Sequence record: NC_055780.1
Source: Escherichia phage MLF4
Strand: one strand, 5' to 3'
Length of the DNA stretch: 64,000 nucleotides
Positions 1-64,000 of the stretch are shown piece after piece. The position numbers and the translations under genes were made by a program. Every line of letters starts with the position of its first letter. The first letter of the stretch is position 1. Under the pieces are notes generated by a model. That model did no database searches, had not been told where the DNA came from, and worked only from the letters and a program-made list of their open reading frames with translations.

Positions 1-26
1 GTAAACCAAACTCTAAAGGATGAACA

Positions 27-1490
27 ATGATTCTTAAAATTCTGAATGAAATAGCATCTATTGGTTCAACTAAGCAAAAGCAAGCAATTCTTGAAAAGAA
101 TAAAGATAATGAATTGCTCAAACGAGTATATCGTCTGACTTATTCTCGTGGGTTACAGTATTATATCAAGAAATGGCCTAAACCTGGTATTGCTACCCAG
201 AGTTTTGGAATGTTGACTCTTACCGATATGCTTGACTTCATTGAATTCACATTAGCTACTCGGAAATTGACTGGAAATGCGGCAATTGAGGAATTAACTG
301 GATATATTACTGACGGTAAAAAAGATGATGTTGAAGTTTTGCGTCGGGTGATGATGCGAGACCTTGAATGCGGTGCATCAGTATCTATTGCAAACAAAGT
401 TTGGCCAGGTTTAATTCCTGAACAACCTCAAATGCTGGCAAGTTCTTATGATGAAAAAGGCATTAATAAGAATATCAAATTTCCAGCCTTTGCCCAATTA
501 AAAGCTGATGGAGCTCGGTGCTTTGCTGAAGTCAGAGGTGATGAATTAGATGATGTTCGTCTTTTATCACGAGCTGGTAATGAATATCTAGGATTAGATC
601 TTCTCAAGGAAGAGTTAATCAAAATGACTGCAGAAGCTCGCCAGATTCATCCAGAAGGTGTGTTAATTGATGGCGAATTGGTATACCATGAGCAAGTTGA
701 AAAGGAGCCAGAAGGCCTAGATTTTCTTTTTGATGCTTATCCTGAAATTAGTAAAGCTAAAGAATTCGCCGAAGTAGCTGAATCACGTACTACTTCTAAT
801 GGAATCGCTAATAAATCTTTAAAGGGAACTATTTCAGAAAAAGAAGCTCAATGCATGAAGTTTCAGGTCTGGGATTATGTTCCGTTGGTAGAAATATACG
901 GTCTTCCGGCGTTTCGTTTAAAATATGATGTACGTTTTTCTAAACTAGAACAAATGACATCAGGCTATGATAAAGTAATTTTAATTGAAAACCAGATAGT
1001 AAATAACCTAGATGAAGCTAAGGTAATTTATAAAAAGTATATTGACCAAGGTCTTGAAGGTATTATTCTTAAAAATATCGATGGATTATGGGAAAATGCT
1101 CGTTCAAAAAATCTTTATAAATTTAAAGAAGTAATTGATGTTGATTTAAAAATTGTAGGAATTTATCCTCACCGTAAAGACCCTACTAAAGCAGGTGGTT
1201 TCATTCTTGAATCAGAGTGTGGAAAAATTAAAGTAAATGCTGGTTCAGGCTTAAAAGATAAAGCCGGCGTAAAATCACATGAACTTGACCGTACTCGCAT
1301 TATGGAAAACCAAAATTATTATATTGGAAAAATTCTAGAGTGCGAATGCAACGGCTGGGTAAAATTAGATGGACGTACTGATTACGTTAAGCTATTTCTT
1401 CCAATTGCAATTCGTTTACGTGAAGATAAAACTAAAGCTAATACGTTCGAAGATGTATTTGGCGATTTTCATGAGGTAACTGGTTTATGA
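27..1490 (+). CDS. 30: ATP-dependent DNA ligase
   Basis: 487-aa ORF; sequence and length match T4 DNA ligase as recalled (MILKILNEIASIGST...); adenylation K-x-D-G motif in AQLKADGARCF; ATG at 27 with AAGGA upstream. Confidence 0.97.
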   Translation: MILKILNEIASIGSTKQKQAILEKNKDNELLKRVYRLTYSRGLQYYIKKWPKPGIATQSFGMLTLTDMLDFIEFTLATRKLTGNAAIEELTGYITDGKKDDVEVLRRVMMRDLECGASVSIANKVWPGLIPEQPQMLASSYDEKGINKNIKFPAFAQLKADGARCFAEVRGDELDDVRLLSRAGNEYLGLDLLKEELIKMTAEARQIHPEGVLIDGELVYHEQVEKEPEGLDFLFDAYPEISKAKEFAEVAESRTTSNGIANKSLKGTISEKEAQCMKFQVWDYVPLVEIYGLPAFRLKYDVRFSKLEQMTSGYDKVILIENQIVNNLDEAKVIYKKYIDQGLEGIILKNIDGLWENARSKNLYKFKEVIDVDLKIVGIYPHRKDPTKAGGFILESECGKIKVNAGSGLKDKAGVKSHELDRTRIMENQNYYIGKILECECNGWVKLDGRTDYVKLFLPIAIRLREDKTKANTFEDVFGDFHEVTGL

Positions 1491-1672
1491 AAGCTTACTT
1501 AGAAACAATTGTCGTGGCTCAAAAAGAAGGTGGAGATGTTTCCACTGCGGTATCGCAGGTTATTCTTGAATTCCCAGATAAACTAGCATATGATGAATTC
1601 ACGGAAAGATTTGATCCATATGAAAAAGGTCCAAAGTTTGAAGTATATCGTACTCTTTTAGCTCTCTATTAA
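1487..1672 (+). CDS. hypothetical small protein (61 aa)
   Basis: ORF start overlaps ligase stop (ATGA); followed by hairpin terminator; no recognisable domain. Confidence 0.5.
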   Translation: MKAYLETIVVAQKEGGDVSTAVSQVILEFPDKLAYDEFTERFDPYEKGPKFEVYRTLLALY

Positions 1673-1674
1673 TT

Positions 1675-1697
1675 AAAGGCCTTCGGGCCTTTAATTT
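1675..1697 (+). terminator. intrinsic terminator-like hairpin (AAAGGCC-TTCG-GGCCTTT) then A/T-rich run
   Basis: inverted repeat with UUCG tetraloop immediately after stop at 1672. Confidence 0.6.
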
Positions 1698-1705
1698 TAT
1701 AAATA
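1698..1705 (+). promoter_or_regulatory. T4 late promoter core TATAAATA (for alt)
   Basis: exact TATAAATA 24 nt upstream of ATG at 1729. Confidence 0.7.
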
Positions 1706-1728
1706 GAATAAACACTAGAGAGGATAAC

Positions 1729-3822
1729 ATGGAACTTATTACAGAATTATTTGACGAAGATACTACTCTTCCGATTACAAACTTAAATCCAAAGAAGAAA
1801 ATACCACAAATTTTTTCAGTTCATGTTGATGATGCAATTGAACAACCAGGCTTTCGTTTATGTACCTATACATCTGGAGGTGATACTAATCGCGATTTAA
1901 AGATGGGCGATAAAATGATGCATATTGTTCCTTTTACATTAACTGCTAAAGGCTCAATTGCTAAATTAAAAGGTCTTGGTCCAAGCCCAATTAATTATAT
2001 CAATTCAGTTTTTACTGTTGCAATGCAAACGATGCGTCAATATAAAATTGATGCCTGCATGCTTCGTATTCTTAAGTCTAAAACTGCTGGCCAAGCTCGA
2101 CAAATTCAAGTTATTGCTGATAGACTTATCCGTAGTCGTTCAGGTGGCAGATACGTCCTTCTTAAGGAACTCTGGGATTACGATAAAAAGTATGCATATA
2201 TTCTTATACATCGCAAAAATGTATCATTAGAAGACATTCCAGGAGTTCCAGAAATTAGCACTGAACTCTTTACTAAAGTTGAATCGAAGGTCGGTGATGT
2301 TTATATCAATAAAGATACTGGAGCTCAAGTAACTAAAAATGAGGCAATTGCAGCATCTATTGCGCAAGAAAATGATAAACGTTCTGACCAAGCTGTAATC
2401 GTTAAAGTTAAAATTTCCCGTAGAGCAATTGCGCAAAGTCAATCGTTAGAGTCTTCTAGATTTGAAAGTGAATTATTCCAGAAGTATGAATCTACTGCAG
2501 CTAATTTCAATAAACCTGCTACCGCTCCTTTAATTCCCGAAGCAGAAGAAATGAAGCTTGGAATTAATTCATTAGCTTCTAAAACAAAGGCAGCAAAAAT
2601 TATTGCCGAAGGAACGGCAGATGAACTTCACTATGATTATAAATTCTTTCCAATGAGTCAAGTCGGTGAAGTTTCAGAAAAAATTAAAGAAGTAATTTTT
2701 AATGCAATTAAAAATGAACCAACTACTTCAATAAAATGTTTAGAGAAATACGCAGCAGCTGTAAATCAATTCTTTGAAGATTATAAAGATAAATGGCTTG
2801 CTAATCATAATAAAAATCGTAAAGGACAATCAGATGAAGTCTGGGAAGAAATAACTAAAAATTCCTGGAACGCAACAAAAACTAAATTCCTCAAACGAAT
2901 GATTTACAGTTTTTCTGGAATTGGTGCTGGTCCAATGATTGATATTACTATTGCACGCGATGGTTCTAAATATACTCCATCACAAAAGCGTGGCATTAGA
3001 GAATATTGCGGTTCAGGATATACTGACATCAATAATCTTCTTTTAGGTCGTTACAATCCAGAACGATACGATGTAATGAGTGAAAAAGAAATTGAATCTG
3101 CTATAAATAACTTAGATTCAGCTTTTGAAAATGGTGACCGTATACCAGAAGGCATTACAGTTTATCGTGCTCAAAGTATGACTGCTCCTATATATGAAGC
3201 GTTAGTTAAAAATAAAGTGTTCTACTTCAGAAATTTTGTATCTACTTCTTTAACTCCTATCATTTTTGGACGTTTTGGAATCACACATGCTGGTATTGGT
3301 CTTTTAGAACCAGAAGCTCGTAATGAATTGACAGTTGATAAAAATGAAGAAGGAATAACTATTAATCCAAACGAAATAAGAGCGTATAAAGAAAATCCTG
3401 AATACGTTAAAGTTCAAATAGGATGGGCAATTGATGGAGCTCATAAAGTTAATGTTGTATATCCAGGAAGTCTCGGAATAGCAACAGAAGCTGAAGTTAT
3501 TCTACCGCGCGGATTGATGGTCAAAGTTAATAAAATAACTGATGCTTCTAATAATGACGGAACAACATCTAATAATACAAAACTCATTCAAGCTGAAGTT
3601 ATGACCACAGAAGAGCTCACCGAATCGGTAATCTATGACGGAGACCATTTAATGGAAACCGGTGAAGTAGTTGCAATGACAGGTGATATTGAAATAGAAG
3701 ACAGAGTTGACTTTGCATCATTTGTTTCATCAAATATTAAACAGAAAGTAGAATCATCTCTTGGAATTATTGCGTCTTGCATAGATATTACAAACATGCC
3801 TTACAAGTTCGTTCAAGGATAA
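1729..3822 (+). CDS. alt: Alt ADP-ribosyltransferase (virion-packaged)
   Basis: 697 aa; N-terminus MELITELFDEDTTLPITNL and C-terminus ...NMPYKFVQG match recalled T4 Alt; ART-like elements YRAQ, FVSTSL, EAEVILPRG; late promoter upstream. Confidence 0.9.
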   Translation: MELITELFDEDTTLPITNLNPKKKIPQIFSVHVDDAIEQPGFRLCTYTSGGDTNRDLKMGDKMMHIVPFTLTAKGSIAKLKGLGPSPINYINSVFTVAMQTMRQYKIDACMLRILKSKTAGQARQIQVIADRLIRSRSGGRYVLLKELWDYDKKYAYILIHRKNVSLEDIPGVPEISTELFTKVESKVGDVYINKDTGAQVTKNEAIAASIAQENDKRSDQAVIVKVKISRRAIAQSQSLESSRFESELFQKYESTAANFNKPATAPLIPEAEEMKLGINSLASKTKAAKIIAEGTADELHYDYKFFPMSQVGEVSEKIKEVIFNAIKNEPTTSIKCLEKYAAAVNQFFEDYKDKWLANHNKNRKGQSDEVWEEITKNSWNATKTKFLKRMIYSFSGIGAGPMIDITIARDGSKYTPSQKRGIREYCGSGYTDINNLLLGRYNPERYDVMSEKEIESAINNLDSAFENGDRIPEGITVYRAQSMTAPIYEALVKNKVFYFRNFVSTSLTPIIFGRFGITHAGIGLLEPEARNELTVDKNEEGITINPNEIRAYKENPEYVKVQIGWAIDGAHKVNVVYPGSLGIATEAEVILPRGLMVKVNKITDASNNDGTTSNNTKLIQAEVMTTEELTESVIYDGDHLMETGEVVAMTGDIEIEDRVDFASFVSSNIKQKVESSLGIIASCIDITNMPYKFVQG

Positions 3823-3825
3823 ATC

Positions 3826-5883
3826 ATGGAACTTATTACAGAATTATTTGACGGCGCTTCGGCGCCGGTTGTTAACTTAAATCCTAAGCATAAAATACCT
3901 CAAATTTTTGCTATTCAAGCAGGTGAAGAAAGCGTGCTTCCTGGATTTAGATTTTGTACATACACCTCTGGCGGTGATACGAATAAAAACGTTAAGCCAG
4001 GCGACAAAATGATGCATATCGTAATGATAGGTGTTAATGAGAAACTATCATTAGTTAAGCTTAAAAACTTGGGTGGAAATCCAATTGGCGTCATTAATGC
4101 TGTTTTTGATACTGCTCTTCAAACAATGAAGCAGTATAAAATTGATGCATGCCTATTCCGCGTACTAAAAAGTAAAACAAATGGCGCAGCTCGTCAAATG
4201 CAAGTTATTGCTGACCGTTTAGTACGTACTAAAGGAGCAGGTCGATATGTTCTTTTAAAGGAAATCTGGGATTATGATAAAAAGTACGCATATATTATGG
4301 TTTACCGTAAAAATGCCAATTTAGAAGACATTCCAGGTGTACCTCCTATTTCAACCGAGTTATTCACAAAAGTTGAATCAAAGGTTGGTGATGTTTATGT
4401 AGACGTTAAAACAGGTAATGCTGTTCCTAAAGCTGTTGCTGTTGCTGCTTCTATTGCTTTAGAAAATGATAAGCGCACGGATCAAGCTGTTATTCAGAAA
4501 ACTAAAATTAGTCGTCGATTAGCAGCACAAGCTCAATATTCTACTGTTGATGCTTCACTTCAGGGTGATAGCTTCGCTGCTAAGAAATATCAAGAGTTTG
4601 AATCTAAAGTTCCGGTATATAAAGCAGAAGGACCAATGAACTCTGGCGTTATTCAGATTGGTTCAAACTTTAGCAAAGGAGCTATCGGTGGTATGAGAAG
4701 TGCTTCTCGTTTTAAATCTAGTGATTATGAACTCGAAAGCTTCCGAAATCATATTGCATTGGCCCATGCACGTTTACGCGATCCATCTATCAAGCTGCAG
4801 AGCGATATAACATATCAAGGTTCTCAAGAATATTTAAAGAATAAAGAATTCTTTGATTATAAAACTGATAAAATTTTAAGCGATCTTGCTGACATTAATA
4901 TTTCTAATAGCTTTGATGTTATTAAGAAAATTGTCAATGATTTAGTTAAAGGTTCTAAAGCTACACCAGATGAAAAGACAGCTATTATTCAATTTGTCAT
5001 GAATGGAATTTATAAATTAATTGATGAATCTGCCGCTCAGGCATATGAATATGCAAGTACTGAAGTAACTCCAAAAGGATTAACTCAGGCTGAATCTGAT
5101 GTAATTGAAGATTATTGTGCAGATTCATATGTTGAAATGAACTCATTCCTTTTAGGTAAACCTGATTCTACCCGTGAAGAATATATGGAACGAGCTATTA
5201 AACATATTGAGACGCTGGATTCTGCATTTTCTAAAGGTTCAGTTCTTCCTCCAGGAACGACTCTTTATCGTGGGCAAGAAGTTACCTTTAAAACTTTGCG
5301 TCATAACATTGAAAATAAAATGTTCTATTTCAAGAACTTTGTATCTACTTCACTCAAGCCAAATATCTTCGGTGAATATGGTAAAAATTATATGGCCTTA
5401 GATGATTCCGGAGCAGTATTTTCTGGTGAAGGAGAAGGTTCAGTTGATGCTGAAGATTTAATGCATATGGGTAGTCATTCTACATATGCGAATGAAGACG
5501 CTGAAACTAGCGTGGGTATGGTAATTAAAGGAGCTGAACGAGTTAAAGTTATCGTTCCAGGTCATTTGTCAGGATTTCCATCAGAAGCTGAAGTTATTCT
5601 ACCACGTGGAATTTTACTGAAGATTAATAAAGTAAGTACTTACTTTATGAAAGAAACTGCTTATAACAAGTATCTAATCGAAGGTACAATCGTTCCTCCT
5701 TCTGAACAATTAGAAGAATCAGTATATGATGGCGACCATCTAATGGAAACTGGTGAAGTTCGTCCAATGGCTGGATTTAATCAATTCCTTGTAGAAGAAT
5801 CAAAAGAAGAGGAAAACGAAGTTTCTCAAATCTTAGCTTCTTTGGTTAACATTAACGGAATGTCTAAAAAGTTCAAAATGTAG
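3826..5883 (+). CDS. Alt-like ADP-ribosyltransferase paralog
   Basis: 685 aa; same N-terminal block (MELITELFD...CTYTSGGDTN...KQYKIDAC...WDYDKKYAYI) and catalytic-region motifs (YRGQ, FYFKNFVSTSL, EAEVILPRG, YDGDHLMETGEV) as the upstream alt but divergent central and C-terminal segments. Confidence 0.8.
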   Translation: MELITELFDGASAPVVNLNPKHKIPQIFAIQAGEESVLPGFRFCTYTSGGDTNKNVKPGDKMMHIVMIGVNEKLSLVKLKNLGGNPIGVINAVFDTALQTMKQYKIDACLFRVLKSKTNGAARQMQVIADRLVRTKGAGRYVLLKEIWDYDKKYAYIMVYRKNANLEDIPGVPPISTELFTKVESKVGDVYVDVKTGNAVPKAVAVAASIALENDKRTDQAVIQKTKISRRLAAQAQYSTVDASLQGDSFAAKKYQEFESKVPVYKAEGPMNSGVIQIGSNFSKGAIGGMRSASRFKSSDYELESFRNHIALAHARLRDPSIKLQSDITYQGSQEYLKNKEFFDYKTDKILSDLADINISNSFDVIKKIVNDLVKGSKATPDEKTAIIQFVMNGIYKLIDESAAQAYEYASTEVTPKGLTQAESDVIEDYCADSYVEMNSFLLGKPDSTREEYMERAIKHIETLDSAFSKGSVLPPGTTLYRGQEVTFKTLRHNIENKMFYFKNFVSTSLKPNIFGEYGKNYMALDDSGAVFSGEGEGSVDAEDLMHMGSHSTYANEDAETSVGMVIKGAERVKVIVPGHLSGFPSEAEVILPRGILLKINKVSTYFMKETAYNKYLIEGTIVPPSEQLEESVYDGDHLMETGEVRPMAGFNQFLVEESKEEENEVSQILASLVNINGMSKKFKM

Positions 5884-5912
5884 TTTACAAGTCCCTCGTG
5901 TTGTGTTATAGT
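5883..5912 (+). promoter_or_regulatory. T4 early-type promoter (GTTTAC-N18-TATAGT)
   Basis: GTTTAC overlaps the TAG stop of the Alt paralog; -10-like TATAGT 18 nt downstream; precedes ORF at 5944. Confidence 0.5.
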
Positions 5913-5943
5913 AGTCTTACTGACATAACATGAGGAACACAAA

Positions 5944-6234
5944 ATGAAATCTTCTTTGCGCTTTTTAGGTCAAGAACTTGTAGTTGAAGGCGTTATTCCT
6001 GCTGATAATGCTTTTAATGAAGCAGTTTACGATGAATTTATTAAAATTTTCGGAACCGATAAAAAGTTTGGAATTTTTCCTTCTGAAAATTTTTCAAAGC
6101 CAGAACAGACTGAAAGTATTTTTCAGGGTGTAGTAACAGGTAAATTTGAGTCAGAAGCTCCGGTAAAAATTGAGGTTTATATTGAAGAAACCTCTGTTGC
6201 TTCAGTTGCTGCTTTTATTTCATTCCGTAAATAA
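5944..6234 (+). CDS. hypothetical protein (96 aa)
   Basis: ORF with GAGGAA SD; occupies the alt.-N position between alt and gene 54; no recognisable domain. Confidence 0.5.
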   Translation: MKSSLRFLGQELVVEGVIPADNAFNEAVYDEFIKIFGTDKKFGIFPSENFSKPEQTESIFQGVVTGKFESEAPVKIEVYIEETSVASVAAFISFRK

Positions 6235-6238
6235 AAAC

Positions 6239-6260
6239 ATGGGGACCTTTCGGTCCCCAT
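6239..6260. terminator. bidirectional hairpin terminator (ATGGGGACC-TTTC-GGTCCCCAT)
   Basis: 9-bp perfect stem between convergent ORF 5944..6234 and gene 54. Confidence 0.7.
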
Positions 6261-6262
6261 TG

Positions 6263-7228
6263 TTATATTGCTCCTAATATTTTACTTTGCGAGTTGACAA
6301 TTCCTGTCATAGTATTAATATTTGAAATGCTTCCTGCAGTTCCCCCTAATCTACTAAGTCGTGAAAGCGAATTAGATAGTCCAGTAACACCTCCACTATT
6401 TCCGAGAACGCTTTGAATACCATTTATAGTAGCAGATTCAAGCCATTCAAGGGCAGCTTGTCTATCAACTGCTCCAGCCTGCATGACTCTATAAGCGAAA
6501 GTAACATCAAATGTAGTTATTTGGTTATCTCCATCATATGATAACTCAGGAGCACTCACAGATATTGGAATACAGCCAGTGAACATCACCGCAGTATGTG
6601 GTAATCCATTGCGAGAATGAAGATTGACCTGAATATCTGCCTCGACATCTTGCGGTAAAGCACGCAATCCAGTTACTGGGTCTTGAACGGCGTTAACCCA
6701 GTCTTGCATTGCACGATAGTTACAAGCTTCTGAATCCATTCTGAATGAAATAACCAAAGGGTCTAATTCTCTTCCAGTTATACGAATATTAGGAGAATTA
6801 TAGTTCCAGTCAGTTTCATAGGATAATCTATTCTCTGGCATTTTTACAGAATATATCATCAATCCAGATGAGTTATATGCCATGTTAAAGAAGTCAATTA
6901 AATATGTACCAACTGTAAATGAGCCTAATAAACTCTGAACAGTACGCTGACTCATAGCTCCAATAAGATATTTACTGACTCCCGATTTTCTTATTAGTTT
7001 TTGTGTGCCAGCGGTAATTAGCGTGGTAATTCCCTGATTAATATCGCCTTGAGACAATCCTAACCAGTCTGAATTTAGACCCAAGTTATTATAAGAAAAG
7101 TTGCTAATTGAACTTATCAACGAAGAGCTTTTAGTTGATGGAGTTGTCGCAAAAACGCAGCTAAACATATTATTACGTTGGAAATCTGCGTTTATTGCTT
7201 GATTATTAAATTCCTCTAAAGAATACAT
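6263..7228 (-). CDS. 54: baseplate tail-tube initiator gp54
   Basis: 321 aa; position and length match T4 gp54; adjacent to gp48. Confidence 0.85.
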   Translation of the reverse strand: MYSLEEFNNQAINADFQRNNMFSCVFATTPSTKSSSLISSISNFSYNNLGLNSDWLGLSQGDINQGITTLITAGTQKLIRKSGVSKYLIGAMSQRTVQSLLGSFTVGTYLIDFFNMAYNSSGLMIYSVKMPENRLSYETDWNYNSPNIRITGRELDPLVISFRMDSEACNYRAMQDWVNAVQDPVTGLRALPQDVEADIQVNLHSRNGLPHTAVMFTGCIPISVSAPELSYDGDNQITTFDVTFAYRVMQAGAVDRQAALEWLESATINGIQSVLGNSGGVTGLSNSLSRLSRLGGTAGSISNINTMTGIVNSQSKILGAI

Positions 7229-8322
7229 TAAAAAGTCCCCGCATATAAAGAAGCACGGTTTAACGTGATAATTTCTCTCATAGTAATCTCAAGAGTAAAT
7301 GTACTAGGGAGGTTTGGAGCAATAGCTAATCCGTTAAAGTTACCATTAGGTGTTTTATCAAATCTGATGCTCTGTATTTGGCATGGACCAAATATTTCCG
7401 TTTTTCCATCAAACTTAGATGTTGCACCAAAGTTTTTCACCATCCAAATTGTCGGGTTTGAAACTACTAGAACGTTAGTTAAGCTCGATGTCATTTTCTC
7501 AAATAGTGTTTTATTTTTAGCTGCGTCTTCCGGAGATAAAGGTTCAATTAACGTAGAACGATACCAATCATCCAAATACCCCTTTATTTCAGCAGCATAT
7601 TGAGATTTGCCTGTTTCACCATAAGAAAAATAGTTAAAATATTGATAGATATTGATAATAGCCATCAAATCTTCTGTTGAACGTGGAGTCAAATCCCATG
7701 TAAACACTTTAGTTCTATTCTCAGCACCACCATACATACTTCTGGCTGTCGTATAAATCTGTTCATTATTATCAGCCATTATACCTTGTGTTATACTTTC
7801 CAGTGCCCCAAATACTGCAGTTGAAGCAATATTACTTAACACACCAGTAGCAGTACCTCCGCCTCTGCTGATAAGACTTTCTTGAACATCATTAAATCTA
7901 TGTGATGATGTATCAACGTCAGATTTAGATCTCGGTAAAAGAATGTTTGCGACAGGAGCTTTACTTATTGTTCCTGAATTATTGTTTGATATTAATCCAT
8001 TTGATAGTTTTGATACTGTACTACTAATAGTGTTTCTAGCTGTACTTAAAATACTCGAAGATGAAGAAGAGTAGTTAGATCTCATCGATCTAAGACTTCC
8101 AGAATCCCTAGATGACATATTGTACGCAGTAAATAATAATCCATTCTTATATAGATCTGTTACCTGGAAGTCCCCTGTAGTGTCATTACCACTAGCACGC
8201 CCAGTTGGAAACTGGGCAGTGTATGTTTTAGTTGCTACTTCTGATTTAGTACTCTGTCCGGCTGAAATTTTCTCACCGGACTTTTTAATTAAATCAGCAG
8301 TTATTTCTTTAACAATTGCCAT
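7228..8322 (-). CDS. 48: baseplate tail-tube cap gp48
   Basis: 364 aa, same length as T4 gp48; conserved synteny 29-48-54. Confidence 0.85.
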   Translation of the reverse strand: MAIVKEITADLIKKSGEKISAGQSTKSEVATKTYTAQFPTGRASGNDTTGDFQVTDLYKNGLLFTAYNMSSRDSGSLRSMRSNYSSSSSSILSTARNTISSTVSKLSNGLISNNNSGTISKAPVANILLPRSKSDVDTSSHRFNDVQESLISRGGGTATGVLSNIASTAVFGALESITQGIMADNNEQIYTTARSMYGGAENRTKVFTWDLTPRSTEDLMAIINIYQYFNYFSYGETGKSQYAAEIKGYLDDWYRSTLIEPLSPEDAAKNKTLFEKMTSSLTNVLVVSNPTIWMVKNFGATSKFDGKTEIFGPCQIQSIRFDKTPNGNFNGLAIAPNLPSTFTLEITMREIITLNRASLYAGTF

Positions 8323-8330
8323 ATTATTCC

Positions 8331-10103
8331 TTAATTAACTCCAGTCGCATCAAATACACCAGGAGCAGTCGTGCTCGTTACGGGTGTCATATTATGAACG
8401 ACAGTATTTTTCTTAATAACATTATTAGTATTATTGATCGAAGGAGATGCTTGTTGAACAGGAGCTTGCTGTGCTTTGTTCTTTTCTATTACCTGGACTT
8501 GTTTTGCTTCTGGCGATTTAGCAGAAGTTTCAGGTTTGGCATTAGGCTGATTTTTCTTGAGCTCTTGATAAGTAGCATCAATTTTAGAAAATCTAGCAGC
8601 AAGTTCTTTTTTAACTGCCGGTGAATTATTTAAATCTGGGTCATCCATCCGTTTTTTAAGGTCTTCATAGGCAGCTTCAACTGATTTAACCGTTGAGTCT
8701 TTACTCATATCAGCTGAATCAGCATATTTTTCAAAACGAATCATCGCGGCACGGGCTTCATTAGCCTTCATTAAAGCATTTTTTCTTTCTTCAGGTGAAA
8801 GTTGCTTTAATTTTTCTTCTTCTGCTGCGCGTTCTTCATCGGTTGTCAATGCTTCTTTATTATCAACGCCACGAATCCAGTTAGATGCACGAGTTTTCCA
8901 ATTAGCAATTTTATCTAATCCTTTTGCTATCGGACCAAGGTCTCCGTTCATTCGTTTATCTTGATAATTTGCAACTTTTTCCTGGTCTTCTTTATTGAGA
9001 GATGCTCCAGTAGAATTTTGGAAATTTTCTAGTGCTCTTCCTTCTACTTCATCAGCGGTATCCTTCATGCCAGGAATGACTCGAAGAATTGCAGCAGATA
9101 ATTTAGCCATTCCAAGCTGAATAAGTTCTCCTAAATTATAAAGAACCTTTCCAAGCCCTTCTACAATAGCTACCGTCAAACCGCCCCAATCTCCCTCTTC
9201 CCAGAATTTTTTAATTTCATCAATAGAACTAAAGATGCTCTGTAATAAAGGACCCCATGTTCCGGTTTCGCTAGAGAATTTAGTAAAGTCTGTACTAAAC
9301 AAATCCCAAGCCTGCGAAAATTTATCTGACCAATATTTGAAATGAACCATCAGCAGATCTATTCCAACAACAACAGCCAATATCATTGCAGTCATTTTAG
9401 CAGCTTCAATAGCAGCACTAACGGTATACTTAAATAGCATGCTTGATATTTTATCAGTAATTGAAATGGATTTCTTAAATCCAAAATCAACAGTCTTTGT
9501 TAATTTATCTAAAGCTTGAGATAATTTTAAGTTAAATGCGTCTTTTTTCTGTTTTTCTTCTGGCGATTCTTGTTTAGGTTCAACTGGCTGAGGGGTAGGG
9601 AAAAAATCAGCATCAGGATCATTATTAACTGCTTCAGGAGCCGGTAATAAAGGACCCACAGATTCAGCTGTATCGTCCTCAACAACTTTAACAGGAATAG
9701 CGCTTTCAACCGTAGCTAAACTAGTTCCTGTTTGTTGAATTCCGGCTGTCTGGATTTTTTGCTCGAGTAAACTCGTTAATTTATCTAATTTACTTCCGAG
9801 CGATTCACCGATTTCTTTATTAATATTATTGCCAATTTCGACAGTTTCAGCAATTAACTCAGAACCGGCAGTAGTATCACTTACTGCGCTTTCAACGTTA
9901 TCAATTGCTCCAACTATTTCATTTGATTTTTCTTCAACAGTCTGAGCTATTAATTCAGAAGCAGCTTGAGTATCATCCAATTTCGTAGATATATCATTAA
10001 GTCCAGATAAAGTGTTAGAAGCAGATTTAGCCGCTTCCTGTGTTGGTTTATTATCTGAAATAACTTTTCTACGCATCGTTTGCATTTCTTGTGGCTTTTT
10101 CAT
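8331..10103 (-). CDS. 29: baseplate hub / tail length determinator gp29
   Basis: 590 aa as in T4 gp29; extended predicted helical/coiled region; synteny. Confidence 0.85.
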   Translation of the reverse strand: MKKPQEMQTMRRKVISDNKPTQEAAKSASNTLSGLNDISTKLDDTQAASELIAQTVEEKSNEIVGAIDNVESAVSDTTAGSELIAETVEIGNNINKEIGESLGSKLDKLTSLLEQKIQTAGIQQTGTSLATVESAIPVKVVEDDTAESVGPLLPAPEAVNNDPDADFFPTPQPVEPKQESPEEKQKKDAFNLKLSQALDKLTKTVDFGFKKSISITDKISSMLFKYTVSAAIEAAKMTAMILAVVVGIDLLMVHFKYWSDKFSQAWDLFSTDFTKFSSETGTWGPLLQSIFSSIDEIKKFWEEGDWGGLTVAIVEGLGKVLYNLGELIQLGMAKLSAAILRVIPGMKDTADEVEGRALENFQNSTGASLNKEDQEKVANYQDKRMNGDLGPIAKGLDKIANWKTRASNWIRGVDNKEALTTDEERAAEEEKLKQLSPEERKNALMKANEARAAMIRFEKYADSADMSKDSTVKSVEAAYEDLKKRMDDPDLNNSPAVKKELAARFSKIDATYQELKKNQPNAKPETSAKSPEAKQVQVIEKNKAQQAPVQQASPSINNTNNVIKKNTVVHNMTPVTSTTAPGVFDATGVN

Positions 10104-10633
10104 TCAAATAATCCAATAATATTGCCAATTCCAGTTATTGGACCATTAGGGCCAGGAATTGCTAAAGTTGTAAAAATATCATTTGCCCATTTTAAAACGA
10201 ATGCTGGCATCTCAAGAAAATTAATTTCTTTAACTTCATCATTGACCTTAAGCAAGCATTTGGATAACATATCGCTCACCGTTAAAAATTGTTCAAATTT
10301 TCCAGGAGGTCTAAAATAAAATGTATTTCCTTGGTATTGAAATTCTAATCTTTGGCATACATAAACATCATTAATGTCATAAGTATAACCATCTATTTCT
10401 TTACGAGATTTAATCTTTCCATTAAATTCCAATAAATGAATGGAAACGAAATCAACTTCTGCTGGTGATAAATTCGGGCAAATAGAATCAATAAGAAGTT
10501 TTAAATTTTCATCAGGACCTTTAACATCTTTTAAAATGTTATAATGTTTAAGACCCATTTTAGGAATAGAAACTTCTTTATTGCTTATTGGAAGAACTAC
10601 TTTCTTCAGTGGTAGTATCAGATTTAAATTCAT
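10100..10633 (-). CDS. 28: baseplate hub distal subunit gp28
   Basis: 177 aa as in T4 gp28; ATG at 10633; overlaps 3' end of gene 27 by ~56 nt. Confidence 0.8.
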
Positions 10634-11753
10634 TTTTAACCTTAACTGGGTCTATTGTTTCCAGTTTCGTTGCATTAGTGAACATATATAGATGAGTTAC
10701 TGAATTATTATTAGATAATTCGTGAATAACTTCATCAACGTAAAATTCTGTTTTAAATTGGTTTTTACTATCATTAAAAATAATTTTAACGCCGGGAGTC
10801 AAGTTAAAATTACCGACAGTAGAACATTTAGCGTAACCATCATACTGCGCCATAGTCTGAAGACGAATAGCTTCTTCATATCCATTTCTATAAGTCATTT
10901 CAGAATAAGCACCTGACCTTGACACTACAATAGAGTTTTCACCCTTTCCTGTAGTAATCATTGGTAATGAAGAATCTAAAAATGAATGAGCATAGATAGT
11001 AGCATTTTTCATTGGATCGCGTTTATGAGGATTCGATTTAGTCAACCAAACGAAATCATATGCTAATGGATATTTTAATTCTTGGATGAATTGACCTATT
11101 AAAGATGGCTCACCGACAATCATTGGATACGGTTCTTGATTTATCATCATATCATAGTCCATCATGTTAACTCCCATGATGTCTTGCCACACAAATACAA
11201 ATTTGTCACTTCCTACAGCTAGAGCAACTTCTCTAACATACGACAAATAGTTTTCAAATGTGCTAGTCCATGGAATATCAGGAACATAAGCATTTATAGC
11301 ATTTATTGCTGGAGTTAATAACGTGCGATCCTGATAAATGACACCAAGCATTTCCTTTATAGATTCACCTGCATCAGAGAAAAACGGTCTGCCAAATTTA
11401 AGATTTTCTATAGAATGAATAGTTCCCAATTCAATAGCAATGATGTTATCACCCTTTGAATCTACTGACACTGAAAAATGCTTACATCCATAAATTCGTG
11501 TTTTAACATTATTAATATCGTTTGCATTAGCTACAGAAATCTGAATTATTTCATTTCCATCCATTTTTGTATGGATATTTTTAGAATCATAAAACTGCAG
11601 CATTCCTTCATTTCGGCCATAAAGAGAATCCCGCATAGTTAATGTGGTAATAGTAGCAGCTAATTCAACAAATCTATTATTACTCCAAGCGTCGTAGCTA
11701 TCAAATAATTTAACGCTGAGATTTGGATATCCTGGGCGTTGCAACATACTCAT
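10578..11753 (-). CDS. 27: baseplate hub subunit gp27
   Basis: 391 aa as in T4 gp27; synteny. Confidence 0.85.
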
Positions 11754-12502
11754 TATTGTTTATCCTTCTCAATCAGTTTTAATACGAATCCGCGCTCAGC
11801 AGGAATCATTTTCATTATTGAATTTAAGCTATAATTACTTTTTACGAGTGTGTGATTAATTTGATAAAAAGTAAATATTTCATCTGGGTTAACTAATAGC
11901 TTAAACACATCTACTATATCAGTGTATTTTTTTACATACTTATTACAACATGACATATGTAATGTTAAATTAATAGGATTCATTGCATCGAGAATTTTTT
12001 CTAATGTTTCTATCTCGATGGCATCAACAAGTTCTATTTGACTTGATTCGCTAATTTCCTTCCAATCATACCATATTTCATCTACTTGAACAGAATGAAT
12101 ATTTTCAGTAATCATCTTTGCTTTATTTTCATAAAACTCAGAAGGAAACTTTAATTTAATTTTAACATTAGCTACATCAAAAACAGGTTCCTTTAATTCT
12201 TTTTGATATATTTCAAATGGAACTGTCTTTTCTTTTTTACATTTTGGACATACAAATGTGACCGGTACTTTAGTTTTACCTATTGACCCTACAAATACCT
12301 GCAAAAATATAAATGGTTGCCAAGTCTTCGGATAGTCTCCAAAATAATCGGCAATTAAATCAGCAATTATTTCTTTTTGTTCTTGTGGTGACCGATGTTC
12401 TATATCGTTTCGAACTAACAAAAAATCTCGATAATCTTCTACCGTAAATGGTTTAAAACGATGAACACCATCTGGTAATTTACAACGAATAATGTTTGCC
12501 AT
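11753..12502 (-). CDS. 51: baseplate hub assembly catalyst gp51
   Basis: 249 aa as in T4 gp51; ATG at 12502 with AGGAG SD; late promoter upstream. Confidence 0.8.
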
Positions 12503-12519
12503 AGATGCTCCTTTTATTC

Positions 12520-12527
12520 TATTTATA
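12520..12527 (-). promoter_or_regulatory. late promoter TATAAATA (gene 51), overlapping the divergent gene 26 promoter
   Basis: plus-strand TATTTATA 18 nt upstream of gene 51 ATG. Confidence 0.65.
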
Positions 12528-12531
12528 AATA
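12524..12531 (+). promoter_or_regulatory. late promoter TATAAATA (gene 26)
   Basis: TATAAATA 22 nt upstream of ATG at 12553; shares 4 bp with the gene 51 promoter (TATTTATAAATA). Confidence 0.65.
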
Positions 12532-12552
12532 TGATAAATAAAGGAGCTAAAT

Positions 12553-13179
12553 ATGTATGAATACAAATTTGATGTGAGAGTTGGTTCTAAAATAATCAAC
12601 TGTCGCGCATTTACTCTTAAAGAATATCTAGAACTTATTACTGCTAAAAAGAACGGTTCAGTAGAAGAGATCGTTAAAAAACTAATTAAAGACTGTACAA
12701 ATGCAAAAGATTTAAACCGTCAAGAATCAGAACTACTGCTGATTCATTTATGGGCACATTCTCTTGGAGAAGTTAATCACGAAAACTCCTGGAAGTGCAT
12801 CTGCGGAACTGAAATACCAACCCATATAAATCTATTACATACACAAATAGATGCACCAGAAGACCTCTGGTATACACTGGGTGACATTAAAATTAAATTC
12901 CGATACCCTAAAATTTTTGATGATAAAAATATAGCCCACATGATAGTATCATGCATAGAAACGATTCATGCTAACGGGGAAAGCATTCCAGTTGAAGACT
13001 TAAATGAAAAAGAACTGGAAGATTTATATTCTATCATCACAGAGTCAGATATTGTAGCTATAAAAGATATGCTTTTAAAGCCTACTGTTTATTTGGCTGT
13101 TCCAATTAAGTGTCCAGAGTGTGGAAAAACTCACGCTCATGTAATAAGAGGACTCAAAGAATTCTTTGAGCTATTGTAA
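12553..13179 (+). CDS. 26: baseplate hub subunit gp26
   Basis: 208 aa as in T4 gp26; AAGGAG SD; divergent from gene 51. Confidence 0.8.
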
Positions 13180-13577
13180 TGGCAAATATTAATAAGCTTT
13201 ATTCTGACATTGACCCAGAAATGAAAATGGATTGGGACAAAGACGTTTCCAGATCTCTTGGATTAAGGTCAATTAAAAATAGCCTTTTAGGAATTATTAC
13301 AACCAGGAAAGGGTCAAGGCCATTTGACCCAGAGTTTGGATGCGATTTATCTGATCAGCTTTTTGAGAATATGACTCCTCTTACTGCTGATACTGTTGAG
13401 CGTAACATTGAAAGCGCAGTAAGAAACTATGAGCCACGTATTGATAAATTAGCAGTTAATGTAATACCGGTTTATGATGATTATACTCTGATAGTAGAAA
13501 TACGCTTTTCGGTCATCGATAACCCTGATGATATTGAGCAGATAAAACTACAACTGGCTTCCAGTAATAGAGTATAA
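13179..13577 (+). CDS. 25: baseplate wedge subunit gp25
   Basis: 132 aa as in T4 gp25; start overlaps gene 26 stop. Confidence 0.85.
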   Translation: MANINKLYSDIDPEMKMDWDKDVSRSLGLRSIKNSLLGIITTRKGSRPFDPEFGCDLSDQLFENMTPLTADTVERNIESAVRNYEPRIDKLAVNVIPVYDDYTLIVEIRFSVIDNPDDIEQIKLQLASSNRV

Positions 13578-13603
13578 TGCTTCACGTATAAACGTGGTAT
13601 AAT
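13578..13603 (+). promoter_or_regulatory. MotA-dependent middle promoter (MotA box TGCTTCA + TATAAT)
   Basis: aTGCTTcA at 13578..13584, 13-nt spacer, TGGTATAAT -10 at 13598..13603; upstream of uvsY. Confidence 0.6.
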
Positions 13604-13643
13604 GAATCTAAGTCCATCCAATAACAATTGAATAGAGAACAAT

Positions 13644-14057
13644 ATGAGATTAGAAGATCTTCAAGAAGAATTGAAGAAAGATGTGTTTATAGATTCGACT
13701 AAATTACAGTATGAAGCAGCTAATAATGTGATGTTATATAGTAAATGGCTTAATAAGCATTCAAGTATTAAAAAGGAAATGCTTAGAATTGATGCACAGA
13801 AAAAAGTTGCTCTTAAAGCTAAATTAGACTACTACTCGGGACGAGGAGATGGTGATGAATTTAGTATGGATCGTTACGAGAAATCAGAAATGAAAACAGT
13901 TCTATCAGCTGATAAGGATGTTTTAAAGGTTGATACCTCGTTACAGTATTGGGGGATTTTATTGGATTTCTGTAGCGGAGCTCTTGATGCTATTAAATCA
14001 CGCGGATTTGCTATTAAGCATATTCAAGACATGCGAGCATTTGAGGCTGGAAAATAA
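13644..14057 (+). CDS. uvsY: recombination mediator UvsY
   Basis: 137 aa; matches recalled T4 UvsY (MRLEDLQEELKKDVFIDSTKLQYEAANN...). Confidence 0.9.
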   Translation: MRLEDLQEELKKDVFIDSTKLQYEAANNVMLYSKWLNKHSSIKKEMLRIDAQKKVALKAKLDYYSGRGDGDEFSMDRYEKSEMKTVLSADKDVLKVDTSLQYWGILLDFCSGALDAIKSRGFAIKHIQDMRAFEAGK

Positions 14058-14281
14058 TGAGATATAGCATTGATGATGCTTTTAATTATGAAGAAGAATT
14101 CGAAACGGAAATTCAATTCTTAATGAAAAAGCATAATCTTAAGCGTCAGGATATTCGTATCCTTGCCGACCACCCGTGTGGTGAAGATGTCCTTTATATT
14201 AAAGGAAAATTTGCTGGATATCTTGATGAATATTTTTATTCTAAAGATATGGGCATTGATATGCATATGAGAGTTGTATAA
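14057..14281 (+). CDS. uvsY.-1: hypothetical protein, uvsY.-1 position (74 aa)
   Basis: start overlaps uvsY stop (ATAATGA); conserved position. Confidence 0.6.
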   Translation: MRYSIDDAFNYEEEFETEIQFLMKKHNLKRQDIRILADHPCGEDVLYIKGKFAGYLDEYFYSKDMGIDMHMRVV

Positions 14282-14309
14282 ATAGATATATAATTCAGAG
14301 GAGACAATC

Positions 14310-14477
14310 ATGTCAGATAAGATTTGTGTTGTCTGTAAAACTCCAATCGATTCTGCATTGGTTGTTGAAACAGACAAAGGTCCTGTACATCCTGGGCCTT
14401 GTTATAATTACATTAAAGAACTACCAGTTTCAGAAAGTTCGGAAGAACAATTAAATGAAACACAACTTTTGCTATAG
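14310..14477 (+). CDS. small Cys-containing protein, uvsY.-2 position (55 aa)
   Basis: ATG at 14310 preceded by GAGGAG; CVVC...GPC; not in the ORF track (below length cut-off), read directly from sequence. Confidence 0.5.
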   Translation: MSDKICVVCKTPIDSALVVETDKGPVHPGPCYNYIKELPVSESSEEQLNETQLLL

Positions 14478-14500
14478 TGTGACCTTTAGTCTATAGTTTT

Positions 14501-14530
14501 GGCCCTTCCTTTTTGGTTGGGCCTTTTTTA
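14501..14530. terminator. hairpin terminator between convergent uvsY.-2 and uvsW.1
   Basis: GGCCC...GGGCC stem followed by TTTTTT. Confidence 0.55.
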
Positions 14531-14532
14531 AT

Positions 14533-14763
14533 TTAAAAGCTTTCTTCTACTTCATCGTCTGAATCTTCTAATTCAGCTCTTTTTCCTGCCAAAGCATCTC
14601 TCACAGAGATGTCATCAGTATCTTTTAATTCAGTTTCTTTGACTCTTTTCTTATAATAAGCTTCAAGTTCTTCTAAACCTTCTAATGTTTGACAAGAGGC
14701 AATTTTACCCATAAATTCATCAATAGAAGCTTCATAAAGAAATTGTTTAAATTCTAGTAACAT
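14533..14763 (-). CDS. uvsW.1: UvsW.1 small protein
   Basis: 76 aa from ATG at 14763 (track ORF begins 4 codons upstream at a TTG); immediately downstream of uvsW. Confidence 0.7.
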   Translation of the reverse strand: MLLEFKQFLYEASIDEFMGKIASCQTLEGLEELEAYYKKRVKETELKDTDDISVRDALAGKRAELEDSDDEVEESF

Positions 14764-14788
14764 CTTTTTCTCCAAAGGGCCGAAGCCC

Positions 14789-16300
14789 TTATAAATTAAC
14801 TGTTTTCATTACGTAATTAAATTTTTCATCTGCGTAGCGCTGAATACGATCAATGCCGTGTTTTAAAAGATAGTTCAAATGAACATATTTCTTTTTCGTA
14901 TTAGCAGATTTTGGCTTAACGCCACAATCATCTATGAGGTCCCAGACGGTTGCTATTGTCTTAGAACCATGCTTACGTAATACACGACCGATTGTTTGTA
15001 ATACAATGATTTTTGATTTAACACCGTGCGCTAAAACAACGTGATGCAGATTTTTAACTGAAATACCAGTAGAAAATACACCATAACTAGCTACTATAAT
15101 TATTCCTTTACCATTTTCAGCTAAGGTTTTCATTATATTGCGGGTTTCGGTATCAACTTCCCCTGATACGTAATAAACTTTATCGTATTCATTTTTAATT
15201 AAATCGAAAATAGCTTTACCATGTGATACATGTTTAAACATGACAAAAGCGTTTTCATCTTTTTGTGCAAGCTTAATAGCTAATTTAGCGATCCATTTAT
15301 TTCTTTTACTAAGCCCAGTAATAATTTTTATTTCTTCTTGATAAGTTTTTCCCTTTAATTTAGTAGTGAACTCATCGGGATAGCGAAGAAAAATACTATT
15401 AATTTTTAGCTCAGTTACTTGTCCATCTTCCATTAACTTAGAAGTCGTTACTGGCTTAAATATTTCGCCAAACATTCCAACATACTGCATGATATTGGCT
15501 TTGCCGTCACGTAATGAACCAGATAGACCAAATTTGAACATGCAGTTATTTAAACCTGATATGATAGATGAAATACTTTTTCCTGTAGCAAGATGACATT
15601 CATCATTCATCATCATTCCAAACTGTGAGAACCATTCTTTTGGTTGTTTTACTACAGTTTGCCATGTACCAACAACGACTGGTGCATCATTTTTATATTT
15701 ATCATCTTTTGATGCTCCGCCACCAATTTTCTTTATCATTGCGTGACTGAATAAACGATAATCAACAAAGTCATCAGCCATCTGAGTTGTCAGAGCAGTT
15801 GTTGGAACAATGATAAGAATTTTACCTTCATAATTTTCCAAATAATATCGCGCAAGCAAAGCTTGAATTAAAGATTTACCTGCAGATGTTGGAAGATTAA
15901 GAATTCTACGACGATTAACTAATCCTTCGAACACTGCATCTTTTTGATACCAGTGTGGTTCAATTCTTTTATTTCCTGAATAGATTTCTAATTTAGAAAG
16001 CCATTCATCAAAATCTTTTCTTGATAATTCTTCTTTTTCGTTAATTTGCGGGTCAATCCAGGCTTTATAGCCAAAGTTATCACAGAACTTTTTAATTTGC
16101 CCGACTAAGCCGAATGGAAGAAGACGATTATAATCTAAAAGACGGATTCGTCCATCCCAGTGGCCATATTTGTATTTCGGATTAAAACGATACCCATCAG
16201 CTTCAAAGCTAAAGAAATCACGGAGTTCATGAAATGTACTTTCTTCACAATCAATTCTCACGTGACTAAAATCATAAAAATGTACTTTAATGTCAGTCAT
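14789..16300 (-). CDS. uvsW: UvsW RNA-DNA / DNA helicase
   Basis: 503 aa; helicase motifs LNLPTSAGKS (Walker A) and DECH box; synteny with uvsY. Confidence 0.9.
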   Translation of the reverse strand: MTDIKVHFYDFSHVRIDCEESTFHELRDFFSFEADGYRFNPKYKYGHWDGRIRLLDYNRLLPFGLVGQIKKFCDNFGYKAWIDPQINEKEELSRKDFDEWLSKLEIYSGNKRIEPHWYQKDAVFEGLVNRRRILNLPTSAGKSLIQALLARYYLENYEGKILIIVPTTALTTQMADDFVDYRLFSHAMIKKIGGGASKDDKYKNDAPVVVGTWQTVVKQPKEWFSQFGMMMNDECHLATGKSISSIISGLNNCMFKFGLSGSLRDGKANIMQYVGMFGEIFKPVTTSKLMEDGQVTELKINSIFLRYPDEFTTKLKGKTYQEEIKIITGLSKRNKWIAKLAIKLAQKDENAFVMFKHVSHGKAIFDLIKNEYDKVYYVSGEVDTETRNIMKTLAENGKGIIIVASYGVFSTGISVKNLHHVVLAHGVKSKIIVLQTIGRVLRKHGSKTIATVWDLIDDCGVKPKSANTKKKYVHLNYLLKHGIDRIQRYADEKFNYVMKTVNL

Positions 16301-16329
16301 GTCTAAATACCATGTAATAAATATATCTA

Positions 16330-16337
16330 TATTTATA
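16330..16337 (-). promoter_or_regulatory. late promoter TATAAATA (uvsW)
   Basis: plus-strand TATTTATA 30 nt upstream of uvsW ATG at 16300. Confidence 0.65.
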
Positions 16338-16350
16338 CTGAGGAAATATT

Positions 16351-17031
16351 ATGATAGATAAAGATTATATTGCAGAGCTGAAGGCTCTTGATGATAATAA
16401 AGAAGCTAAAGCTAAATTAGCTGAATATGCTGAACAGTTTGGTATAAAGGTCAAAAAGAATAAATCTTTTGATAATATCGTTGTTGATATTGAAGAAGCT
16501 CTCCAGAAGCTCGCTAGTGAACCTATGCCAGAGACTGATGGGTTATCTATTAAAGACTTAATTGATGCTGCTGATGCTGCAGAGGGATTAAAATATGACG
16601 ATGAAGAAGTCAATCCAGAGGCAGCACTTCTGATTGATTCTCCGGTTAAATCTGACATTAAAATTGAAGTAGTAGAAACGGATAAAATTCCTGAAAATAC
16701 CGATGTTTTGATTGAAGATACTCCTTTTGTTGAAGAAAAATTCGAACAGGCTGTAGCTGAGATTATTGAATCTGAAAAGCCGTCTGTATTTACTCTTCCG
16801 GAAAACTTTAGTCCGAATCTTCAGCTGATTGGAAAAAATCCAGGATTCTGCACTGTTCCTTGGTGGATTTATCAATGGATCGCTGAAACTCCGGATTGGA
16901 AATCTCGTCCAACCAGTTTTGAGCATGCTTCTGCACACCAAACATTATTTAGCTTAATTTATTACATTAATCGCGATGGATCAGTTTTAATTCGTGAAAC
17001 TCGTAATTCTTCTTTCGTAACATTAAAATAA
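16351..17031 (+). CDS. inh: Inh, inhibitor of prohead protease (head protein)
   Basis: 226 aa, acidic; position between uvsW and hoc as in T4. Confidence 0.65.
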   Translation: MIDKDYIAELKALDDNKEAKAKLAEYAEQFGIKVKKNKSFDNIVVDIEEALQKLASEPMPETDGLSIKDLIDAADAAEGLKYDDEEVNPEAALLIDSPVKSDIKIEVVETDKIPENTDVLIEDTPFVEEKFEQAVAEIIESEKPSVFTLPENFSPNLQLIGKNPGFCTVPWWIYQWIAETPDWKSRPTSFEHASAHQTLFSLIYYINRDGSVLIRETRNSSFVTLK

Positions 17032-17040
17032 GGATAACTT

Positions 17041-18171
17041 ATGGCTTTTACAGTTGATATAACTCCTAAAACACCTACTGGAGTTATAGATGAGACTAAG
17101 CAGTTTACTGCTACGCCCAGTGGTCAAACTGGAGATGGACCTATTACCTATGCTTGGACTGTTGATGATGCACCGCAGGAAGAAACGTCTGCAACTTTTA
17201 GTTATGTACTAAAAGGTCCTGCTGGACAAAAGACTATTAAGGTAGTTGCAACAAATCCAGTTCCTGATTCTGAAGCTGAAACAGCTGAAATTAGTACAAC
17301 TATCACAGTTCAAAATAAGACACAGACAACTACCTTGGCAGTAACTCCTGATAGTCCTGCTGCTGGAGTGATTGGAACAGCTGTTGAATTTACCGCTGCC
17401 TTAGCTTCTCAACCATCAGGCGCATCTGCTACGTATCAATGGTATGTAGATGATTCTCAAATTGGTGGAGAAACTAACACCACATTTAGTTATACTCCTA
17501 CTACAAGTGGAGTAAAACGAATTAAATGCGTAGCCCAAGTGACGGCAACGGATTATGACGCAAAAGAAGTTACTTCGAATGAAGTATCATTAACGGTTAA
17601 TAAGAAGACAATGAATCCACAGGTTACATTGACTCCTCCTTCTATTAACGTTCAACAAGATGCTTCGGCTACATTTACTGCTAATGTCACTGATGCTCCA
17701 GAAGAAGCGCAAATTGCGTATTCATGGAAGAAAGATTCTTCTCCTGTAGAAGGGTCAACTAATGTATATACCGTTGATACCTCATCTATTGGAAGTCAAA
17801 CTATTGAAGTTACTGCAACTGTTACTGCTGCTGATTATGATAGCAAAACTATTACGGCGGAAGGTCAAGTTCAGGTAACTGATAAAGTTGCTCCAGAGCC
17901 AGAAGGTGAATTGCCTTATGTTCATCCTCTTCCACATCGTACTTCAGCTTACATCTGGTGCGGTTGGTGGGTTATGGATGAAATCCAAAAAATGACCGAA
18001 GAAGGTAAAGATTGGAAAACTGATGATCCAGATAGTAAGTACTACTTGCATCGTTACACTCTTCAGAAAATGATGAAAGATTATCCAGAAGTTGATGTTC
18101 AAGAATCGCGTAATGGATACATCATTCACAAAACTGCTTTAGAAACTGGTATCATCTATACCTATCCATAA
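17041..18171 (+). CDS. hoc: Hoc, highly immunogenic outer capsid protein
   Basis: 376 aa as in T4 Hoc; repeated Ig-like segments (TYxWxVDD...). Confidence 0.85.
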   Translation: MAFTVDITPKTPTGVIDETKQFTATPSGQTGDGPITYAWTVDDAPQEETSATFSYVLKGPAGQKTIKVVATNPVPDSEAETAEISTTITVQNKTQTTTLAVTPDSPAAGVIGTAVEFTAALASQPSGASATYQWYVDDSQIGGETNTTFSYTPTTSGVKRIKCVAQVTATDYDAKEVTSNEVSLTVNKKTMNPQVTLTPPSINVQQDASATFTANVTDAPEEAQIAYSWKKDSSPVEGSTNVYTVDTSSIGSQTIEVTATVTAADYDSKTITAEGQVQVTDKVAPEPEGELPYVHPLPHRTSAYIWCGWWVMDEIQKMTEEGKDWKTDDPDSKYYLHRYTLQKMMKDYPEVDVQESRNGYIIHKTALETGIIYTYP

Positions 18172-18175
18172 TCAT

Positions 18176-18196
18176 AAGGGGCTTCGGCCCTTTTTT
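18176..18196 (+). terminator. intrinsic terminator (GGGGC-TTCG-GCCCC + T6)
   Basis: hairpin 5 nt after hoc stop followed by TTTTTT. Confidence 0.75.
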
Positions 18197-18259
18197 CATT
18201 TTGAAAGCACACAAAACACAATCAGAAAATGGTGTATATAATGGCACCAACTCGATAAC

Positions 18260-18475
18260 ATGAGATTGATTATGAGAACTGAGGTTGTGGTGTTTACTCT
18301 TCATGAGTCTGGAAAGTCATTCATTGAAATTGCTCGTGAATTAAACTTACAGGCGAAAGAAGTGGCTGCATTATGGGCTCGAGCTATGACTGCTAAGAAT
18401 AAATTTGAAACTCGAGAAAAAGTTGTCTATAGAAAAAGACATATCAATAAAAAGGTGAAAAATGGAACAGTATGA
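18260..18475 (+). CDS. hypothetical small protein with helix-turn-helix-like segment (71 aa)
   Basis: SGKSFIEIARELNLQAKEV resembles an HTH; start codon uncertain (ATG at 18260 or 18272). Confidence 0.45.
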   Translation: MRLIMRTEVVVFTLHESGKSFIEIARELNLQAKEVAALWARAMTAKNKFETREKVVYRKRHINKKVKNGTV

Positions 18476-18740
18476 TCTTTATGAAAATGAATCTTTTGCT
18501 AATCAATTACGTGAAAAAGCATTAAAAAGTAAACAGTTTAAGCTAGAGTGTTTTATTAAAGATTTTTCAGAACTTGCTAATAAAGCAGCTGAACAAGGTA
18601 AAACATATTTTAGTTATTATTGTACTGCTCGCGATAAATTGATTACTGAAGAAATTGGTGATTGGTTGAGAAAAGAAGGATTCAGCTTTAAAGTTAATAG
18701 TGATCAGCGTGATGGTGATTGGTTAGAAATTACATTTTGA
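18462..18740 (+). CDS. hypothetical protein (92 aa)
   Basis: ATG with AAAGGTGA SD; position equivalent to the T4 24.2/24.3 small genes. Confidence 0.5.
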   Translation: MEQYDLYENESFANQLREKALKSKQFKLECFIKDFSELANKAAEQGKTYFSYYCTARDKLITEEIGDWLRKEGFSFKVNSDQRDGDWLEITF

Positions 18741-18749
18741 GGATTAATT

Positions 18750-19754
18750 ATGTTTAAAAAGTATAGCAGTCTTGAAAATCATTACAACTCTAAATTTATT
18801 GAAAAACTTTATAGCTTGGGATTGACTGGTGGGGAGTGGGTAGCTCGTGAAAAGATTCACGGCACAAATTTCTCATTGATTATTGAGCGTGATAAAGTAA
18901 CTTGCGCTAAACGCACTGGTCCTATTCTTCCTACTGAAGATTTCTTTGGGTATGAAATTATTCTAAAGAATTACGCTGATTCCATTAAAGCAGTACAAGA
19001 TATTATGGAAACTTCAGCGGTTGTATCTTATCAAGTCTTTGGCGAATTCGCTGGACCTGGCATTCAGAAGAATGTTGATTATGGTGATAAAGATTTTTAT
19101 GTATTTGACATTATTGTCACTACAGAAAGTGGTGATGTGACTTATGTCGATGATTATATGATGGAATCATTCTGTAATACATTTAAATTTAAAATGGCTC
19201 CACTTTTAGGTCGCGGTAAATTTGAAGAGCTTATTAAATTGCCAAATGATTTAGATTCTGTCGTCCAAGATTATAATTTTACAGTAGACCATGCTGGATT
19301 AGTTGATGCAAATAAATGCGTTTGGAATGCCGAAGCAAAAGGCGAAGTATTTACTGCTGAAGGATATGTATTGAAACCTTGTTATCCTTCTTGGCTGCCT
19401 AATCGCAATCGTGTGGCCATCAAATGCAAGAACTCTAAATTTAGTGAAAAGAAAAAGTCTGATAAGCCTATTAAAGTTAAAGTTGAATTGTCAGAAGCTG
19501 ATAATAAATTGGTTGGAATTTTAGCTTGTTATGTTACATTGAACCGAGTAAATAACGTTATTTCCAAAATTGGCGAAATTAGTCCAAAAGATTTTGGAAA
19601 GGTGATGGGATTAACTGTTCAAGATATTTTGGAAGAAACTTCTCGTGAAGGTATTACTCTAACCCAAGCGGATAATCCTTCTTTGGTTAAAAAGGAATTA
19701 GTTAAAATGGTACAAGATGTACTTCGTCCGGCTTGGATTGAGTTAGTGAGCTAA
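18750..19754 (+). CDS. rnlB: RNA ligase 2
   Basis: 334 aa; nucleotidyltransferase motif EKIHGTNF (K-x-H-G-x-N); matches T4 Rnl2 position and length. Confidence 0.9.
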
Positions 19755-19757
19755 ATA

Positions 19758-19783
19758 AAAAGGGACCTTTCGGTCCCTTTGTT
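19758..19783. terminator. bidirectional hairpin terminator (AAAGGGACC-TTTC-GGTCCCTTT)
   Basis: perfect 9-bp stem between convergent rnlB and gene 24, T-run on both sides. Confidence 0.75.
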
Positions 19784-21067
19784 TTATTCATCAATGATAA
19801 TTTTTGGTAGCTTAACACCTAATAAAACGGACAAATCTGAACGACCCGCCATTTTATCCATGTCTCCACCATCAATTACTCTTGCTTCTTTTTCATCTTT
19901 TGCTACGGTGTAAGGATTTGCAGATAAAGCATATCTAACTAATAAACCGATAGACGGTTGTAAGCTTTCTGGATCAACCACAACTTTAAATGCACCTACA
20001 TGTTCAGGGTCATCTAAGTCGAGACCTTCTGTATACGGAGCATAGAAAATTGATCCAACAATTTCTTTTTCACCGATATTTTCTACTACGCCAACGATTA
20101 CATAATCTAATGGGCTGTTAGTATCGCAATAAAGCGGTAAACCATTAGCTAAGAACCCATAGGCATTTTGTGAAAGATACTTGTCATCTTCTGGTTTATG
20201 TTTTAACCAACCAGATGCAGCAAGAATCGCAGCGGCACGAGCAGAAGCAACACAGAACGTTGCTGTATAAGTTGATTCTTTTTGGATATGCGAAACCATT
20301 TCGCATACCATTCGGTATAATGAACGACCAGCTTCAGGTGCAGATGCATAACTCAAATCAATGAATCCAGTATCAGTAATTCCTGTAACTTTATAACGTT
20401 TTGATACTGTAATCAAAGACTGCAGAATATCTTTATTGATTTCATCTGCCATTTCAGTTGCAAGCAAATCTTCTAAGAAATTAGGAGCATCGAATCCATT
20501 TGCTTCTAAATCTTGTGCTAATTCAACCGTGATACCAGTTTTAAGTTTACGAGATTTAACTGCGGTTTGCCATTTATTAATCTGGAATCTAGCATCCGCA
20601 ATTTCACTATCAGAGCTTTCAAATTTGCTTGTTGACGCTGCGTCAGAAAATAGACGAACCTTTAAAAGAACAATTGCAATCTGAAGAGCTAATTCTAAAT
20701 CACTTTCTTCAATATCAGCAAATGGTGTATCTTCTAATACTTTATAAACGATATTATTATATTTGAATAAATCGCCTTTATTGAGAGTTAATTTAGACTC
20801 TTCTGTTAATTCTGTGATTTTTTCTCGGTCTACATATCCAGCTTCGCCAGCATAAGTAGCACCAGTTTTAAATGTAAATTCGTTGTCTGGGTTAAGGTAT
20901 TTGATACCATAAAAAGCAGCAACAGGTTGATTAGTTCTTTGCGTTGCTACAATGTCAGAATATATTAATTTAGTGGTAGCGCGAGTCAAAGCAACGAGAT
21001 TTGGGCGACCGATTGAGTTGCTATTCGTTGTGGTTGATTCGCGCAGAAGTTCGTTGATTTTAGCCAT
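19784..21067 (-). CDS. 24: capsid vertex protein gp24
   Basis: 427 aa as in T4 gp24; paralogous to gp23 fold region; late promoter upstream. Confidence 0.9.
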   Translation of the reverse strand: MAKINELLRESTTTNSNSIGRPNLVALTRATTKLIYSDIVATQRTNQPVAAFYGIKYLNPDNEFTFKTGATYAGEAGYVDREKITELTEESKLTLNKGDLFKYNNIVYKVLEDTPFADIEESDLELALQIAIVLLKVRLFSDAASTSKFESSDSEIADARFQINKWQTAVKSRKLKTGITVELAQDLEANGFDAPNFLEDLLATEMADEINKDILQSLITVSKRYKVTGITDTGFIDLSYASAPEAGRSLYRMVCEMVSHIQKESTYTATFCVASARAAAILAASGWLKHKPEDDKYLSQNAYGFLANGLPLYCDTNSPLDYVIVGVVENIGEKEIVGSIFYAPYTEGLDLDDPEHVGAFKVVVDPESLQPSIGLLVRYALSANPYTVAKDEKEARVIDGGDMDKMAGRSDLSVLLGVKLPKIIIDE

Positions 21068-21094
21068 TGCGCTTTCCTTTTGGTTTATATGATT

Positions 21095-21102
21095 TATTTA
21101 TA
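21095..21102 (-). promoter_or_regulatory. late promoter TATAAATA (gene 24)
   Basis: plus-strand TATTTATA 28 nt upstream of ATG at 21067. Confidence 0.7.
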
Positions 21103-21117
21103 CCATAAAAACAACTA

Positions 21118-21138
21118 AAGGGACCCGAAGGTCCCTTA
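21118..21138 (-). terminator. intrinsic terminator after gene 23 (AAGGGACC-CGAA-GGTCCCTT + U-run)
   Basis: hairpin 13 nt downstream of gp23 stop, followed on the minus strand by TAGTTGTTTTT. Confidence 0.75.
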
Positions 21139-21150
21139 AATCGTCAAAGA

Positions 21151-22716
21151 TTAGATACCTTTAACATATACACGGCGGAAGTAAGCGTTTTTACCAAGGC
21201 TATTCAGAATAGAAGGCATACCGCTCTGGATGCGAGAAGCCGGAGCCTGAGCAGCGGATTCTGCAAATGGGTTGATACCGATACCGTAACGAGTTTTGAA
21301 CCCCATTACCGGTTGGAAGTTCTTCGGATCGGAACCACGCAGCGGAGTCAGAGCTACATATGGAGCATAGTAAATACCAGCATCCATTTCGTTCGGACCT
21401 TTATAACCTACAGTGAAATAATCCTGTTTAGCATACTGGTCGATATATACGCGGTATTTACCACCCAGAACACCAGCAAATACTGACTTGGTAGTATCAG
21501 TGTTAAAGCCGGTAGCCAGACCTTGTGCAGCATAAGAAATGCCGGTATCAACTGAAGCCAGAACGTTAACTACGTTACGGGAAGCGATAATGAAGTTACC
21601 TTCACCACGACCGGTCTGACGAGCAATTTCAACTGCTTCTTTGTCAATCTGGAACAACAGAGCTTTAAAGGATTCACCCGCCCAGCGAGCACCACGAATA
21701 TCGATTGGGTCCTGGAAGTCAAATACACCAGCTTTAGAACCCGGAGTCAGGGTCATACCAGATTTACCAACCTGCGCTGAGTAGTTAATCCAATCAACAA
21801 CTTCGCGGTTGATTTCCAGCATAATTTCGGTAGCCAGAATACCGGACAGTTCAGCATCAGCATCCATACCGTGAACAGCGCGAAGGTCTTGTGCTAATTC
21901 AATAGAGTAAGCAGCTTTCAGCTGACGAGATTTAGCTTCGATAACTTGTTTATCGATACGGAAGCCCATTTCATTCCATGGGTTATCGGTAGAACCGTTA
22001 AAACCTTCCTGAAGTTCAGCGATAGAAGTAGCCATACCTTCAGCGATTTCTACCAGTACACCTGCTTCCATTTGTTTCTTAATTTCAGCATCTAATTTAG
22101 CTGCATCATTTGCACTAGAATCAATTGTCACAACAGCTGAAGCTTGCAGATATACAGTACCGGTTTCCTGGAAGAAGTGAGTATAGATATCACCTACAAC
22201 AGTTTCAGTACTAGCAGCCAGAGCTGGGAATTTCTTAGCAGCACCCTGACCAGAGAACATTGCATCTGGACCATACATTGGGTGGAATGCTTCTTTAGCG
22301 CCGGAAGCGATTGGGTCTTTACCATATACTGCGCGCAGTGCGAATACCTGACCAGTCGGGCTGTTCATCGGCTGAACACCGCAAATATCGAAAGCAATCA
22401 GGTTAGGAATAGCACGACGTACCATACCCATAACAGCCGGGCCAATCTGGGTTACTGCGCCAGAAGTCTGACCTGCAGCGATGTTGGTAGCATTGTAACC
22501 GTGGTCACCACCAATTTCAGCTTCTGTTAAGAAAGAACCGAATGCCTGAGCAATTTTTTCGTCTTTATATTCCGGAGCTGTCTGGAAATCTTTTTCCTGG
22601 TTTTCAAAGATTTTAGCGATAATCGCTTGTTTGCTATTAGCAATTTCCGGTAAACCTTCACCTTCCAGTAATGGCTTCCATTTGTTCAAAAGTTCAGCTT
22701 TAGTTTTGATAGTCAT
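21151..22716 (-). CDS. 23: major capsid protein gp23
   Basis: 521 aa; matches recalled T4 gp23 (MTIKTKAELLNKWKPLLEGEG...). Confidence 0.97.
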   Translation of the reverse strand: MTIKTKAELLNKWKPLLEGEGLPEIANSKQAIIAKIFENQEKDFQTAPEYKDEKIAQAFGSFLTEAEIGGDHGYNATNIAAGQTSGAVTQIGPAVMGMVRRAIPNLIAFDICGVQPMNSPTGQVFALRAVYGKDPIASGAKEAFHPMYGPDAMFSGQGAAKKFPALAASTETVVGDIYTHFFQETGTVYLQASAVVTIDSSANDAAKLDAEIKKQMEAGVLVEIAEGMATSIAELQEGFNGSTDNPWNEMGFRIDKQVIEAKSRQLKAAYSIELAQDLRAVHGMDADAELSGILATEIMLEINREVVDWINYSAQVGKSGMTLTPGSKAGVFDFQDPIDIRGARWAGESFKALLFQIDKEAVEIARQTGRGEGNFIIASRNVVNVLASVDTGISYAAQGLATGFNTDTTKSVFAGVLGGKYRVYIDQYAKQDYFTVGYKGPNEMDAGIYYAPYVALTPLRGSDPKNFQPVMGFKTRYGIGINPFAESAAQAPASRIQSGMPSILNSLGKNAYFRRVYVKGI

Positions 22717-22734
22717 TTGTGTTAACCTTTAAAA

Positions 22735-23544
22735 TTAGAAACGAGATGCGACTTTCGCATATACACTTACAATATCTTCTGCACCTTGTGCAGATTTATC
22801 TTCTACAGCTTCAGTGACGAAATTCAGTCCGGCTGCTTCAGTATCAGGAGTATTTATACTCTCAGTAATAGTGCTTTCATCTTTATTAGATTTCTTCACC
22901 ATTTCTACGATTGCACTCAATTTACTTGAGAATGCATCTGAATAATCAATACCTTCGACCAGAGCAGAGACTTTTTCTTTTTGAGACTCAGTCAGATCTT
23001 TAGTACTTTCGCTCAATGCCACTTCACGCTGCACATAATTGATATATGCGTCACGCTTATTGAGTTCTTCGAACAGACGAGCTGATTCTTCTTTGTGTTC
23101 TTGCAGTTCTTCTTCCATTTCAGCTACAACATCAACTGATTCTTCTGGAACAACAACGTTGTGTTCAACGAAGAGCTCTTTCAATCCACCAAGCATGGAT
23201 TCAAACAGTTCGGCTTTGATGCCTTTATCTACTGCTAATTTATTTTCAGTGAGCCATTCTTTTGCAAGATGGTCAAGGAATTTAGAAGCTTGCTCAGCGA
23301 TTTTCTTCTCAGCTTTTTCTTCTGCTTCTTCTTTATTTTTTTCTACTTCTTCTTCTGCTTTTTCAGCAATTTTAGCGATATGAGATTCAGCTAATTTAAC
23401 GGCGTGCTGCTTGACGGTAGCTTCGAATACAGTGCCGAAAGTTTCTTTTGCTTCCGGAGAAATATTAACTGATTCGAAAATACTATCAAGAGCAACGGAA
23501 GCATCAATTTTCTGCGCTTCGGCAATCAGTTGTTCTTTAAGCAT
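22735..23544 (-). CDS. 22: prohead core scaffold protein gp22
   Basis: 269 aa as in T4 gp22; highly acidic/helical. Confidence 0.85.
   Translation of the reverse strand: MLKEQLIAEAQKIDASVALDSIFESVNISPEAKETFGTVFEATVKQHAVKLAESHIAKIAEKAEEEVEKNKEEAEEKAEKKIAEQASKFLDHLAKEWLTENKLAVDKGIKAELFESMLGGLKELFVEHNVVVPEESVDVVAEMEEELQEHKEESARLFEELNKRDAYINYVQREVALSESTKDLTESQKEKVSALVEGIDYSDAFSSKLSAIVEMVKKSNKDESTITESINTPDTEAAGLNFVTEAVEDKSAQGAEDIVSVYAKVASRF
22851..22858 (-). promoter_or_regulatory. candidate late promoter TATAAATA for gene 23 (inside gene 22 3' end)
   Basis: plus-strand TATTTATA about 135 nt upstream of gp23 ATG; only match in the region. Confidence 0.4.
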
Positions 23545-23571
23545 TTTGTAGTCCTGTTGTTTAGATAATAA

Positions 23572-23579
23572 TATTTATA
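23572..23579 (-). promoter_or_regulatory. late promoter TATAAATA (gene 22)
   Basis: plus-strand TATTTATA 28 nt upstream of ATG at 23544, overlapping gp21 stop. Confidence 0.65.
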
Positions 23580-24213
23580 ACGCTTTTTTCATGGCCTCTG
23601 CGAGAGCCATATAGGCGTCATCGGCACTTGTATCGGCTTCCGCCGTCTGTGATTCGGTAATTTCCTTAGGAGTTACCCATGCATCTGGAGCACTTGGACC
23701 CCATACTGCATCAACACCTACAGTTAATTTGAATCCTTCGTTTACGATACGATAACCTTTATTTGTGTCAGTCAATGAACCTAATCCACGAGAAGAAACT
23801 CCTGGAATCCATCCGGCACGAATATTAGCTGCTAATTTATCTCCAGGACCATGGTCACCTTCAATAACACGAGCTCGTCCGTATACGTCATTTCCTTTCC
23901 ACCACATATCTTCTATAATGATAGCGGCTTGCATCGGGTCAACATTAGCGCGTGGAGGATGATTTAATTCTCCGAGAGCTTGTTTAGTTAAAACTTGCTC
24001 ATTAATATAGTCTTTTACCGCTTTTTCTAATATGCGTTTTGGATAAAGACGTTTATTTCTATTGACGACTTCCGCTTGCATAAATATTCCTTCGATGTAT
24101 AAACCAGGTTTTAAACCTAAGTCTTTTCCATCATGAGATTCAAGCATTGGTACGCCATCAATAATTTCGCCAGGTTGACCCCAAGTTTCAATTAGTAATT
24201 GGGGTTCATTCAT
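23575..24213 (-). CDS. 21: prohead core protease gp21
   Basis: 212 aa as in T4 gp21; synteny. Confidence 0.9.
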   Translation of the reverse strand: MNEPQLLIETWGQPGEIIDGVPMLESHDGKDLGLKPGLYIEGIFMQAEVVNRNKRLYPKRILEKAVKDYINEQVLTKQALGELNHPPRANVDPMQAAIIIEDMWWKGNDVYGRARVIEGDHGPGDKLAANIRAGWIPGVSSRGLGSLTDTNKGYRIVNEGFKLTVGVDAVWGPSAPDAWVTPKEITESQTAEADTSADDAYMALAEAMKKAL

Positions 24214-24638
24214 TAGCTTAATCCTAATGCTTTACGGCGTTTAAGAGCTTTTTTACGCTTACGCTGAGCACGAGATTGACCTGCTGGATTGGCAATCTTC
24301 GTTTTGGTAGCTTTACGAGCAATTTGTCTACGTTTTGCTTTAGACAACCCGGTAGTTTGAAATGCATTACGTTCGCGGGTTTTGCGATCTTTAGTGCGAG
24401 TAATTTCACCACGGGCAGAAACATGTTTAACGATGAATTCATTTAACGGCATATTTTCATTAATAGAAGCTAATGCAACCGCTAAATCAGTTTCATCATC
24501 AAGCATATTCTCGATAATTTTATTTATATCGTCTTTATTTAAAGCAGAAGACAACTCGTCAAAGCGACCCTGTGCTTCAGGAATAAGTGCTTCGACATTC
24601 TCGAGAACTAATTCATGAGTTTCAGGGATTAGAATCAT
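24213..24638 (-). CDS. 68: prohead core protein gp68
   Basis: 141 aa; basic C-terminus; position between 67 and 21. Confidence 0.75.
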
Positions 24639-24876
24639 TATTCATCATCCTCGTCTTCGTCAGAGTCTTTGTCTTTTTTGTCGTCTTTATCATCGCTATC
24701 TTCGTCATCATCTTCATCTTCATCTTCAGGTTCTTCACCTTCGATTAAGAAATTACGAGCGATAGTGATTTTTTCTTCTTTGATTAAATCAGTCGTTCTT
24801 GCAGCCATGGCTTCAGCAAATAATTTACGAGCGGCTACGAGGTCGTTTGATTTAATAGCTTCAATTAAACCTTCCA

Positions 24877-24877
<1 letters not shown>
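24638..24877 (-). CDS. 67: prohead core protein gp67
   Basis: 79 aa with poly-acidic C-terminal tail ([16 protein letters not shown]...); position as in T4. Confidence 0.75.
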
Positions 24878-26502
<1,625 letters not shown>

Positions 26503-26534
26503 TTAAGCAGGATGGGGATTTCTCCCCATTCATT

Positions 26535-27026
26535 TTATTCCCAATAATCGAGAGCAAGAGTTACTTCAAAGGTTTGGATTTCATTGTTTGAATCCCAATC
26601 TAATTGAAGTTCACCCACGTTAGTAGGCCACAGACCTTTAATTTCAATTTCTTTTGTTACTGTTTTAGCATCACGAGCATATTGACGAACAATAGCGCTC
26701 TTTTTATACTCTGCAGGTTTTCCACCAGTAATTTCGTTTCCTTGACCAGCAGCAATGCTTTGCCAATCAACAAACTTCTGACGAGCATCATGAGCTTCAT
26801 CATTCATCACTGTAACAGTCCAGTCATCGAATGTACGATCGCCTGCCACGTTAATTTTACGGTTCATAAATCCGACTGGAATTTTTTCTACAATACCAGC
26901 TGGTAAAGCAGTGGCTTTACATTGGAACGTAAAATTTTGTCCAAGATAAGAAATTTCTACTTGGAATAAGTTAGGTCGAGCAAAATCACCAGATTCAAAC
27001 GCTCGTGTTACATCATCTACAAACAT
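26535..27026 (-). CDS. 19: tail tube protein gp19
   Basis: 163 aa as in T4 gp19; synteny with gp18. Confidence 0.9.
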   Translation of the reverse strand: MFVDDVTRAFESGDFARPNLFQVEISYLGQNFTFQCKATALPAGIVEKIPVGFMNRKINVAGDRTFDDWTVTVMNDEAHDARQKFVDWQSIAAGQGNEITGGKPAEYKKSAIVRQYARDAKTVTKEIEIKGLWPTNVGELQLDWDSNNEIQTFEVTLALDYWE

Positions 27027-27099
27027 ATTAGCCTCTGTAGTATTTATATCCCTATGTTTAACCTAGGGCATATAGAATTAAAGAATTAAGGATATAGTG

Positions 27100-27107
27100 T
27101 ATTTATA
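27100..27107 (-). promoter_or_regulatory. late promoter TATAAATA (gene 19); second copy at 27041..27048
   Basis: two plus-strand TATTTATA matches 15 and 74 nt upstream of gp19 ATG; distal one directly follows hairpin GGCCTG-CCGAAA-CAGGCC (27109..27126). Confidence 0.6.
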
Positions 27108-27133
27108 TGGCCTGCCGAAACAGGCCTTTAGAA

Positions 27134-27778
27134 TCATTCTAGTAAATCCCAAAGATCTACGCTATTTCTTTTTGACTTTTCTCGGTTAGATTCCCAAGTG
27201 ATTATTTCTAAATTTTTTACACTTGCTATAATTTCCGGCGGAATTAAATTATCAAATCCATATTTGATAGATACTTTATGATCGAGTTGATAAGCACCTT
27301 CTACGCCGCACATTCCTATTTTATCAGCATTCGGCCATTTTGACCAGATTTTTCTTATTTTAGCTGACTTAGTTATAGAATGAACTCTACTAGCATATAA
27401 TGCAAACTCTTTTCTTTTGCCAGTCCATCGAGGATGTTTATCACCTCTTTGCCATGGTCTGCTTATTCCAGATTGAACTTCCGAATTTTTAATAGAAACT
27501 TGTTTAATGCTACATTTTCTACATGCATGTGTGGGTGTTCTATTTAAAAGTTGAATGCTTCTACTAAATTTAGTACCACACAAATCACATTTAGCGTCAA
27601 CTATTTTATTACTATTCTTTGGCATTAATTCTATTGGAACAGATACTGTATCATGATATGATACTTTATATCCCAGAATTGTCGACCACATTTTTGAATG
27701 ATTTCTTGGTTTTATTGTAACAAACTTAGAAATAATCACTTGTTTCCTCGAGAATAGGGGCCGAAGCCCCATAATCAA
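27134..27778 (-). CDS. freestanding HNH-family homing endonuclease (putative)
   Basis: 214-aa ORF inserted between genes 18 and 19; Cys pairs CDLC...CRKC (zinc-finger-like) and C-terminal AYQLDHKVSIKYGFDN...NLEIITWESNREK resembling an HNH/HNN core; start codon uncertain. Confidence 0.6.
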   Translation of the reverse strand: MIMGLRPLFSRKQVIISKFVTIKPRNHSKMWSTILGYKVSYHDTVSVPIELMPKNSNKIVDAKCDLCGTKFSRSIQLLNRTPTHACRKCSIKQVSIKNSEVQSGISRPWQRGDKHPRWTGKRKEFALYASRVHSITKSAKIRKIWSKWPNADKIGMCGVEGAYQLDHKVSIKYGFDNLIPPEIIASVKNLEIITWESNREKSKRNSVDLWDLLE

Positions 27779-29758
27779 TTAACCTGCAAGACCAGTTAAC
27801 TCATCAAAATCTGCACCGGTAGCAGTTGCGACGAAATTAAGTTGGATATAATTTATACTACGAGCCGGTTGGATGTAGAATGTTGCAACAAACTCATTTC
27901 TATCAATTACTGACGGAGTGTTATTTGTTGTATCGCAAACTACACGATATTCATAAATTCCACCGAGAGCTTTAATTCCCTGTAAGTACTGGGCAGTTTC
28001 TGTGCGGAATGATGAACGAGTAAACGCATTGTTTAATTCGAACAAACGATATTTTGAACTACGTCCGATATTCGTTTTCAACATATTAAACAGACGACGA
28101 ACGTTAATACGATCAAATGGAGAAGGAACAGAAGTAGCTGTTTTATCACCATACAATACGTAACCATCACCACCTGTACCAGTTACCGGGTTGATAGCTT
28201 CTTGGTATAAACGGTCGCGCTGAGCCTGGCGAGTTTCAATAGCAAGTTTAATAACGTTAAGAATCTGGCCACGATTATAACCAGCTGGAGACATCCAAGT
28301 CTGAGAAACGTTATCGGTTCTCGCGCATAAACCAGCAATATCAGCTGCTAATGGAACCCAACGATTCACATCATTATATTTGTCATACTGATATTTGTAG
28401 TTGCCATCGATTGCTGCATAGGTTGAACTGATATTAAAGTTATTATCAGTGTATGAACCTGCTGCAGTTCTCCAATTGACTAAGTTATCAACAGCACGGG
28501 TTACAGGAATTCCAACTACAGTTTCACGCGGTGGTGAGCACAATACTAAGCAATCCTGGCGAGCATCACCAATTGAAACGACGTGTTTTTGGACAGTAGA
28601 TGCTGTTTCTAAAGATTCACCAGCACAAGAACCCGCAATAAACAGTTGAACGTCAACAGATTCACGGTCAGCAAAGAAGTCCCAAGCTTCCATCAAATCT
28701 CCTGCTGTTACTTCAGCATTTGATGATAATCCACCAGACAGAGTTAAAATTCCAGAGAAGCCTTCTGGCCAGTTTTGTGCAGTTGCAAAAATATATTCTG
28801 AGCCGCCTTTTGCGAAAAAGTCATCGATATAGATGTTACTATCGTAAATATCTTTTTCGCCACGCTTAGTTGAAAGAACAACGCTTTGAACAATAGCATC
28901 ATTACGACGAACTATAATAGCGTACTGTGAATCAGTTTGTGGTCCGTATCCAAACACCGCTTTAGCAGTAGATGCACGAGTACCACCACCTGGATAAATT
29001 GGGAGTAATGCAGAAGCGCCTTTCGCATAGTCAGCTTTAGATACGATTTCAATTTCAATTTTATCGCCTAATTCGCCTGGATAGAGAGCTACTACTCCTG
29101 GAATTCCATATTTTTCAAGATTTGCCTGAAAATCAACTGCTGTCATAGCAGTTTCAGCGCTCTCGATTTCAGCTAATAAAATACCGGAATCAGTAATAAT
29201 TTTTCCAAGAGTTATTACTGCAGCTAAACCGGAAGAAGATGAAGAAATTTCTGCAGTCCAGCTAGAACCTAATGCTGGGTATTCGCCAACTTCTTTAGCT
29301 TTAGCAATAATTTTTGCAGTAGGAATATTAATTTTCTTAATTTTTCCATCTGCGTCTACTTCAGTAATTTTACCTTCAGTTTCAATATCATCTGAAACAT
29401 ATTTGACCGTGATTTTATCTCCAACTGCATAGTTACTACCTGGGGTAGAAATTGTGTATTCAATATTACCAGCAATTGGCGATGAGTTTTTAGCGGTATC
29501 TCTATCAACAGCACGAACTACTCGTAAGTCATTTCCGTACTGCAAGAAATTCATCGCAGACATAAAGTAGTCAGCTGTTTCAGCGGTTGGTTGACCAAAA
29601 GTATTAACTAAATCTACTTCATTTGTAACCTGTTTAATCTGAAAAGCAGGACCCCACTGGAATTTACCGGCCAAAGCTGCTGTACCAGTAGAGTTATTAA
29701 CCACGGTGCTTTGAACCGTAGTTTCTTTGAGCTCAATGCCCGGAGATAATAAAGTCAT
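27779..29758 (-). CDS. 18: tail sheath protein gp18
   Basis: 659 aa, identical length to T4 gp18; late promoter upstream. Confidence 0.95.
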   Translation of the reverse strand: MTLLSPGIELKETTVQSTVVNNSTGTAALAGKFQWGPAFQIKQVTNEVDLVNTFGQPTAETADYFMSAMNFLQYGNDLRVVRAVDRDTAKNSSPIAGNIEYTISTPGSNYAVGDKITVKYVSDDIETEGKITEVDADGKIKKINIPTAKIIAKAKEVGEYPALGSSWTAEISSSSSGLAAVITLGKIITDSGILLAEIESAETAMTAVDFQANLEKYGIPGVVALYPGELGDKIEIEIVSKADYAKGASALLPIYPGGGTRASTAKAVFGYGPQTDSQYAIIVRRNDAIVQSVVLSTKRGEKDIYDSNIYIDDFFAKGGSEYIFATAQNWPEGFSGILTLSGGLSSNAEVTAGDLMEAWDFFADRESVDVQLFIAGSCAGESLETASTVQKHVVSIGDARQDCLVLCSPPRETVVGIPVTRAVDNLVNWRTAAGSYTDNNFNISSTYAAIDGNYKYQYDKYNDVNRWVPLAADIAGLCARTDNVSQTWMSPAGYNRGQILNVIKLAIETRQAQRDRLYQEAINPVTGTGGDGYVLYGDKTATSVPSPFDRINVRRLFNMLKTNIGRSSKYRLFELNNAFTRSSFRTETAQYLQGIKALGGIYEYRVVCDTTNNTPSVIDRNEFVATFYIQPARSINYIQLNFVATATGADFDELTGLAG

Positions 29759-29786
29759 TTTTAATCCTCTTTAATATGCTTTAATA

Positions 29787-32927
<3,141 letters not shown>

Positions 32928-32968
32928 GATTTCTCCTAATCTGGGCTTTAATTAGTTTATAATATTTA

Positions 32969-34670
<1,702 letters not shown>

Positions 34671-34701
34671 TTAAAATCCTTTAGGGCCTTGCGGCCCCAT
34701 G

Positions 34702-36159
34702 TTATGCTGGTGATAAAAAGGTAGAAAGCAATACCCATTCGCCGTCTTTACGAACGTAAGCTTGACCATCTTTTGGAGCTTCAGGAATATAACCAGCTTC
34801 TTGTAAAGTCTGGACATCCCTCTGTAATGAGGACACATTACCTTTAATACTACGAATCTCTTGATTAATTGAAGAAATGTTAGTCTCATTAGCTTTTATT
34901 GAATTAGTCAATCCGCGTTCTTCGACAGTTGAACCATTCGGATTTGTTCCATTTACTAATTTATTTAGTGTTACAACTTGCCCTTTAATTCCGGAATTGT
35001 TATTACCAATTTCAACCTGTAAGTTTTGAACATCATTGTTAAGTCTATTAACAGAGGTTTCAACTGTTGAAACTCTATTTAAAAGAGACCCCGGAGGAGA
35101 AGGTTGACCTCCGCTAGAATCAGTTCCAACTATCTGATTTAGCCATGAAACGTTAGCTCTTAAACCGGACGAGGTGTTTTCACCTACAATTCCATTTAAA
35201 GATTCAATAGAAGTGGTATTATCTTTAATTTGACCTTTAATACTAGAAGGAATATCATCTGAACCAATCGATGTTTCAATAACAGTTAATCGCTGTTTAA
35301 CGCCGCCACTTTTATTTAGTTCATCATTTAAAGCTGAAATTTCTTGACTATTGACATTGACATCTGTGATTATTGAAGTATTTCCTGGATATCCAATAGA
35401 AGTTTTGATAGATTTAATTTCGGAACTAAGATTAATCTGCGATTGATCTAAATTATGCATACGTGAATATATGCTTTCACTAAATGAAGATGGTCTTTGT
35501 CCAAGTTCTTGTCTAAGATTTCCAACTTCAATTGTCAGTGAACCTACATCAGATTCAATAAATTTTTCTTCCAAATCACTTAGACGTATTCCTTGGGAAG
35601 TTATAGCATCTGTATTATTAATGATACGGTGCTTCATACCCGTGCTGCTATTTCCTACAACAGGAAGACCATTAATATCTTGTCCAGCATATTGCCCTAA
35701 TTCTCTTTTAATCCATAACAAATCATTTCGAACTGTTCTATAAACTGAATTTGCGTGTTCATTAAATGGACCTATATCAGAAAGAATGCGGTCAACAGTG
35801 GCATTTGTACCATTTAATATATCAGTGTGTTCATTCGTAAGCGTCTTTAAATTTGATATGTCATTTTTATTAACGCTAATCTGTGATAGTGCTTCGATAT
35901 CTCCAGATACATCCAAAATGCCTTGAATTGTTTTAATATCTTCCTGTGATGTTTCAACGGCAGTTTTAAGAATTCCTATATTTTCATCAAGAACCTCAAC
36001 ATTTTTAAATACGGACACAGTTGGTCTATTCATTGATCCATCGTTTCCATACTTAGTACTAGCTCCTAGTATTTCTTCACCATTTTTAATCCATGAAATA
36101 CGCTCCTGACCTTCGTCAGGAACGCTATCAACAAAAGGTAAATCTTTTAATTCAATCAT
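34702..36159 (-). CDS. wac: fibritin (whisker antigen control)
   Basis: 485 aa coiled-coil protein ending in the foldon sequence [27 protein letters not shown]. Confidence 0.92.
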
Positions 36160-36168
36160 TTGTAATCC

Positions 36169-37719
36169 TTAGTAATGAATTTTAATAATATAGTTTAATG
36201 ATATATTCCATGGTCTAGTTTCATAACCAATTAATCCTTCACGATTAAGTGTACCAAGGGCATCTCTCGGTCCACCTAATTCAAATCCATCATTAGTGAA
36301 GTATGAAGCATTATCCCAGTCGGCATATTTTCTAGTTCCAAGATATCCTTGATAAACGGACGCGCCAAATGGAGCTTCATGTCTTTGATATTCTCCCCAA
36401 CCACCAGCATGTTTATGGTATGACATCTGTTGTGCTTGAACACCGCCAACATGCATTCCGTCACATCCTACACCAAGTCTATCCTTCCCATAGCCATCTT
36501 GTCCTCGTTGATTTAAAATATGACCGCCCGTGCCAGCTCCTCTGACGAAAAGACCTCGCATATCAGGAATACCAGGGTTATTCCAATCACCACCAAATCT
36601 TGTTCCAACCGTGTTTCTATAATCAGGATATTGATCTCCTGACACGGTTCCGCCGTGGCACATAATCCAACCTGGAGGTGCTGAATCACCCGCAAACATC
36701 ATAATAGTTCCAACCGGAACCCGTTCGGACGCATATCTTTCAGTGGCAACAGGCTGATCGCCATTTTTCCACATTCCGCCGCGCGACCAAATTCCATTTG
36801 CCGTGAGATGGTCTAAATTTAAAGAACCATTAATAGTTTGTCCACCACGAGTATTAATTACATCTGCGTTCCAGGCTAATGCCCCAGAGCTATCACCTTC
36901 AGGGGCAATACCGGCTTGCGTCGTTAATTTTACTACCCCACGCATAGAACCGGTAGCTCCTCGACCATTTAGTGTTTCACCTGTTACTGCAACATCTCCC
37001 AAATTACTGTTAATTTCTGATTGTGTTCCTAAACGTATAACACCCTTATATTCTTGTGTTGCAACAGAATTCATAAAGGTATACGGAGAAATTGCATATC
37101 CTTCGCGGAGAGTTCCTTGACGAGTTTGAGCGACAGTTGATAACTGAACTACACCTCTAACAGATTCTGATGCTGTGTCTTCTGAAGGAGCTATTTGCGA
37201 AATTAATTTTATTGCGAGTTTTTGGGTTTTCAACGGAGTCATCGCCGTAGTATCATCTATACCAGCCAAAGCCGCAGGAGTAGATGATATTTTAATAACT
37301 CCATTTGATGATTCAGATGAATACCTATTTTGGAATACATCGTCAGTATGGTATTTCAGTTTTTGCGGCGTTATTGATGAATTATTATCTGAGCCTTCTA
37401 AAGTTTCTTCATTTGTTGAATAGCGCGTTAACCCATATTTAGTTTCAGTAGCATTTGGATACAATAATCTTGTTGCTAATGTAGCTGGTGTAACGATTTT
37501 AGAATTATTAGTTCCATCTAAAACCTCTTGCTCCGATGCAATCATTGCTATTCCTTTAACTTCCATAGTTGCATCAGGAATACCATTTACGCCGATATTA
37601 CTTATTTTTGATAATGCTGACTGCACTGTCGTGACAGTGTCAGGAAAATTCGATCCTGCAGGATCGAATTTAACGTATTTCGATTCATTTGATACGTGCT
37701 GATATGTATTGTTACTCAT
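36169..37719 (-). CDS. 12: short tail fibre gp12
   Basis: 516 aa; position between wac and 11; Gly/Ser-rich beta-structure-like sequence. Confidence 0.85.
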
Positions 37720-38375
37720 GCTATTCTCTCAAAATAATAAAATACTGTAGGTTGGGTGTGACTATCTAGCGTAACAGTTTGCGCACCTAATAATTGCCAA
37801 GTTCCATACCCAGGTTTAGAAGGAGAAATTATTTCCTGTTTGAAAGTAATTCCTTTATCAGAGTATTGTTCTAAGATATGTTCTTGGTTATCTAAATACT
37901 TAACTTGTATTTTATTTCCTATGGTAGGATGGTCTTCAAATGAATCAATTGCAATAAATTTTGCAACCATTTCCTGTAGAGCTGTTCTAACGGCACTGGT
38001 AAATTCGATTGAAGTCATTCCATTAGTAGCTTTAACAGGAATGCCAAACATATTAACAATAACTGGGTCACCTGGTTTGGCTGAAGTATCAGTAACAGTT
38101 CCTTCAAATGACCAATAGTCTGTTTGCTGCACGCCAGTAGGAGATACGCCACTTATATTAACTAATACAGCTCCAACCTGTTGCTCTGCCATATTTCTAA
38201 CATCATTGATAGCAGATTCTACATTTGGGTCATAAAAACCTTTTGCTATTTGTGAAATTGTTACAGCACCTACTGGCTGATTATTCATAACCGAAATATC
38301 ATTTTTCTTAGTTCTAAAACCAAGAAAATCTGCTAAGCGGGAAATAACTCCCGCTTTATTATTAAGTAAACTCAT
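37716..38375 (-). CDS. 11: baseplate wedge / short-fibre attachment gp11
   Basis: 219 aa from ATG at 38375 (track ORF extends 6 codons upstream); start overlaps gp10 stop. Confidence 0.8.
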
Positions 38376-40180
38376 TATGCAATCCTTATCCAACGGTATA
38401 CAGTAATAGACGGTTGAATATTACTAATATTAGCAGGAGGAGTATGTGAAGAGTTTGTTGTTGCGTAGTCTTCACGATATTTTGTATATATAGGACCAGT
38501 TTCATCTGGGTCATATTGGCAACCTCCAATAATAACTGATCCGTTTTCATCTTCAATTAAAACTTTTTCATCAGTTTTAGTTGCAGGAAGATTTGCGTTC
38601 TCAAGTGTCACTGATGTTGTTCCAACTGTTCCACCGGCAGTATGCGAAGGATTTCCGCTAGAATCTAAATCATTGTTATTTAATGCAAAGTTTGGATCCG
38701 TAACATCATCATTCCATCCTACTAAAACTTGTCCTTTACCAAATAATTTCCATGAACCAAATCCCATATAAGTCACCGGATTATTTGGGTTTATAGCATT
38801 TTCATAAATTGAACCAATGGGATAAATGCTATCGAAAATAGATGATATTGAATTATATGTTCTAGTATAAGAATCAACTTTTTCAACATTTGGCCAACCG
38901 ATTTTATCAAAATCAGTTAAGGCTACATCACCAGTAACTTCAGTAGATGATCCTTTGCTAACATAGCGTTCATCAGTTAATTCAATAATGTCATCTTTTT
39001 CCAAAAGAGTTCCTAAATCATTATTGAACCATGTTATAACGATTATATCACCTGATTCAAATTTTCTATCAAATAAAAGACTGACCGGTTTTCCATCTTC
39101 ATATTCTATAGAATAATCTGTGTTTGATTCTTTCCATTCACCACCAAGAGATATACATCCTTCTTGTGTATCTGAATTAGCGCCTTCACATAAAAACAGA
39201 GGATATCCTGCTGTTCCAGCTTGTTGTTGTAAAATTCCATTAAAACGAACTTCAAGAGAATTAGGATTAATAGGTTCTCCTGGAATTAATCCAAATGCGG
39301 AGAATGGAATTGATTTCATTGTCGATAAATCAGTAACGTAAATACTTCCTTCTAAAGAAGTTTTTGACGTTAATTTTGAATCTAATACTTTTATTTGGCG
39401 TCTTGTATATGAACTTCTCCATTGTGATACACCATCCATAAATGTTTCAATTTGAACAGTGTCACCAATATTACAAGGCTGTCTTAATCTAATATTAAAT
39501 CCATCAAGAGGAACCAATTCTCCTTCATTTTCCCCTGGAGAGCCAAAGTCACTGTTTTCGCTAAAAACATCGCCGTAATACAATTCGTTACCGCGGTGTT
39601 TTACTCTGATGTTATTAACATTATAACTAGTTCCACGGAAAATATCTAAAAAGTCTGTTTGTCCTTGAACTTCGACTAAAAATTCTTTACGAGCTACATT
39701 GCTAATGTCTGAACTAATAATTTTGTCAATTTGTTTATTTTTGACATATTCCCAACGACCCGGAGCGCAATAAACTAGCTCTAAATCACTAAATTGAACG
39801 TTAATTTCAACCGATGACGATGATCCTTTGATAGTATCACCAGAAGCGGCTACTAAAGTAACTGGATTAACATTCCATGTTGCAAATACATCCCTAGCTC
39901 TAATTACTTTATTATAATCATTAACAGTTCCTTTAGGAAGTTGCAGTGTTACTCTTCCAGACGAAGTATTAATAGCGTATGATTTTCCCCATTCAGCTTT
40001 TAATGTTTGCCCAGATGAAGCATTATAAGTTTTCCAGGCACCGGCTGAATATGGAACATTACCATCACCGAGTTCATAATAAAGCTCATCAAAGTTTTCA
40101 TTTATTTTTATACCACCTTTACGCAGGTAGTCACCGGTACCATCATCTACAACATTACCGATATTAATATTTTGTTTCAT
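38375..40180 (-). CDS. 10: baseplate wedge tail pin gp10
   Basis: 601 aa (T4 gp10 is 602). Confidence 0.85.
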
Positions 40181-41046
40181 TATTGAGCCACCCCGATTTT
40201 CTGCGTAGCGATAACTTTAACTGCTGCTCTCATGCCGACAGTTGAAGAATTTATAGTCGCCGTTACGTAATTTTCTTTAATACTAAATGCAATATTAGCG
40301 ATTTCGTCTTCTTCTGTTTCATTTCCAACTCGCATGACAGCATACTCAGAAGAAATAACTTCTGAATTAACAGTATCCACAAGAATATTTATTTCTGCTG
40401 TTTTAATTTTTCTTCCATCTACTGATTGGCACGTAACTAGCAATTTAGCCATATTGTATTCAGTGCGATGAAATAGTGGAATGTCAACTGATCCAGATGT
40501 AGAAATATTCCATGTACCTTCAGCAGGTGATTCCTTTTGACCAAACATACTTTCAATAGAATAATTCCAAACCGACGTAGAATTATCAGATGAAATACAA
40601 CGTAAGGTAACTTTACTATATGGACTAGTTACTACTAAATTACCTGAAACGCCTTTAATTGAATCAATAGCTTGAATCGTTAAAGGATTAGTAACTGATA
40701 TTGATCCATTTGAGTTAATAAATTCAACGCAGTCGCCAAGTTCGCCTCTTTCAATGATAACTTTAACACCTACAGTAGAGGTATCAATATCATGCCTAGT
40801 GCCAACTTTTACTGGAGTTGCATACTCTGCAATAGAATGTTTTTGATAATATCCAGTAGCATGGATAATTTGACCATCTGCTCCAGTGCCATTTGCTACT
40901 GCCATTTTACGTTGATCGCCAAACGCGTTATAAATTGCGTTAAAATCACTATTAATTTTATTACCACCGTCGAATAAGATATCACCAGTAGAAGCGTTAC
41001 CAATTTCGCCGGTATCAATCAATTTCTTTGGTTCTTGAATGAACAT
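40180..41046 (-). CDS. 9: baseplate wedge / long-fibre socket gp9
   Basis: 288 aa as in T4 gp9. Confidence 0.85.
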   Translation of the reverse strand: MFIQEPKKLIDTGEIGNASTGDILFDGGNKINSDFNAIYNAFGDQRKMAVANGTGADGQIIHATGYYQKHSIAEYATPVKVGTRHDIDTSTVGVKVIIERGELGDCVEFINSNGSISVTNPLTIQAIDSIKGVSGNLVVTSPYSKVTLRCISSDNSTSVWNYSIESMFGQKESPAEGTWNISTSGSVDIPLFHRTEYNMAKLLVTCQSVDGRKIKTAEINILVDTVNSEVISSEYAVMRVGNETEEDEIANIAFSIKENYVTATINSSTVGMRAAVKVIATQKIGVAQ

Positions 41047-41070
41047 AGCGGTTTCCTTATGAGTTTATAG

Positions 41071-41078
41071 TATTTATA
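41071..41078 (-). promoter_or_regulatory. late promoter TATAAATA (gene 9)
   Basis: plus-strand TATTTATA 25 nt upstream of ATG at 41046. Confidence 0.65.
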
Positions 41079-41086
41079 AAGAAAAA

Positions 41087-41104
41087 GGGAGCCCATGGGC
41101 TCCC
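41087..41104 (-). terminator. hairpin terminator after gene 8 (GGGAGCCC-AT-GGGCTCCC + U-run)
   Basis: 8-bp stem 5 nt after gp8 stop; minus-strand transcript continues TTTTTCTT. Confidence 0.65.
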
Positions 41105-41109
41105 TTAAT

Positions 41110-42114
41110 TTAAAATGTAAACAGAATATTGATTTCTTCTGTCTGATCCATTGCCATAATAATAGGTGGCCTATTTTCCATATAAATCATTTCGCCCGAA
41201 TGCCTCATTAAATCTTCCGGATCATAATAATCCTTTTCAGCTTTAACATTTGGGTCATTTGGATGAGCTTTAGCTTCAAGAGGATTCGTGATTATTGATA
41301 TTTGTCTAAATCCTTTATTTCCTGGCAATGCAGCTTCAGGAAAATAAACTGAATCTAAATATGCTTTAAAACGGATAGTATTTGCCTTAACACGGTAAAT
41401 TAATCCAAAATCATCTTGCTGCCAAGTGAGATTATCTTCATACCCCCATCTAGTCGGGTCTTCTTTTAATTCCTCAGGCCAAGGAACCACGATATATTCA
41501 TTCGTGCATCTATTTATAGATACATCAGGCGGAATCTCAAATAGATATTCCCAAACATATCCGTCCCCAGGTTCAATTGTTCCTTCAGCATCTCCTCGAC
41601 CTTCAGGAGGAGTCATTGACCTAGCAGAAGGAGTCCATTTTCCACCTAACTTAAGGCATTCATCCTTATTAGTTAAAGATGCTATTGAGCACATTCCAGT
41701 ATCAGGAACATCTAAACAGCGATACACTAACCATCCCGCGCCTGATTCAGTAGCGTTGTAAGGAGCTGAGTTACACACTACAATATCGTTAATTCTAAAT
41801 GTGTATGGATCCGGATATCTAGTATCTCCCCAATCTCGACGAGGAATAACTGCATCAAGCATTGATGGAAGAACTTTTACTGTTCCCATCATATGAGTCC
41901 ACATGTCAGTTACACCTAATACAGAATCGGTAGGATAAGGTGGGGCAAAGCCCACCTCATTTTCATTTGATGACCACGGTTCTGATCTTCCAAATGTGAT
42001 AAAGATAGTGTTTTTATCCGGACCACTTCCAATTGAATTATAAAAATTCAACATTTTTTCTGTTCTAAATTTTGAAGTAACTATCGCACGATAGATAACA
42101 CTTGAATCATTCAT
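41110..42114 (-). CDS. 8: baseplate wedge subunit gp8
   Basis: 334 aa as in T4 gp8. Confidence 0.85.
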   Translation of the reverse strand: MNDSSVIYRAIVTSKFRTEKMLNFYNSIGSGPDKNTIFITFGRSEPWSSNENEVGFAPPYPTDSVLGVTDMWTHMMGTVKVLPSMLDAVIPRRDWGDTRYPDPYTFRINDIVVCNSAPYNATESGAGWLVYRCLDVPDTGMCSIASLTNKDECLKLGGKWTPSARSMTPPEGRGDAEGTIEPGDGYVWEYLFEIPPDVSINRCTNEYIVVPWPEELKEDPTRWGYEDNLTWQQDDFGLIYRVKANTIRFKAYLDSVYFPEAALPGNKGFRQISIITNPLEAKAHPNDPNVKAEKDYYDPEDLMRHSGEMIYMENRPPIIMAMDQTEEINILFTF

Positions 42115-45100
42115 CTATTTTAACCTGTGTTGGATTTTCAGGGTCTCTTGGATTTCCTATATTATCTTTTAGACGTTTATTAACTAAATCTCTAAATTGC
42201 GCAAATGTTGTTCCAGATGCATCAAATAAAGGACTCATTAATTTACGTCGTTCAGACGGCAATTGACCTTGAAATATTGAATTGTTATTTTCAGCATTAT
42301 AGTCATCAGGAAGAGGATATTCTACACCAGCCATTGGGCCAGGCTCATAAATTGCTTCGCCTGTTACCGAATCATGCTCAATTTCACCAGTTGGAGTCAA
42401 TTTAGCTACTCTATCAGCATATTCAGTAGGCAATCCAGAATCCCATTTATAGTTTTTATATTTATTAATTATTGTCTCTGTGTGTTTAAGAGTTAAACCG
42501 ACATTAATAAACATAGTTAAAAGCGTGATTGCTATAAATCCAAATCCTACTGGGTGAACAAAACGAATAACGTCAGATTTCCAGCGGGAAGAAGGTAAAT
42601 TGGATTTAATTTTCATTACATAATATGATCTACTTCTATTAATATAGTCTATATTATTTTGAAGCAAATCTTTTCCTTTAACCCCACGAATAATTTCACC
42701 TTCAAAGCCCGGAAGTCTTTCTGCTTTAACTTCTTGTCCTGCTATTAACCGCCCCAAAAGATTATGTATAGTCACAGTCCATTGCAATTTACCATTAGAA
42801 TAACTTCTTTCTATATAAGTAACATTACATCTTCCAGTTGCAGTATAGATAGTTTGTCCTACTAAATCTTCTGTAAGAGAATCAGATTGAATGATTACAT
42901 CATATTCAGTACCTGCTCCCGATTCAATTTCAATTTCAACTTCTTCATTATAAAGAACTTTAAAAAGAAATTTATATGATGCTTCAATTCCTTTAGTAGA
43001 ATAAAAATCATAACTACGTGATTCAAAGAATCTTGCAACTGCATCGCGTTTGTCAGCATTTAAATAAATGTTTCTTTTATATATTTCTGACCATAAATAT
43101 TCCCACGCATGCTCTTCTCGTGGATATTGGTTACGAATTAAATTTCGTAAATTGTTATACTGAGTTCCATATCCATCAGAAAGATACTGAATATATGCTT
43201 CGCAAAATGCCTCAAAATTAGAATCTTGTAACAAATAAGAATCAGGCATCATTGTGCCAATTAATGGTCTTAAATCAGGGTCAGCTAATCCACGTTCTTC
43301 TTCTGGTGACCAAGGAGTTTCACGCTCTTGGTTTTGTAAAAATGCTTTTAAAAATACTTCAGTCGGCTTCCAAATAATTTCTACTGTATCTCTCACACGA
43401 TAGTTAAAATCATAATAAGAAATTATTTCACCAGAAGATTTATAAAAAAGCATTCCTGATGCGTATTTTTTAAATCCAGTGAATTTAACATTTGTCATTA
43501 CTATAGTGCAATCGCCATCATCCCAGTATTCATGCACTAATCTATCTGGTGACGTTTCTGGAATATTTTCAATAACTTTGGTGTATTTCAAATCTGCATA
43601 AACTACAACAGCTTTATCAGAGTTGTTTATCCAACAGCGCGTGTTAGATTTTTTAGACCAGTTAAAGAATGGTTCTGCATAGTATTTCATCGGCTGAGGC
43701 GTAAAAGTTTCCCAATCAGATTTTTCATCTGCTATAAATGCCATCATATGATAATGTTTATCAGCTAACCATTCGCGAGGAAATTCATATTTAACAGCAC
43801 CGATTAACTGATATTTCGCTGCAGTTTCAAGGTCATTAACAATGTTATCACTTAAAAATTTAAAATTACTCGAAGACAGAGAAACTAATTTACCATCAGT
43901 TGACATATTCGCATATCCAGGTTGAATACGTCTTCTTTCTTCTTCAGTGTTACCAAAAACTCTTTTCCATGTTTTTTCGTCATGATTTAAAACATATATT
44001 CCTTTATCAGCGGAATCAATTATTTTTGATGTTCTAGGATTAGCATTTAATGTTTCAACTTCACCAATAATAAGAGCAAAAACTTTATCACCAATAGAAT
44101 CCATTTTATAGCATACAGCTTTAGGATTTCCAGTTATAGTCATTGTATCAGGTTCAAAAAGTCTTTCCGAGTATGTTGGTGATAACGGGTCAGAATCTAT
44201 AGGTGCATTACTCGTTTTTATATATCTAACTTTATCTCTGGCAACAACATAGATATAATCATCCGTACAAGTAATGGCTTCAGCTATACGATATACATTC
44301 GCTGGTAAAGTCGCATAAGTAGCGAAGATTTCAACATCGAATCCTAAATGAAGTTGGTCTCCTAATTTAGCAAATGTTATATCCTGTGAACTGAATCTGA
44401 CATCATCTGCTGACCATCTAACGTCAGTCGATTTACGGCCATAGAAAATCTTATCGTATCCTAGAACGTATGTTGTGTTTGCAGATTGGTAATATACAGT
44501 CTTAGATAAAGGATATCCTACACGGTCATTGAAGAGCTTTACAGCTTTCCAGGTTTGTCCTTTATCATTGGATACTTTAACTACGGGTTGATAACGCTCA
44601 AAAAGATATAGAATCCCTTCTGATTCCATCAAATAAACTCGGTTAATATCCTTACATACTTGCTGAATAGAACCTTGTATTTCATGATACTCGTTTTCAC
44701 CAATAATAAAATTACTGATTGATGAGACATCAGCATACGATGGGCTGAACTGAAATGATTCATTCATCAACGCAGCCATTATTGTGTCATTATTGAAATT
44801 AACATAATCAGAATTATTAAGAGTAAATTTTTCCTGAATGAATTTATTGGCTAATTGCATTTCAATCATGTTTTGAAATGTATAAGCATTTGTAGCAAAA
44901 GTTTCAAACTCTTCGGTATAAATCCAATCAGACTGCTCAAAATCTTGCGCAGCTGTAGCTACTCTAATAACATATGATGTCAGTGGATCAGCATCATCAA
45001 AAAAGAAACTATTATTTGCTGTATATCCTAAATTAATCCAACGATATTGATTACTCGGGAGATTTTTTCCCGAGTTTGATTTTGTCTCAGCGATTTCTAC

Positions 45101-45205
45101 AAAGTAGTAGAAATTAGCACCAACGTCATCCCAGCGTACTTGCACCTGATTAGCGGATAACTTGGAAATTCTGAGACTAGTGACTGAAGGTGCTTTTACT
45201 GTCAT
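42107..45205 (-). CDS. 7: baseplate wedge initiator gp7
   Basis: 1032 aa, same length as T4 gp7. Confidence 0.88.
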   Translation of the reverse strand: MTVKAPSVTSLRISKLSANQVQVRWDDVGANFYYFVEIAETKSNSGKNLPSNQYRWINLGYTANNSFFFDDADPLTSYVIRVATAAQDFEQSDWIYTEEFETFATNAYTFQNMIEMQLANKFIQEKFTLNNSDYVNFNNDTIMAALMNESFQFSPSYADVSSISNFIIGENEYHEIQGSIQQVCKDINRVYLMESEGILYLFERYQPVVKVSNDKGQTWKAVKLFNDRVGYPLSKTVYYQSANTTYVLGYDKIFYGRKSTDVRWSADDVRFSSQDITFAKLGDQLHLGFDVEIFATYATLPANVYRIAEAITCTDDYIYVVARDKVRYIKTSNAPIDSDPLSPTYSERLFEPDTMTITGNPKAVCYKMDSIGDKVFALIIGEVETLNANPRTSKIIDSADKGIYVLNHDEKTWKRVFGNTEEERRRIQPGYANMSTDGKLVSLSSSNFKFLSDNIVNDLETAAKYQLIGAVKYEFPREWLADKHYHMMAFIADEKSDWETFTPQPMKYYAEPFFNWSKKSNTRCWINNSDKAVVVYADLKYTKVIENIPETSPDRLVHEYWDDGDCTIVMTNVKFTGFKKYASGMLFYKSSGEIISYYDFNYRVRDTVEIIWKPTEVFLKAFLQNQERETPWSPEEERGLADPDLRPLIGTMMPDSYLLQDSNFEAFCEAYIQYLSDGYGTQYNNLRNLIRNQYPREEHAWEYLWSEIYKRNIYLNADKRDAVARFFESRSYDFYSTKGIEASYKFLFKVLYNEEVEIEIESGAGTEYDVIIQSDSLTEDLVGQTIYTATGRCNVTYIERSYSNGKLQWTVTIHNLLGRLIAGQEVKAERLPGFEGEIIRGVKGKDLLQNNIDYINRSRSYYVMKIKSNLPSSRWKSDVIRFVHPVGFGFIAITLLTMFINVGLTLKHTETIINKYKNYKWDSGLPTEYADRVAKLTPTGEIEHDSVTGEAIYEPGPMAGVEYPLPDDYNAENNNSIFQGQLPSERRKLMSPLFDASGTTFAQFRDLVNKRLKDNIGNPRDPENPTQVKIDE

Positions 45206-47184
45206 TGTGATATAGGCTCCAAATCGATAGTTAAGTATTGTGGACGTAAGTCATTTTCAAATACAATCAGTGAACCATCGCGAGTAAAGATAACATCATC
45301 GGTTGGGTCAGAATATAATTCAATAGTCTGAACTTCAAATTTTTCAGATGTTAAATTAATTTTAGCGATATTCCAATAAATCATGTCAGCTGGATAATTT
45401 ATTTCACCGATAACATAGTATTTGTCGCGTCCATCAGAATTTGCTAATTTGTTAAAATCGTTGCCCGTATACGGCTGAATGTTTTCATTTTCTGCAACAT
45501 CGCCAGAAACAAATGGACCAATAATAACTTTACCAATTCCTTTAGAATCTCGGTCTGTTGATACTATACGAACGTCATATAATACATCTTCTTCTAAACC
45601 AGTATCAGGATTTACAACCTTTCGTCCAGAATTAAATGAAAACGTATTAGATTCCATAGAACGATCTTTTATTTGATTATTGTATTTAATACCTGCTTCA
45701 GGCGTTTTATAGAAGTTTTGTACTTCACGAACAATTTGAATAGTCGCTGATGAACCAATGATAGAATGATCTGCATCATCTACGTAAGTTAACATCTTAG
45801 ACTTGGCAAAAGATGAGTTAAAAATTTCTACATCTTCGGTATAATAGCGATCAATTTTATCAATTATTTGACCTTCAAGCCACTGTTCGGATTCTTGTAG
45901 TTTATTTAAAGCATATGTGACTTTTAAATTAGTCTTAATAAAAAGATAATTAGGAGAAATAATTGACGGTGTAATAGGCGCTAAATTATAGTCTTTGAGA
46001 TAATTTTTAATATCTTCACGTTGCACAGTAGTTAAATATAGTCCTGATTTAGGTTTAGCAGCAATAAATGCATACCCAGGTTTAGTAGAATCAGTGAAAG
46101 TCTGAACAGCTTGAATAATAGAACCAAATCTCTCTGAAACGAATGTATCATAGTCGGTCGCAGTTACGCAGCGTTGCTGGGTTTCGCGTTTAATAGTACC
46201 CAATTCGCGAATACGCTCAATATCTTCTGGATCGCCACCGCCATCGGCCCCAACAAAATCTGGGTCATCATTTGGATTTTCGTTAATATTGATGACAGTT
46301 ATATTTGTTAATGTATCTGCGTATGAAAATCCGACTGCACCATTCGCATCTGCACCGTTAGTACTGATGTACTCAATAACAATAGTAGAGTTCTGGGTAG
46401 GTTTAAGACCTCCAATATAGTTAGCAGTTAGAGCTCCTTCTGCCGCATTAACAGAAATTTCACCTTCGCCAAAATAGAATTCAGTGTTTCCATCAATAGT
46501 TTCACGCATGTAGTAAATTGTTGATGTAGAACCAGCATGAACCATTGACTTTCTTGTCCAGTTAATCCATTCTGCTCCATCAACGTATAGTTTAACTTGG
46601 TTTCTATCTATGTTTTTGTCATAAATGATAATAGGTGTTAATTTATCATAAATGATTTCAGTTCTTACTATACGTCCCTGGGCTAATTTTAATCGTGGAA
46701 AATATTGGTTATTTTTATCACGAATAGCAATAACGTCTTCGGTAGAAACGAAGTTATATGGATTAACAGAAGTATCCTTTGCATATGCTAAAAAGCGAGT
46801 ACCGCGAGGAATAGTAATGTAATTTCTATTCAATGCATCTGTACAAGTTAGCATAATTTCAGTTTGAGCAGCTGATTTTGAAGTAGGTAAATATCCATTA
46901 TCTTGTGCCGCTTGAACTACCGAACTACGTAAGTTAGCAGTACGCATAAAGCTTTCATACACAGCAGCATTACCAAACTGCTGAATGTACAATGTATTAT
47001 AAGCTAAAAGGTCGCACAGAACGTTTAATCTTGAGCCTTCAAAATCATAATCCAAAAATTCATTTTGGCCATTAAGCCATTCAATGAGGTTTTGTTTTAT
47101 TTCAGCAAACGTACCCCCGACGAATATCTCGGGAATAGCATTTGCTGTTCTTGTTAATTGATAATTTACAGGGGTATTTGCCAT
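45202..47184 (-). CDS. 6: baseplate wedge subunit gp6
   Basis: 660 aa as in T4 gp6. Confidence 0.88.
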   Translation of the reverse strand: MANTPVNYQLTRTANAIPEIFVGGTFAEIKQNLIEWLNGQNEFLDYDFEGSRLNVLCDLLAYNTLYIQQFGNAAVYESFMRTANLRSSVVQAAQDNGYLPTSKSAAQTEIMLTCTDALNRNYITIPRGTRFLAYAKDTSVNPYNFVSTEDVIAIRDKNNQYFPRLKLAQGRIVRTEIIYDKLTPIIIYDKNIDRNQVKLYVDGAEWINWTRKSMVHAGSTSTIYYMRETIDGNTEFYFGEGEISVNAAEGALTANYIGGLKPTQNSTIVIEYISTNGADANGAVGFSYADTLTNITVININENPNDDPDFVGADGGGDPEDIERIRELGTIKRETQQRCVTATDYDTFVSERFGSIIQAVQTFTDSTKPGYAFIAAKPKSGLYLTTVQREDIKNYLKDYNLAPITPSIISPNYLFIKTNLKVTYALNKLQESEQWLEGQIIDKIDRYYTEDVEIFNSSFAKSKMLTYVDDADHSIIGSSATIQIVREVQNFYKTPEAGIKYNNQIKDRSMESNTFSFNSGRKVVNPDTGLEEDVLYDVRIVSTDRDSKGIGKVIIGPFVSGDVAENENIQPYTGNDFNKLANSDGRDKYYVIGEINYPADMIYWNIAKINLTSEKFEVQTIELYSDPTDDVIFTRDGSLIVFENDLRPQYLTIDLEPISQ

Positions 47185-47192
47185 TTTAAATC

Positions 47193-47486
47193 CTATTTAA
47201 TGAATACTTTAGATGATGCCTGAGCCACAGTATCACCACATGATATTGAATCAGCCATTTGAACAGCTTTCTTTCCTGTGACATATACCTTAGAAGTTCT
47301 AGGTTGTGTCACTCCGCCATGTGTTTCATATGGCTTTTTGATTTCTGTATGTTCTGTAATTGGATCGCCTGCTATTAGAACAGCAATTCCTCCAGTGAAT
47401 ACTTTACTTTGTGTAGCATTCACAACTGTTGGAGGCCATGCTTCATGACCAGCAGTAACACATTTATCATAACTTAATCCTGACAT
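47193..47486 (-). CDS. 5.4: baseplate spike tip protein gp5.4 (PAAR-like)
   Basis: 97 aa; position between 5.1 and 6 as in T4. Confidence 0.8.
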
Positions 47487-48044
47487 CTATGGCCTCTCAT
47501 ACACATAGCTTCTTAATTTATTAGCCCAACGACTCCAATTTCCAACTATAGTTTTAGTATAATTTTTAACTAGAGTTTTTCTTACTGGAGCAGGAGGATC
47601 TGTCGGTTCAGTAGTATCAGAAGATGACCTAGAATTACTGCCAGAACCTCCAGATTCACTTTGTTCTTGGTAGTCATATATTAATGTTACTTCGTAAGTG
47701 AATGTCTTCTGGAGATTTTGAGGAGCTTTCCACAAATACAACTGAGTGTCAGAATCAGTAGGAAGTTCTTCCCATGAAGCAGCAGTTTTAAATTCATCAC
47801 CTAAACGATATTTCAACGCGTCATTTCCGAAACCAAATACAGATTCATATGTTCCGTATAAGCGACTTTCTTCTACTAAAACCCCAGGAGTTTCTTCGTA
47901 ACTAGTTATATTTATAGATACTAACGTTTCACCTGTTTCTAATTGAGCGGTAAAGGTGACGTCGATAGAAGAACCTTCCATGGATTCTCCTAAATCAGCG
48001 CTCATTGGAAGTATATTAGCCAATGTCAATCCTCGATCCATCAA
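47487..48044 (-). CDS. hypothetical protein, gene 5.1 position
   Basis: 185-aa track ORF overlaps gp5 3' end; true start probably an internal Met; acidic Ser-rich middle. Confidence 0.55.
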   Translation of the reverse strand: MMDRGLTLANILPMSADLGESMEGSSIDVTFTAQLETGETLVSINITSYEETPGVLVEESRLYGTYESVFGFGNDALKYRLGDEFKTAASWEELPTDSDTQLYLWKAPQNLQKTFTYEVTLIYDYQEQSESGGSGSNSRSSSDTTEPTDPPAPVRKTLVKNYTKTIVGNWSRWANKLRSYVYERP

Positions 48045-49743
48045 TTGTGTATTGACCAGATGAAATAGAACTCATAGATGCCATTTTTTCTGTCCAATCA
48101 CCACCAACGTCCCAATCAACTGTCCCAGCAACTTTCCAAGAAAGATTTCCATTTACTGTATTAGTCTGATTTCCTTCAACTAAAGTAGTAGCATCTCCTT
48201 TAACTGTAATGTCAGCATTACCTTCAACTACAATAGTAACATTACCTTTAACTAGGATAGTTCCATTACCTTCAACCGTCTTAGTTTCATCGCCACGTAC
48301 AAATATTGTATTGCTTCCATCTATTTGGTGAAGACGATTATCCATGTTGTAATAAATTTCTGATCCACCGACGTTAGTCTTTTTATCGCCGGCTACCAAA
48401 AAATTACCATCAGCGTTGGTTATATCATACAAATTATCAACAGTTTTTCTTGTTCTTCTCCCTGACGGTGATACTTCTTCATAAGTTCCAGTTGGATGAA
48501 CTAATCTATATCGTTCTTGCCCAGGGGTATCATCAAATTCCTGAATATGTCCACTTTCAGTTTCCATTGTATGCACATAAGGATATTCGCCTTTATATGA
48601 AGAAACTGGTTCTTTGAATAAAATTCTTGAGTCATTTGGAATAGGAGGGTCAGCTGGATCAGAAGACTTCGCCACAGTAGCAGCCATTGCCGACAAAGAC
48701 CTAGCTGGAGTTTTCACTTCAACACCATATGATTCCAAATTCCCCGTAAGAATAATCATGGTAACACGGGATGCACGGCCCTTTGTTTGTTGATACCACA
48801 ATGAATCACGACCGGCTTTATATGCTTTTTCCCAATCTCCTGCTAACATAGCAGTTAACATTGTGTTAAATTTAGCTACACCGCCAACACCCATCTGAAA
48901 TGCCATATTTTCTAATGCCATTTGACGAGAACGGTTGACAGCTTGCCAGACTGGTCCTACTTTAGAATGTGATTTAATGTCACGTTGCATATCAGCCAAA
49001 TCGCGTTCAAATAAAGTTACCGCTTCTTCCATTGTAATAGAACCTGGATTTCCGGTAATTTCACGACCAACTTGTTTTGATAAAACTTTATTAATTTGGG
49101 TCATATCACGAACTGGCTGCTTCATGATAAGATGACCAATACCAATTGTCGGATATCCTTCTGTATCCCAATAAACTTTTAGTCTTAATCCTTCATCGCG
49201 GCGAAGCATTTCAGCCATTGACATATTTGGATTATCATCAGTTGGAATCTCTGATAGTGGTCTATCATCGGGATTTATTGCGGTGTCTAAGTTACTATCT
49301 TGGATAACGTTAGAAGACGAATCATATCCTACTTCTCCGCCTTGGTTTAGTACGTTAGTATCATTTCCTAAACGTCTAGGATATTGCCCAGTCGGGTCAG
49401 AAAATCCTTCAAGTCTATTCGGTTTTTCGCGAACTATTCCACCATACGTGCCAAGAACAATTCCGTTAGTTTTCCATTTGTCCAAAAAATGACCATAAAC
49501 TCTAGTTCCTTCTACCGGTCCGGTAACGGAACCTCCAATTCCAGACATAGCTGCCGAAGTTATAGGCTGAATAACTGACATCCATGGCAATTTTTCAGTT
49601 GGAATACCCATTACATCACCTTGTGCTCTTTGTGGTGGATGCAGACCAACCACACGAACACGAACACGACCTAATTTTAATGGGTCCATTCTATCTTCAA
49701 CAACACCAACAAACCAATTAAGGTTATTACTTATCATTTCCAT
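48016..49743 (-). CDS. 5: baseplate central spike with tail lysozyme gp5
   Basis: 575 aa as in T4 gp5; internal lysozyme domain DEGLRLKVYWDTEGYPTIGIGHL closely parallels the gene e lysozyme in this window; C-terminal beta-helix repeats (VxGxxT...). Confidence 0.92.
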   Translation of the reverse strand: MEMISNNLNWFVGVVEDRMDPLKLGRVRVRVVGLHPPQRAQGDVMGIPTEKLPWMSVIQPITSAAMSGIGGSVTGPVEGTRVYGHFLDKWKTNGIVLGTYGGIVREKPNRLEGFSDPTGQYPRRLGNDTNVLNQGGEVGYDSSSNVIQDSNLDTAINPDDRPLSEIPTDDNPNMSMAEMLRRDEGLRLKVYWDTEGYPTIGIGHLIMKQPVRDMTQINKVLSKQVGREITGNPGSITMEEAVTLFERDLADMQRDIKSHSKVGPVWQAVNRSRQMALENMAFQMGVGGVAKFNTMLTAMLAGDWEKAYKAGRDSLWYQQTKGRASRVTMIILTGNLESYGVEVKTPARSLSAMAATVAKSSDPADPPIPNDSRILFKEPVSSYKGEYPYVHTMETESGHIQEFDDTPGQERYRLVHPTGTYEEVSPSGRRTRKTVDNLYDITNADGNFLVAGDKKTNVGGSEIYYNMDNRLHQIDGSNTIFVRGDETKTVEGNGTILVKGNVTIVVEGNADITVKGDATTLVEGNQTNTVNGNLSWKVAGTVDWDVGGDWTEKMASMSSISSGQYTIDGSRIDIG

Positions 49744-50317
49744 AAGATTTCTCCATTATACGTATAAGGTCGTTCATAAATGAATTGATGTCTGATTTTG
49801 CTATTATTTTTATTTGACGAAGTTTTTCATTTTCAAGAACAGCAGCTTCATACGTATTAACAGCAGCAAGTGCTCCTTCATATTGAGGATATTTTCTAGC
49901 TTTATCACCTTTGTCATACCAAACATATGGATTATCATCGTATGATACTAAATTATAAAATTTTTCACCGTTCTCATTTACATGATATACTATTTGGTCT
50001 CCACCTACGTTTTTGTATTTTTGTATAGATGCTTGATAAGCAGCTTCTTGTGAAGTAATCCATCCATAATATGGATCATAATTATCATTACACATCAATA
50101 AAACCCAATACAACTGTGGATTTCCATATATAGTATTTGCTAATTCTTCCGGGCGTGGTGAACCTTTAATATAATAAGTACGTAAGCGGTATCCCGCAAG
50201 AGCACGTTTGAAATAGTCTTTATAGTTTCTAAAAATATCTGTCATAGGAATAGTCGGCGCGTTTTTATTCACCGTTTTGGCCGCATATTCAATCGGATCA
50301 AAAAATGTAAAGAGCAT
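49727..50317 (-). CDS. 53: baseplate wedge subunit gp53
   Basis: 196 aa as in T4 gp53; late promoter upstream. Confidence 0.8.
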   Translation of the reverse strand: MLFTFFDPIEYAAKTVNKNAPTIPMTDIFRNYKDYFKRALAGYRLRTYYIKGSPRPEELANTIYGNPQLYWVLLMCNDNYDPYYGWITSQEAAYQASIQKYKNVGGDQIVYHVNENGEKFYNLVSYDDNPYVWYDKGDKARKYPQYEGALAAVNTYEAAVLENEKLRQIKIIAKSDINSFMNDLIRIMEKSYGNDK

Positions 50318-50330
50318 GGGCCCTCCTGTT

Positions 50331-50338
50331 TATAAATA
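50331..50338 (+). promoter_or_regulatory. late promoter TATAAATA (gene 4)
   Basis: 27 nt upstream of ATG at 50365. Confidence 0.65.
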
Positions 50339-50345
50339 TATTATC

Positions 50346-50353
50346 TATTTATA
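50346..50353 (-). promoter_or_regulatory. late promoter TATAAATA (gene 53)
   Basis: plus-strand TATTTATA 29 nt upstream of ATG at 50317; back-to-back with the gene 4 promoter. Confidence 0.65.
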
Positions 50354-50364
50354 AGGAGAATCCA

Positions 50365-50817
50365 ATGGCATATTCTGGAAAATGGGTTCCTAAAAATATA
50401 TCAAAATATAGAGGTGACCCTAAAAAAATTACGTATAGATCAAATTGGGAAAAATTCTTTTTTGAATGGTTAGATAAAAATCCAGAAATTATTGCATGGG
50501 GTAGTGAAACAGCAGTAATTCCTTATTTTTGTAATGCAGAAGGGAAAAAACGTAGATACTTCATGGATATTTGGATGAAAGATTCTTCTGGACAAGAATT
50601 TTTTATTGAAATAAAACCTAAAAAAGAAACACAACCACCAGTTAAACCAGCACATCTAACAACTGCAGCGAAGAAAAGATTTATGAATGAAATTTATACC
50701 TGGTCTGTGAACGCTGACAAATGGAAAGCAGCACAATCTTTAGCTGAAAAGCGTGGAATAAAATTTAGAATTCTAACAGAAGATGGATTACGAGCTCTTG
50801 GCTTTAAGGGGGCATAA
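50365..50817 (+). CDS. 4: head completion protein gp4
   Basis: 150 aa as in T4 gp4; AAGGAG SD. Confidence 0.8.
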
Positions 50818-51641
50818 TGGCTATTTTTCAAATAATTAATGAAAGCACTCCCCAAGTTCCAAAGGTTAAGCAATCATTAAACGAAAAGAAATGGATTCAG
50901 ATAGGTCTTGAATATAAAAAGGCCAAAGCAAAAGGAATGACAGGAAAGCAATTTGCTGAAGAAAGAGGAATCAAATACTCTACGTTTACTTCGGCAATGT
51001 CAAAATATGCTTCAGGAATTAAAACAGCTGAAAAGATTCAAAAGCTTGAATCAAAACCAATGAATAAGCTCAATAAGCAAGAAAGACAACTGCTTATGAT
51101 AAATTCATTCAGACAAACATTGCGTGATAAAATTCGTAATGAAGGCGCAGCAATTAATAATAAAACCAGAAAATGGTTTGCTGAAACTATTAAGCAAGTA
51201 AAAGGACATAAAGTTGTTCGCCCGCAGCCGGGACGAATATATGCTTTTGCTTATGATGCTAAACACAAGGAAACTCTTCCTTACTGGGATAAATTTCCTT
51301 TGATAATTTACCTTGGTTTAGGTAAGCATAATTTAATGTACGGATTAAACTTGCACTATATTCCACCTAAAGCTCGTCAGCAATTTCTAGAAGAGCTTTT
51401 AAAGCAATATGCAAATACACCTACTATTACTAATAAAACGAAATTAAAAATTGATTGGAGTCAAGTGAAAGGATTTAGGGGTGCAGACCAAATGATTAAG
51501 GCATATATACCCGGTAATATTATGGGTAGCCTTGTTGAAATCGCCCCGAAAGACTGGGCGAACGTTGTGTTGATGCCACTTCAGCAGTTCGTTTCAAAAG
51601 GAAAACGTTTCTCTGCAAACAAAGTCTGGTCAAATATCTAA
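50817..51641 (+). CDS. 2: DNA end protector protein gp2
   Basis: 274 aa as in T4 gp2; start overlaps gp4 stop (TAATG). Confidence 0.8.
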
Positions 51642-51747
51642 TTCTATTATCTTCCATTCTTTTCTGTTGTTTGTTCTAAATGGAATTGAATGGAAGGGAC
51701 TTAGACCCATTATACCACCAACAGTTATAAAGCATTATGAGGAATAT

Positions 51748-52278
51748 ATGTCGCAAGCTCTGCAACAAATTTTTAACCAAGCAAATACAACTAACTTTGT
51801 AGTATCAATACCACATAGTAATACTACATCTGCTTTTACTTTAAATGCTCAGTCAGTTCCTATTCCAGGAATTAGAATACCTGTTACTGATACCGTGACT
51901 GGGCCGTTTGGACTGGGCCGAGCACAACGTCCAGGTGTTACATTTGAGTATGATCCACTCATTGTGAGATTTATAGTTGATGAAGAACTTAAGTCATGGA
52001 TAGGAATGTATGAATGGATGCTAGGAACTAGCAACTATCTTACAGGTGAAAATACTGCCCAAAAAACAGGTCCTGAGTACATTACGCTTTACATCTTAGA
52101 TAATAGCAAAACTGAAATCGTGATGTCAATAAATTTTTATAAGCCTTGGGTTTCTGACCTATCTGAAGTAGAATTTAGCTATACGGAAGATTCAGACCCG
52201 GCTTTAGTATGTACTGCAACGATTCCTTACACCTATTTTCAAGTAGAAAAAGATGGAAAAATTATAGCAGAAGTTTAA
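51748..52278 (+). CDS. 3: tail completion / sheath stabiliser gp3
   Basis: 176 aa from ATG at 51748 with GAGGA SD (track ORF starts upstream at a non-ATG codon). Confidence 0.75.
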   Translation: MSQALQQIFNQANTTNFVVSIPHSNTTSAFTLNAQSVPIPGIRIPVTDTVTGPFGLGRAQRPGVTFEYDPLIVRFIVDEELKSWIGMYEWMLGTSNYLTGENTAQKTGPEYITLYILDNSKTEIVMSINFYKPWVSDLSEVEFSYTEDSDPALVCTATIPYTYFQVEKDGKIIAEV

Positions 52279-52302
52279 TGCTTCAGTTTTGTGTGTTATA
52301 AT
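52279..52302 (+). promoter_or_regulatory. MotA-dependent middle promoter (TGCTTCA + TATAAT) for gene 1
   Basis: aaTGCTTCA directly after gp3 stop, 11-nt spacer, TTATAAT -10 at 52297..52302. Confidence 0.6.
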
Positions 52303-52327
52303 CTTAATTAAATTTGAGGAGAAACAC

Positions 52328-53052
52328 ATGAAACTAATCTTTTTAAGCGGTGTAAAGCGTAGTGGAAAAGATACTACTGCTGATTTTATCATGAGCAATT
52401 ATTCTGCAGTTAAATACCAACTTGCTGGTCCTATTAAGGATGCATTGGCTTATGCATGGGGAGTATTTGCAGCAAACACTGGCTATCCTTGCTTAACTCG
52501 TAAAGAGTTTGAAGGAATTGACTATGATCGTGAGACTAATTTAAATCTGACTAAATTAGAAGTAATCACGATTATGGAACAAGCATTTTGCTATCTTAAT
52601 GGTAAAAGCCCAATTAAGGGTGTGTTTGTTTTTGATGACGAAGGACAAGAATCAGTTAATTCCGTAGCATTTAACAAGATTATTGACGTTATAAATAATA
52701 TTGAAGATCAATGGTCAGTCCGTCGTCTGATGCAAGCCCTAGGTACGGATTTGATTGTTAATAACTTCGACCGCATGTACTGGGTAAAATTATTTGCTTT
52801 AGATTATCTTGATAAATTTAACTCAGGTTATGATTATTATATCGTTCCTGATACCCGTCAAGATCATGAAATGGATGCGGCTAGGGCGATGGGTGCTACA
52901 GTAATTCATGTAGTTCGTCCTGGTCAAAAATCCAATGATACACATATTACAGAAGCTGGATTGCCAATTCGTGATGGTGATTTAGTAATTACAAACGATG
53001 GTTCTCTTGAAGAACTTTTTTCTAAAATTAAAAATACACTAAAGGTACTATA

Positions 53053-53053
<1 letters not shown>
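52328..53053 (+). CDS. 1: deoxynucleoside monophosphate kinase gp1
   Basis: 241 aa from ATG at 52328 (GAGGAG SD); P-loop-like SGVKRSGKDT; length matches T4 gp1. Confidence 0.85.
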
Positions 53054-53762
<709 letters not shown>

Positions 53763-53770
<8 letters not shown>

Positions 53771-53792
53771 ACTGATGAGGTAGTGATACTAT
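53763..53792 (+). promoter_or_regulatory. early promoter with overlapping stem-loop (PeSL-like cassette)
   Basis: GTTTAC at 53763, 18-nt spacer, TACTAT at 53787; inverted repeat TGAGGTA...TACCTCA (53776..53799) spans the -10. Confidence 0.6.
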
Positions 53793-53823
53793 TACCTCAT
53801 CAAAATTAATTAGGAAAAATAAA

Positions 53824-54054
53824 ATGAAAACTTATAAAGAGTTTGCTACAGAAACTATTATCACTGAATCTTCTCATGGTATGGAAGTAAAGCTTGGAAT
53901 GGCTTTAGCTGAAGCTGAGCGTCTTTTCTCTCGTATTAAAGAACTTGCTGCTGCAGTCGATCCTTCGTCTTTTAAAGGAGACCAAACTAAAGTTAAAGCA
54001 CTTTTAGCATTATGCTCTGACGCAGGAGAAATCGCTAAAATGGTTCTAAGATGA
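53824..54054 (+). CDS. internal protein (IPI-locus) with capsid targeting sequence
   Basis: 76 aa; N-terminus MKTYKEFATE fits the T4 internal-protein capsid-targeting consensus MK(T/S)YQEF(I/L)xE with an (L/I/A)-x-E gp21-type cleavage site at residue 10. Confidence 0.7.
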   Translation: MKTYKEFATETIITESSHGMEVKLGMALAEAERLFSRIKELAAAVDPSSFKGDQTKVKALLALCSDAGEIAKMVLR

Positions 54055-54068
54055 AGAAACGATTAGAA

Positions 54069-54100
54069 GATTTAAAATAATTTCACAAAGTTGTTTACAC
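54069..54100 (+). repeat. 32-bp direct repeat copy 2
   Basis: identical to 53739..53770. Confidence 0.85.
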
Positions 54101-54122
54101 GGGGTTTTAGTAGTGATACTAT
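54093..54122 (+). promoter_or_regulatory. early promoter (duplicate cassette)
   Basis: GTTTAC at 54093, 18-nt spacer, TACTAT at 54117. Confidence 0.6.
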
Positions 54123-54150
54123 TACCCTATCAACTACTGAGGAGAATAAA

Positions 54151-54336
54151 ATGAAACGTTGTGAATTAATTCGAAATGTTGCTATTGCAATTTCTGCTTC
54201 CGCTTTTAGTTTTTCAATGTTTGTTGGATTTATATGCGGATTATTAACTACAGCAGAAAATGTATTTTCACTTGTAGTAGCATTTTTAATTGGTTTAATT
54301 GCTATCGTTATGGATAAAATTTCTAAAGGTGAGTAA
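54151..54336 (+). CDS. small predicted membrane protein (61 aa)
   Basis: ATG at 54151 with GAGGAG SD; two hydrophobic helices (AIAISASAFSFSMFVGFICGLL, VFSLVVAFLIGLIAIV). Confidence 0.55.
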   Translation: MKRCELIRNVAIAISASAFSFSMFVGFICGLLTTAENVFSLVVAFLIGLIAIVMDKISKGE

Positions 54337-54337
54337 A

Positions 54338-54718
54338 ATGTATAAAGTATATGCAGATTATCAGGCTAATCCATCTGAAAAGCCAGATTGCCAAATTGGA
54401 TGGGCTCATGATACTTTGCTTGAAGCAGTAGATGCTGCTCAAAAATTAGGATATAAATATGTAGAGATTGTTCAACCGACAGGAAAAGTTATTACTCTTG
54501 AAGAGTTCAATAATATTAAACCGAACTTTTTACTTTTTGCAGGTGATAATTATTATCCTCGCGGTGGATATGCTGATTTAATCGCGAAAGCCGCTACCGA
54601 AGATGAACTTCGTGATATTATCAAAGAAAATGAAAACAAACCGATGTATGGTTCTAATCGCTTTGATTGGTGGCAAATTGTAAATGCCCACACTCATACT
54701 ATTGTTGATGAAGGGTAA
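54338..54718 (+). CDS. hypothetical protein (126 aa)
   Basis: ATG at 54338 with AAAGGTGAG SD directly after upstream stop; no recognisable domain. Confidence 0.55.
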   Translation: MYKVYADYQANPSEKPDCQIGWAHDTLLEAVDAAQKLGYKYVEIVQPTGKVITLEEFNNIKPNFLLFAGDNYYPRGGYADLIAKAATEDELRDIIKENENKPMYGSNRFDWWQIVNAHTHTIVDEG

Positions 54719-54720
54719 TA

Positions 54721-55011
54721 ATGATTCTTTATGCTAAAGTATCGTCCATTGAAAATGGATATAAATATGATCAAGAAGCAGCTAAAGCCTTGATTGATGA
54801 TTATGGCATTTTAACATGTTTTGAAGTTGAAAAGGTTTACATTGACCGTTCATCTTCTCAGGTTAAATTAGTGAAGGAAGACCGTAAATTTAATACAGTA
54901 AATTTTGATTTCTTTATTGAAACAGAAAAAGGTCCTCTTGAATATGATATTTTCAAGAATCCTTTAAGTCTTGAATGTATTAAATATACTTATATTAATG
55001 CAGCGTGGTGA
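54721..55011 (+). CDS. hypothetical protein (96 aa)
   Basis: ATG 3 nt after upstream stop; no recognisable domain. Confidence 0.5.
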   Translation: MILYAKVSSIENGYKYDQEAAKALIDDYGILTCFEVEKVYIDRSSSQVKLVKEDRKFNTVNFDFFIETEKGPLEYDIFKNPLSLECIKYTYINAAW

Positions 55012-55013
55012 AA

Positions 55014-55526
55014 ATGAATATTTGTTTAGGTACTACAATTCCGCAGGGTTACGTAATTGATGTCACTACCTGGGAAAATGATGGTGACAACTATAAAACT
55101 AAAACGCTGTTTGGCGTAGAAGAGCATGAAATCTTACAGTTCCAATATCTTTTAAAGAAGTTTAAAAGCAGACATTCTAGTACTAAAGCTGAACGTTATT
55201 GTGGTAATGGCTTGTTCAGCGAGCAATCGCTTTTTATTTATGAATACTTGGTTGAAGGACTGTTCTCAGAACAACTTTATCCAGAATTCATTAAAAAGGT
55301 CTTTGATATAGAAGTTGACCTTGGTAATAAATCCGAAGAAGATGAAGAACGTGTATTTGACTTATTCTTTGTGAATGGTAATAAGATATTTGAAGGCCTT
55401 ATTGATATTCTTGGTCATGCTTCTGAATATTATGACTATGATTTCTTGCGTGTAGTTGAGAGTGTTAAATACTCTTATATAGAAGAAATTGTTTTGCCGA
55501 CCGTTAAAATGTTTAATTTGCTTTAA
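55014..55526 (+). CDS. hypothetical acidic protein (170 aa)
   Basis: ATG at 55014 right after upstream TGA; track ORF begins at GTG 55005. Confidence 0.5.
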   Translation: MNICLGTTIPQGYVIDVTTWENDGDNYKTKTLFGVEEHEILQFQYLLKKFKSRHSSTKAERYCGNGLFSEQSLFIYEYLVEGLFSEQLYPEFIKKVFDIEVDLGNKSEEDEERVFDLFFVNGNKIFEGLIDILGHASEYYDYDFLRVVESVKYSYIEEIVLPTVKMFNLL

Positions 55527-55625
55527 GAATTATTTGTTATTATTAACTCATACCGCACTGATTAATACCCTCTATCATCAAGGGTTCTTGCTAAAGAGCC
55601 TTTGTTAATAATTGGGAATCATATT

Positions 55626-56234
55626 ATGGATACTAAATTAGCTGAAATTTTTGAAGGAAAACATCCAAATTTTAGTACAGGAAAGCTGAAAGACAAAATA
55701 ATAAAAGAAAATATTTTTCCATATGAGTGTGCAATTTGTAAAATTTCAAAATGGCAAAATAAGCATATTGTTCTGCAATTAGACCATATTGATGGAAATA
55801 ACAAAAATCATCTTAAATCAAATTTAAGATTATTATGTCCAAACTGCCATTCGCAAACTGATACTTTTGCTGGTAAAAATATTAAAAATAATAAAAAGCG
55901 TTATAATGTTAGTGATGAAGAAATTTTAAACGCACTATTAAATTCGGCTACTATATCATCTGCAATTACTTCATTAGGTTTAAGTAAAGGCGGAAACTAT
56001 AAAAGATTCATTAAAATTGCTAATGATAATAAATTATATCATTTACTGGTAAATATTAATGAAAAGATTTTAACTGATGAAATTTACGAAGAATTAGTTA
56101 AAATCGATTATTCTAAATTTGGATGGGTTAGTAAAGCTGCTAAAATAATAGGTATAAGCCCACAAAAAGCTAGAAAATGGATAGAACGAAAGTGTCCAGA
56201 ATTGATAGAACAGTCTTTTTCACGTAATAAATAA
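55626..56234 (+). CDS. freestanding HNH homing endonuclease
   Basis: canonical HNH core IVLQLDHIDGNNKNHLKSNLRLLCPNCHSQTD with CAIC/CPNC zinc ligands; ATG at 55626 (track ORF starts at TTG 55602); immediately upstream of the tRNA cluster. Confidence 0.85.
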   Translation: MDTKLAEIFEGKHPNFSTGKLKDKIIKENIFPYECAICKISKWQNKHIVLQLDHIDGNNKNHLKSNLRLLCPNCHSQTDTFAGKNIKNNKKRYNVSDEEILNALLNSATISSAITSLGLSKGGNYKRFIKIANDNKLYHLLVNINEKILTDEIYEELVKIDYSKFGWVSKAAKIIGISPQKARKWIERKCPELIEQSFSRNK

Positions 56235-56240
56235 TATAGC

Positions 56241-56327
56241 GCGAGAATGGTCAAATTGGTAAAGGCACAGCACTTAAAATGCTGCGGAATTATTTCCTTG
56301 TGGGTTCGAGTCCCACTTCTCGCACCA
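56241..56327 (+). tRNA. tRNA-Leu (anticodon UAA)
   Basis: cloverleaf folded by eye: acceptor GCGAGAA/TTCTCGC, anticodon stem CAGCA/TGCTG with loop CTTAAAA, long variable arm, T-loop GGTTCGAGTCC, CCA encoded. Confidence 0.85.
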
Positions 56328-56332
56328 AATTT

Positions 56333-56406
<74 letters not shown>

Positions 56407-56416
56407 ATTTAATTTA

Positions 56417-56490
56417 CTCCGTGTAGCTCAGTTTGGTAGAGCGCCTGATTTGGGATCAGGAGGTCCAAGGTTCAAATCCTTGTATGGAGA
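56417..56490 (+). tRNA. tRNA-Pro (anticodon UGG)
   Basis: acceptor CTCCGTG/TATGGAG (two G-U), anticodon stem CCTGA/TCAGG loop TTTGGGA, T-loop GGTTCAAATCC; CCA not encoded. Confidence 0.85.
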
Positions 56491-56492
56491 CT

Positions 56493-56582
56493 GGAGGCGT
56501 GGCAGAGTGGTTGAATGCACCGGTCTTGAAAACCGGCAGTCGCTCCGGCGACTCATAGGTTCGAATCCTATCGCCTCCGCCA
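56493..56582 (+). tRNA. tRNA-Ser (anticodon UGA)
   Basis: acceptor GGAGGCG/CGCCTCC, anticodon stem CCGGT/ACCGG loop CTTGAAA, long variable arm, CCA encoded. Confidence 0.85.
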
Positions 56583-56587
56583 GTTTT

Positions 56588-56663
56588 GCTGATTTAGCTC
56601 AGTAGGTAGAGCACCTCACTTGTAATGAGGATGTCGGCGGTTCGATTCCGTCAATCAGCACCA
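56588..56663 (+). tRNA. tRNA-Thr (anticodon UGU)
   Basis: acceptor GCTGATT/AATCAGC, anticodon stem CCTCA/TGAGG loop CTTGTAA, T-loop GGTTCGATTCC, CCA encoded. Confidence 0.85.
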
Positions 56664-56664
56664 A

Positions 56665-56739
56665 GGCCCTGTAGCTGGAAGGTTCAAGCAAGCGACTCAT
56701 AATCGCCAGATGGTGGTTCAATTCCACCCAGGGCCACCA
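56665..56739 (+). tRNA. tRNA-Ile/Met type (anticodon CAU; T4 equivalent reads AUA as Ile)
   Basis: acceptor GGCCCTG/CAGGGCC, anticodon loop CTCATAA, T-loop GGTTCAATTCC, CCA encoded. Confidence 0.8.
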
Positions 56740-56745
56740 AATTAA

Positions 56746-56832
56746 GGGGAGTTATCCCGTAGAGGTAGCGGTGTGGACTGTAAATTCATTGTCATTGCGA
56801 CTCGGGTGGTTCGACTCCATCACTCCCCACCA
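56746..56832 (+). tRNA. tRNA-Tyr (anticodon GUA), class II
   Basis: acceptor GGGGAGT/ACTCCCC, anticodon loop CTGTAAA, variable arm GTCATTGCGAC and 3' end closely parallel bacterial tRNA-Tyr; anticodon stem has two G-U pairs. Confidence 0.75.
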
Positions 56833-56836
56833 ATTT

Positions 56837-56911
56837 GGATGTGTAGCTCAATGGCAGAGCGATCGCCTGTTAAGCGATTGGTTATAGGTTCGAATCCTAT
56901 CACGTCCGCCA
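56837..56911 (+). tRNA. tRNA-Asn (anticodon GUU)
   Basis: acceptor GGATGTG/CACGTCC, anticodon stem ATCGC/GCGAT loop CTGTTAA, T-loop GGTTCGAATCC, CCA encoded. Confidence 0.85.
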
Positions 56912-57025
56912 AATTTGTGACAACTGTCACATTAATATCTACTTGACGCGATTATAGGGGTTGAACTGATCACTCTTCTCTTAATTTCGTGTGAAGACAT
57001 CATGATTGTTGGAGTAGGTATTAAT

Positions 57026-57101
57026 GTGGCCGTAGTTCAGTTGGTAGAACTCGAGATTGTGATTCTCGTAGTCATGGGTTCGACTCCCATCGGTCACCCC
57101 A
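57026..57101 (+). tRNA. tRNA-His (anticodon GUG)
   Basis: acceptor GTGGCCG/CGGTCAC, D-stem GTTC/GAAC, anticodon stem CGAGA/TCTCG loop TTGTGAT, discriminator C, CCA encoded. Confidence 0.85.
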
Positions 57102-57105
57102 ATTA

Positions 57106-57181
57106 CGGGGCATAGCTCAGAAGGAAGAGCAAGGACCTTCTAAGTCCTGGGTCGTAGGTTCGATCCCTACTGCCTCGACCA
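57106..57181 (+). tRNA. tRNA-Arg (anticodon UCU)
   Basis: acceptor CGGGGCA/TGCCTCG, anticodon stem AGGAC/GTCCT loop CTTCTAA, T-loop GGTTCGATCCC, CCA encoded. Confidence 0.85.
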
Positions 57182-57199
57182 ATTATAAGTGAGGAAAAT

Positions 57200-57550
57200 A
57201 TGAAAGGTAATGTTTATTTAGTAGTTCATGATTTAACATTCTATTTTAATCATAATGATACTGTTATTTCTGAACGTGTAATTAATTTGCTTTATCAGCA
57301 TGCAGATTATGTTTATGTCGAAAACGAATATGGTCATTGGCAATTTCTCAAAAATCGTTCATTTGGTTTAGATGGTTACGAATATTTTGAACGTAAAGAC
57401 CTTTTAGATAAAATTCCGTTATCTACACAATATCAAAATCATAAGTCTTTACATAAATGTCGACTAATTCGAAATGCTGAATCTGCTTATGAAGCAATTG
57501 ATTTATGGCGTTTACGCCGTGAACAGATTGATGCTTTAAAAGAATATTAA
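57200..57550 (+). CDS. hypothetical protein (116 aa)
   Basis: ATG at 57200 with GAGGAA SD directly after tRNA-Arg; no recognisable domain. Confidence 0.55.
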   Translation: MKGNVYLVVHDLTFYFNHNDTVISERVINLLYQHADYVYVENEYGHWQFLKNRSFGLDGYEYFERKDLLDKIPLSTQYQNHKSLHKCRLIRNAESAYEAIDLWRLRREQIDALKEY

Positions 57551-57890
57551 GAAGCCGGGTCGCTACCGGTAAGTCGTCGGACTGATGTTCCCTGAGTAAG
57601 GACTAGCCTTAATAAATCTTTATGTTTTGTTAATGCTCCCTTACATCACAGCAGAAACGGCGCACCGAATTATCGATTCGAGGAAATATCTTTGCCGTAA
57701 GCCGAGTAGCGTTTTTGACGGAACGTTCGGATATGGTCGAGATATGGCCTTTTAAAAATATTGAGTAGCGTCAACTGCTTGATAACCGGGTTCGAATCCC
57801 GGCGTTTCGTACAAACACTTGCCTTAGCAGGTGGAACCCCGACAAGGTTGCCGCAAGGCTTAGCCCCAGCCGAAAGGTTGGGGCTTTTTA
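57551..57890 (+). ncRNA. candidate small stable RNA(s) with tRNA-like T-arm, ending in strong terminator
   Basis: no long ORF in about 340 nt; contains CCGGGTTCGAATCCCGG (T-arm-like) and local hairpins; terminator AGCCCCAGCC-GAAA-GGTTGGGGCT+T5 at 57862..57889; may correspond to the T4 species 1/2 stable RNAs (from memory, unverified). Confidence 0.4.
57862..57889 (+). terminator. intrinsic terminator (10-bp stem, GAAA tetraloop, T-run)
   Basis: AGCCCCAGCC GAAA GGTTGGGGCT TTTT; near-identical module recurs at 58417..58444. Confidence 0.8.
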
Positions 57891-57891
57891 G

Positions 57892-57899
57892 TATAAATA
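57892..57899 (+). promoter_or_regulatory. late promoter TATAAATA (internal protein gene at 57936)
   Basis: TATAAATA 37 nt upstream of ATG, directly after the terminator. Confidence 0.6.
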
Positions 57900-57935
57900 A
57901 GTATATTAAATCTACAAATTAAAACAGGAAATAAG

Positions 57936-58409
57936 ATGAAATCATATACTCAATTTTTAAATGAAGCGGTGTTAAATGAAGCGTCTAGCACCGAAATTCA
58001 AGCTGTCGCAAAAGCAGCCATTGCAGCGGGTAAATATTCCTATAAAGATGCTTCTGATGAATCACGATTCCAATTTGCTCGCGACATGAAAGCAGAAGGA
58101 TTTACGGGGAATGCTGTTAGTATGGCCTGGAAAAGTTTAGTTGCTACTGGCGCTGCTTTTGCAAAGGCTTCGGGTAAACCTGCTCCTAAAGCAGATCCTA
58201 AAGTCACACAAGAGAAAAATATCGTTAAAGGAATTATCTCTAGGTATGAAGCAATTCTTAAAGAGCTTTTAGTAATCAAAACTGAAGGCCAAAAACTAGC
58301 TCGTGCTTATAGTTTCAAAGATAACCCACATGCTCACTCTCTTGAGTATGTTGAAGACATTCAAAAAATTATTAAAGACCGCATTTGGTCTGCTAAACAA
58401 ATCAAATAA
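57936..58409 (+). CDS. internal protein-like (capsid targeting sequence), 157 aa
   Basis: N-terminus MKSYTQFLNEA fits the CTS consensus with L-N-E cleavage motif; Ala/Lys-rich; own late promoter and terminator. Confidence 0.65.
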   Translation: MKSYTQFLNEAVLNEASSTEIQAVAKAAIAAGKYSYKDASDESRFQFARDMKAEGFTGNAVSMAWKSLVATGAAFAKASGKPAPKADPKVTQEKNIVKGIISRYEAILKELLVIKTEGQKLARAYSFKDNPHAHSLEYVEDIQKIIKDRIWSAKQIK

Positions 58410-58416
58410 CATTCTT

Positions 58417-58444
58417 AGCCCTAGCCGAAAGGTTGGGGCTTTTT
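58417..58444 (+). terminator. intrinsic terminator (repeat of the 57862 module)
   Basis: AGCCCTAGCC GAAA GGTTGGGGCT TTTT 8 nt after stop. Confidence 0.8.
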
Positions 58445-58579
58445 GGTATCTAGGCCTTTCCAGGCCTCTCTAGGCATCATTTAGTTTCTACCCTTTATAA
58501 TATATTATCCTATCTTTTAATTGCCCCTCCCTGCCCTAGAATTCCCTAAAACTTTTTAAAAAAATTTTTTCACAAAACG

Positions 58580-58609
58580 GTTTACATCCTTGTCCTTCCA
58601 TGGTACTAT
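58580..58609 (+). promoter_or_regulatory. early promoter (GTTTAC-N18-TACTAT)
   Basis: precedes ATG at 58653; lies inside the 5' extension of track ORF 58590..58916, arguing that ORF really starts at 58653. Confidence 0.55.
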
Positions 58610-58652
58610 ACAACTATCAACTACTGATACAGAAAACAACTTGGAGAATGAA

Positions 58653-58916
58653 ATGGATAATTACGGCGAACTGTTCAACTTCTTTATGAAATGTGTTTCA
58701 GAAGATTTCGGTCGTACAGTGAATGATATTAAAGTTATCGGTCCTGATCATCCGATGTTTGAAACTTACGCAGTAATGGGTAATGAAGACGGTCAGTGGT
58801 ATACTGTAAAGGTTGTGATTAACATGTTCACAGCAGAAGGTTATGTTAAACTGTCTTCTAAAGTTTACCATGATAACGACGAAATCGCAGAAGAATATTT
58901 CAATAATATGAAATAA
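58653..58916 (+). CDS. hypothetical protein (87 aa)
   Basis: ATG at 58653 with GGAG SD 6 nt upstream; track ORF start at 58590 is TTG and overlaps the promoter. Confidence 0.5.
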   Translation: MDNYGELFNFFMKCVSEDFGRTVNDIKVIGPDHPMFETYAVMGNEDGQWYTVKVVINMFTAEGYVKLSSKVYHDNDEIAEEYFNNMK

Positions 58917-58946
58917 GTTTACACAGGCTCATGATTGAGATATTAT
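58917..58946 (+). promoter_or_regulatory. early promoter with stem-loop (GTTTAC-N18-TATTAT; hairpin 58926..58951)
   Basis: GTTTAC abuts the TAA stop; inverted repeat GGCTCAT...ATGAGCC spans the -10. Confidence 0.55.
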
Positions 58947-58972
58947 GAGCCTATACAAATGAGGAAAACATT

Positions 58973-59308
58973 ATGAAACGTAACTTTAGTAAAGCTTTTT
59001 GTAATAGAAATAATTATCCTGAAGAGCTTTTTGAATCTAAGGACTTTGAAGAGTTTAATGAACGCTCTCAAAACATGCCTGTACAATGGGTGTTAGATTA
59101 TGCCAAACGTATCTTTGAAGGCGTGCGGGATATTTGTCCTGATGATGAAGCTCCTTATTTTAAAAAGGCTTGGGAACTCGCCAACCAAGCATATATCAAT
59201 GCTTTAGAATCTTCTAAAGGTACTGACGATGATTTTATTTTATTAGCTATCAATGATGCCGTTATCGAGGCCATCAACGTCTTTATCGACGAGCTAGACG
59301 AAGAATAA
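58973..59308 (+). CDS. hypothetical acidic protein (111 aa)
   Basis: ATG with GAGGA SD; no recognisable domain. Confidence 0.5.
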   Translation: MKRNFSKAFCNRNNYPEELFESKDFEEFNERSQNMPVQWVLDYAKRIFEGVRDICPDDEAPYFKKAWELANQAYINALESSKGTDDDFILLAINDAVIEAINVFIDELDEE

Positions 59309-59337
59309 GTTTACAATCTATTAAAACGTGATATTAT
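59309..59337 (+). promoter_or_regulatory. early promoter (GTTTAC-N17-TATTAT)
   Basis: GTTTAC abuts the TAA stop of the upstream ORF; precedes ATG at 59365. Confidence 0.55.
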
Positions 59338-59364
59338 CTAATTATACCAACCTAAGGAAATACT

Positions 59365-59958
59365 ATGAACACACTGAAGAAAATTGTTGAGTTTATTCGC
59401 ACTAAACTTGGTTCTGCTATGGCTAAAAATCTATCTGTTGAAGAACAGTATACTGCTGCGGCAGCAAAACTACTCGATAAGATTAAAGATCTAAAAACTG
59501 CTTCTGTTAAATCTATTAATGAAGAAAAGCGTATTCGTGAACTTATTGTCGAAAAGAATAAGCAGGCCGAATCAAAAGAGCGTGAAATTCGCAAGCTTCT
59601 TTCGGAAGGTCAAGATGTAACAATGCATGCTAAACTTGGTTTACTATATCGTCGAACAGCTGAGCAGTTGACTACTAAAGCTGATGGTTATGCTGAAATG
59701 CGAATTGAAATCGCCAAGAAAGTAGTTGAGTTAGATGATGCTCGCCAAGAACTTGCAGTTAAATTGGAATATATCCGTGAAACTCGCGCCGCGAATGCCC
59801 TCGGAATTAGTACTGCTGATGATGTAGTTGAAATTGCAGCACTGACTAAGGTTGATATTGAAGATACTCTTGCTCGAGTTGAAACCTTTAATGGCAATAT
59901 TTCTGGGGTTGAAACTACCTCTGCCGATGTTCAGGAATACATTAATTCTCTGAAATAA
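59365..59958 (+). CDS. hypothetical coiled-coil protein (197 aa)
   Basis: heptad-like charged helical sequence throughout; AAGGAA SD; followed by GGGGC-TTCG-GCCCC hairpin. Confidence 0.55.
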
Positions 59959-59999
59959 TGATAAGGGGCTTCGGCCCCTATTACTTGGAGTAAGTAGGA

Positions 60000-60605
60000 A
60001 TGAAAATGCAAAGTGATTTCAATTCAATGTTTGAAGAGTTCCAAAGACAGGTTGATGTTCCAGACCAATTATTAAATGCTCTTAAACGTATGGCAGAAGG
60101 ACGTAATTATTATTGGGGTTCTTCATATGAAACTGATGAAAGTCTTTCTGGATTTTATAAAGGTAAAAAGTCTTTAATACGTCCTGGAATACTTATTAAC
60201 AGTATTGAATCAATTCATTCATTAACATGTGATTTTGATGTTGAATTTACTGATTTCATTTCTCCTGAATGGACAGTATGTTATTTAAACGACGATTATG
60301 ATTATCTTGGCGTTTATAGTTTAAGTGATGCATGGTTTAAACGTAATTTACAAAAGTCAAATTTATTCTATATTGATACTACTGTAAAATTTCAGGGCAA
60401 GAAATATTTCTTTACTCTTATAGTTGATTCTGAAACGAAGCATGAAAATAAACGTATTCTTAGTAAAAAGAATATCTTAACTATTGTTGATGATCTTTTT
60501 GATAAATTTGTGGAAAATCCCAATTTTGAAAGCGATTTATTACTAGAAAAATTTGTTAAGGAATGTAGAGAATATGTCAAAGCCATCACTATACCTTCCA
60601 AGTAA
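60000..60605 (+). CDS. hypothetical protein (201 aa) with C-terminal FVKECR motif
   Basis: ATG with GTAGGA SD; C-terminus ...EKFVKECREYVKAITIPSK shares a motif with the next three ORFs. Confidence 0.5.
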   Translation: MKMQSDFNSMFEEFQRQVDVPDQLLNALKRMAEGRNYYWGSSYETDESLSGFYKGKKSLIRPGILINSIESIHSLTCDFDVEFTDFISPEWTVCYLNDDYDYLGVYSLSDAWFKRNLQKSNLFYIDTTVKFQGKKYFFTLIVDSETKHENKRILSKKNILTIVDDLFDKFVENPNFESDLLLEKFVKECREYVKAITIPSK

Positions 60606-60966
60606 ACCGTTGAAGTATGAATTAAAGCGTCAGATAATTTCTACTGATGTGTTAATAGGTCCTGTGGTAGCCGTATCATTTGTGATTCTGCTGATTGCTG
60701 GAATAGTTATAGACGTTATGACTGATATTGAATCTGGTGCAATATTTGGAGCAACACTAATTCTTCCATTGGTAGTTCCGCTTTTATTAGTACCTATAAA
60801 TTGGATAGGATATTGGTATCAAGGAAGACACTATCGTAAACGTGTACGTGATTGGAAAGCTCAGTGTAAAAAGATTAAAAAGGAACATCAGCTTAAACTT
60901 GCTGCGCATGAATTTGATGAAATTATGAAATTTGTTAAGGAATCACGATGCAAAAGCCAAAACTAA
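60574..60966 (+). CDS. small membrane protein paralog 1
   Basis: start at MSKPSL (overlaps upstream ORF end); two hydrophobic helices then basic region; C-terminal ...FVKESRCK. Confidence 0.5.
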   Translation: MSKPSLYLPSKPLKYELKRQIISTDVLIGPVVAVSFVILLIAGIVIDVMTDIESGAIFGATLILPLVVPLLLVPINWIGYWYQGRHYRKRVRDWKAQCKKIKKEHQLKLAAHEFDEIMKFVKESRCKSQN

Positions 60967-61310
60967 ATAAAGTCAAATATTCTCTTCCTGAGTCATTTTT
61001 AATTTTTGCTGTAGCGTTGGCTGCAGCTCTTGCGGGTAGTCTTTTTGGATTGTTAATTGACTGTCTTATTTTAAACATTGACGGCACAGTAAATATAATA
61101 GAAGTTTGGAGTGAACTTCACTATACTAAAATTATTTCATTATTTTCATTCTTTGGTACAATGTTATATTTTCATTATGATAATTTTAAAATAAATTGGC
61201 AAAGAAAAAAGGATTACAAAATACAATTAAAGGAATATAATAGCTACATGTCTTATATTGAAAAAGAATCAATGGAAGAGTTTGTGAGTGATTGTAGGAA
61301 AATTAAATGA
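60948..61310 (+). CDS. small membrane protein paralog 2
   Basis: 120 aa; hydrophobic helices; C-terminal ...FVSDCRKIK; overlaps neighbours. Confidence 0.5.
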   Translation: MQKPKLNKVKYSLPESFLIFAVALAAALAGSLFGLLIDCLILNIDGTVNIIEVWSELHYTKIISLFSFFGTMLYFHYDNFKINWQRKKDYKIQLKEYNSYMSYIEKESMEEFVSDCRKIK

Positions 61311-61791
61311 TTTTAAAAACTCGCTGGTATGATTTAGATGATGGGGATGATGGCATTTCAGTTGATAGAGTTGACTGGAATGGTTGTTCCGAAGATATGA
61401 AAAATTTGTTGATTAGGGAGTTTAGAATGGGATATCAAGCAGCTAAGCCATCTATTATAACAGATGATAAATTCGTGTGTATTCATAATGGTCGTGCTAA
61501 GTTAACGAACGCTGATTGGTTCACAGATAAAATTATGATTCTGTGGTATATTATTAGTCTTCCTGTGACATCATTCGTATTTTACTTTTTTATAAAAAAT
61601 CCAATGGACAGAATAGGAGATTGGATTCTTTTAACCATACTTGTTAATATTTTTACAGCAGCAATATTATCTGGGATATGGTGCGTGTTCATTGAAATGC
61701 CATGGCGGCTACGCAGACAGCAAAAGATTTTTGATGAAAAGAAATACATTCAAAATTTAAATAACTTTATCACTGAATGCAGGAAATTAAA

Positions 61792-61795
<4 letters not shown>
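61307..61795 (+). CDS. small membrane protein paralog 3
   Basis: 162 aa; hydrophobic helices; C-terminal ...FITECRKLK; stop overlaps nudE start (ATGA). Confidence 0.5.
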
Positions 61796-62764
<969 letters not shown>

Positions 62765-62768
62765 AGTT

Positions 62769-62798
62769 GTTTACTTTCTCCTAGAATTGTGATAGTAT
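62769..62798 (+). promoter_or_regulatory. early promoter (GTTTAC-N18-TAGTAT) for denV
   Basis: GTTTAC 5 nt after lysozyme stop; inverted repeat TGTGA...TCACA around the -10. Confidence 0.55.
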
Positions 62799-62823
62799 AT
62801 TCACAGTTACTTGGAGGGATAAA

Positions 62824-63240
62824 ATGACTCGTATTAATTTGACTTTAGTATCTGAACTTGCTGATCAACATTTAATCGCAGAATACCGTGAATTGCCGCG
62901 TGTTTTTGGTATAGTTCGTAAGCATGTGGCAAACGGTAAGCGCGTTAAAGATTTTAAAATATCTTCCGAGTTTATTTTAGGTTCTGGTCATGTTACGTTC
63001 TTTTACGATAAGTTAGAATTTTTGCGAAAGCGTCAATTAGACATTATAACGGAATGCTTAAAACGCGGGTTCAGTATAAAAGATACTGAAGTTCCTGACA
63101 TCAGCGATATTCCAGTAGAATGGAAAAATGATTATAATCCATGCAAATCAGCTATTAAATTGAGTCAACAACGACTTGATGAAAAAATTTTAATGAAACC
63201 ACATTGGTATAAGTATTACGGTAAAAATATTTACATTTAA
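62824..63240 (+). CDS. denV: endonuclease V (pyrimidine dimer DNA glycosylase)
   Basis: 138 aa; matches recalled T4 endo V ([28 protein letters not shown]...[16 protein letters not shown]...). Confidence 0.95.
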
Positions 63241-63249
63241 AGGAAACCC

Positions 63250-63723
63250 ATGAAAACATATCAAGAATTTATTACTGAAGCAGCTATTAATTCTCAAATT
63301 ATTGCTGAATCTTTTACTGATCTTTTGAAATTTAAAAAAGGTCAAAAAATCACTGCTGTATTGGATGATGGTACAGAAGTTGAGATGGATGTACAGGGAT
63401 ATAATTATGCAGTAGATGGAAAACTGTATAATAAATCTCATGCTAAATTTGATTCATTTGACGACTTTGTTAATACAGTTGAAGATGAAAAAACTCGTCG
63501 ATCCATTGTAACTGGTGATGCTAAGGTTCTTATGGCACATGGTCATGAACGCATTCGCGCTAAACAGAATAAAATGGGTGAAGATAATTTTGCATTAGTT
63601 GGTTATCAATCTGGTAAGCAAACTTATGGCTATCAGCGTACTGCTACCATGTATAATAAAAATGGTAAAATTGCCTTTGTAAATAGTAAAGGTTCTATTC
63701 AGTACGTTAAATCGTTCAAATAA
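63250..63723 (+). CDS. internal protein-like (capsid targeting sequence), 157 aa
   Basis: N-terminus MKTYQEFITEA is a near-perfect T4 internal-protein CTS with I-T-E cleavage motif. Confidence 0.7.
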   Translation: MKTYQEFITEAAINSQIIAESFTDLLKFKKGQKITAVLDDGTEVEMDVQGYNYAVDGKLYNKSHAKFDSFDDFVNTVEDEKTRRSIVTGDAKVLMAHGHERIRAKQNKMGEDNFALVGYQSGKQTYGYQRTATMYNKNGKIAFVNSKGSIQYVKSFK

Positions 63724-63864
63724 TATGGGAACAAGCTGGACCTCATGATTCTGTGAGGGATTCCCGCCAACCTGTAATAAGGTCGAGCCCAAGTGCGGTA
63801 ATGGGTAAATACAGAAATGGACAATTCATGCGCCATGGAATGGCCCAAATTTAGAGAGAATAAA

Positions 63865-64000
63865 ATGAGAACATTTTTAACTGGTCCTTATCTATCCCTG
63901 ATGAATGCTTTTACACACCATTCTGACGCTAGAGTAGAAGAAATTTGTAATAGTGGATTTTATGTACCTGATTCGTCGTATTTATTTAAAGAATATTGTA
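63865..64000 (+). CDS. hypothetical protein, 5' partial (runs off window)
   Basis: ATG at 63865 with GAGAGAA SD; open to the window end. Confidence 0.3.
   Translation, partial: MRTFLTGPYLSLMNAFTHHSDARVEEICNSGFYVPDSSYLFKEYC

Follow-up and report, generated by a model that had tools for sequence, protein, structure and literature searches.

The stretch of DNA that was analysed, a 64 kb window from Escherichia phage MLF4, is part of a Tequatrovirus (T4-like) genome, and the DNA of the locus described here is 98% identical to Tequatrovirus genomes. Four consecutive ORFs starting at positions 60000, 60574, 60948 and 61307 correspond to the T4 genes e.5, e.4, e.3 and e.2, respectively. The original prediction, which had pointed to the small T4 genes e.2-e.8 for comparison, was right in this respect. 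All four proteins match PHROG profiles over their full length (e.5, phrog_2607, 2e-108; e.4, phrog_2604, 1e-69; e.3, phrog_2330, 2e-60; e.2, phrog_2203, 2e-78) and are 94%, 86%, 88% and 75% identical to T4 e.5, e.4, e.3 and e.2, respectively. The synteny of T4 is kept as well (tRNA cluster, e.8, e.7, e.6, e.5, e.4, e.3, e.2, nudE, e, denV), and the order and the overlaps of e.2-e.5 are identical between T4 and the window. The genes e.5-e.2 are called msp4-msp7 in GenBank L13089, and e.5 corresponds to Pfam PF26876. In the public records, e.2-e.5 are labelled as hypothetical or membrane proteins or carry spurious names. For instance, the label 'sulfurtransferase' on e.3 has no NCBIfam support and is also found on the lysozyme gene of phage JN02; it was judged to be annotation noise. 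All four ORFs are genuine genes, expressed early, of a phage of the T4 type. The features of the locus are as follows:

59310..59337, + strand: candidate sigma-70-like early promoter 5' of e.6 (TTTACA-16-TATTAT with TG; consensus match only)
59365..59958, + strand: e.6, homologue of PspA/IM30 (ESCRT-III superfamily), 197 aa (AF2/Foldseek, family profile, PF04012)
59964..59979, + strand: hairpin GGGGC-UUCG-GCCCC between e.6 and e.5 (sequence scan; no T-run on the + strand)
60000..60605, + strand: e.5 (T4 e.5/msp4; phrog_2607), soluble, 201 aa; an 11-residue extension after the tail overlaps the start of e.4
60552..60569, + strand: tail motif of e.5, F-V-K-E-C-R (motif scan)
60574..60966, + strand: e.4 (phrog_2604), 130 aa, ATG start; basic N-terminus and very basic C-terminal segment, then tail
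60643..60711, + strand: predicted TM1 of e.4, aa 24-46 (mean KD 2.53)
60739..60810, + strand: predicted TM2 of e.4, aa 56-79 (mean KD 2.05)
60931..60948, + strand: tail motif of e.4, F-V-K-E-S-R, with a Cys two residues on (motif scan)
60948..61310, + strand: e.3 (phrog_2330), 120 aa; basic segment, then tail
60996..61073, + strand: predicted TM1 of e.3, aa 17-42 (mean KD 2.49)
61128..61178, + strand: predicted TM2 of e.3, aa 61-77, weak (mean KD 1.02)
61281..61298, + strand: tail motif of e.3, F-V-S-D-C-R (motif scan)
61307..61795, + strand: e.2 (phrog_2203), 162 aa; acidic N-terminal domain (1-75), basic segment, then tail
61532..61594, + strand: predicted TM1 of e.2, aa 76-96 (mean KD 2.10)
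61619..61696, + strand: predicted TM2 of e.2, aa 105-130 (mean KD 1.82)
61766..61783, + strand: tail motif of e.2, F-I-T-E-C-R (motif scan)
61792..62232, + strand: nudE (Nudix hydrolase), context; likely start 61792 (Pfam NUDIX E = 1e-13; T4 annotation)

The four genes overlap one another, as had been proposed: e.5 and e.4 share 32 nt, e.4 and e.3 share 19 nt, and e.3 and e.2 share 4 nt (ATGA), as do e.2 and nudE (ATGA). A consensus scan detected promoter-like and terminator-like sites inside the gene string no more often than expected from shuffled sequence. The genes can be described as an operon in that each start overlaps or abuts the preceding stop and no promoter or terminator stands out in between; translational coupling itself is putative. 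The candidate promoter in front of e.6 corresponds to the -35/-10 elements annotated upstream of msp3 (e.6) in the T4 entry L13089, in which the hairpin between e.6 and e.5 is also annotated as a putative stem_loop. The genes had been thought to belong to a module anchored on nudE and e. The overlap with nudE is real, but the informative neighbour lies on the other side of the array, namely e.6, the homologue of PspA/IM30.

The proteins end in ...FVKECREYVKAITIPSK (e.5), ...FVKESRCKSQN (e.4), ...FVSDCRKIK (e.3) and ...FITECRKLK (e.2), and in all four window ORFs the motif lies 3-11 residues ahead of the stop. The common C-terminal motif had been worded as F-(V/I)-x-(E/D)-(C/S)-R-(K/C); it is indeed present in all four genes, with the correction that e.4 has a Ser at the Cys position. 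In a six-frame scan of the whole window, the loose form F-[IV]-x-[ED]-[CS]-R is confined to these ORFs, and the four matches compare with 0.04 expected from 200 codon shuffles; for the strict form, three matches compare with 0.005. The T4 segments and the window together represent the whole T4 genome, in which the strict tail occurs in e.5, e.3 and e.2 only and F-[IV]-x-x-C-R was found in no other ORF of at least 50 codons. These statistics and the genome scan rule out chance or composition as the source of the tail similarity, the point on which the original prediction could have failed. We defined a tail as F-[IV]-x-x-C-R (or with the e.4-type S, V, I or M in place of C) located at most 18 residues from the C-terminus and preceded by hydrophobic-[ED]-x; all four ORFs possess such a tail, e.4 in the variant form. 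The full pattern reads hydrophobic-[ED]-x-F-[IV]-x-[E/x]-C-R-[KR], with a hydrophobic stripe at -3, +1, +2 and +5, and is followed by 0 to 15 residues across the families. The Cys and the F are the best conserved tail residues, distant Aeromonas phages included. Both are invariant in the 39 members of the e.3 family, and e.4-like proteins tolerate V, I, M or S at the Cys position. The T4 prohead-protease site (L/I-x-E), which F-I-x-E resembles, was also considered and dropped because the E is not conserved outside three genera.

It is conceivable that the similarity reflects a nucleic-acid signal, either a Shine-Dalgarno or coupling element or a recombination linker at the gene junctions, which is incidentally translated. 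Indeed, AAGGAA or AGGAAA is found within the motif codons of the window genes, 5-10 nt ahead of the next ATG, and the tails of e.4 and e.5 share an exact 16-nt repeat. However, in 35 tail instances from nine genera all six Arg codons (AGA, AGG, CGA, CGT, CGC and CGG) are used, and so are both codons for Cys (TGT 16 times, TGC 11 times) and for Phe (TTT 21 times, TTC 12 times). In the same 35 instances, the spacing between the motif and the next start ranges from -7 to +77 nt, or an adjacent start is absent. Moreover, the motif has been retained in Dhakavirus e.3 and e.2 despite a different downstream gene. The RNA-signal reading was rejected because the codons are diverse and the spacing is variable; already contradicted by the codon analysis, a nucleic-acid origin is very improbable. 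Judging from codon usage and spacing, the tail can be regarded as a protein-level signal and not as an RNA signal.

The topology of the tail carriers was predicted using Kyte-Doolittle hydropathy and the positive-inside rule. Both support the view that three of the four are small proteins of the inner membrane whose conserved tail lies in the cytoplasm. The arrangement foreseen for the last three, two hydrophobic helices followed by a basic segment, is clear for e.4 and e.2 from hydropathy and K+R content; in e.3 the second helix is weaker (mean KD 1.0), but its counterparts in T4 and Dhakavirus exceed the threshold. In e.4, five K+R residues are located in the N-terminus, none in the loop and 15 in the C-terminus, which argues for an N-in/C-in orientation. 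Thus, e.4, e.3 and e.2 are predicted N-in/C-in two-helix inner-membrane proteins whose tail would be cytoplasmic. The e.2 protein has an additional acidic, soluble N-terminal domain of about 75 aa. The T4 reference e.2 gene is disrupted, apparently by paired indels, and e.2 therefore appears to be dispensable in the laboratory. No hydrophobic segment is present in e.5 (maximum KD19 0.87). The AF2 model of e.5 is poor (pLDDT 52, from an alignment of eight sequences) and contains a predicted C-terminal helix (179-195) that spans the tail; a phmmer search of e.5 against the PDB gave no match. Soluble tail carriers also exist elsewhere, namely several proteins of 80-135 aa in other genera.

The motif is kept in orthologues that are otherwise 25-50% identical, and motif-bearing genera include Mosigvirus, Dhakavirus, Kanagawavirus, Jiaodavirus, Karamvirus, Moonvirus, Biquartavirus and Ishigurovirus. 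When the families were compared by hhalign, P was 4e-6 to 2e-4 for profiles that included the tail and >= 0.006 for those that lacked it, and the alignments were always co-terminal. In these profile comparisons the tail is a discrete C-terminal module that has been placed on otherwise unalignable bodies, both soluble and two-helix membrane proteins. The e.4 and e.3 proteins are alike in length, in the N-terminal M-x-[KR]-P and in architecture, and share a 43-column hhalign match (P = 2e-5). Pairwise BLASTP matches among e.4, e.3 and e.2 are weak, and an all-against-all BLASTP comparison gave some colinear cross-family matches with E values of about 1e-3. Full-length paralogy of e.4, e.3 and e.2 is neither shown nor excluded by these comparisons and would be most plausible for e.4 and e.3. 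The description of the locus as a tandem array of diverged membrane proteins is only weakly supported: no significant inter-family similarity is left after trimming of the tails, and e.5 is not a membrane protein.

The same observations bear on the proposal that the genes constitute a superinfection-exclusion, lysis-timing or anti-defence membrane module, acting like Imm, Sp, rI or rIII or blocking membrane-targeting abortive-infection effectors, with the tail as the signature of diverged tandem paralogues. The carriers are early proteins of small size that belong to the inner membrane, their genes lie in a hyperplastic, accessory part of the genome, and the likeness of e.4 and e.3 fits a paralogous origin. 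Like Imm, Sp, rI, rIII and the holin T, they would be small, early or delayed-early proteins of the inner membrane or envelope with an accessory role. However, these proteins have no family match with e.5-e.2, and none of them has the tail in the T4 genome scan. Searches of Pfam, NCBIfam and PADLOC with e.5-e.2 gave no informative match, PHROGs contained unnamed families only, and no exclusion, lysis, holin, antiholin or defence-related family was matched in Pfam, the named PHROGs, NCBIfam or PADLOC. Moreover, the inter-family similarity is lost without the tail, and the soluble carriers (e.5 and those of the other genera) do not fit an array of membrane paralogues. We consider this proposal improbable as the primary explanation; it would be compatible with the PspA-related role discussed below, as membrane protection can itself be anti-defence.

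Fold and profile comparisons place e.6 in the family of the membrane-repair protein PspA. The AF2 model of e.6 (pLDDT 74) shows an N-terminal helix and a long hairpin, resembling the alpha1-alpha2/3 arrangement of ESCRT-III proteins. The top eight Foldseek hits of this model in the PDB are all Vipp1/PspA, followed by the archaeal CdvB2. The e.6 family profile matches eight Vipp1/PspA chains (E = 1e-4 to 3e-3), colinear over residues 1-146, and 5 of 34 family members match Pfam PF04012 (best E = 8.9e-10). The window e.6 protein alone gave no sequence or profile match to the PspA/IM30 family, and the sequence bridge from e.6 to bacterial PspA is made via the widened profile only. An hhalign comparison of the e.6 family with E. 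coli PspA yielded P = 3e-4 for the N-terminal 58 columns only. The family is compact: it comprises 45 clusters among 1.84 billion representatives, and nearly all of these are either about 200 aa long or fragments of lesser length. PspA 4WHE has also been reported as an HHpred match (PMC7862958). The only literature on a phage PspA that was found is the genome announcement of phage Metamorpho. The e.6 protein contains no Cys, and its conserved C-terminal third is acidic (D+E 10 versus K+R 3).

In the window, e.6 lies upstream of the tail genes and is co-directional with them, and tail genes co-occur with e.6 across the Straboviridae. In 39 metagenomic IMG/VR e.6 loci, the strict tail was found in 95 of 648 downstream same-strand ORFs, compared to 1 of 585 upstream ORFs and 0 of 595 ORFs on the opposite strand; these loci are phylogenetically related and the counts overstate their independence. 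The gene directly after e.6 has a tail in 36 of the 39 loci, and the two negative loci show the variant F-[IV]-x-Y-C-I instead. No tail gene lies nearby in three lineages whose e.6 is highly diverged (about 32% identity). Likewise, an e.6 homologue is present in Pseudotevenvirus phages and in phage POP12 with no tail genes nearby, which indicates that e.6 can function without them. In Dhakavirus, about 14 unrelated genes lie between e.6-e.3 and e.2, and in Mosigvirus several do. There are several tail carriers per genome (3 to 6), but a single, e.5-like one in Biquartavirus, and their number and type vary freely among genera. The co-location may reflect the common ancestry of one hyperplastic region and not function.

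From the position of the tail genes behind e.6 and the features of the tail, we tentatively infer a docking function of the tail, with e.6 or an e.6 polymer as the partner, including tail-e.6 binding, recruitment to the membrane and a physiological role; this reading is quite possible, if still short of probable. The tail would form a cytoplasmic amphipathic docking helix, which joins the carriers to the phage PspA. The membrane-embedded carriers would position e.6 at the inner membrane, on its cytoplasmic side, and e.5 might act as a soluble adaptor or regulator of it. In this way, the inner membrane could be kept tight and energised during infection, when induction of the host psp genes is no longer possible. 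The tails and juxtamembrane segments are basic and the conserved C-terminal third of e.6 is acidic, which was counted in support of docking. The replacement of the Cys by V, I, M or S in e.4-like proteins is what one would anticipate for a residue that packs along one face of a helix.

The tails could also bind one another, so that the C-terminal helices of e.5, e.4, e.3 and e.2 make up a hetero-oligomeric bundle, with the Cys residues possibly sharing a metal. The resulting stoichiometric membrane complex would work independently of the PspA homologue, for instance as a channel or as an exclusion or lysis-timing device. The overlaps between neighbouring genes favour synthesis in a coupled and roughly equimolar manner, the motif is amphipathic and heptad-like, the strong conservation of Cys and F would suit such contacts, and three to six carriers per genome suit a multi-subunit complex. 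However, phages with a single carrier such as Biquartavirus permit homo-oligomers only, the free variation of carriers among genera is unusual for a fixed complex, and an obligatory metal site is difficult to reconcile with the S, V, I or M that takes the place of the Cys in the e.4 lineage. Furthermore, the invariant position right behind e.6 is left unexplained, and we regard the bundle as unlikely. The e.6 linkage is equally unaccounted for if the tail is an address for a host factor, either a degron or tag for FtsH, ClpXP, Lon or a chaperone, or a mimic capturing host PspA or PspF, by which the phage proteins would be co-regulated or target one host machine together. Degrons and docking tags typically are short linear motifs of this kind, located C-terminally in the cytoplasm on proteins that are otherwise unrelated, and the conservation of the tail in phages of different enterobacterial and Aeromonas hosts would agree with this idea. 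The 0 to 15 residues that follow the motif are unlike classical C-terminal degrons, and a host-factor address appears rather improbable.

The docking of the tail to e.6 would parallel the interaction of PspB/C, LiaI or PspM with the bacterial PspA/LiaH. Bacterial PspA homologues are typically accompanied by small integral membrane partners, several of which have two TM helices (PspC, PspM and LiaI), and it is through these Psp/Lia partners that PspA is anchored or regulated at the membrane (PMC11237479). The phage locus resembles the Psp/Lia systems in that a gene of the PspA/IM30 family, here e.6, adjoins genes for small inner-membrane proteins, several of them two-TM, with cytoplasmic termini. 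The effector-first gene order, followed by the membrane partners, resembles pspA-pspB-pspC. By contrast, the phage locus has no transcription regulator of the PspF, LiaRS or ClgR type, and the module is phage-encoded and early-expressed. Moreover, the phage carriers are multiple and interchangeable, soluble as well as membrane-bound, and have one C-terminal peptide in common; a description of such a peptide common to Psp partners was not found in a limited literature search. When 32 tail proteins were compared with E. coli PspA-E by BLASTP, nothing consistent emerged (best E 0.002, one Mosigvirus e.3 versus PspC), and the window carriers have no PspB or PspC match in Pfam. That E. coli pspE encodes a sulfurtransferase, the label found on e.3 in public records, was taken to be a coincidence because there is no similarity to the tail proteins. 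The likeness to LiaI and PspM, i.e. a small two-TM protein beside a PspA homologue, is a functional analogy of architecture and adjacency only (no Pfam match at E <= 0.1).

In T4 itself, the replication and late transcription proteins gp43, gp33 and gp55 have C-terminal tails that bind the gp45 clamp. The e.5-e.2 tail is similar in that several unrelated phage proteins would use one short C-terminal peptide for a single partner; this is an analogy only, and the two cases have neither the motif nor the partner nor the cellular compartment in common. No earlier record of the common tail of e.2-e.5 or of its link to e.6 was found in a limited literature search, and nothing relevant was found on e.3, e.4, e.5, msp4 or msp5.

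If the tail docks to e.6, a broader and more doubtful idea is that of a Psp-like membrane-maintenance system, minimal and self-contained, which T4-type phages would encode in the form of e.6 and adaptors that plug in via the portable F-I-x-x-C-R. The two-TM anchors, the soluble proteins and the N-terminally extended ones might then steer the phage ESCRT-III polymer to different lesions or sites. Such a system could guard the proton-motive force against holin leakage, superinfection and membrane-attacking abortive-infection effectors. For the first time, a peptide code would then be defined by which an ESCRT-III protein of the bacterial type is recruited, similar to the eukaryotic MIM-MIT or late-domain motifs.

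Even without the link to e.6, the motif is a new C-terminal module in at least five Straboviridae protein families. The recruitment of PspA/IM30/Vipp1 to the damaged membrane is an open problem, and the partner proteins differ by lineage. A portable conserved peptide that co-occurs with a phage PspA offers a concrete and easily mutated handle in the best-studied phage-host pair. It also provides a testable role for five T4 genes (e.6, e.5, e.4, e.3 and e.2) that have been 'hypothetical' since the 1990s. The docking of the carriers to e.6 would suggest that large lytic phages bring their own substitute for the envelope-stress response which they shut off in the host.

The four consecutive, overlapping genes lie in a segment of a Tequatrovirus (T4-like) genome (59300-62300 of the window) that is 98% identical to the phages slur04 and teqhal and has matches in 641 phage records. 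By T4 annotation and PHROGs, they belong to the T4 e.5, e.4, e.3 and e.2 orthologue groups; the original prediction had proposed a comparison with the small T4 genes e.2-e.8, and the positions and C-terminal sequences that it gave for the ORFs are confirmed, as are the overlaps (32, 19, 4 and 4 nt). Downstream follow nudE, e (lysozyme) and denV, and this string of genes is named msp3-msp8 in an old T4 record, e.6 being msp3.

59365-59958, e.6, upstream flank of e.5-e.2
59964-59979, GGGGC-UUCG-GCCCC tetraloop hairpin without a T-run, between e.6 and e.5
60000-60605, plus strand, e.5
60574-60966, plus strand, e.4
60948-61310, plus strand, e.3
61307-61795, plus strand, e.2

A promoter-like site is located immediately 5' of e.6, and a site scan from e.5 through nudE found no promoter or terminator signals above background. 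This layout fits a putative single early transcript with translational coupling. The hairpin may be an mRNA stabiliser or an attenuator setting the ratio of e.6 to the carriers, i.e. the proteins bearing the shared C-terminal peptide (the tail). A cluster of 10 tRNA genes (Leu, Gly, Pro, Ser, Thr, Met(CAT), Tyr, Asn, His and Arg) is present at 56241-57181; the T4 reference has 8 annotated tRNAs including Gln, which was not found in the scanned stretch 54000-59000 of the window.

The shared tail is real, and the case for it is much stronger than a reading of the sequence alone could reveal. Across the six reading frames of the 64 kb window, the motif F-[IV]-x-[ED]-[CS]-R-[KCE] has four occurrences, all of them within the four ORFs and 3-11 residues ahead of the stop, while 0.04 occurrences are expected from codon shuffles. 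Moreover, no other ORF of 50 codons or more contains F-[IV]-x-x-C-R in those T4 segments which together with the window cover the genome. A chance origin of the motif is effectively excluded. An RNA-level signal had to be considered as well, because the motif codons in the window coincide in part with the Shine-Dalgarno sequence of the following gene and the e.5 and e.4 tails have an exact 16-nt repeat in common:

60549-60564 and 60928-60943, direct repeat AAATTTGTTAAGGAAT, encoding K-F-V-K-E in the e.5 and e.4 tails

However, among 35 motif instances from 9 genera, all six Arg codons are used (AGA 12, AGG 6, CGT 6, CGA 5, CGG 2, CGC 1), and both codons occur for Cys (TGT 16, TGC 11) and Phe (TTT 21, TTC 12). 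The spacing between the motif and the following start codon varies from -7 to +77 nt, some instances have no following start at all, and Dhakavirus e.3 and e.2 have kept the tail though different genes come next. Thus, the constraint acts on amino acids, an RNA-level origin of the similarity is effectively excluded, and we are highly confident that the tail is a functional protein-level module. The repeat, together with the M-x-K-P start of both e.4 and e.3, may be a remnant of duplication at a junction or of gene conversion.

The core of the tail is conserved far beyond the window. Mosigvirus and Dhakavirus orthologues with 23-52% overall identity retain F-I/V-x-E-C-R, the F and C are invariant in 39 e.3 sequences, and in Mosigvirus JN02 there is a fifth carrier, 101 aa long with two TM segments, that ends in NLENFIKECRGK. 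In phages of the genera Kanagawavirus, Jiaodavirus, Karamvirus, Moonvirus, Biquartavirus and Ishigurovirus, the core F-[IV]-x-x-C-R is found on 1-6 carriers per phage, several of which are soluble (80-263 aa). The aligned consensus reads hydrophobic(-3)-[ED](-2)-x-F-[IV]-x-[E/x]-C-R-[KR], followed by 0 to 15 residues, and the hydrophobic positions -3, +1, +2 and +5 share one helix face. Since S, V, I or M replace Cys in e.4-type proteins, the sequences suggest a packing rather than a chemical role for this position.

Other genes accompany this locus in relatives. Mosigvirus, Dhakavirus, Kanagawavirus and Moonvirus phages have a further tandem family, of small acidic proteins that end in G-x-W-[VI]-S-S-S-x-x-C, inserted between e.3 and e.2; the window lacks it. 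A highly conserved 228-aa protein (MNSxKxFNSQARAVGG...EFPMEGW) is encoded directly 5' of e.2 in Dhakavirus, Mosigvirus and Kanagawavirus and is absent from Tequatrovirus and the window.

Acidic family: JN02 (L013) 9727-10521, minus strand; dhaeg (L005) 3349-3930; phage record L015 7716-8790; phage record L026 5578-6346
228-aa protein: dhaeg (L005) 7219-7905; JN02 (L013) 7109-7795; L015 11251-11937

Three of the four products had been predicted to be membrane proteins with two helices. Hydropathy and charge counts bear this out for e.4, e.3 and e.2, with two hydrophobic segments each, although in e.3 the second one is weak in the window and exceeds the threshold only in orthologues; hydropathy revealed no hydrophobic segment in e.5. 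The termini of the three proteins are rich in K/R and the connecting loops are poor in K/R, and they are therefore predicted to be N-in/C-in with a cytoplasmic tail. The further idea of diverged tandem paralogues is weakly supported. Pairwise BLASTP matches among the four proteins are weak, and profile-profile comparisons of the family alignments (P = 4e-6 to 2e-4) cover 11-52 columns that always end at the tail. When the tail is trimmed, all family pairs fall to P >= 0.006; what the families demonstrably have in common is therefore the tail and, at most, part of the basic helix before it. By these comparisons, the tail rides on bodies that resist alignment. The best candidates for true paralogues are e.4 and e.3, which resemble each other in length, M-x-[KR]-P start, architecture and a 43-column match.

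Some existing annotations deserve mention. The T4 reference e.2 is annotated with 102 aa and differs from the window and teqhal by two compensating 1-nt indels (-1 in an A-run, +1 about 77 nt later) that leave the tail-encoding end in the original frame; these are either old sequencing errors or a laboratory-strain lesion.

Window ~61590-61680; T4 NC_000866 5480-5745, minus strand: e.2 indel region

Homologues of e.5 bear the precomputed Pfam accession PF26876. Some product names are probably propagated annotation errors: e.3 is called 'sulfurtransferase', as is the lysozyme gene in JN02, e.6 is listed as 'host specificity protein', and e.3 of phage ZCEC14 as 'DNA primase'.

The upstream neighbour e.6 matches nothing in Pfam or the PDB by its sequence alone. 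An AF2 model (30 homologues, pLDDT 74) pairs a helix at the N-terminus with a long helical hairpin. In a Foldseek search of the PDB, the eight best hits of this model are without exception Vipp1/PspA, and the archaeal ESCRT-III protein CdvB2 comes next. An exhaustive HMM search recovered only a compact family of 45 clusters (50% identity level), which with few exceptions are ~200 aa long or shorter fragments. A profile including divergent members matches eight Vipp1/PspA chains (E = 1e-4 to 3e-3), colinearly over residues 1 to ~146, and 5 of 34 family members individually match Pfam PspA_IM30 (best E = 9e-10). Moreover, an HHpred match to E. coli PspA has been reported for the homologue of phage Metamorpho (PMC7862958), and one GenBank record notes 'shock protein A'. 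Thus, as judged from profiles and the fold model, e.6 is a divergent, phage-encoded member of the PspA/IM30 family (ESCRT-III superfamily). This kinship has been mentioned in passing in the genome announcement (PMC7862958); the literature searched contained no dedicated study.

The tail accompanies e.6. The association was counted in 39 IMG/VR loci around e.6 homologues (6 kb either side), with the tail defined strictly as F[IV]..CR no more than 18 residues from the stop of an ORF that is 45 aa or longer. Of the 648 same-strand ORFs downstream, 95 carry it, as against 1 of the 585 ORFs upstream and none of the 595 on the opposite strand. The loci span at least 10 genera and two subfamilies and are mutually related, so that the counts are non-independent events. 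They encode 92 distinct carriers; one or two TM segments are present in 44 of the 95 ORFs, and the other 51 lack them. The gene immediately following e.6 bears the tail in 36 of 39 loci, and in the two negative loci, from 230-kb Aeromonas phages, the two genes after e.6 have F-[IV]-x-Y-C-I. In the examined flanks of Pseudotevenvirus (RB43, Dev_CS701) and Pectobacterium phage POP12, where e.6 is ~32% identical, no tail gene was found. On balance, a functional tie between tail and e.6 is slightly favoured.

The tail could be a cytoplasmic amphipathic docking helix whose most likely partner would be e.6. The two-TM carriers would then anchor or nucleate e.6 at the inner membrane, and e.5, always the first gene after e.6, may be a soluble adaptor or regulator. 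Charge complementarity is consistent with docking, as e.6 has a conserved, acidic C-terminal third and both the tails and the segments next to the membrane are basic. This specific docking and recruitment mechanism is put forward tentatively, beside the alternatives that the tails bind one another, that the tail is a tag read by the host, or that the carriers have an unrelated envelope function. An exclusion, lysis-timing or defence-interference role had been guessed originally; the four proteins have no sequence kinship with named exclusion, lysis or defence families, nor with PspB, PspC, PspD or PspE. In functional terms, the proposed system is most closely analogous to the Psp/Lia systems, in which PspA/LiaH is served by small membrane proteins, several of them with two TM segments (PMC11237479). 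Both would combine a PspA-type effector with small membrane partners. In contrast to Psp/Lia, the phage system is phage-borne and lacks a regulator, and, as the chief difference, it has one portable peptide that recurs on multiple carriers, soluble ones as well as membrane proteins. What is new is the connection of a conserved C-terminal peptide with a phage-encoded PspA homologue.

Follow-up and report, generated by a model that had tools for sequence, protein, structure and literature searches.

The T-even phages are credited with “at least 10” internal protein (ip) genes, a count attributed to Repoila et al. 1994 (PMC12373910), and the view of these genes as a diversified arsenal, which a sequence-only reading of the present locus also put forward, is a published one (PMC3012670, PMC12373910). 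In T4 IPIII, targeting depends on residues 4 and 7 and processing on residues 8 and 10, and the first ten residues suffice for loading a foreign protein into the prohead core (PMC9026906). The internal proteins co-purify with gp22, and gp21 cleaves after the Glu of an L/I-X-E motif (PMC9026906). T4 Ip1, Ip2, and Ip3 were each reported to block a different GmrSD variant (PMC12373910), and Bas37_0260 was reported to block McrBC (bioRxiv 10.1101/2025.11.20.689424).

The system closest to the gene described here is the Ip4 of the T-even phages T2, K3, RB51, RB70, RB32, and RB14. We analysed a 64,000-nt stretch of Escherichia phage MLF4 (NC_055780.1), referred to as the window, in which an open reading frame directly downstream of denV encodes a 157-aa precursor beginning MKTYQEFITEAAINS. 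Judged from its sequence, the product is not novel: it is the internal head protein that earlier annotators of T4-like phages had named Ip4. Its full length matched two family profiles, Pfam DUF7412 over residues 1-157 (E=2.5e-95; score 317 bits, curated threshold 27; profile length 158) and PHROG 3155, labelled “internal virion protein” (E=2.3e-101). Identity to genes annotated as Ip4 in RB51, ime09, JK1, and K3 was 98-100%, with 98.7% for RB51 and 98.7-99.4% for ime09 and JK1; the best match of the structural model in BFVD was UniProt Q38388, “Ip4 [Enterobacteria phage K3]”, at 98% identity. In T2 (AP018813), the lysozyme gene has beside it a 157-aa open reading frame whose product agrees with the window protein at every residue but one (V88A). 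The T-even Ip4 proteins are of identical length and 98-100% identical to that of the window, so that no substantive difference separates them beyond V88A in T2 and a few substitutions in RB51. The RB51 record describes its copy as “Ip4, similar to T2, RB70 Ip4”. The T2 record (extract L010, 4430-4903, minus strand) labels its Ip4 “valyl tRNA synthetase modifier”, and many of the neighbouring gene names in that record look like transfer errors.

The sequence-only reading had listed the gene as a third internal-protein candidate; the protein had in fact already been named, both in UniProt for phage K3 and in the RB51 record, annotated around 2009, and it has its own Pfam and PHROG families. The name Ip4 reportedly originates with Repoila et al. 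1994. A tblastn survey of 50,697 phage records found Ip4 in 469 of them. In 305 of the 469, all Tequatroviruses of Escherichia, Shigella, Yersinia, and Citrobacter, identity was at least 95%, and about 160 records, from T4-like phages of Klebsiella, Salmonella, Serratia, and other hosts, showed 60-80% identity. Ip4 is thus among the commonest internal proteins in Tequatrovirus and in related Klebsiella and Salmonella phages. The coordinates of the gene and of the features discussed with it are collected in Table 1.

Table 1. Features of the ip4 locus and of the head genes relevant to it (positions in the window).
Feature	Position	Strand	Basis or remark
gp22 scaffolding core protein	22735..23544	-	Pfam T4_CASP, E=3.1e-90; expected partner of the targeting sequence
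gp21 prohead protease	23575..24213	-	Pfam Peptidase_S77, E=1.5e-111, and tblastn; expected Ip4-cutting enzyme
Two exact T4 late-promoter motifs, TATAAATA at 62236 and 62249	62236..62256	+	Upstream of e; nearest such motifs upstream of ip4
Gene e (lysozyme)	62270..62764	+	Pfam Phage_lysozyme; 5' anchor of the variable ip locus
Early-promoter/stem-loop-like motif	62769..62815	+	GTTTAC, 18 nt, TAGTAT, and imperfect inverted repeat, between e and denV; T4 copies ahead of ipIII, ipII, and denV
denV (endonuclease V)	62824..63240	+	Pfam Pyr_excise, RB51 annotation, and T4 denV alignment; upstream neighbour
Shine-Dalgarno-like AAGGA	63240-63244	+	Plausible ribosome-binding site of ip4
ip4 coding sequence	63250..63723	+	ATG start; stop codon counted in end coordinate; 157-aa precursor
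Predicted capsid-targeting sequence MKTYQEFITE (residues 1-10)	63250..63279	+	T4 match; ends in gp21 motif I8-T9-E10
Second candidate gp21 motif I18-A19-E20	63301..63309	+	E20 invariant; position 18 always I/L/M
3' boundary spacer of the ip4 cassette	63726..63860	+	Between ip4 and vs.8; 135 nt; about 97% identical to T4 and RB51

The recognition of a capsid-targeted internal protein from a near-exact T4 targeting peptide, on which the sequence-only reading was built, held up, both through the Ip4 family match and through the peptide itself. T4 IPII and IPIII, translated from NC_000866, both start MKTYQEFIAEA, and MKTYQEFITEA of Ip4 is identical at 10 of 11 positions; the sole change, A9T, affects the residue that the gp21 L/I-X-E motif leaves free (X). 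Among 14 family members, down to 60% identity, M1, K2, F7, and E10 were invariant, with Y or F at position 4 and I, L, or M at position 8. The targeting determinants Y4 and F7 are both present in Ip4. Distant metagenomic relatives keep a variant N-terminus, MNF.QFLNES. The retention of the targeting residues at the protein level in homologues that have diverged in their DNA indicated selection on the peptide itself. The proposed partners, gp22 and gp21, are encoded in the window, as is the capsid protein gp23.

Residues 11-19 of Ip4 were the lowest-confidence part of the structural model, as would be expected of a linker. In T4 IPI, the cut lies at the equivalent I17-T18-E19, and the subtraction of 19 residues from 95 aa gives the published 76-residue mature form. 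Given this precedent, the linker-like segment, and the conservation of E20 and of position 18, cleavage of Ip4 is predicted after Glu10, the only site that the sequence-only reading had proposed, and probably after Glu20 too. What that reading had called a 157-aa body is correct as the length of the open reading frame but denotes the whole precursor; the expected length of the mature protein is 147 aa for a cut after E10 and 137 aa for one after E20. Like IPII and IPIII, the precursor is basic (pI 8.9, rising to 9.1 after a cut at E10).

Compared with the internal proteins of T4, Ip4 shares with IPIII and IPII, the injected inhibitors of GmrSD from ECOR17 and ECOR21, a near-identical 10-residue targeting sequence, an L/I-X-E site, small size and basic character, the e-denV locus, and a 5' DNA module. 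It differs from both in that the mature bodies show no detectable similarity, that its gene lies on the other side of denV, and that its target is not the GmrSD of ECOR17 or ECOR21. The sequence-only reading had proposed an alignment with IPII and IPIII and had named clear orthology to IPIII as something that would speak against it; the bodies matched at E 0.59 or worse by BLASTP, and Ip4 and IPIII coexist as separate genes in Shfl2 and Roth34, on which grounds orthology with either protein was rejected. No IPIII or IPII homologue was found in the window. T4 IPI, the inhibitor of GmrS/GmrD from E. coli CT596, resembles Ip4 in its targeting-like N-terminus and in a hydrophobic-x-Glu site near residue 19-20, but it is encoded at another locus (57B-tRNA), lacks a site at residues 8-10, and has a different solved fold, which was not among the structure matches of Ip4. 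Bas37_0260, the McrBC inhibitor of the ipI locus, is like Ip4 a non-homologous protein with a targeting sequence; it differs in locus, is unrelated in sequence, and shows that the class extends past GmrSD targets. No published test of Ip4 against McrBC was found in the literature.

The body of Ip4 had no informative relative in fold or sequence. Its AlphaFold2 model was of moderate confidence (pLDDT 70.9, pTM 0.66); a Foldseek search of the model against the PDB gave nothing at E 0.001 or better, a BFVD search returned only Ip4 itself, and the best profile match among the sequences of solved structures had E=0.5. An exhaustive HMM search of 1.84 billion representatives yielded only 8 hits and no bacterial homologue from which a function might be guessed. 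Three of the 8 were distant full-length metagenomic relatives whose N-termini resemble the targeting sequence; one of these relatives, P0016, had no match among cultured phages, and another, P0015, matched only known Ip4 genes, at below 40% identity. Across genera the protein is conserved at 60-100% identity, with 64 invariant positions among 14 representatives, a degree of conservation that would be unexpected in a protein evolving fast in an arms race.

The ip4 gene starts 9 nt after the denV stop codon, and no exact late-promoter motif was present between e and ip4. A late promoter specific to ip4 was rejected, as only one-mismatch variants occurred, inside the e and denV coding sequences. 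Late synthesis of Ip4 would then presumably proceed by read-through from the e promoters, and no terminator-like site was found on the plus strand between those promoters and ip4.

In the mechanism that we propose, the Ip4 precursor would be made late, probably on transcripts from the e late promoters, with perhaps some early synthesis alongside denV as well. Its N-terminal 10 residues would bind the gp22 core, so that Ip4 would be incorporated in the prohead, and gp21 would remove the propeptide after Glu10 and probably after Glu20 too, leaving a basic protein of ~15-16.5 kDa amid the packaged DNA. On injection, mature Ip4 would accompany the DNA into the next host, where it would most likely bind and block one host nuclease that attacks the glucosyl-hydroxymethylcytosine DNA of these phages. 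The identity of the protein as Ip4, its targeting and cleavage motifs, the genes for gp21 and gp22, and the cassette character of the locus are established by the present analysis, and packaging, the cleavage positions, injection, and the anti-restriction role are what we infer. That Ip4 is a packaged, processed, and injected internal protein is a conclusion of which we are very confident, and we hold with considerable, slightly lesser, confidence that it is a member of the T-even internal-protein class that is packaged, processed by gp21, injected, and most likely blocks one host nuclease. Anti-restriction is the best guess for its function because all four internal proteins with known targets inhibit type IV restriction enzymes; that Ip4 specifically inhibits a modification-dependent nuclease is a tentative proposal, to which we give a little less than an even chance. 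Literature searches for Ip4 in virion proteomics and for Ip4 with phage terms found no report.

Several alternatives to this mechanism were considered. An injected Ip4 could act on a target that is not a type IV restriction enzyme, whether another defence system or a host-takeover function in the manner of Alt. Invariant motifs rich in His, Asp, and Glu (H64, H99, and G110-E111-D112-N113) might make up a site for binding or catalysis, and the wide conservation suggests a conserved target. Silas et al. reported no reproducible inhibition of GmrSD variants by ip4-10 (PMC12373910, Supplementary Fig. 9), including no reproducible interaction of ip4 with 15 GmrSD groups, their “ip4” being equated with this family by shared nomenclature. 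T2 carries a one-residue variant of Ip4 and yet is restricted by the ECOR21 and ECOR17 GmrSD (PMC12373910), so those systems are not its target. The protein has no fold or sequence similarity to an enzyme or to a known inhibitor, however, and the precedent of the four internal proteins with known targets points to type IV enzymes; we regard an action outside type IV restriction as unlikely. A related reading combines two proposals. Given its conservation in phages of five or more genera of host and the failure of the native T2 copy against the known GmrSD systems, Ip4 may target a widely conserved enterobacterial factor other than GmrSD; and it may mature by a double cut (Glu10 and Glu20), with a bipartite propeptide of 20 residues that unites the site types of IPII/III and of IPI. 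As a whole, this combination is somewhat unlikely.

The lack of a GmrSD target for ip4 would also fit a mainly structural or DNA-associated head component, one that assists in assembling the core and head or offsets the charge of the DNA and that stands in for IPIII in phages that lack it. Ip4 occupies the IPIII locus in a window that holds neither IPIII nor IPII, it is basic and of similar size, its conservation across genera is unusual, and loss of IPIII in T4 raises polyhead formation (PMC9026906). Against such a substitution, Shfl2 and Klebsiella phages carry both proteins, which are therefore not simple alternatives, T4 assembles normally without Ip4 or a relative of it, and IPIII is itself a GmrSD inhibitor; a mainly structural role thus seems quite unlikely. 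It is far less credible, to the point of being highly improbable, that Ip4 is not packaged at all and is a cytoplasmic early product co-expressed with denV, its N-terminal motif being a relic of recombination. The position of ip4 just behind an early gene, without a late promoter of its own, would suit such a product, and the 5' module could persist merely as a driver of cassette recombination. The targeting and processing residues are, however, kept in Klebsiella, Salmonella, Serratia, and metagenomic homologues despite the divergence of their DNA, and in T4 ten such residues suffice for the packaging of foreign proteins. A packaged and injected inhibitor of a host nuclease remains the reading that we prefer. 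Identifying the target of Ip4 would help to chart which defences are overcome by which injected proteins, a matter that bears on host-range prediction for therapeutic T4-like phages.

The arrangement of the locus varied among phages. In T4 (NC_000866) the order is e-ipIII-ipII-denV-vs.8, which agreed with the placement of ipII and ipIII between e and denV given in the sequence-only reading, and the order of e, denV, and then this gene that it gave for the window was borne out by Pfam matches of the neighbours to Phage_lysozyme and Pyr_excise. The window and RB51 share the order e-denV-ip4-vs.8. T2 and Melville have e-ip4, teqsoen has e-denV-ipX(105 aa)-ip4, and moha has e-ip-denV-orf-ipIII. 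The Shigella phage Shfl2 has e-ipIII-ip4-vs.8 without denV, and Klebsiella phage Roth34 has e-ip4-ipIII-like, as adjacent separate genes. In T2, denV is not annotated, and the space between e and ip4 is too small to hold it.

Junctions were counted in phage records with at least 80% of the query covered. The denV|ip4 junction of the window occurred in 163 records, the ipIII|ip4 junction in 14, and the T4-type denV|spacer junction in 26. The arrangement of the window is the commonest in the database and that of T4 is a minority arrangement. The description of the locus as rearranged therefore holds relative to the T4 order but not as a departure from the usual state, since it is T4 that has the less frequent junction.

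A three-way alignment of the window, T4, and RB51 showed ip4 to be a clean cassette of about 490 bp between the denV stop codon and the conserved ~135-nt spacer. In T4, ipIII and ipII occupy the interval from e to the denV promoter region, which is empty in the window, and the ip4 locus holds ipIII, ipII, or other ip cassettes in other phages. Shuffling of ip cassettes is already known for the e-denV-vs.8 locus, one of two variable ip loci. The motif between e and denV (Table 1) appears to resemble the PeSL shuffling motifs (PMC4122927, PMC2839356). A 105-aa gene with a targeting sequence lies between denV and ip4 in teqsoen (L003, 4751-5068; MKTYQEFIAES..., PHROG 3966, “unknown function”), and the corresponding region of slur-type phages has an insertion of comparable size; together these indicated that the denV-vs.8 junction holds 0, 1, or 2 ip cassettes, depending on the phage.

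The ip genes share a conserved 5' DNA module, AAATATTTACATTTAAAGGAAAC, which at ip4 overlaps the denV stop codon. A run of 26 nt, TAAAAATATTTACATTTAAAGGAAAC, constitutes the end of denV and the ribosome-binding site of ip4 in the window and is non-coding ahead of ipII in T4; the extra ip gene of teqsoen is also preceded by it. The T4 copy (extract L002, 3220-3250, minus strand) is identical over these 26 nt to the last denV codons and the ip4 ribosome-binding site at 63213-63246 of the window. The T4 denV product ends in GKAIYA and that of the window in GKNIYI. The shared 26 nt looks like the trace of a past cassette recombination that took part of denV with it or rewrote the denV C-terminus.

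On its 3' side, the cassette is bounded by the spacer, which directly follows denV in T4. The G+C content of the spacer is 0.474, against 0.358 for the window, and its conservation greatly exceeds that of the flanking denV. In the T4 annotation it forms the first ~40 codons of vs.8, a frame that a TAG closes here and in RB51. An Rfam scan of 62700-64000 gave no match beyond two sub-threshold snoRNA matches, which were taken as chance, and the RNA folding of 63724-63868 was not more stable than that of shuffled sequence (z=+0.33).

Only three open reading frames in the six frames of the window matched a relaxed targeting-sequence pattern, starting at 53824, 57936, and 63250. The body of Ip4 showed no significant similarity to the other two past the first 14 residues, as the sequence-only reading had held. 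The open reading frame at 57936-58409 (plus strand) also encodes 157 aa, with the targeting-like N-terminus MKSYTQFLNEA and L-N-E at residues 8-10, and an exact late-promoter motif lies ahead of it at 57892. It matches PHROG 2280 (function unknown), and RB51ORF140, equated with it by length and position, is labelled “hypothetical, flanked by 34 bp imperfect direct repeat” rather than an internal protein. From these features, its product may be an unrecognised packaged protein. The open reading frame at 53824-54054 (plus strand) encodes a 76-aa internal protein that starts MKTYKEFATETIITE; the gene follows 57B in the ipI locus, and its product belongs by profile match to PHROG 3499, “internal head protein”. 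Cleavage of this protein probably occurs at I-T-E, residues 13-15, and not at residues 8-10, where Ala sits at P3.
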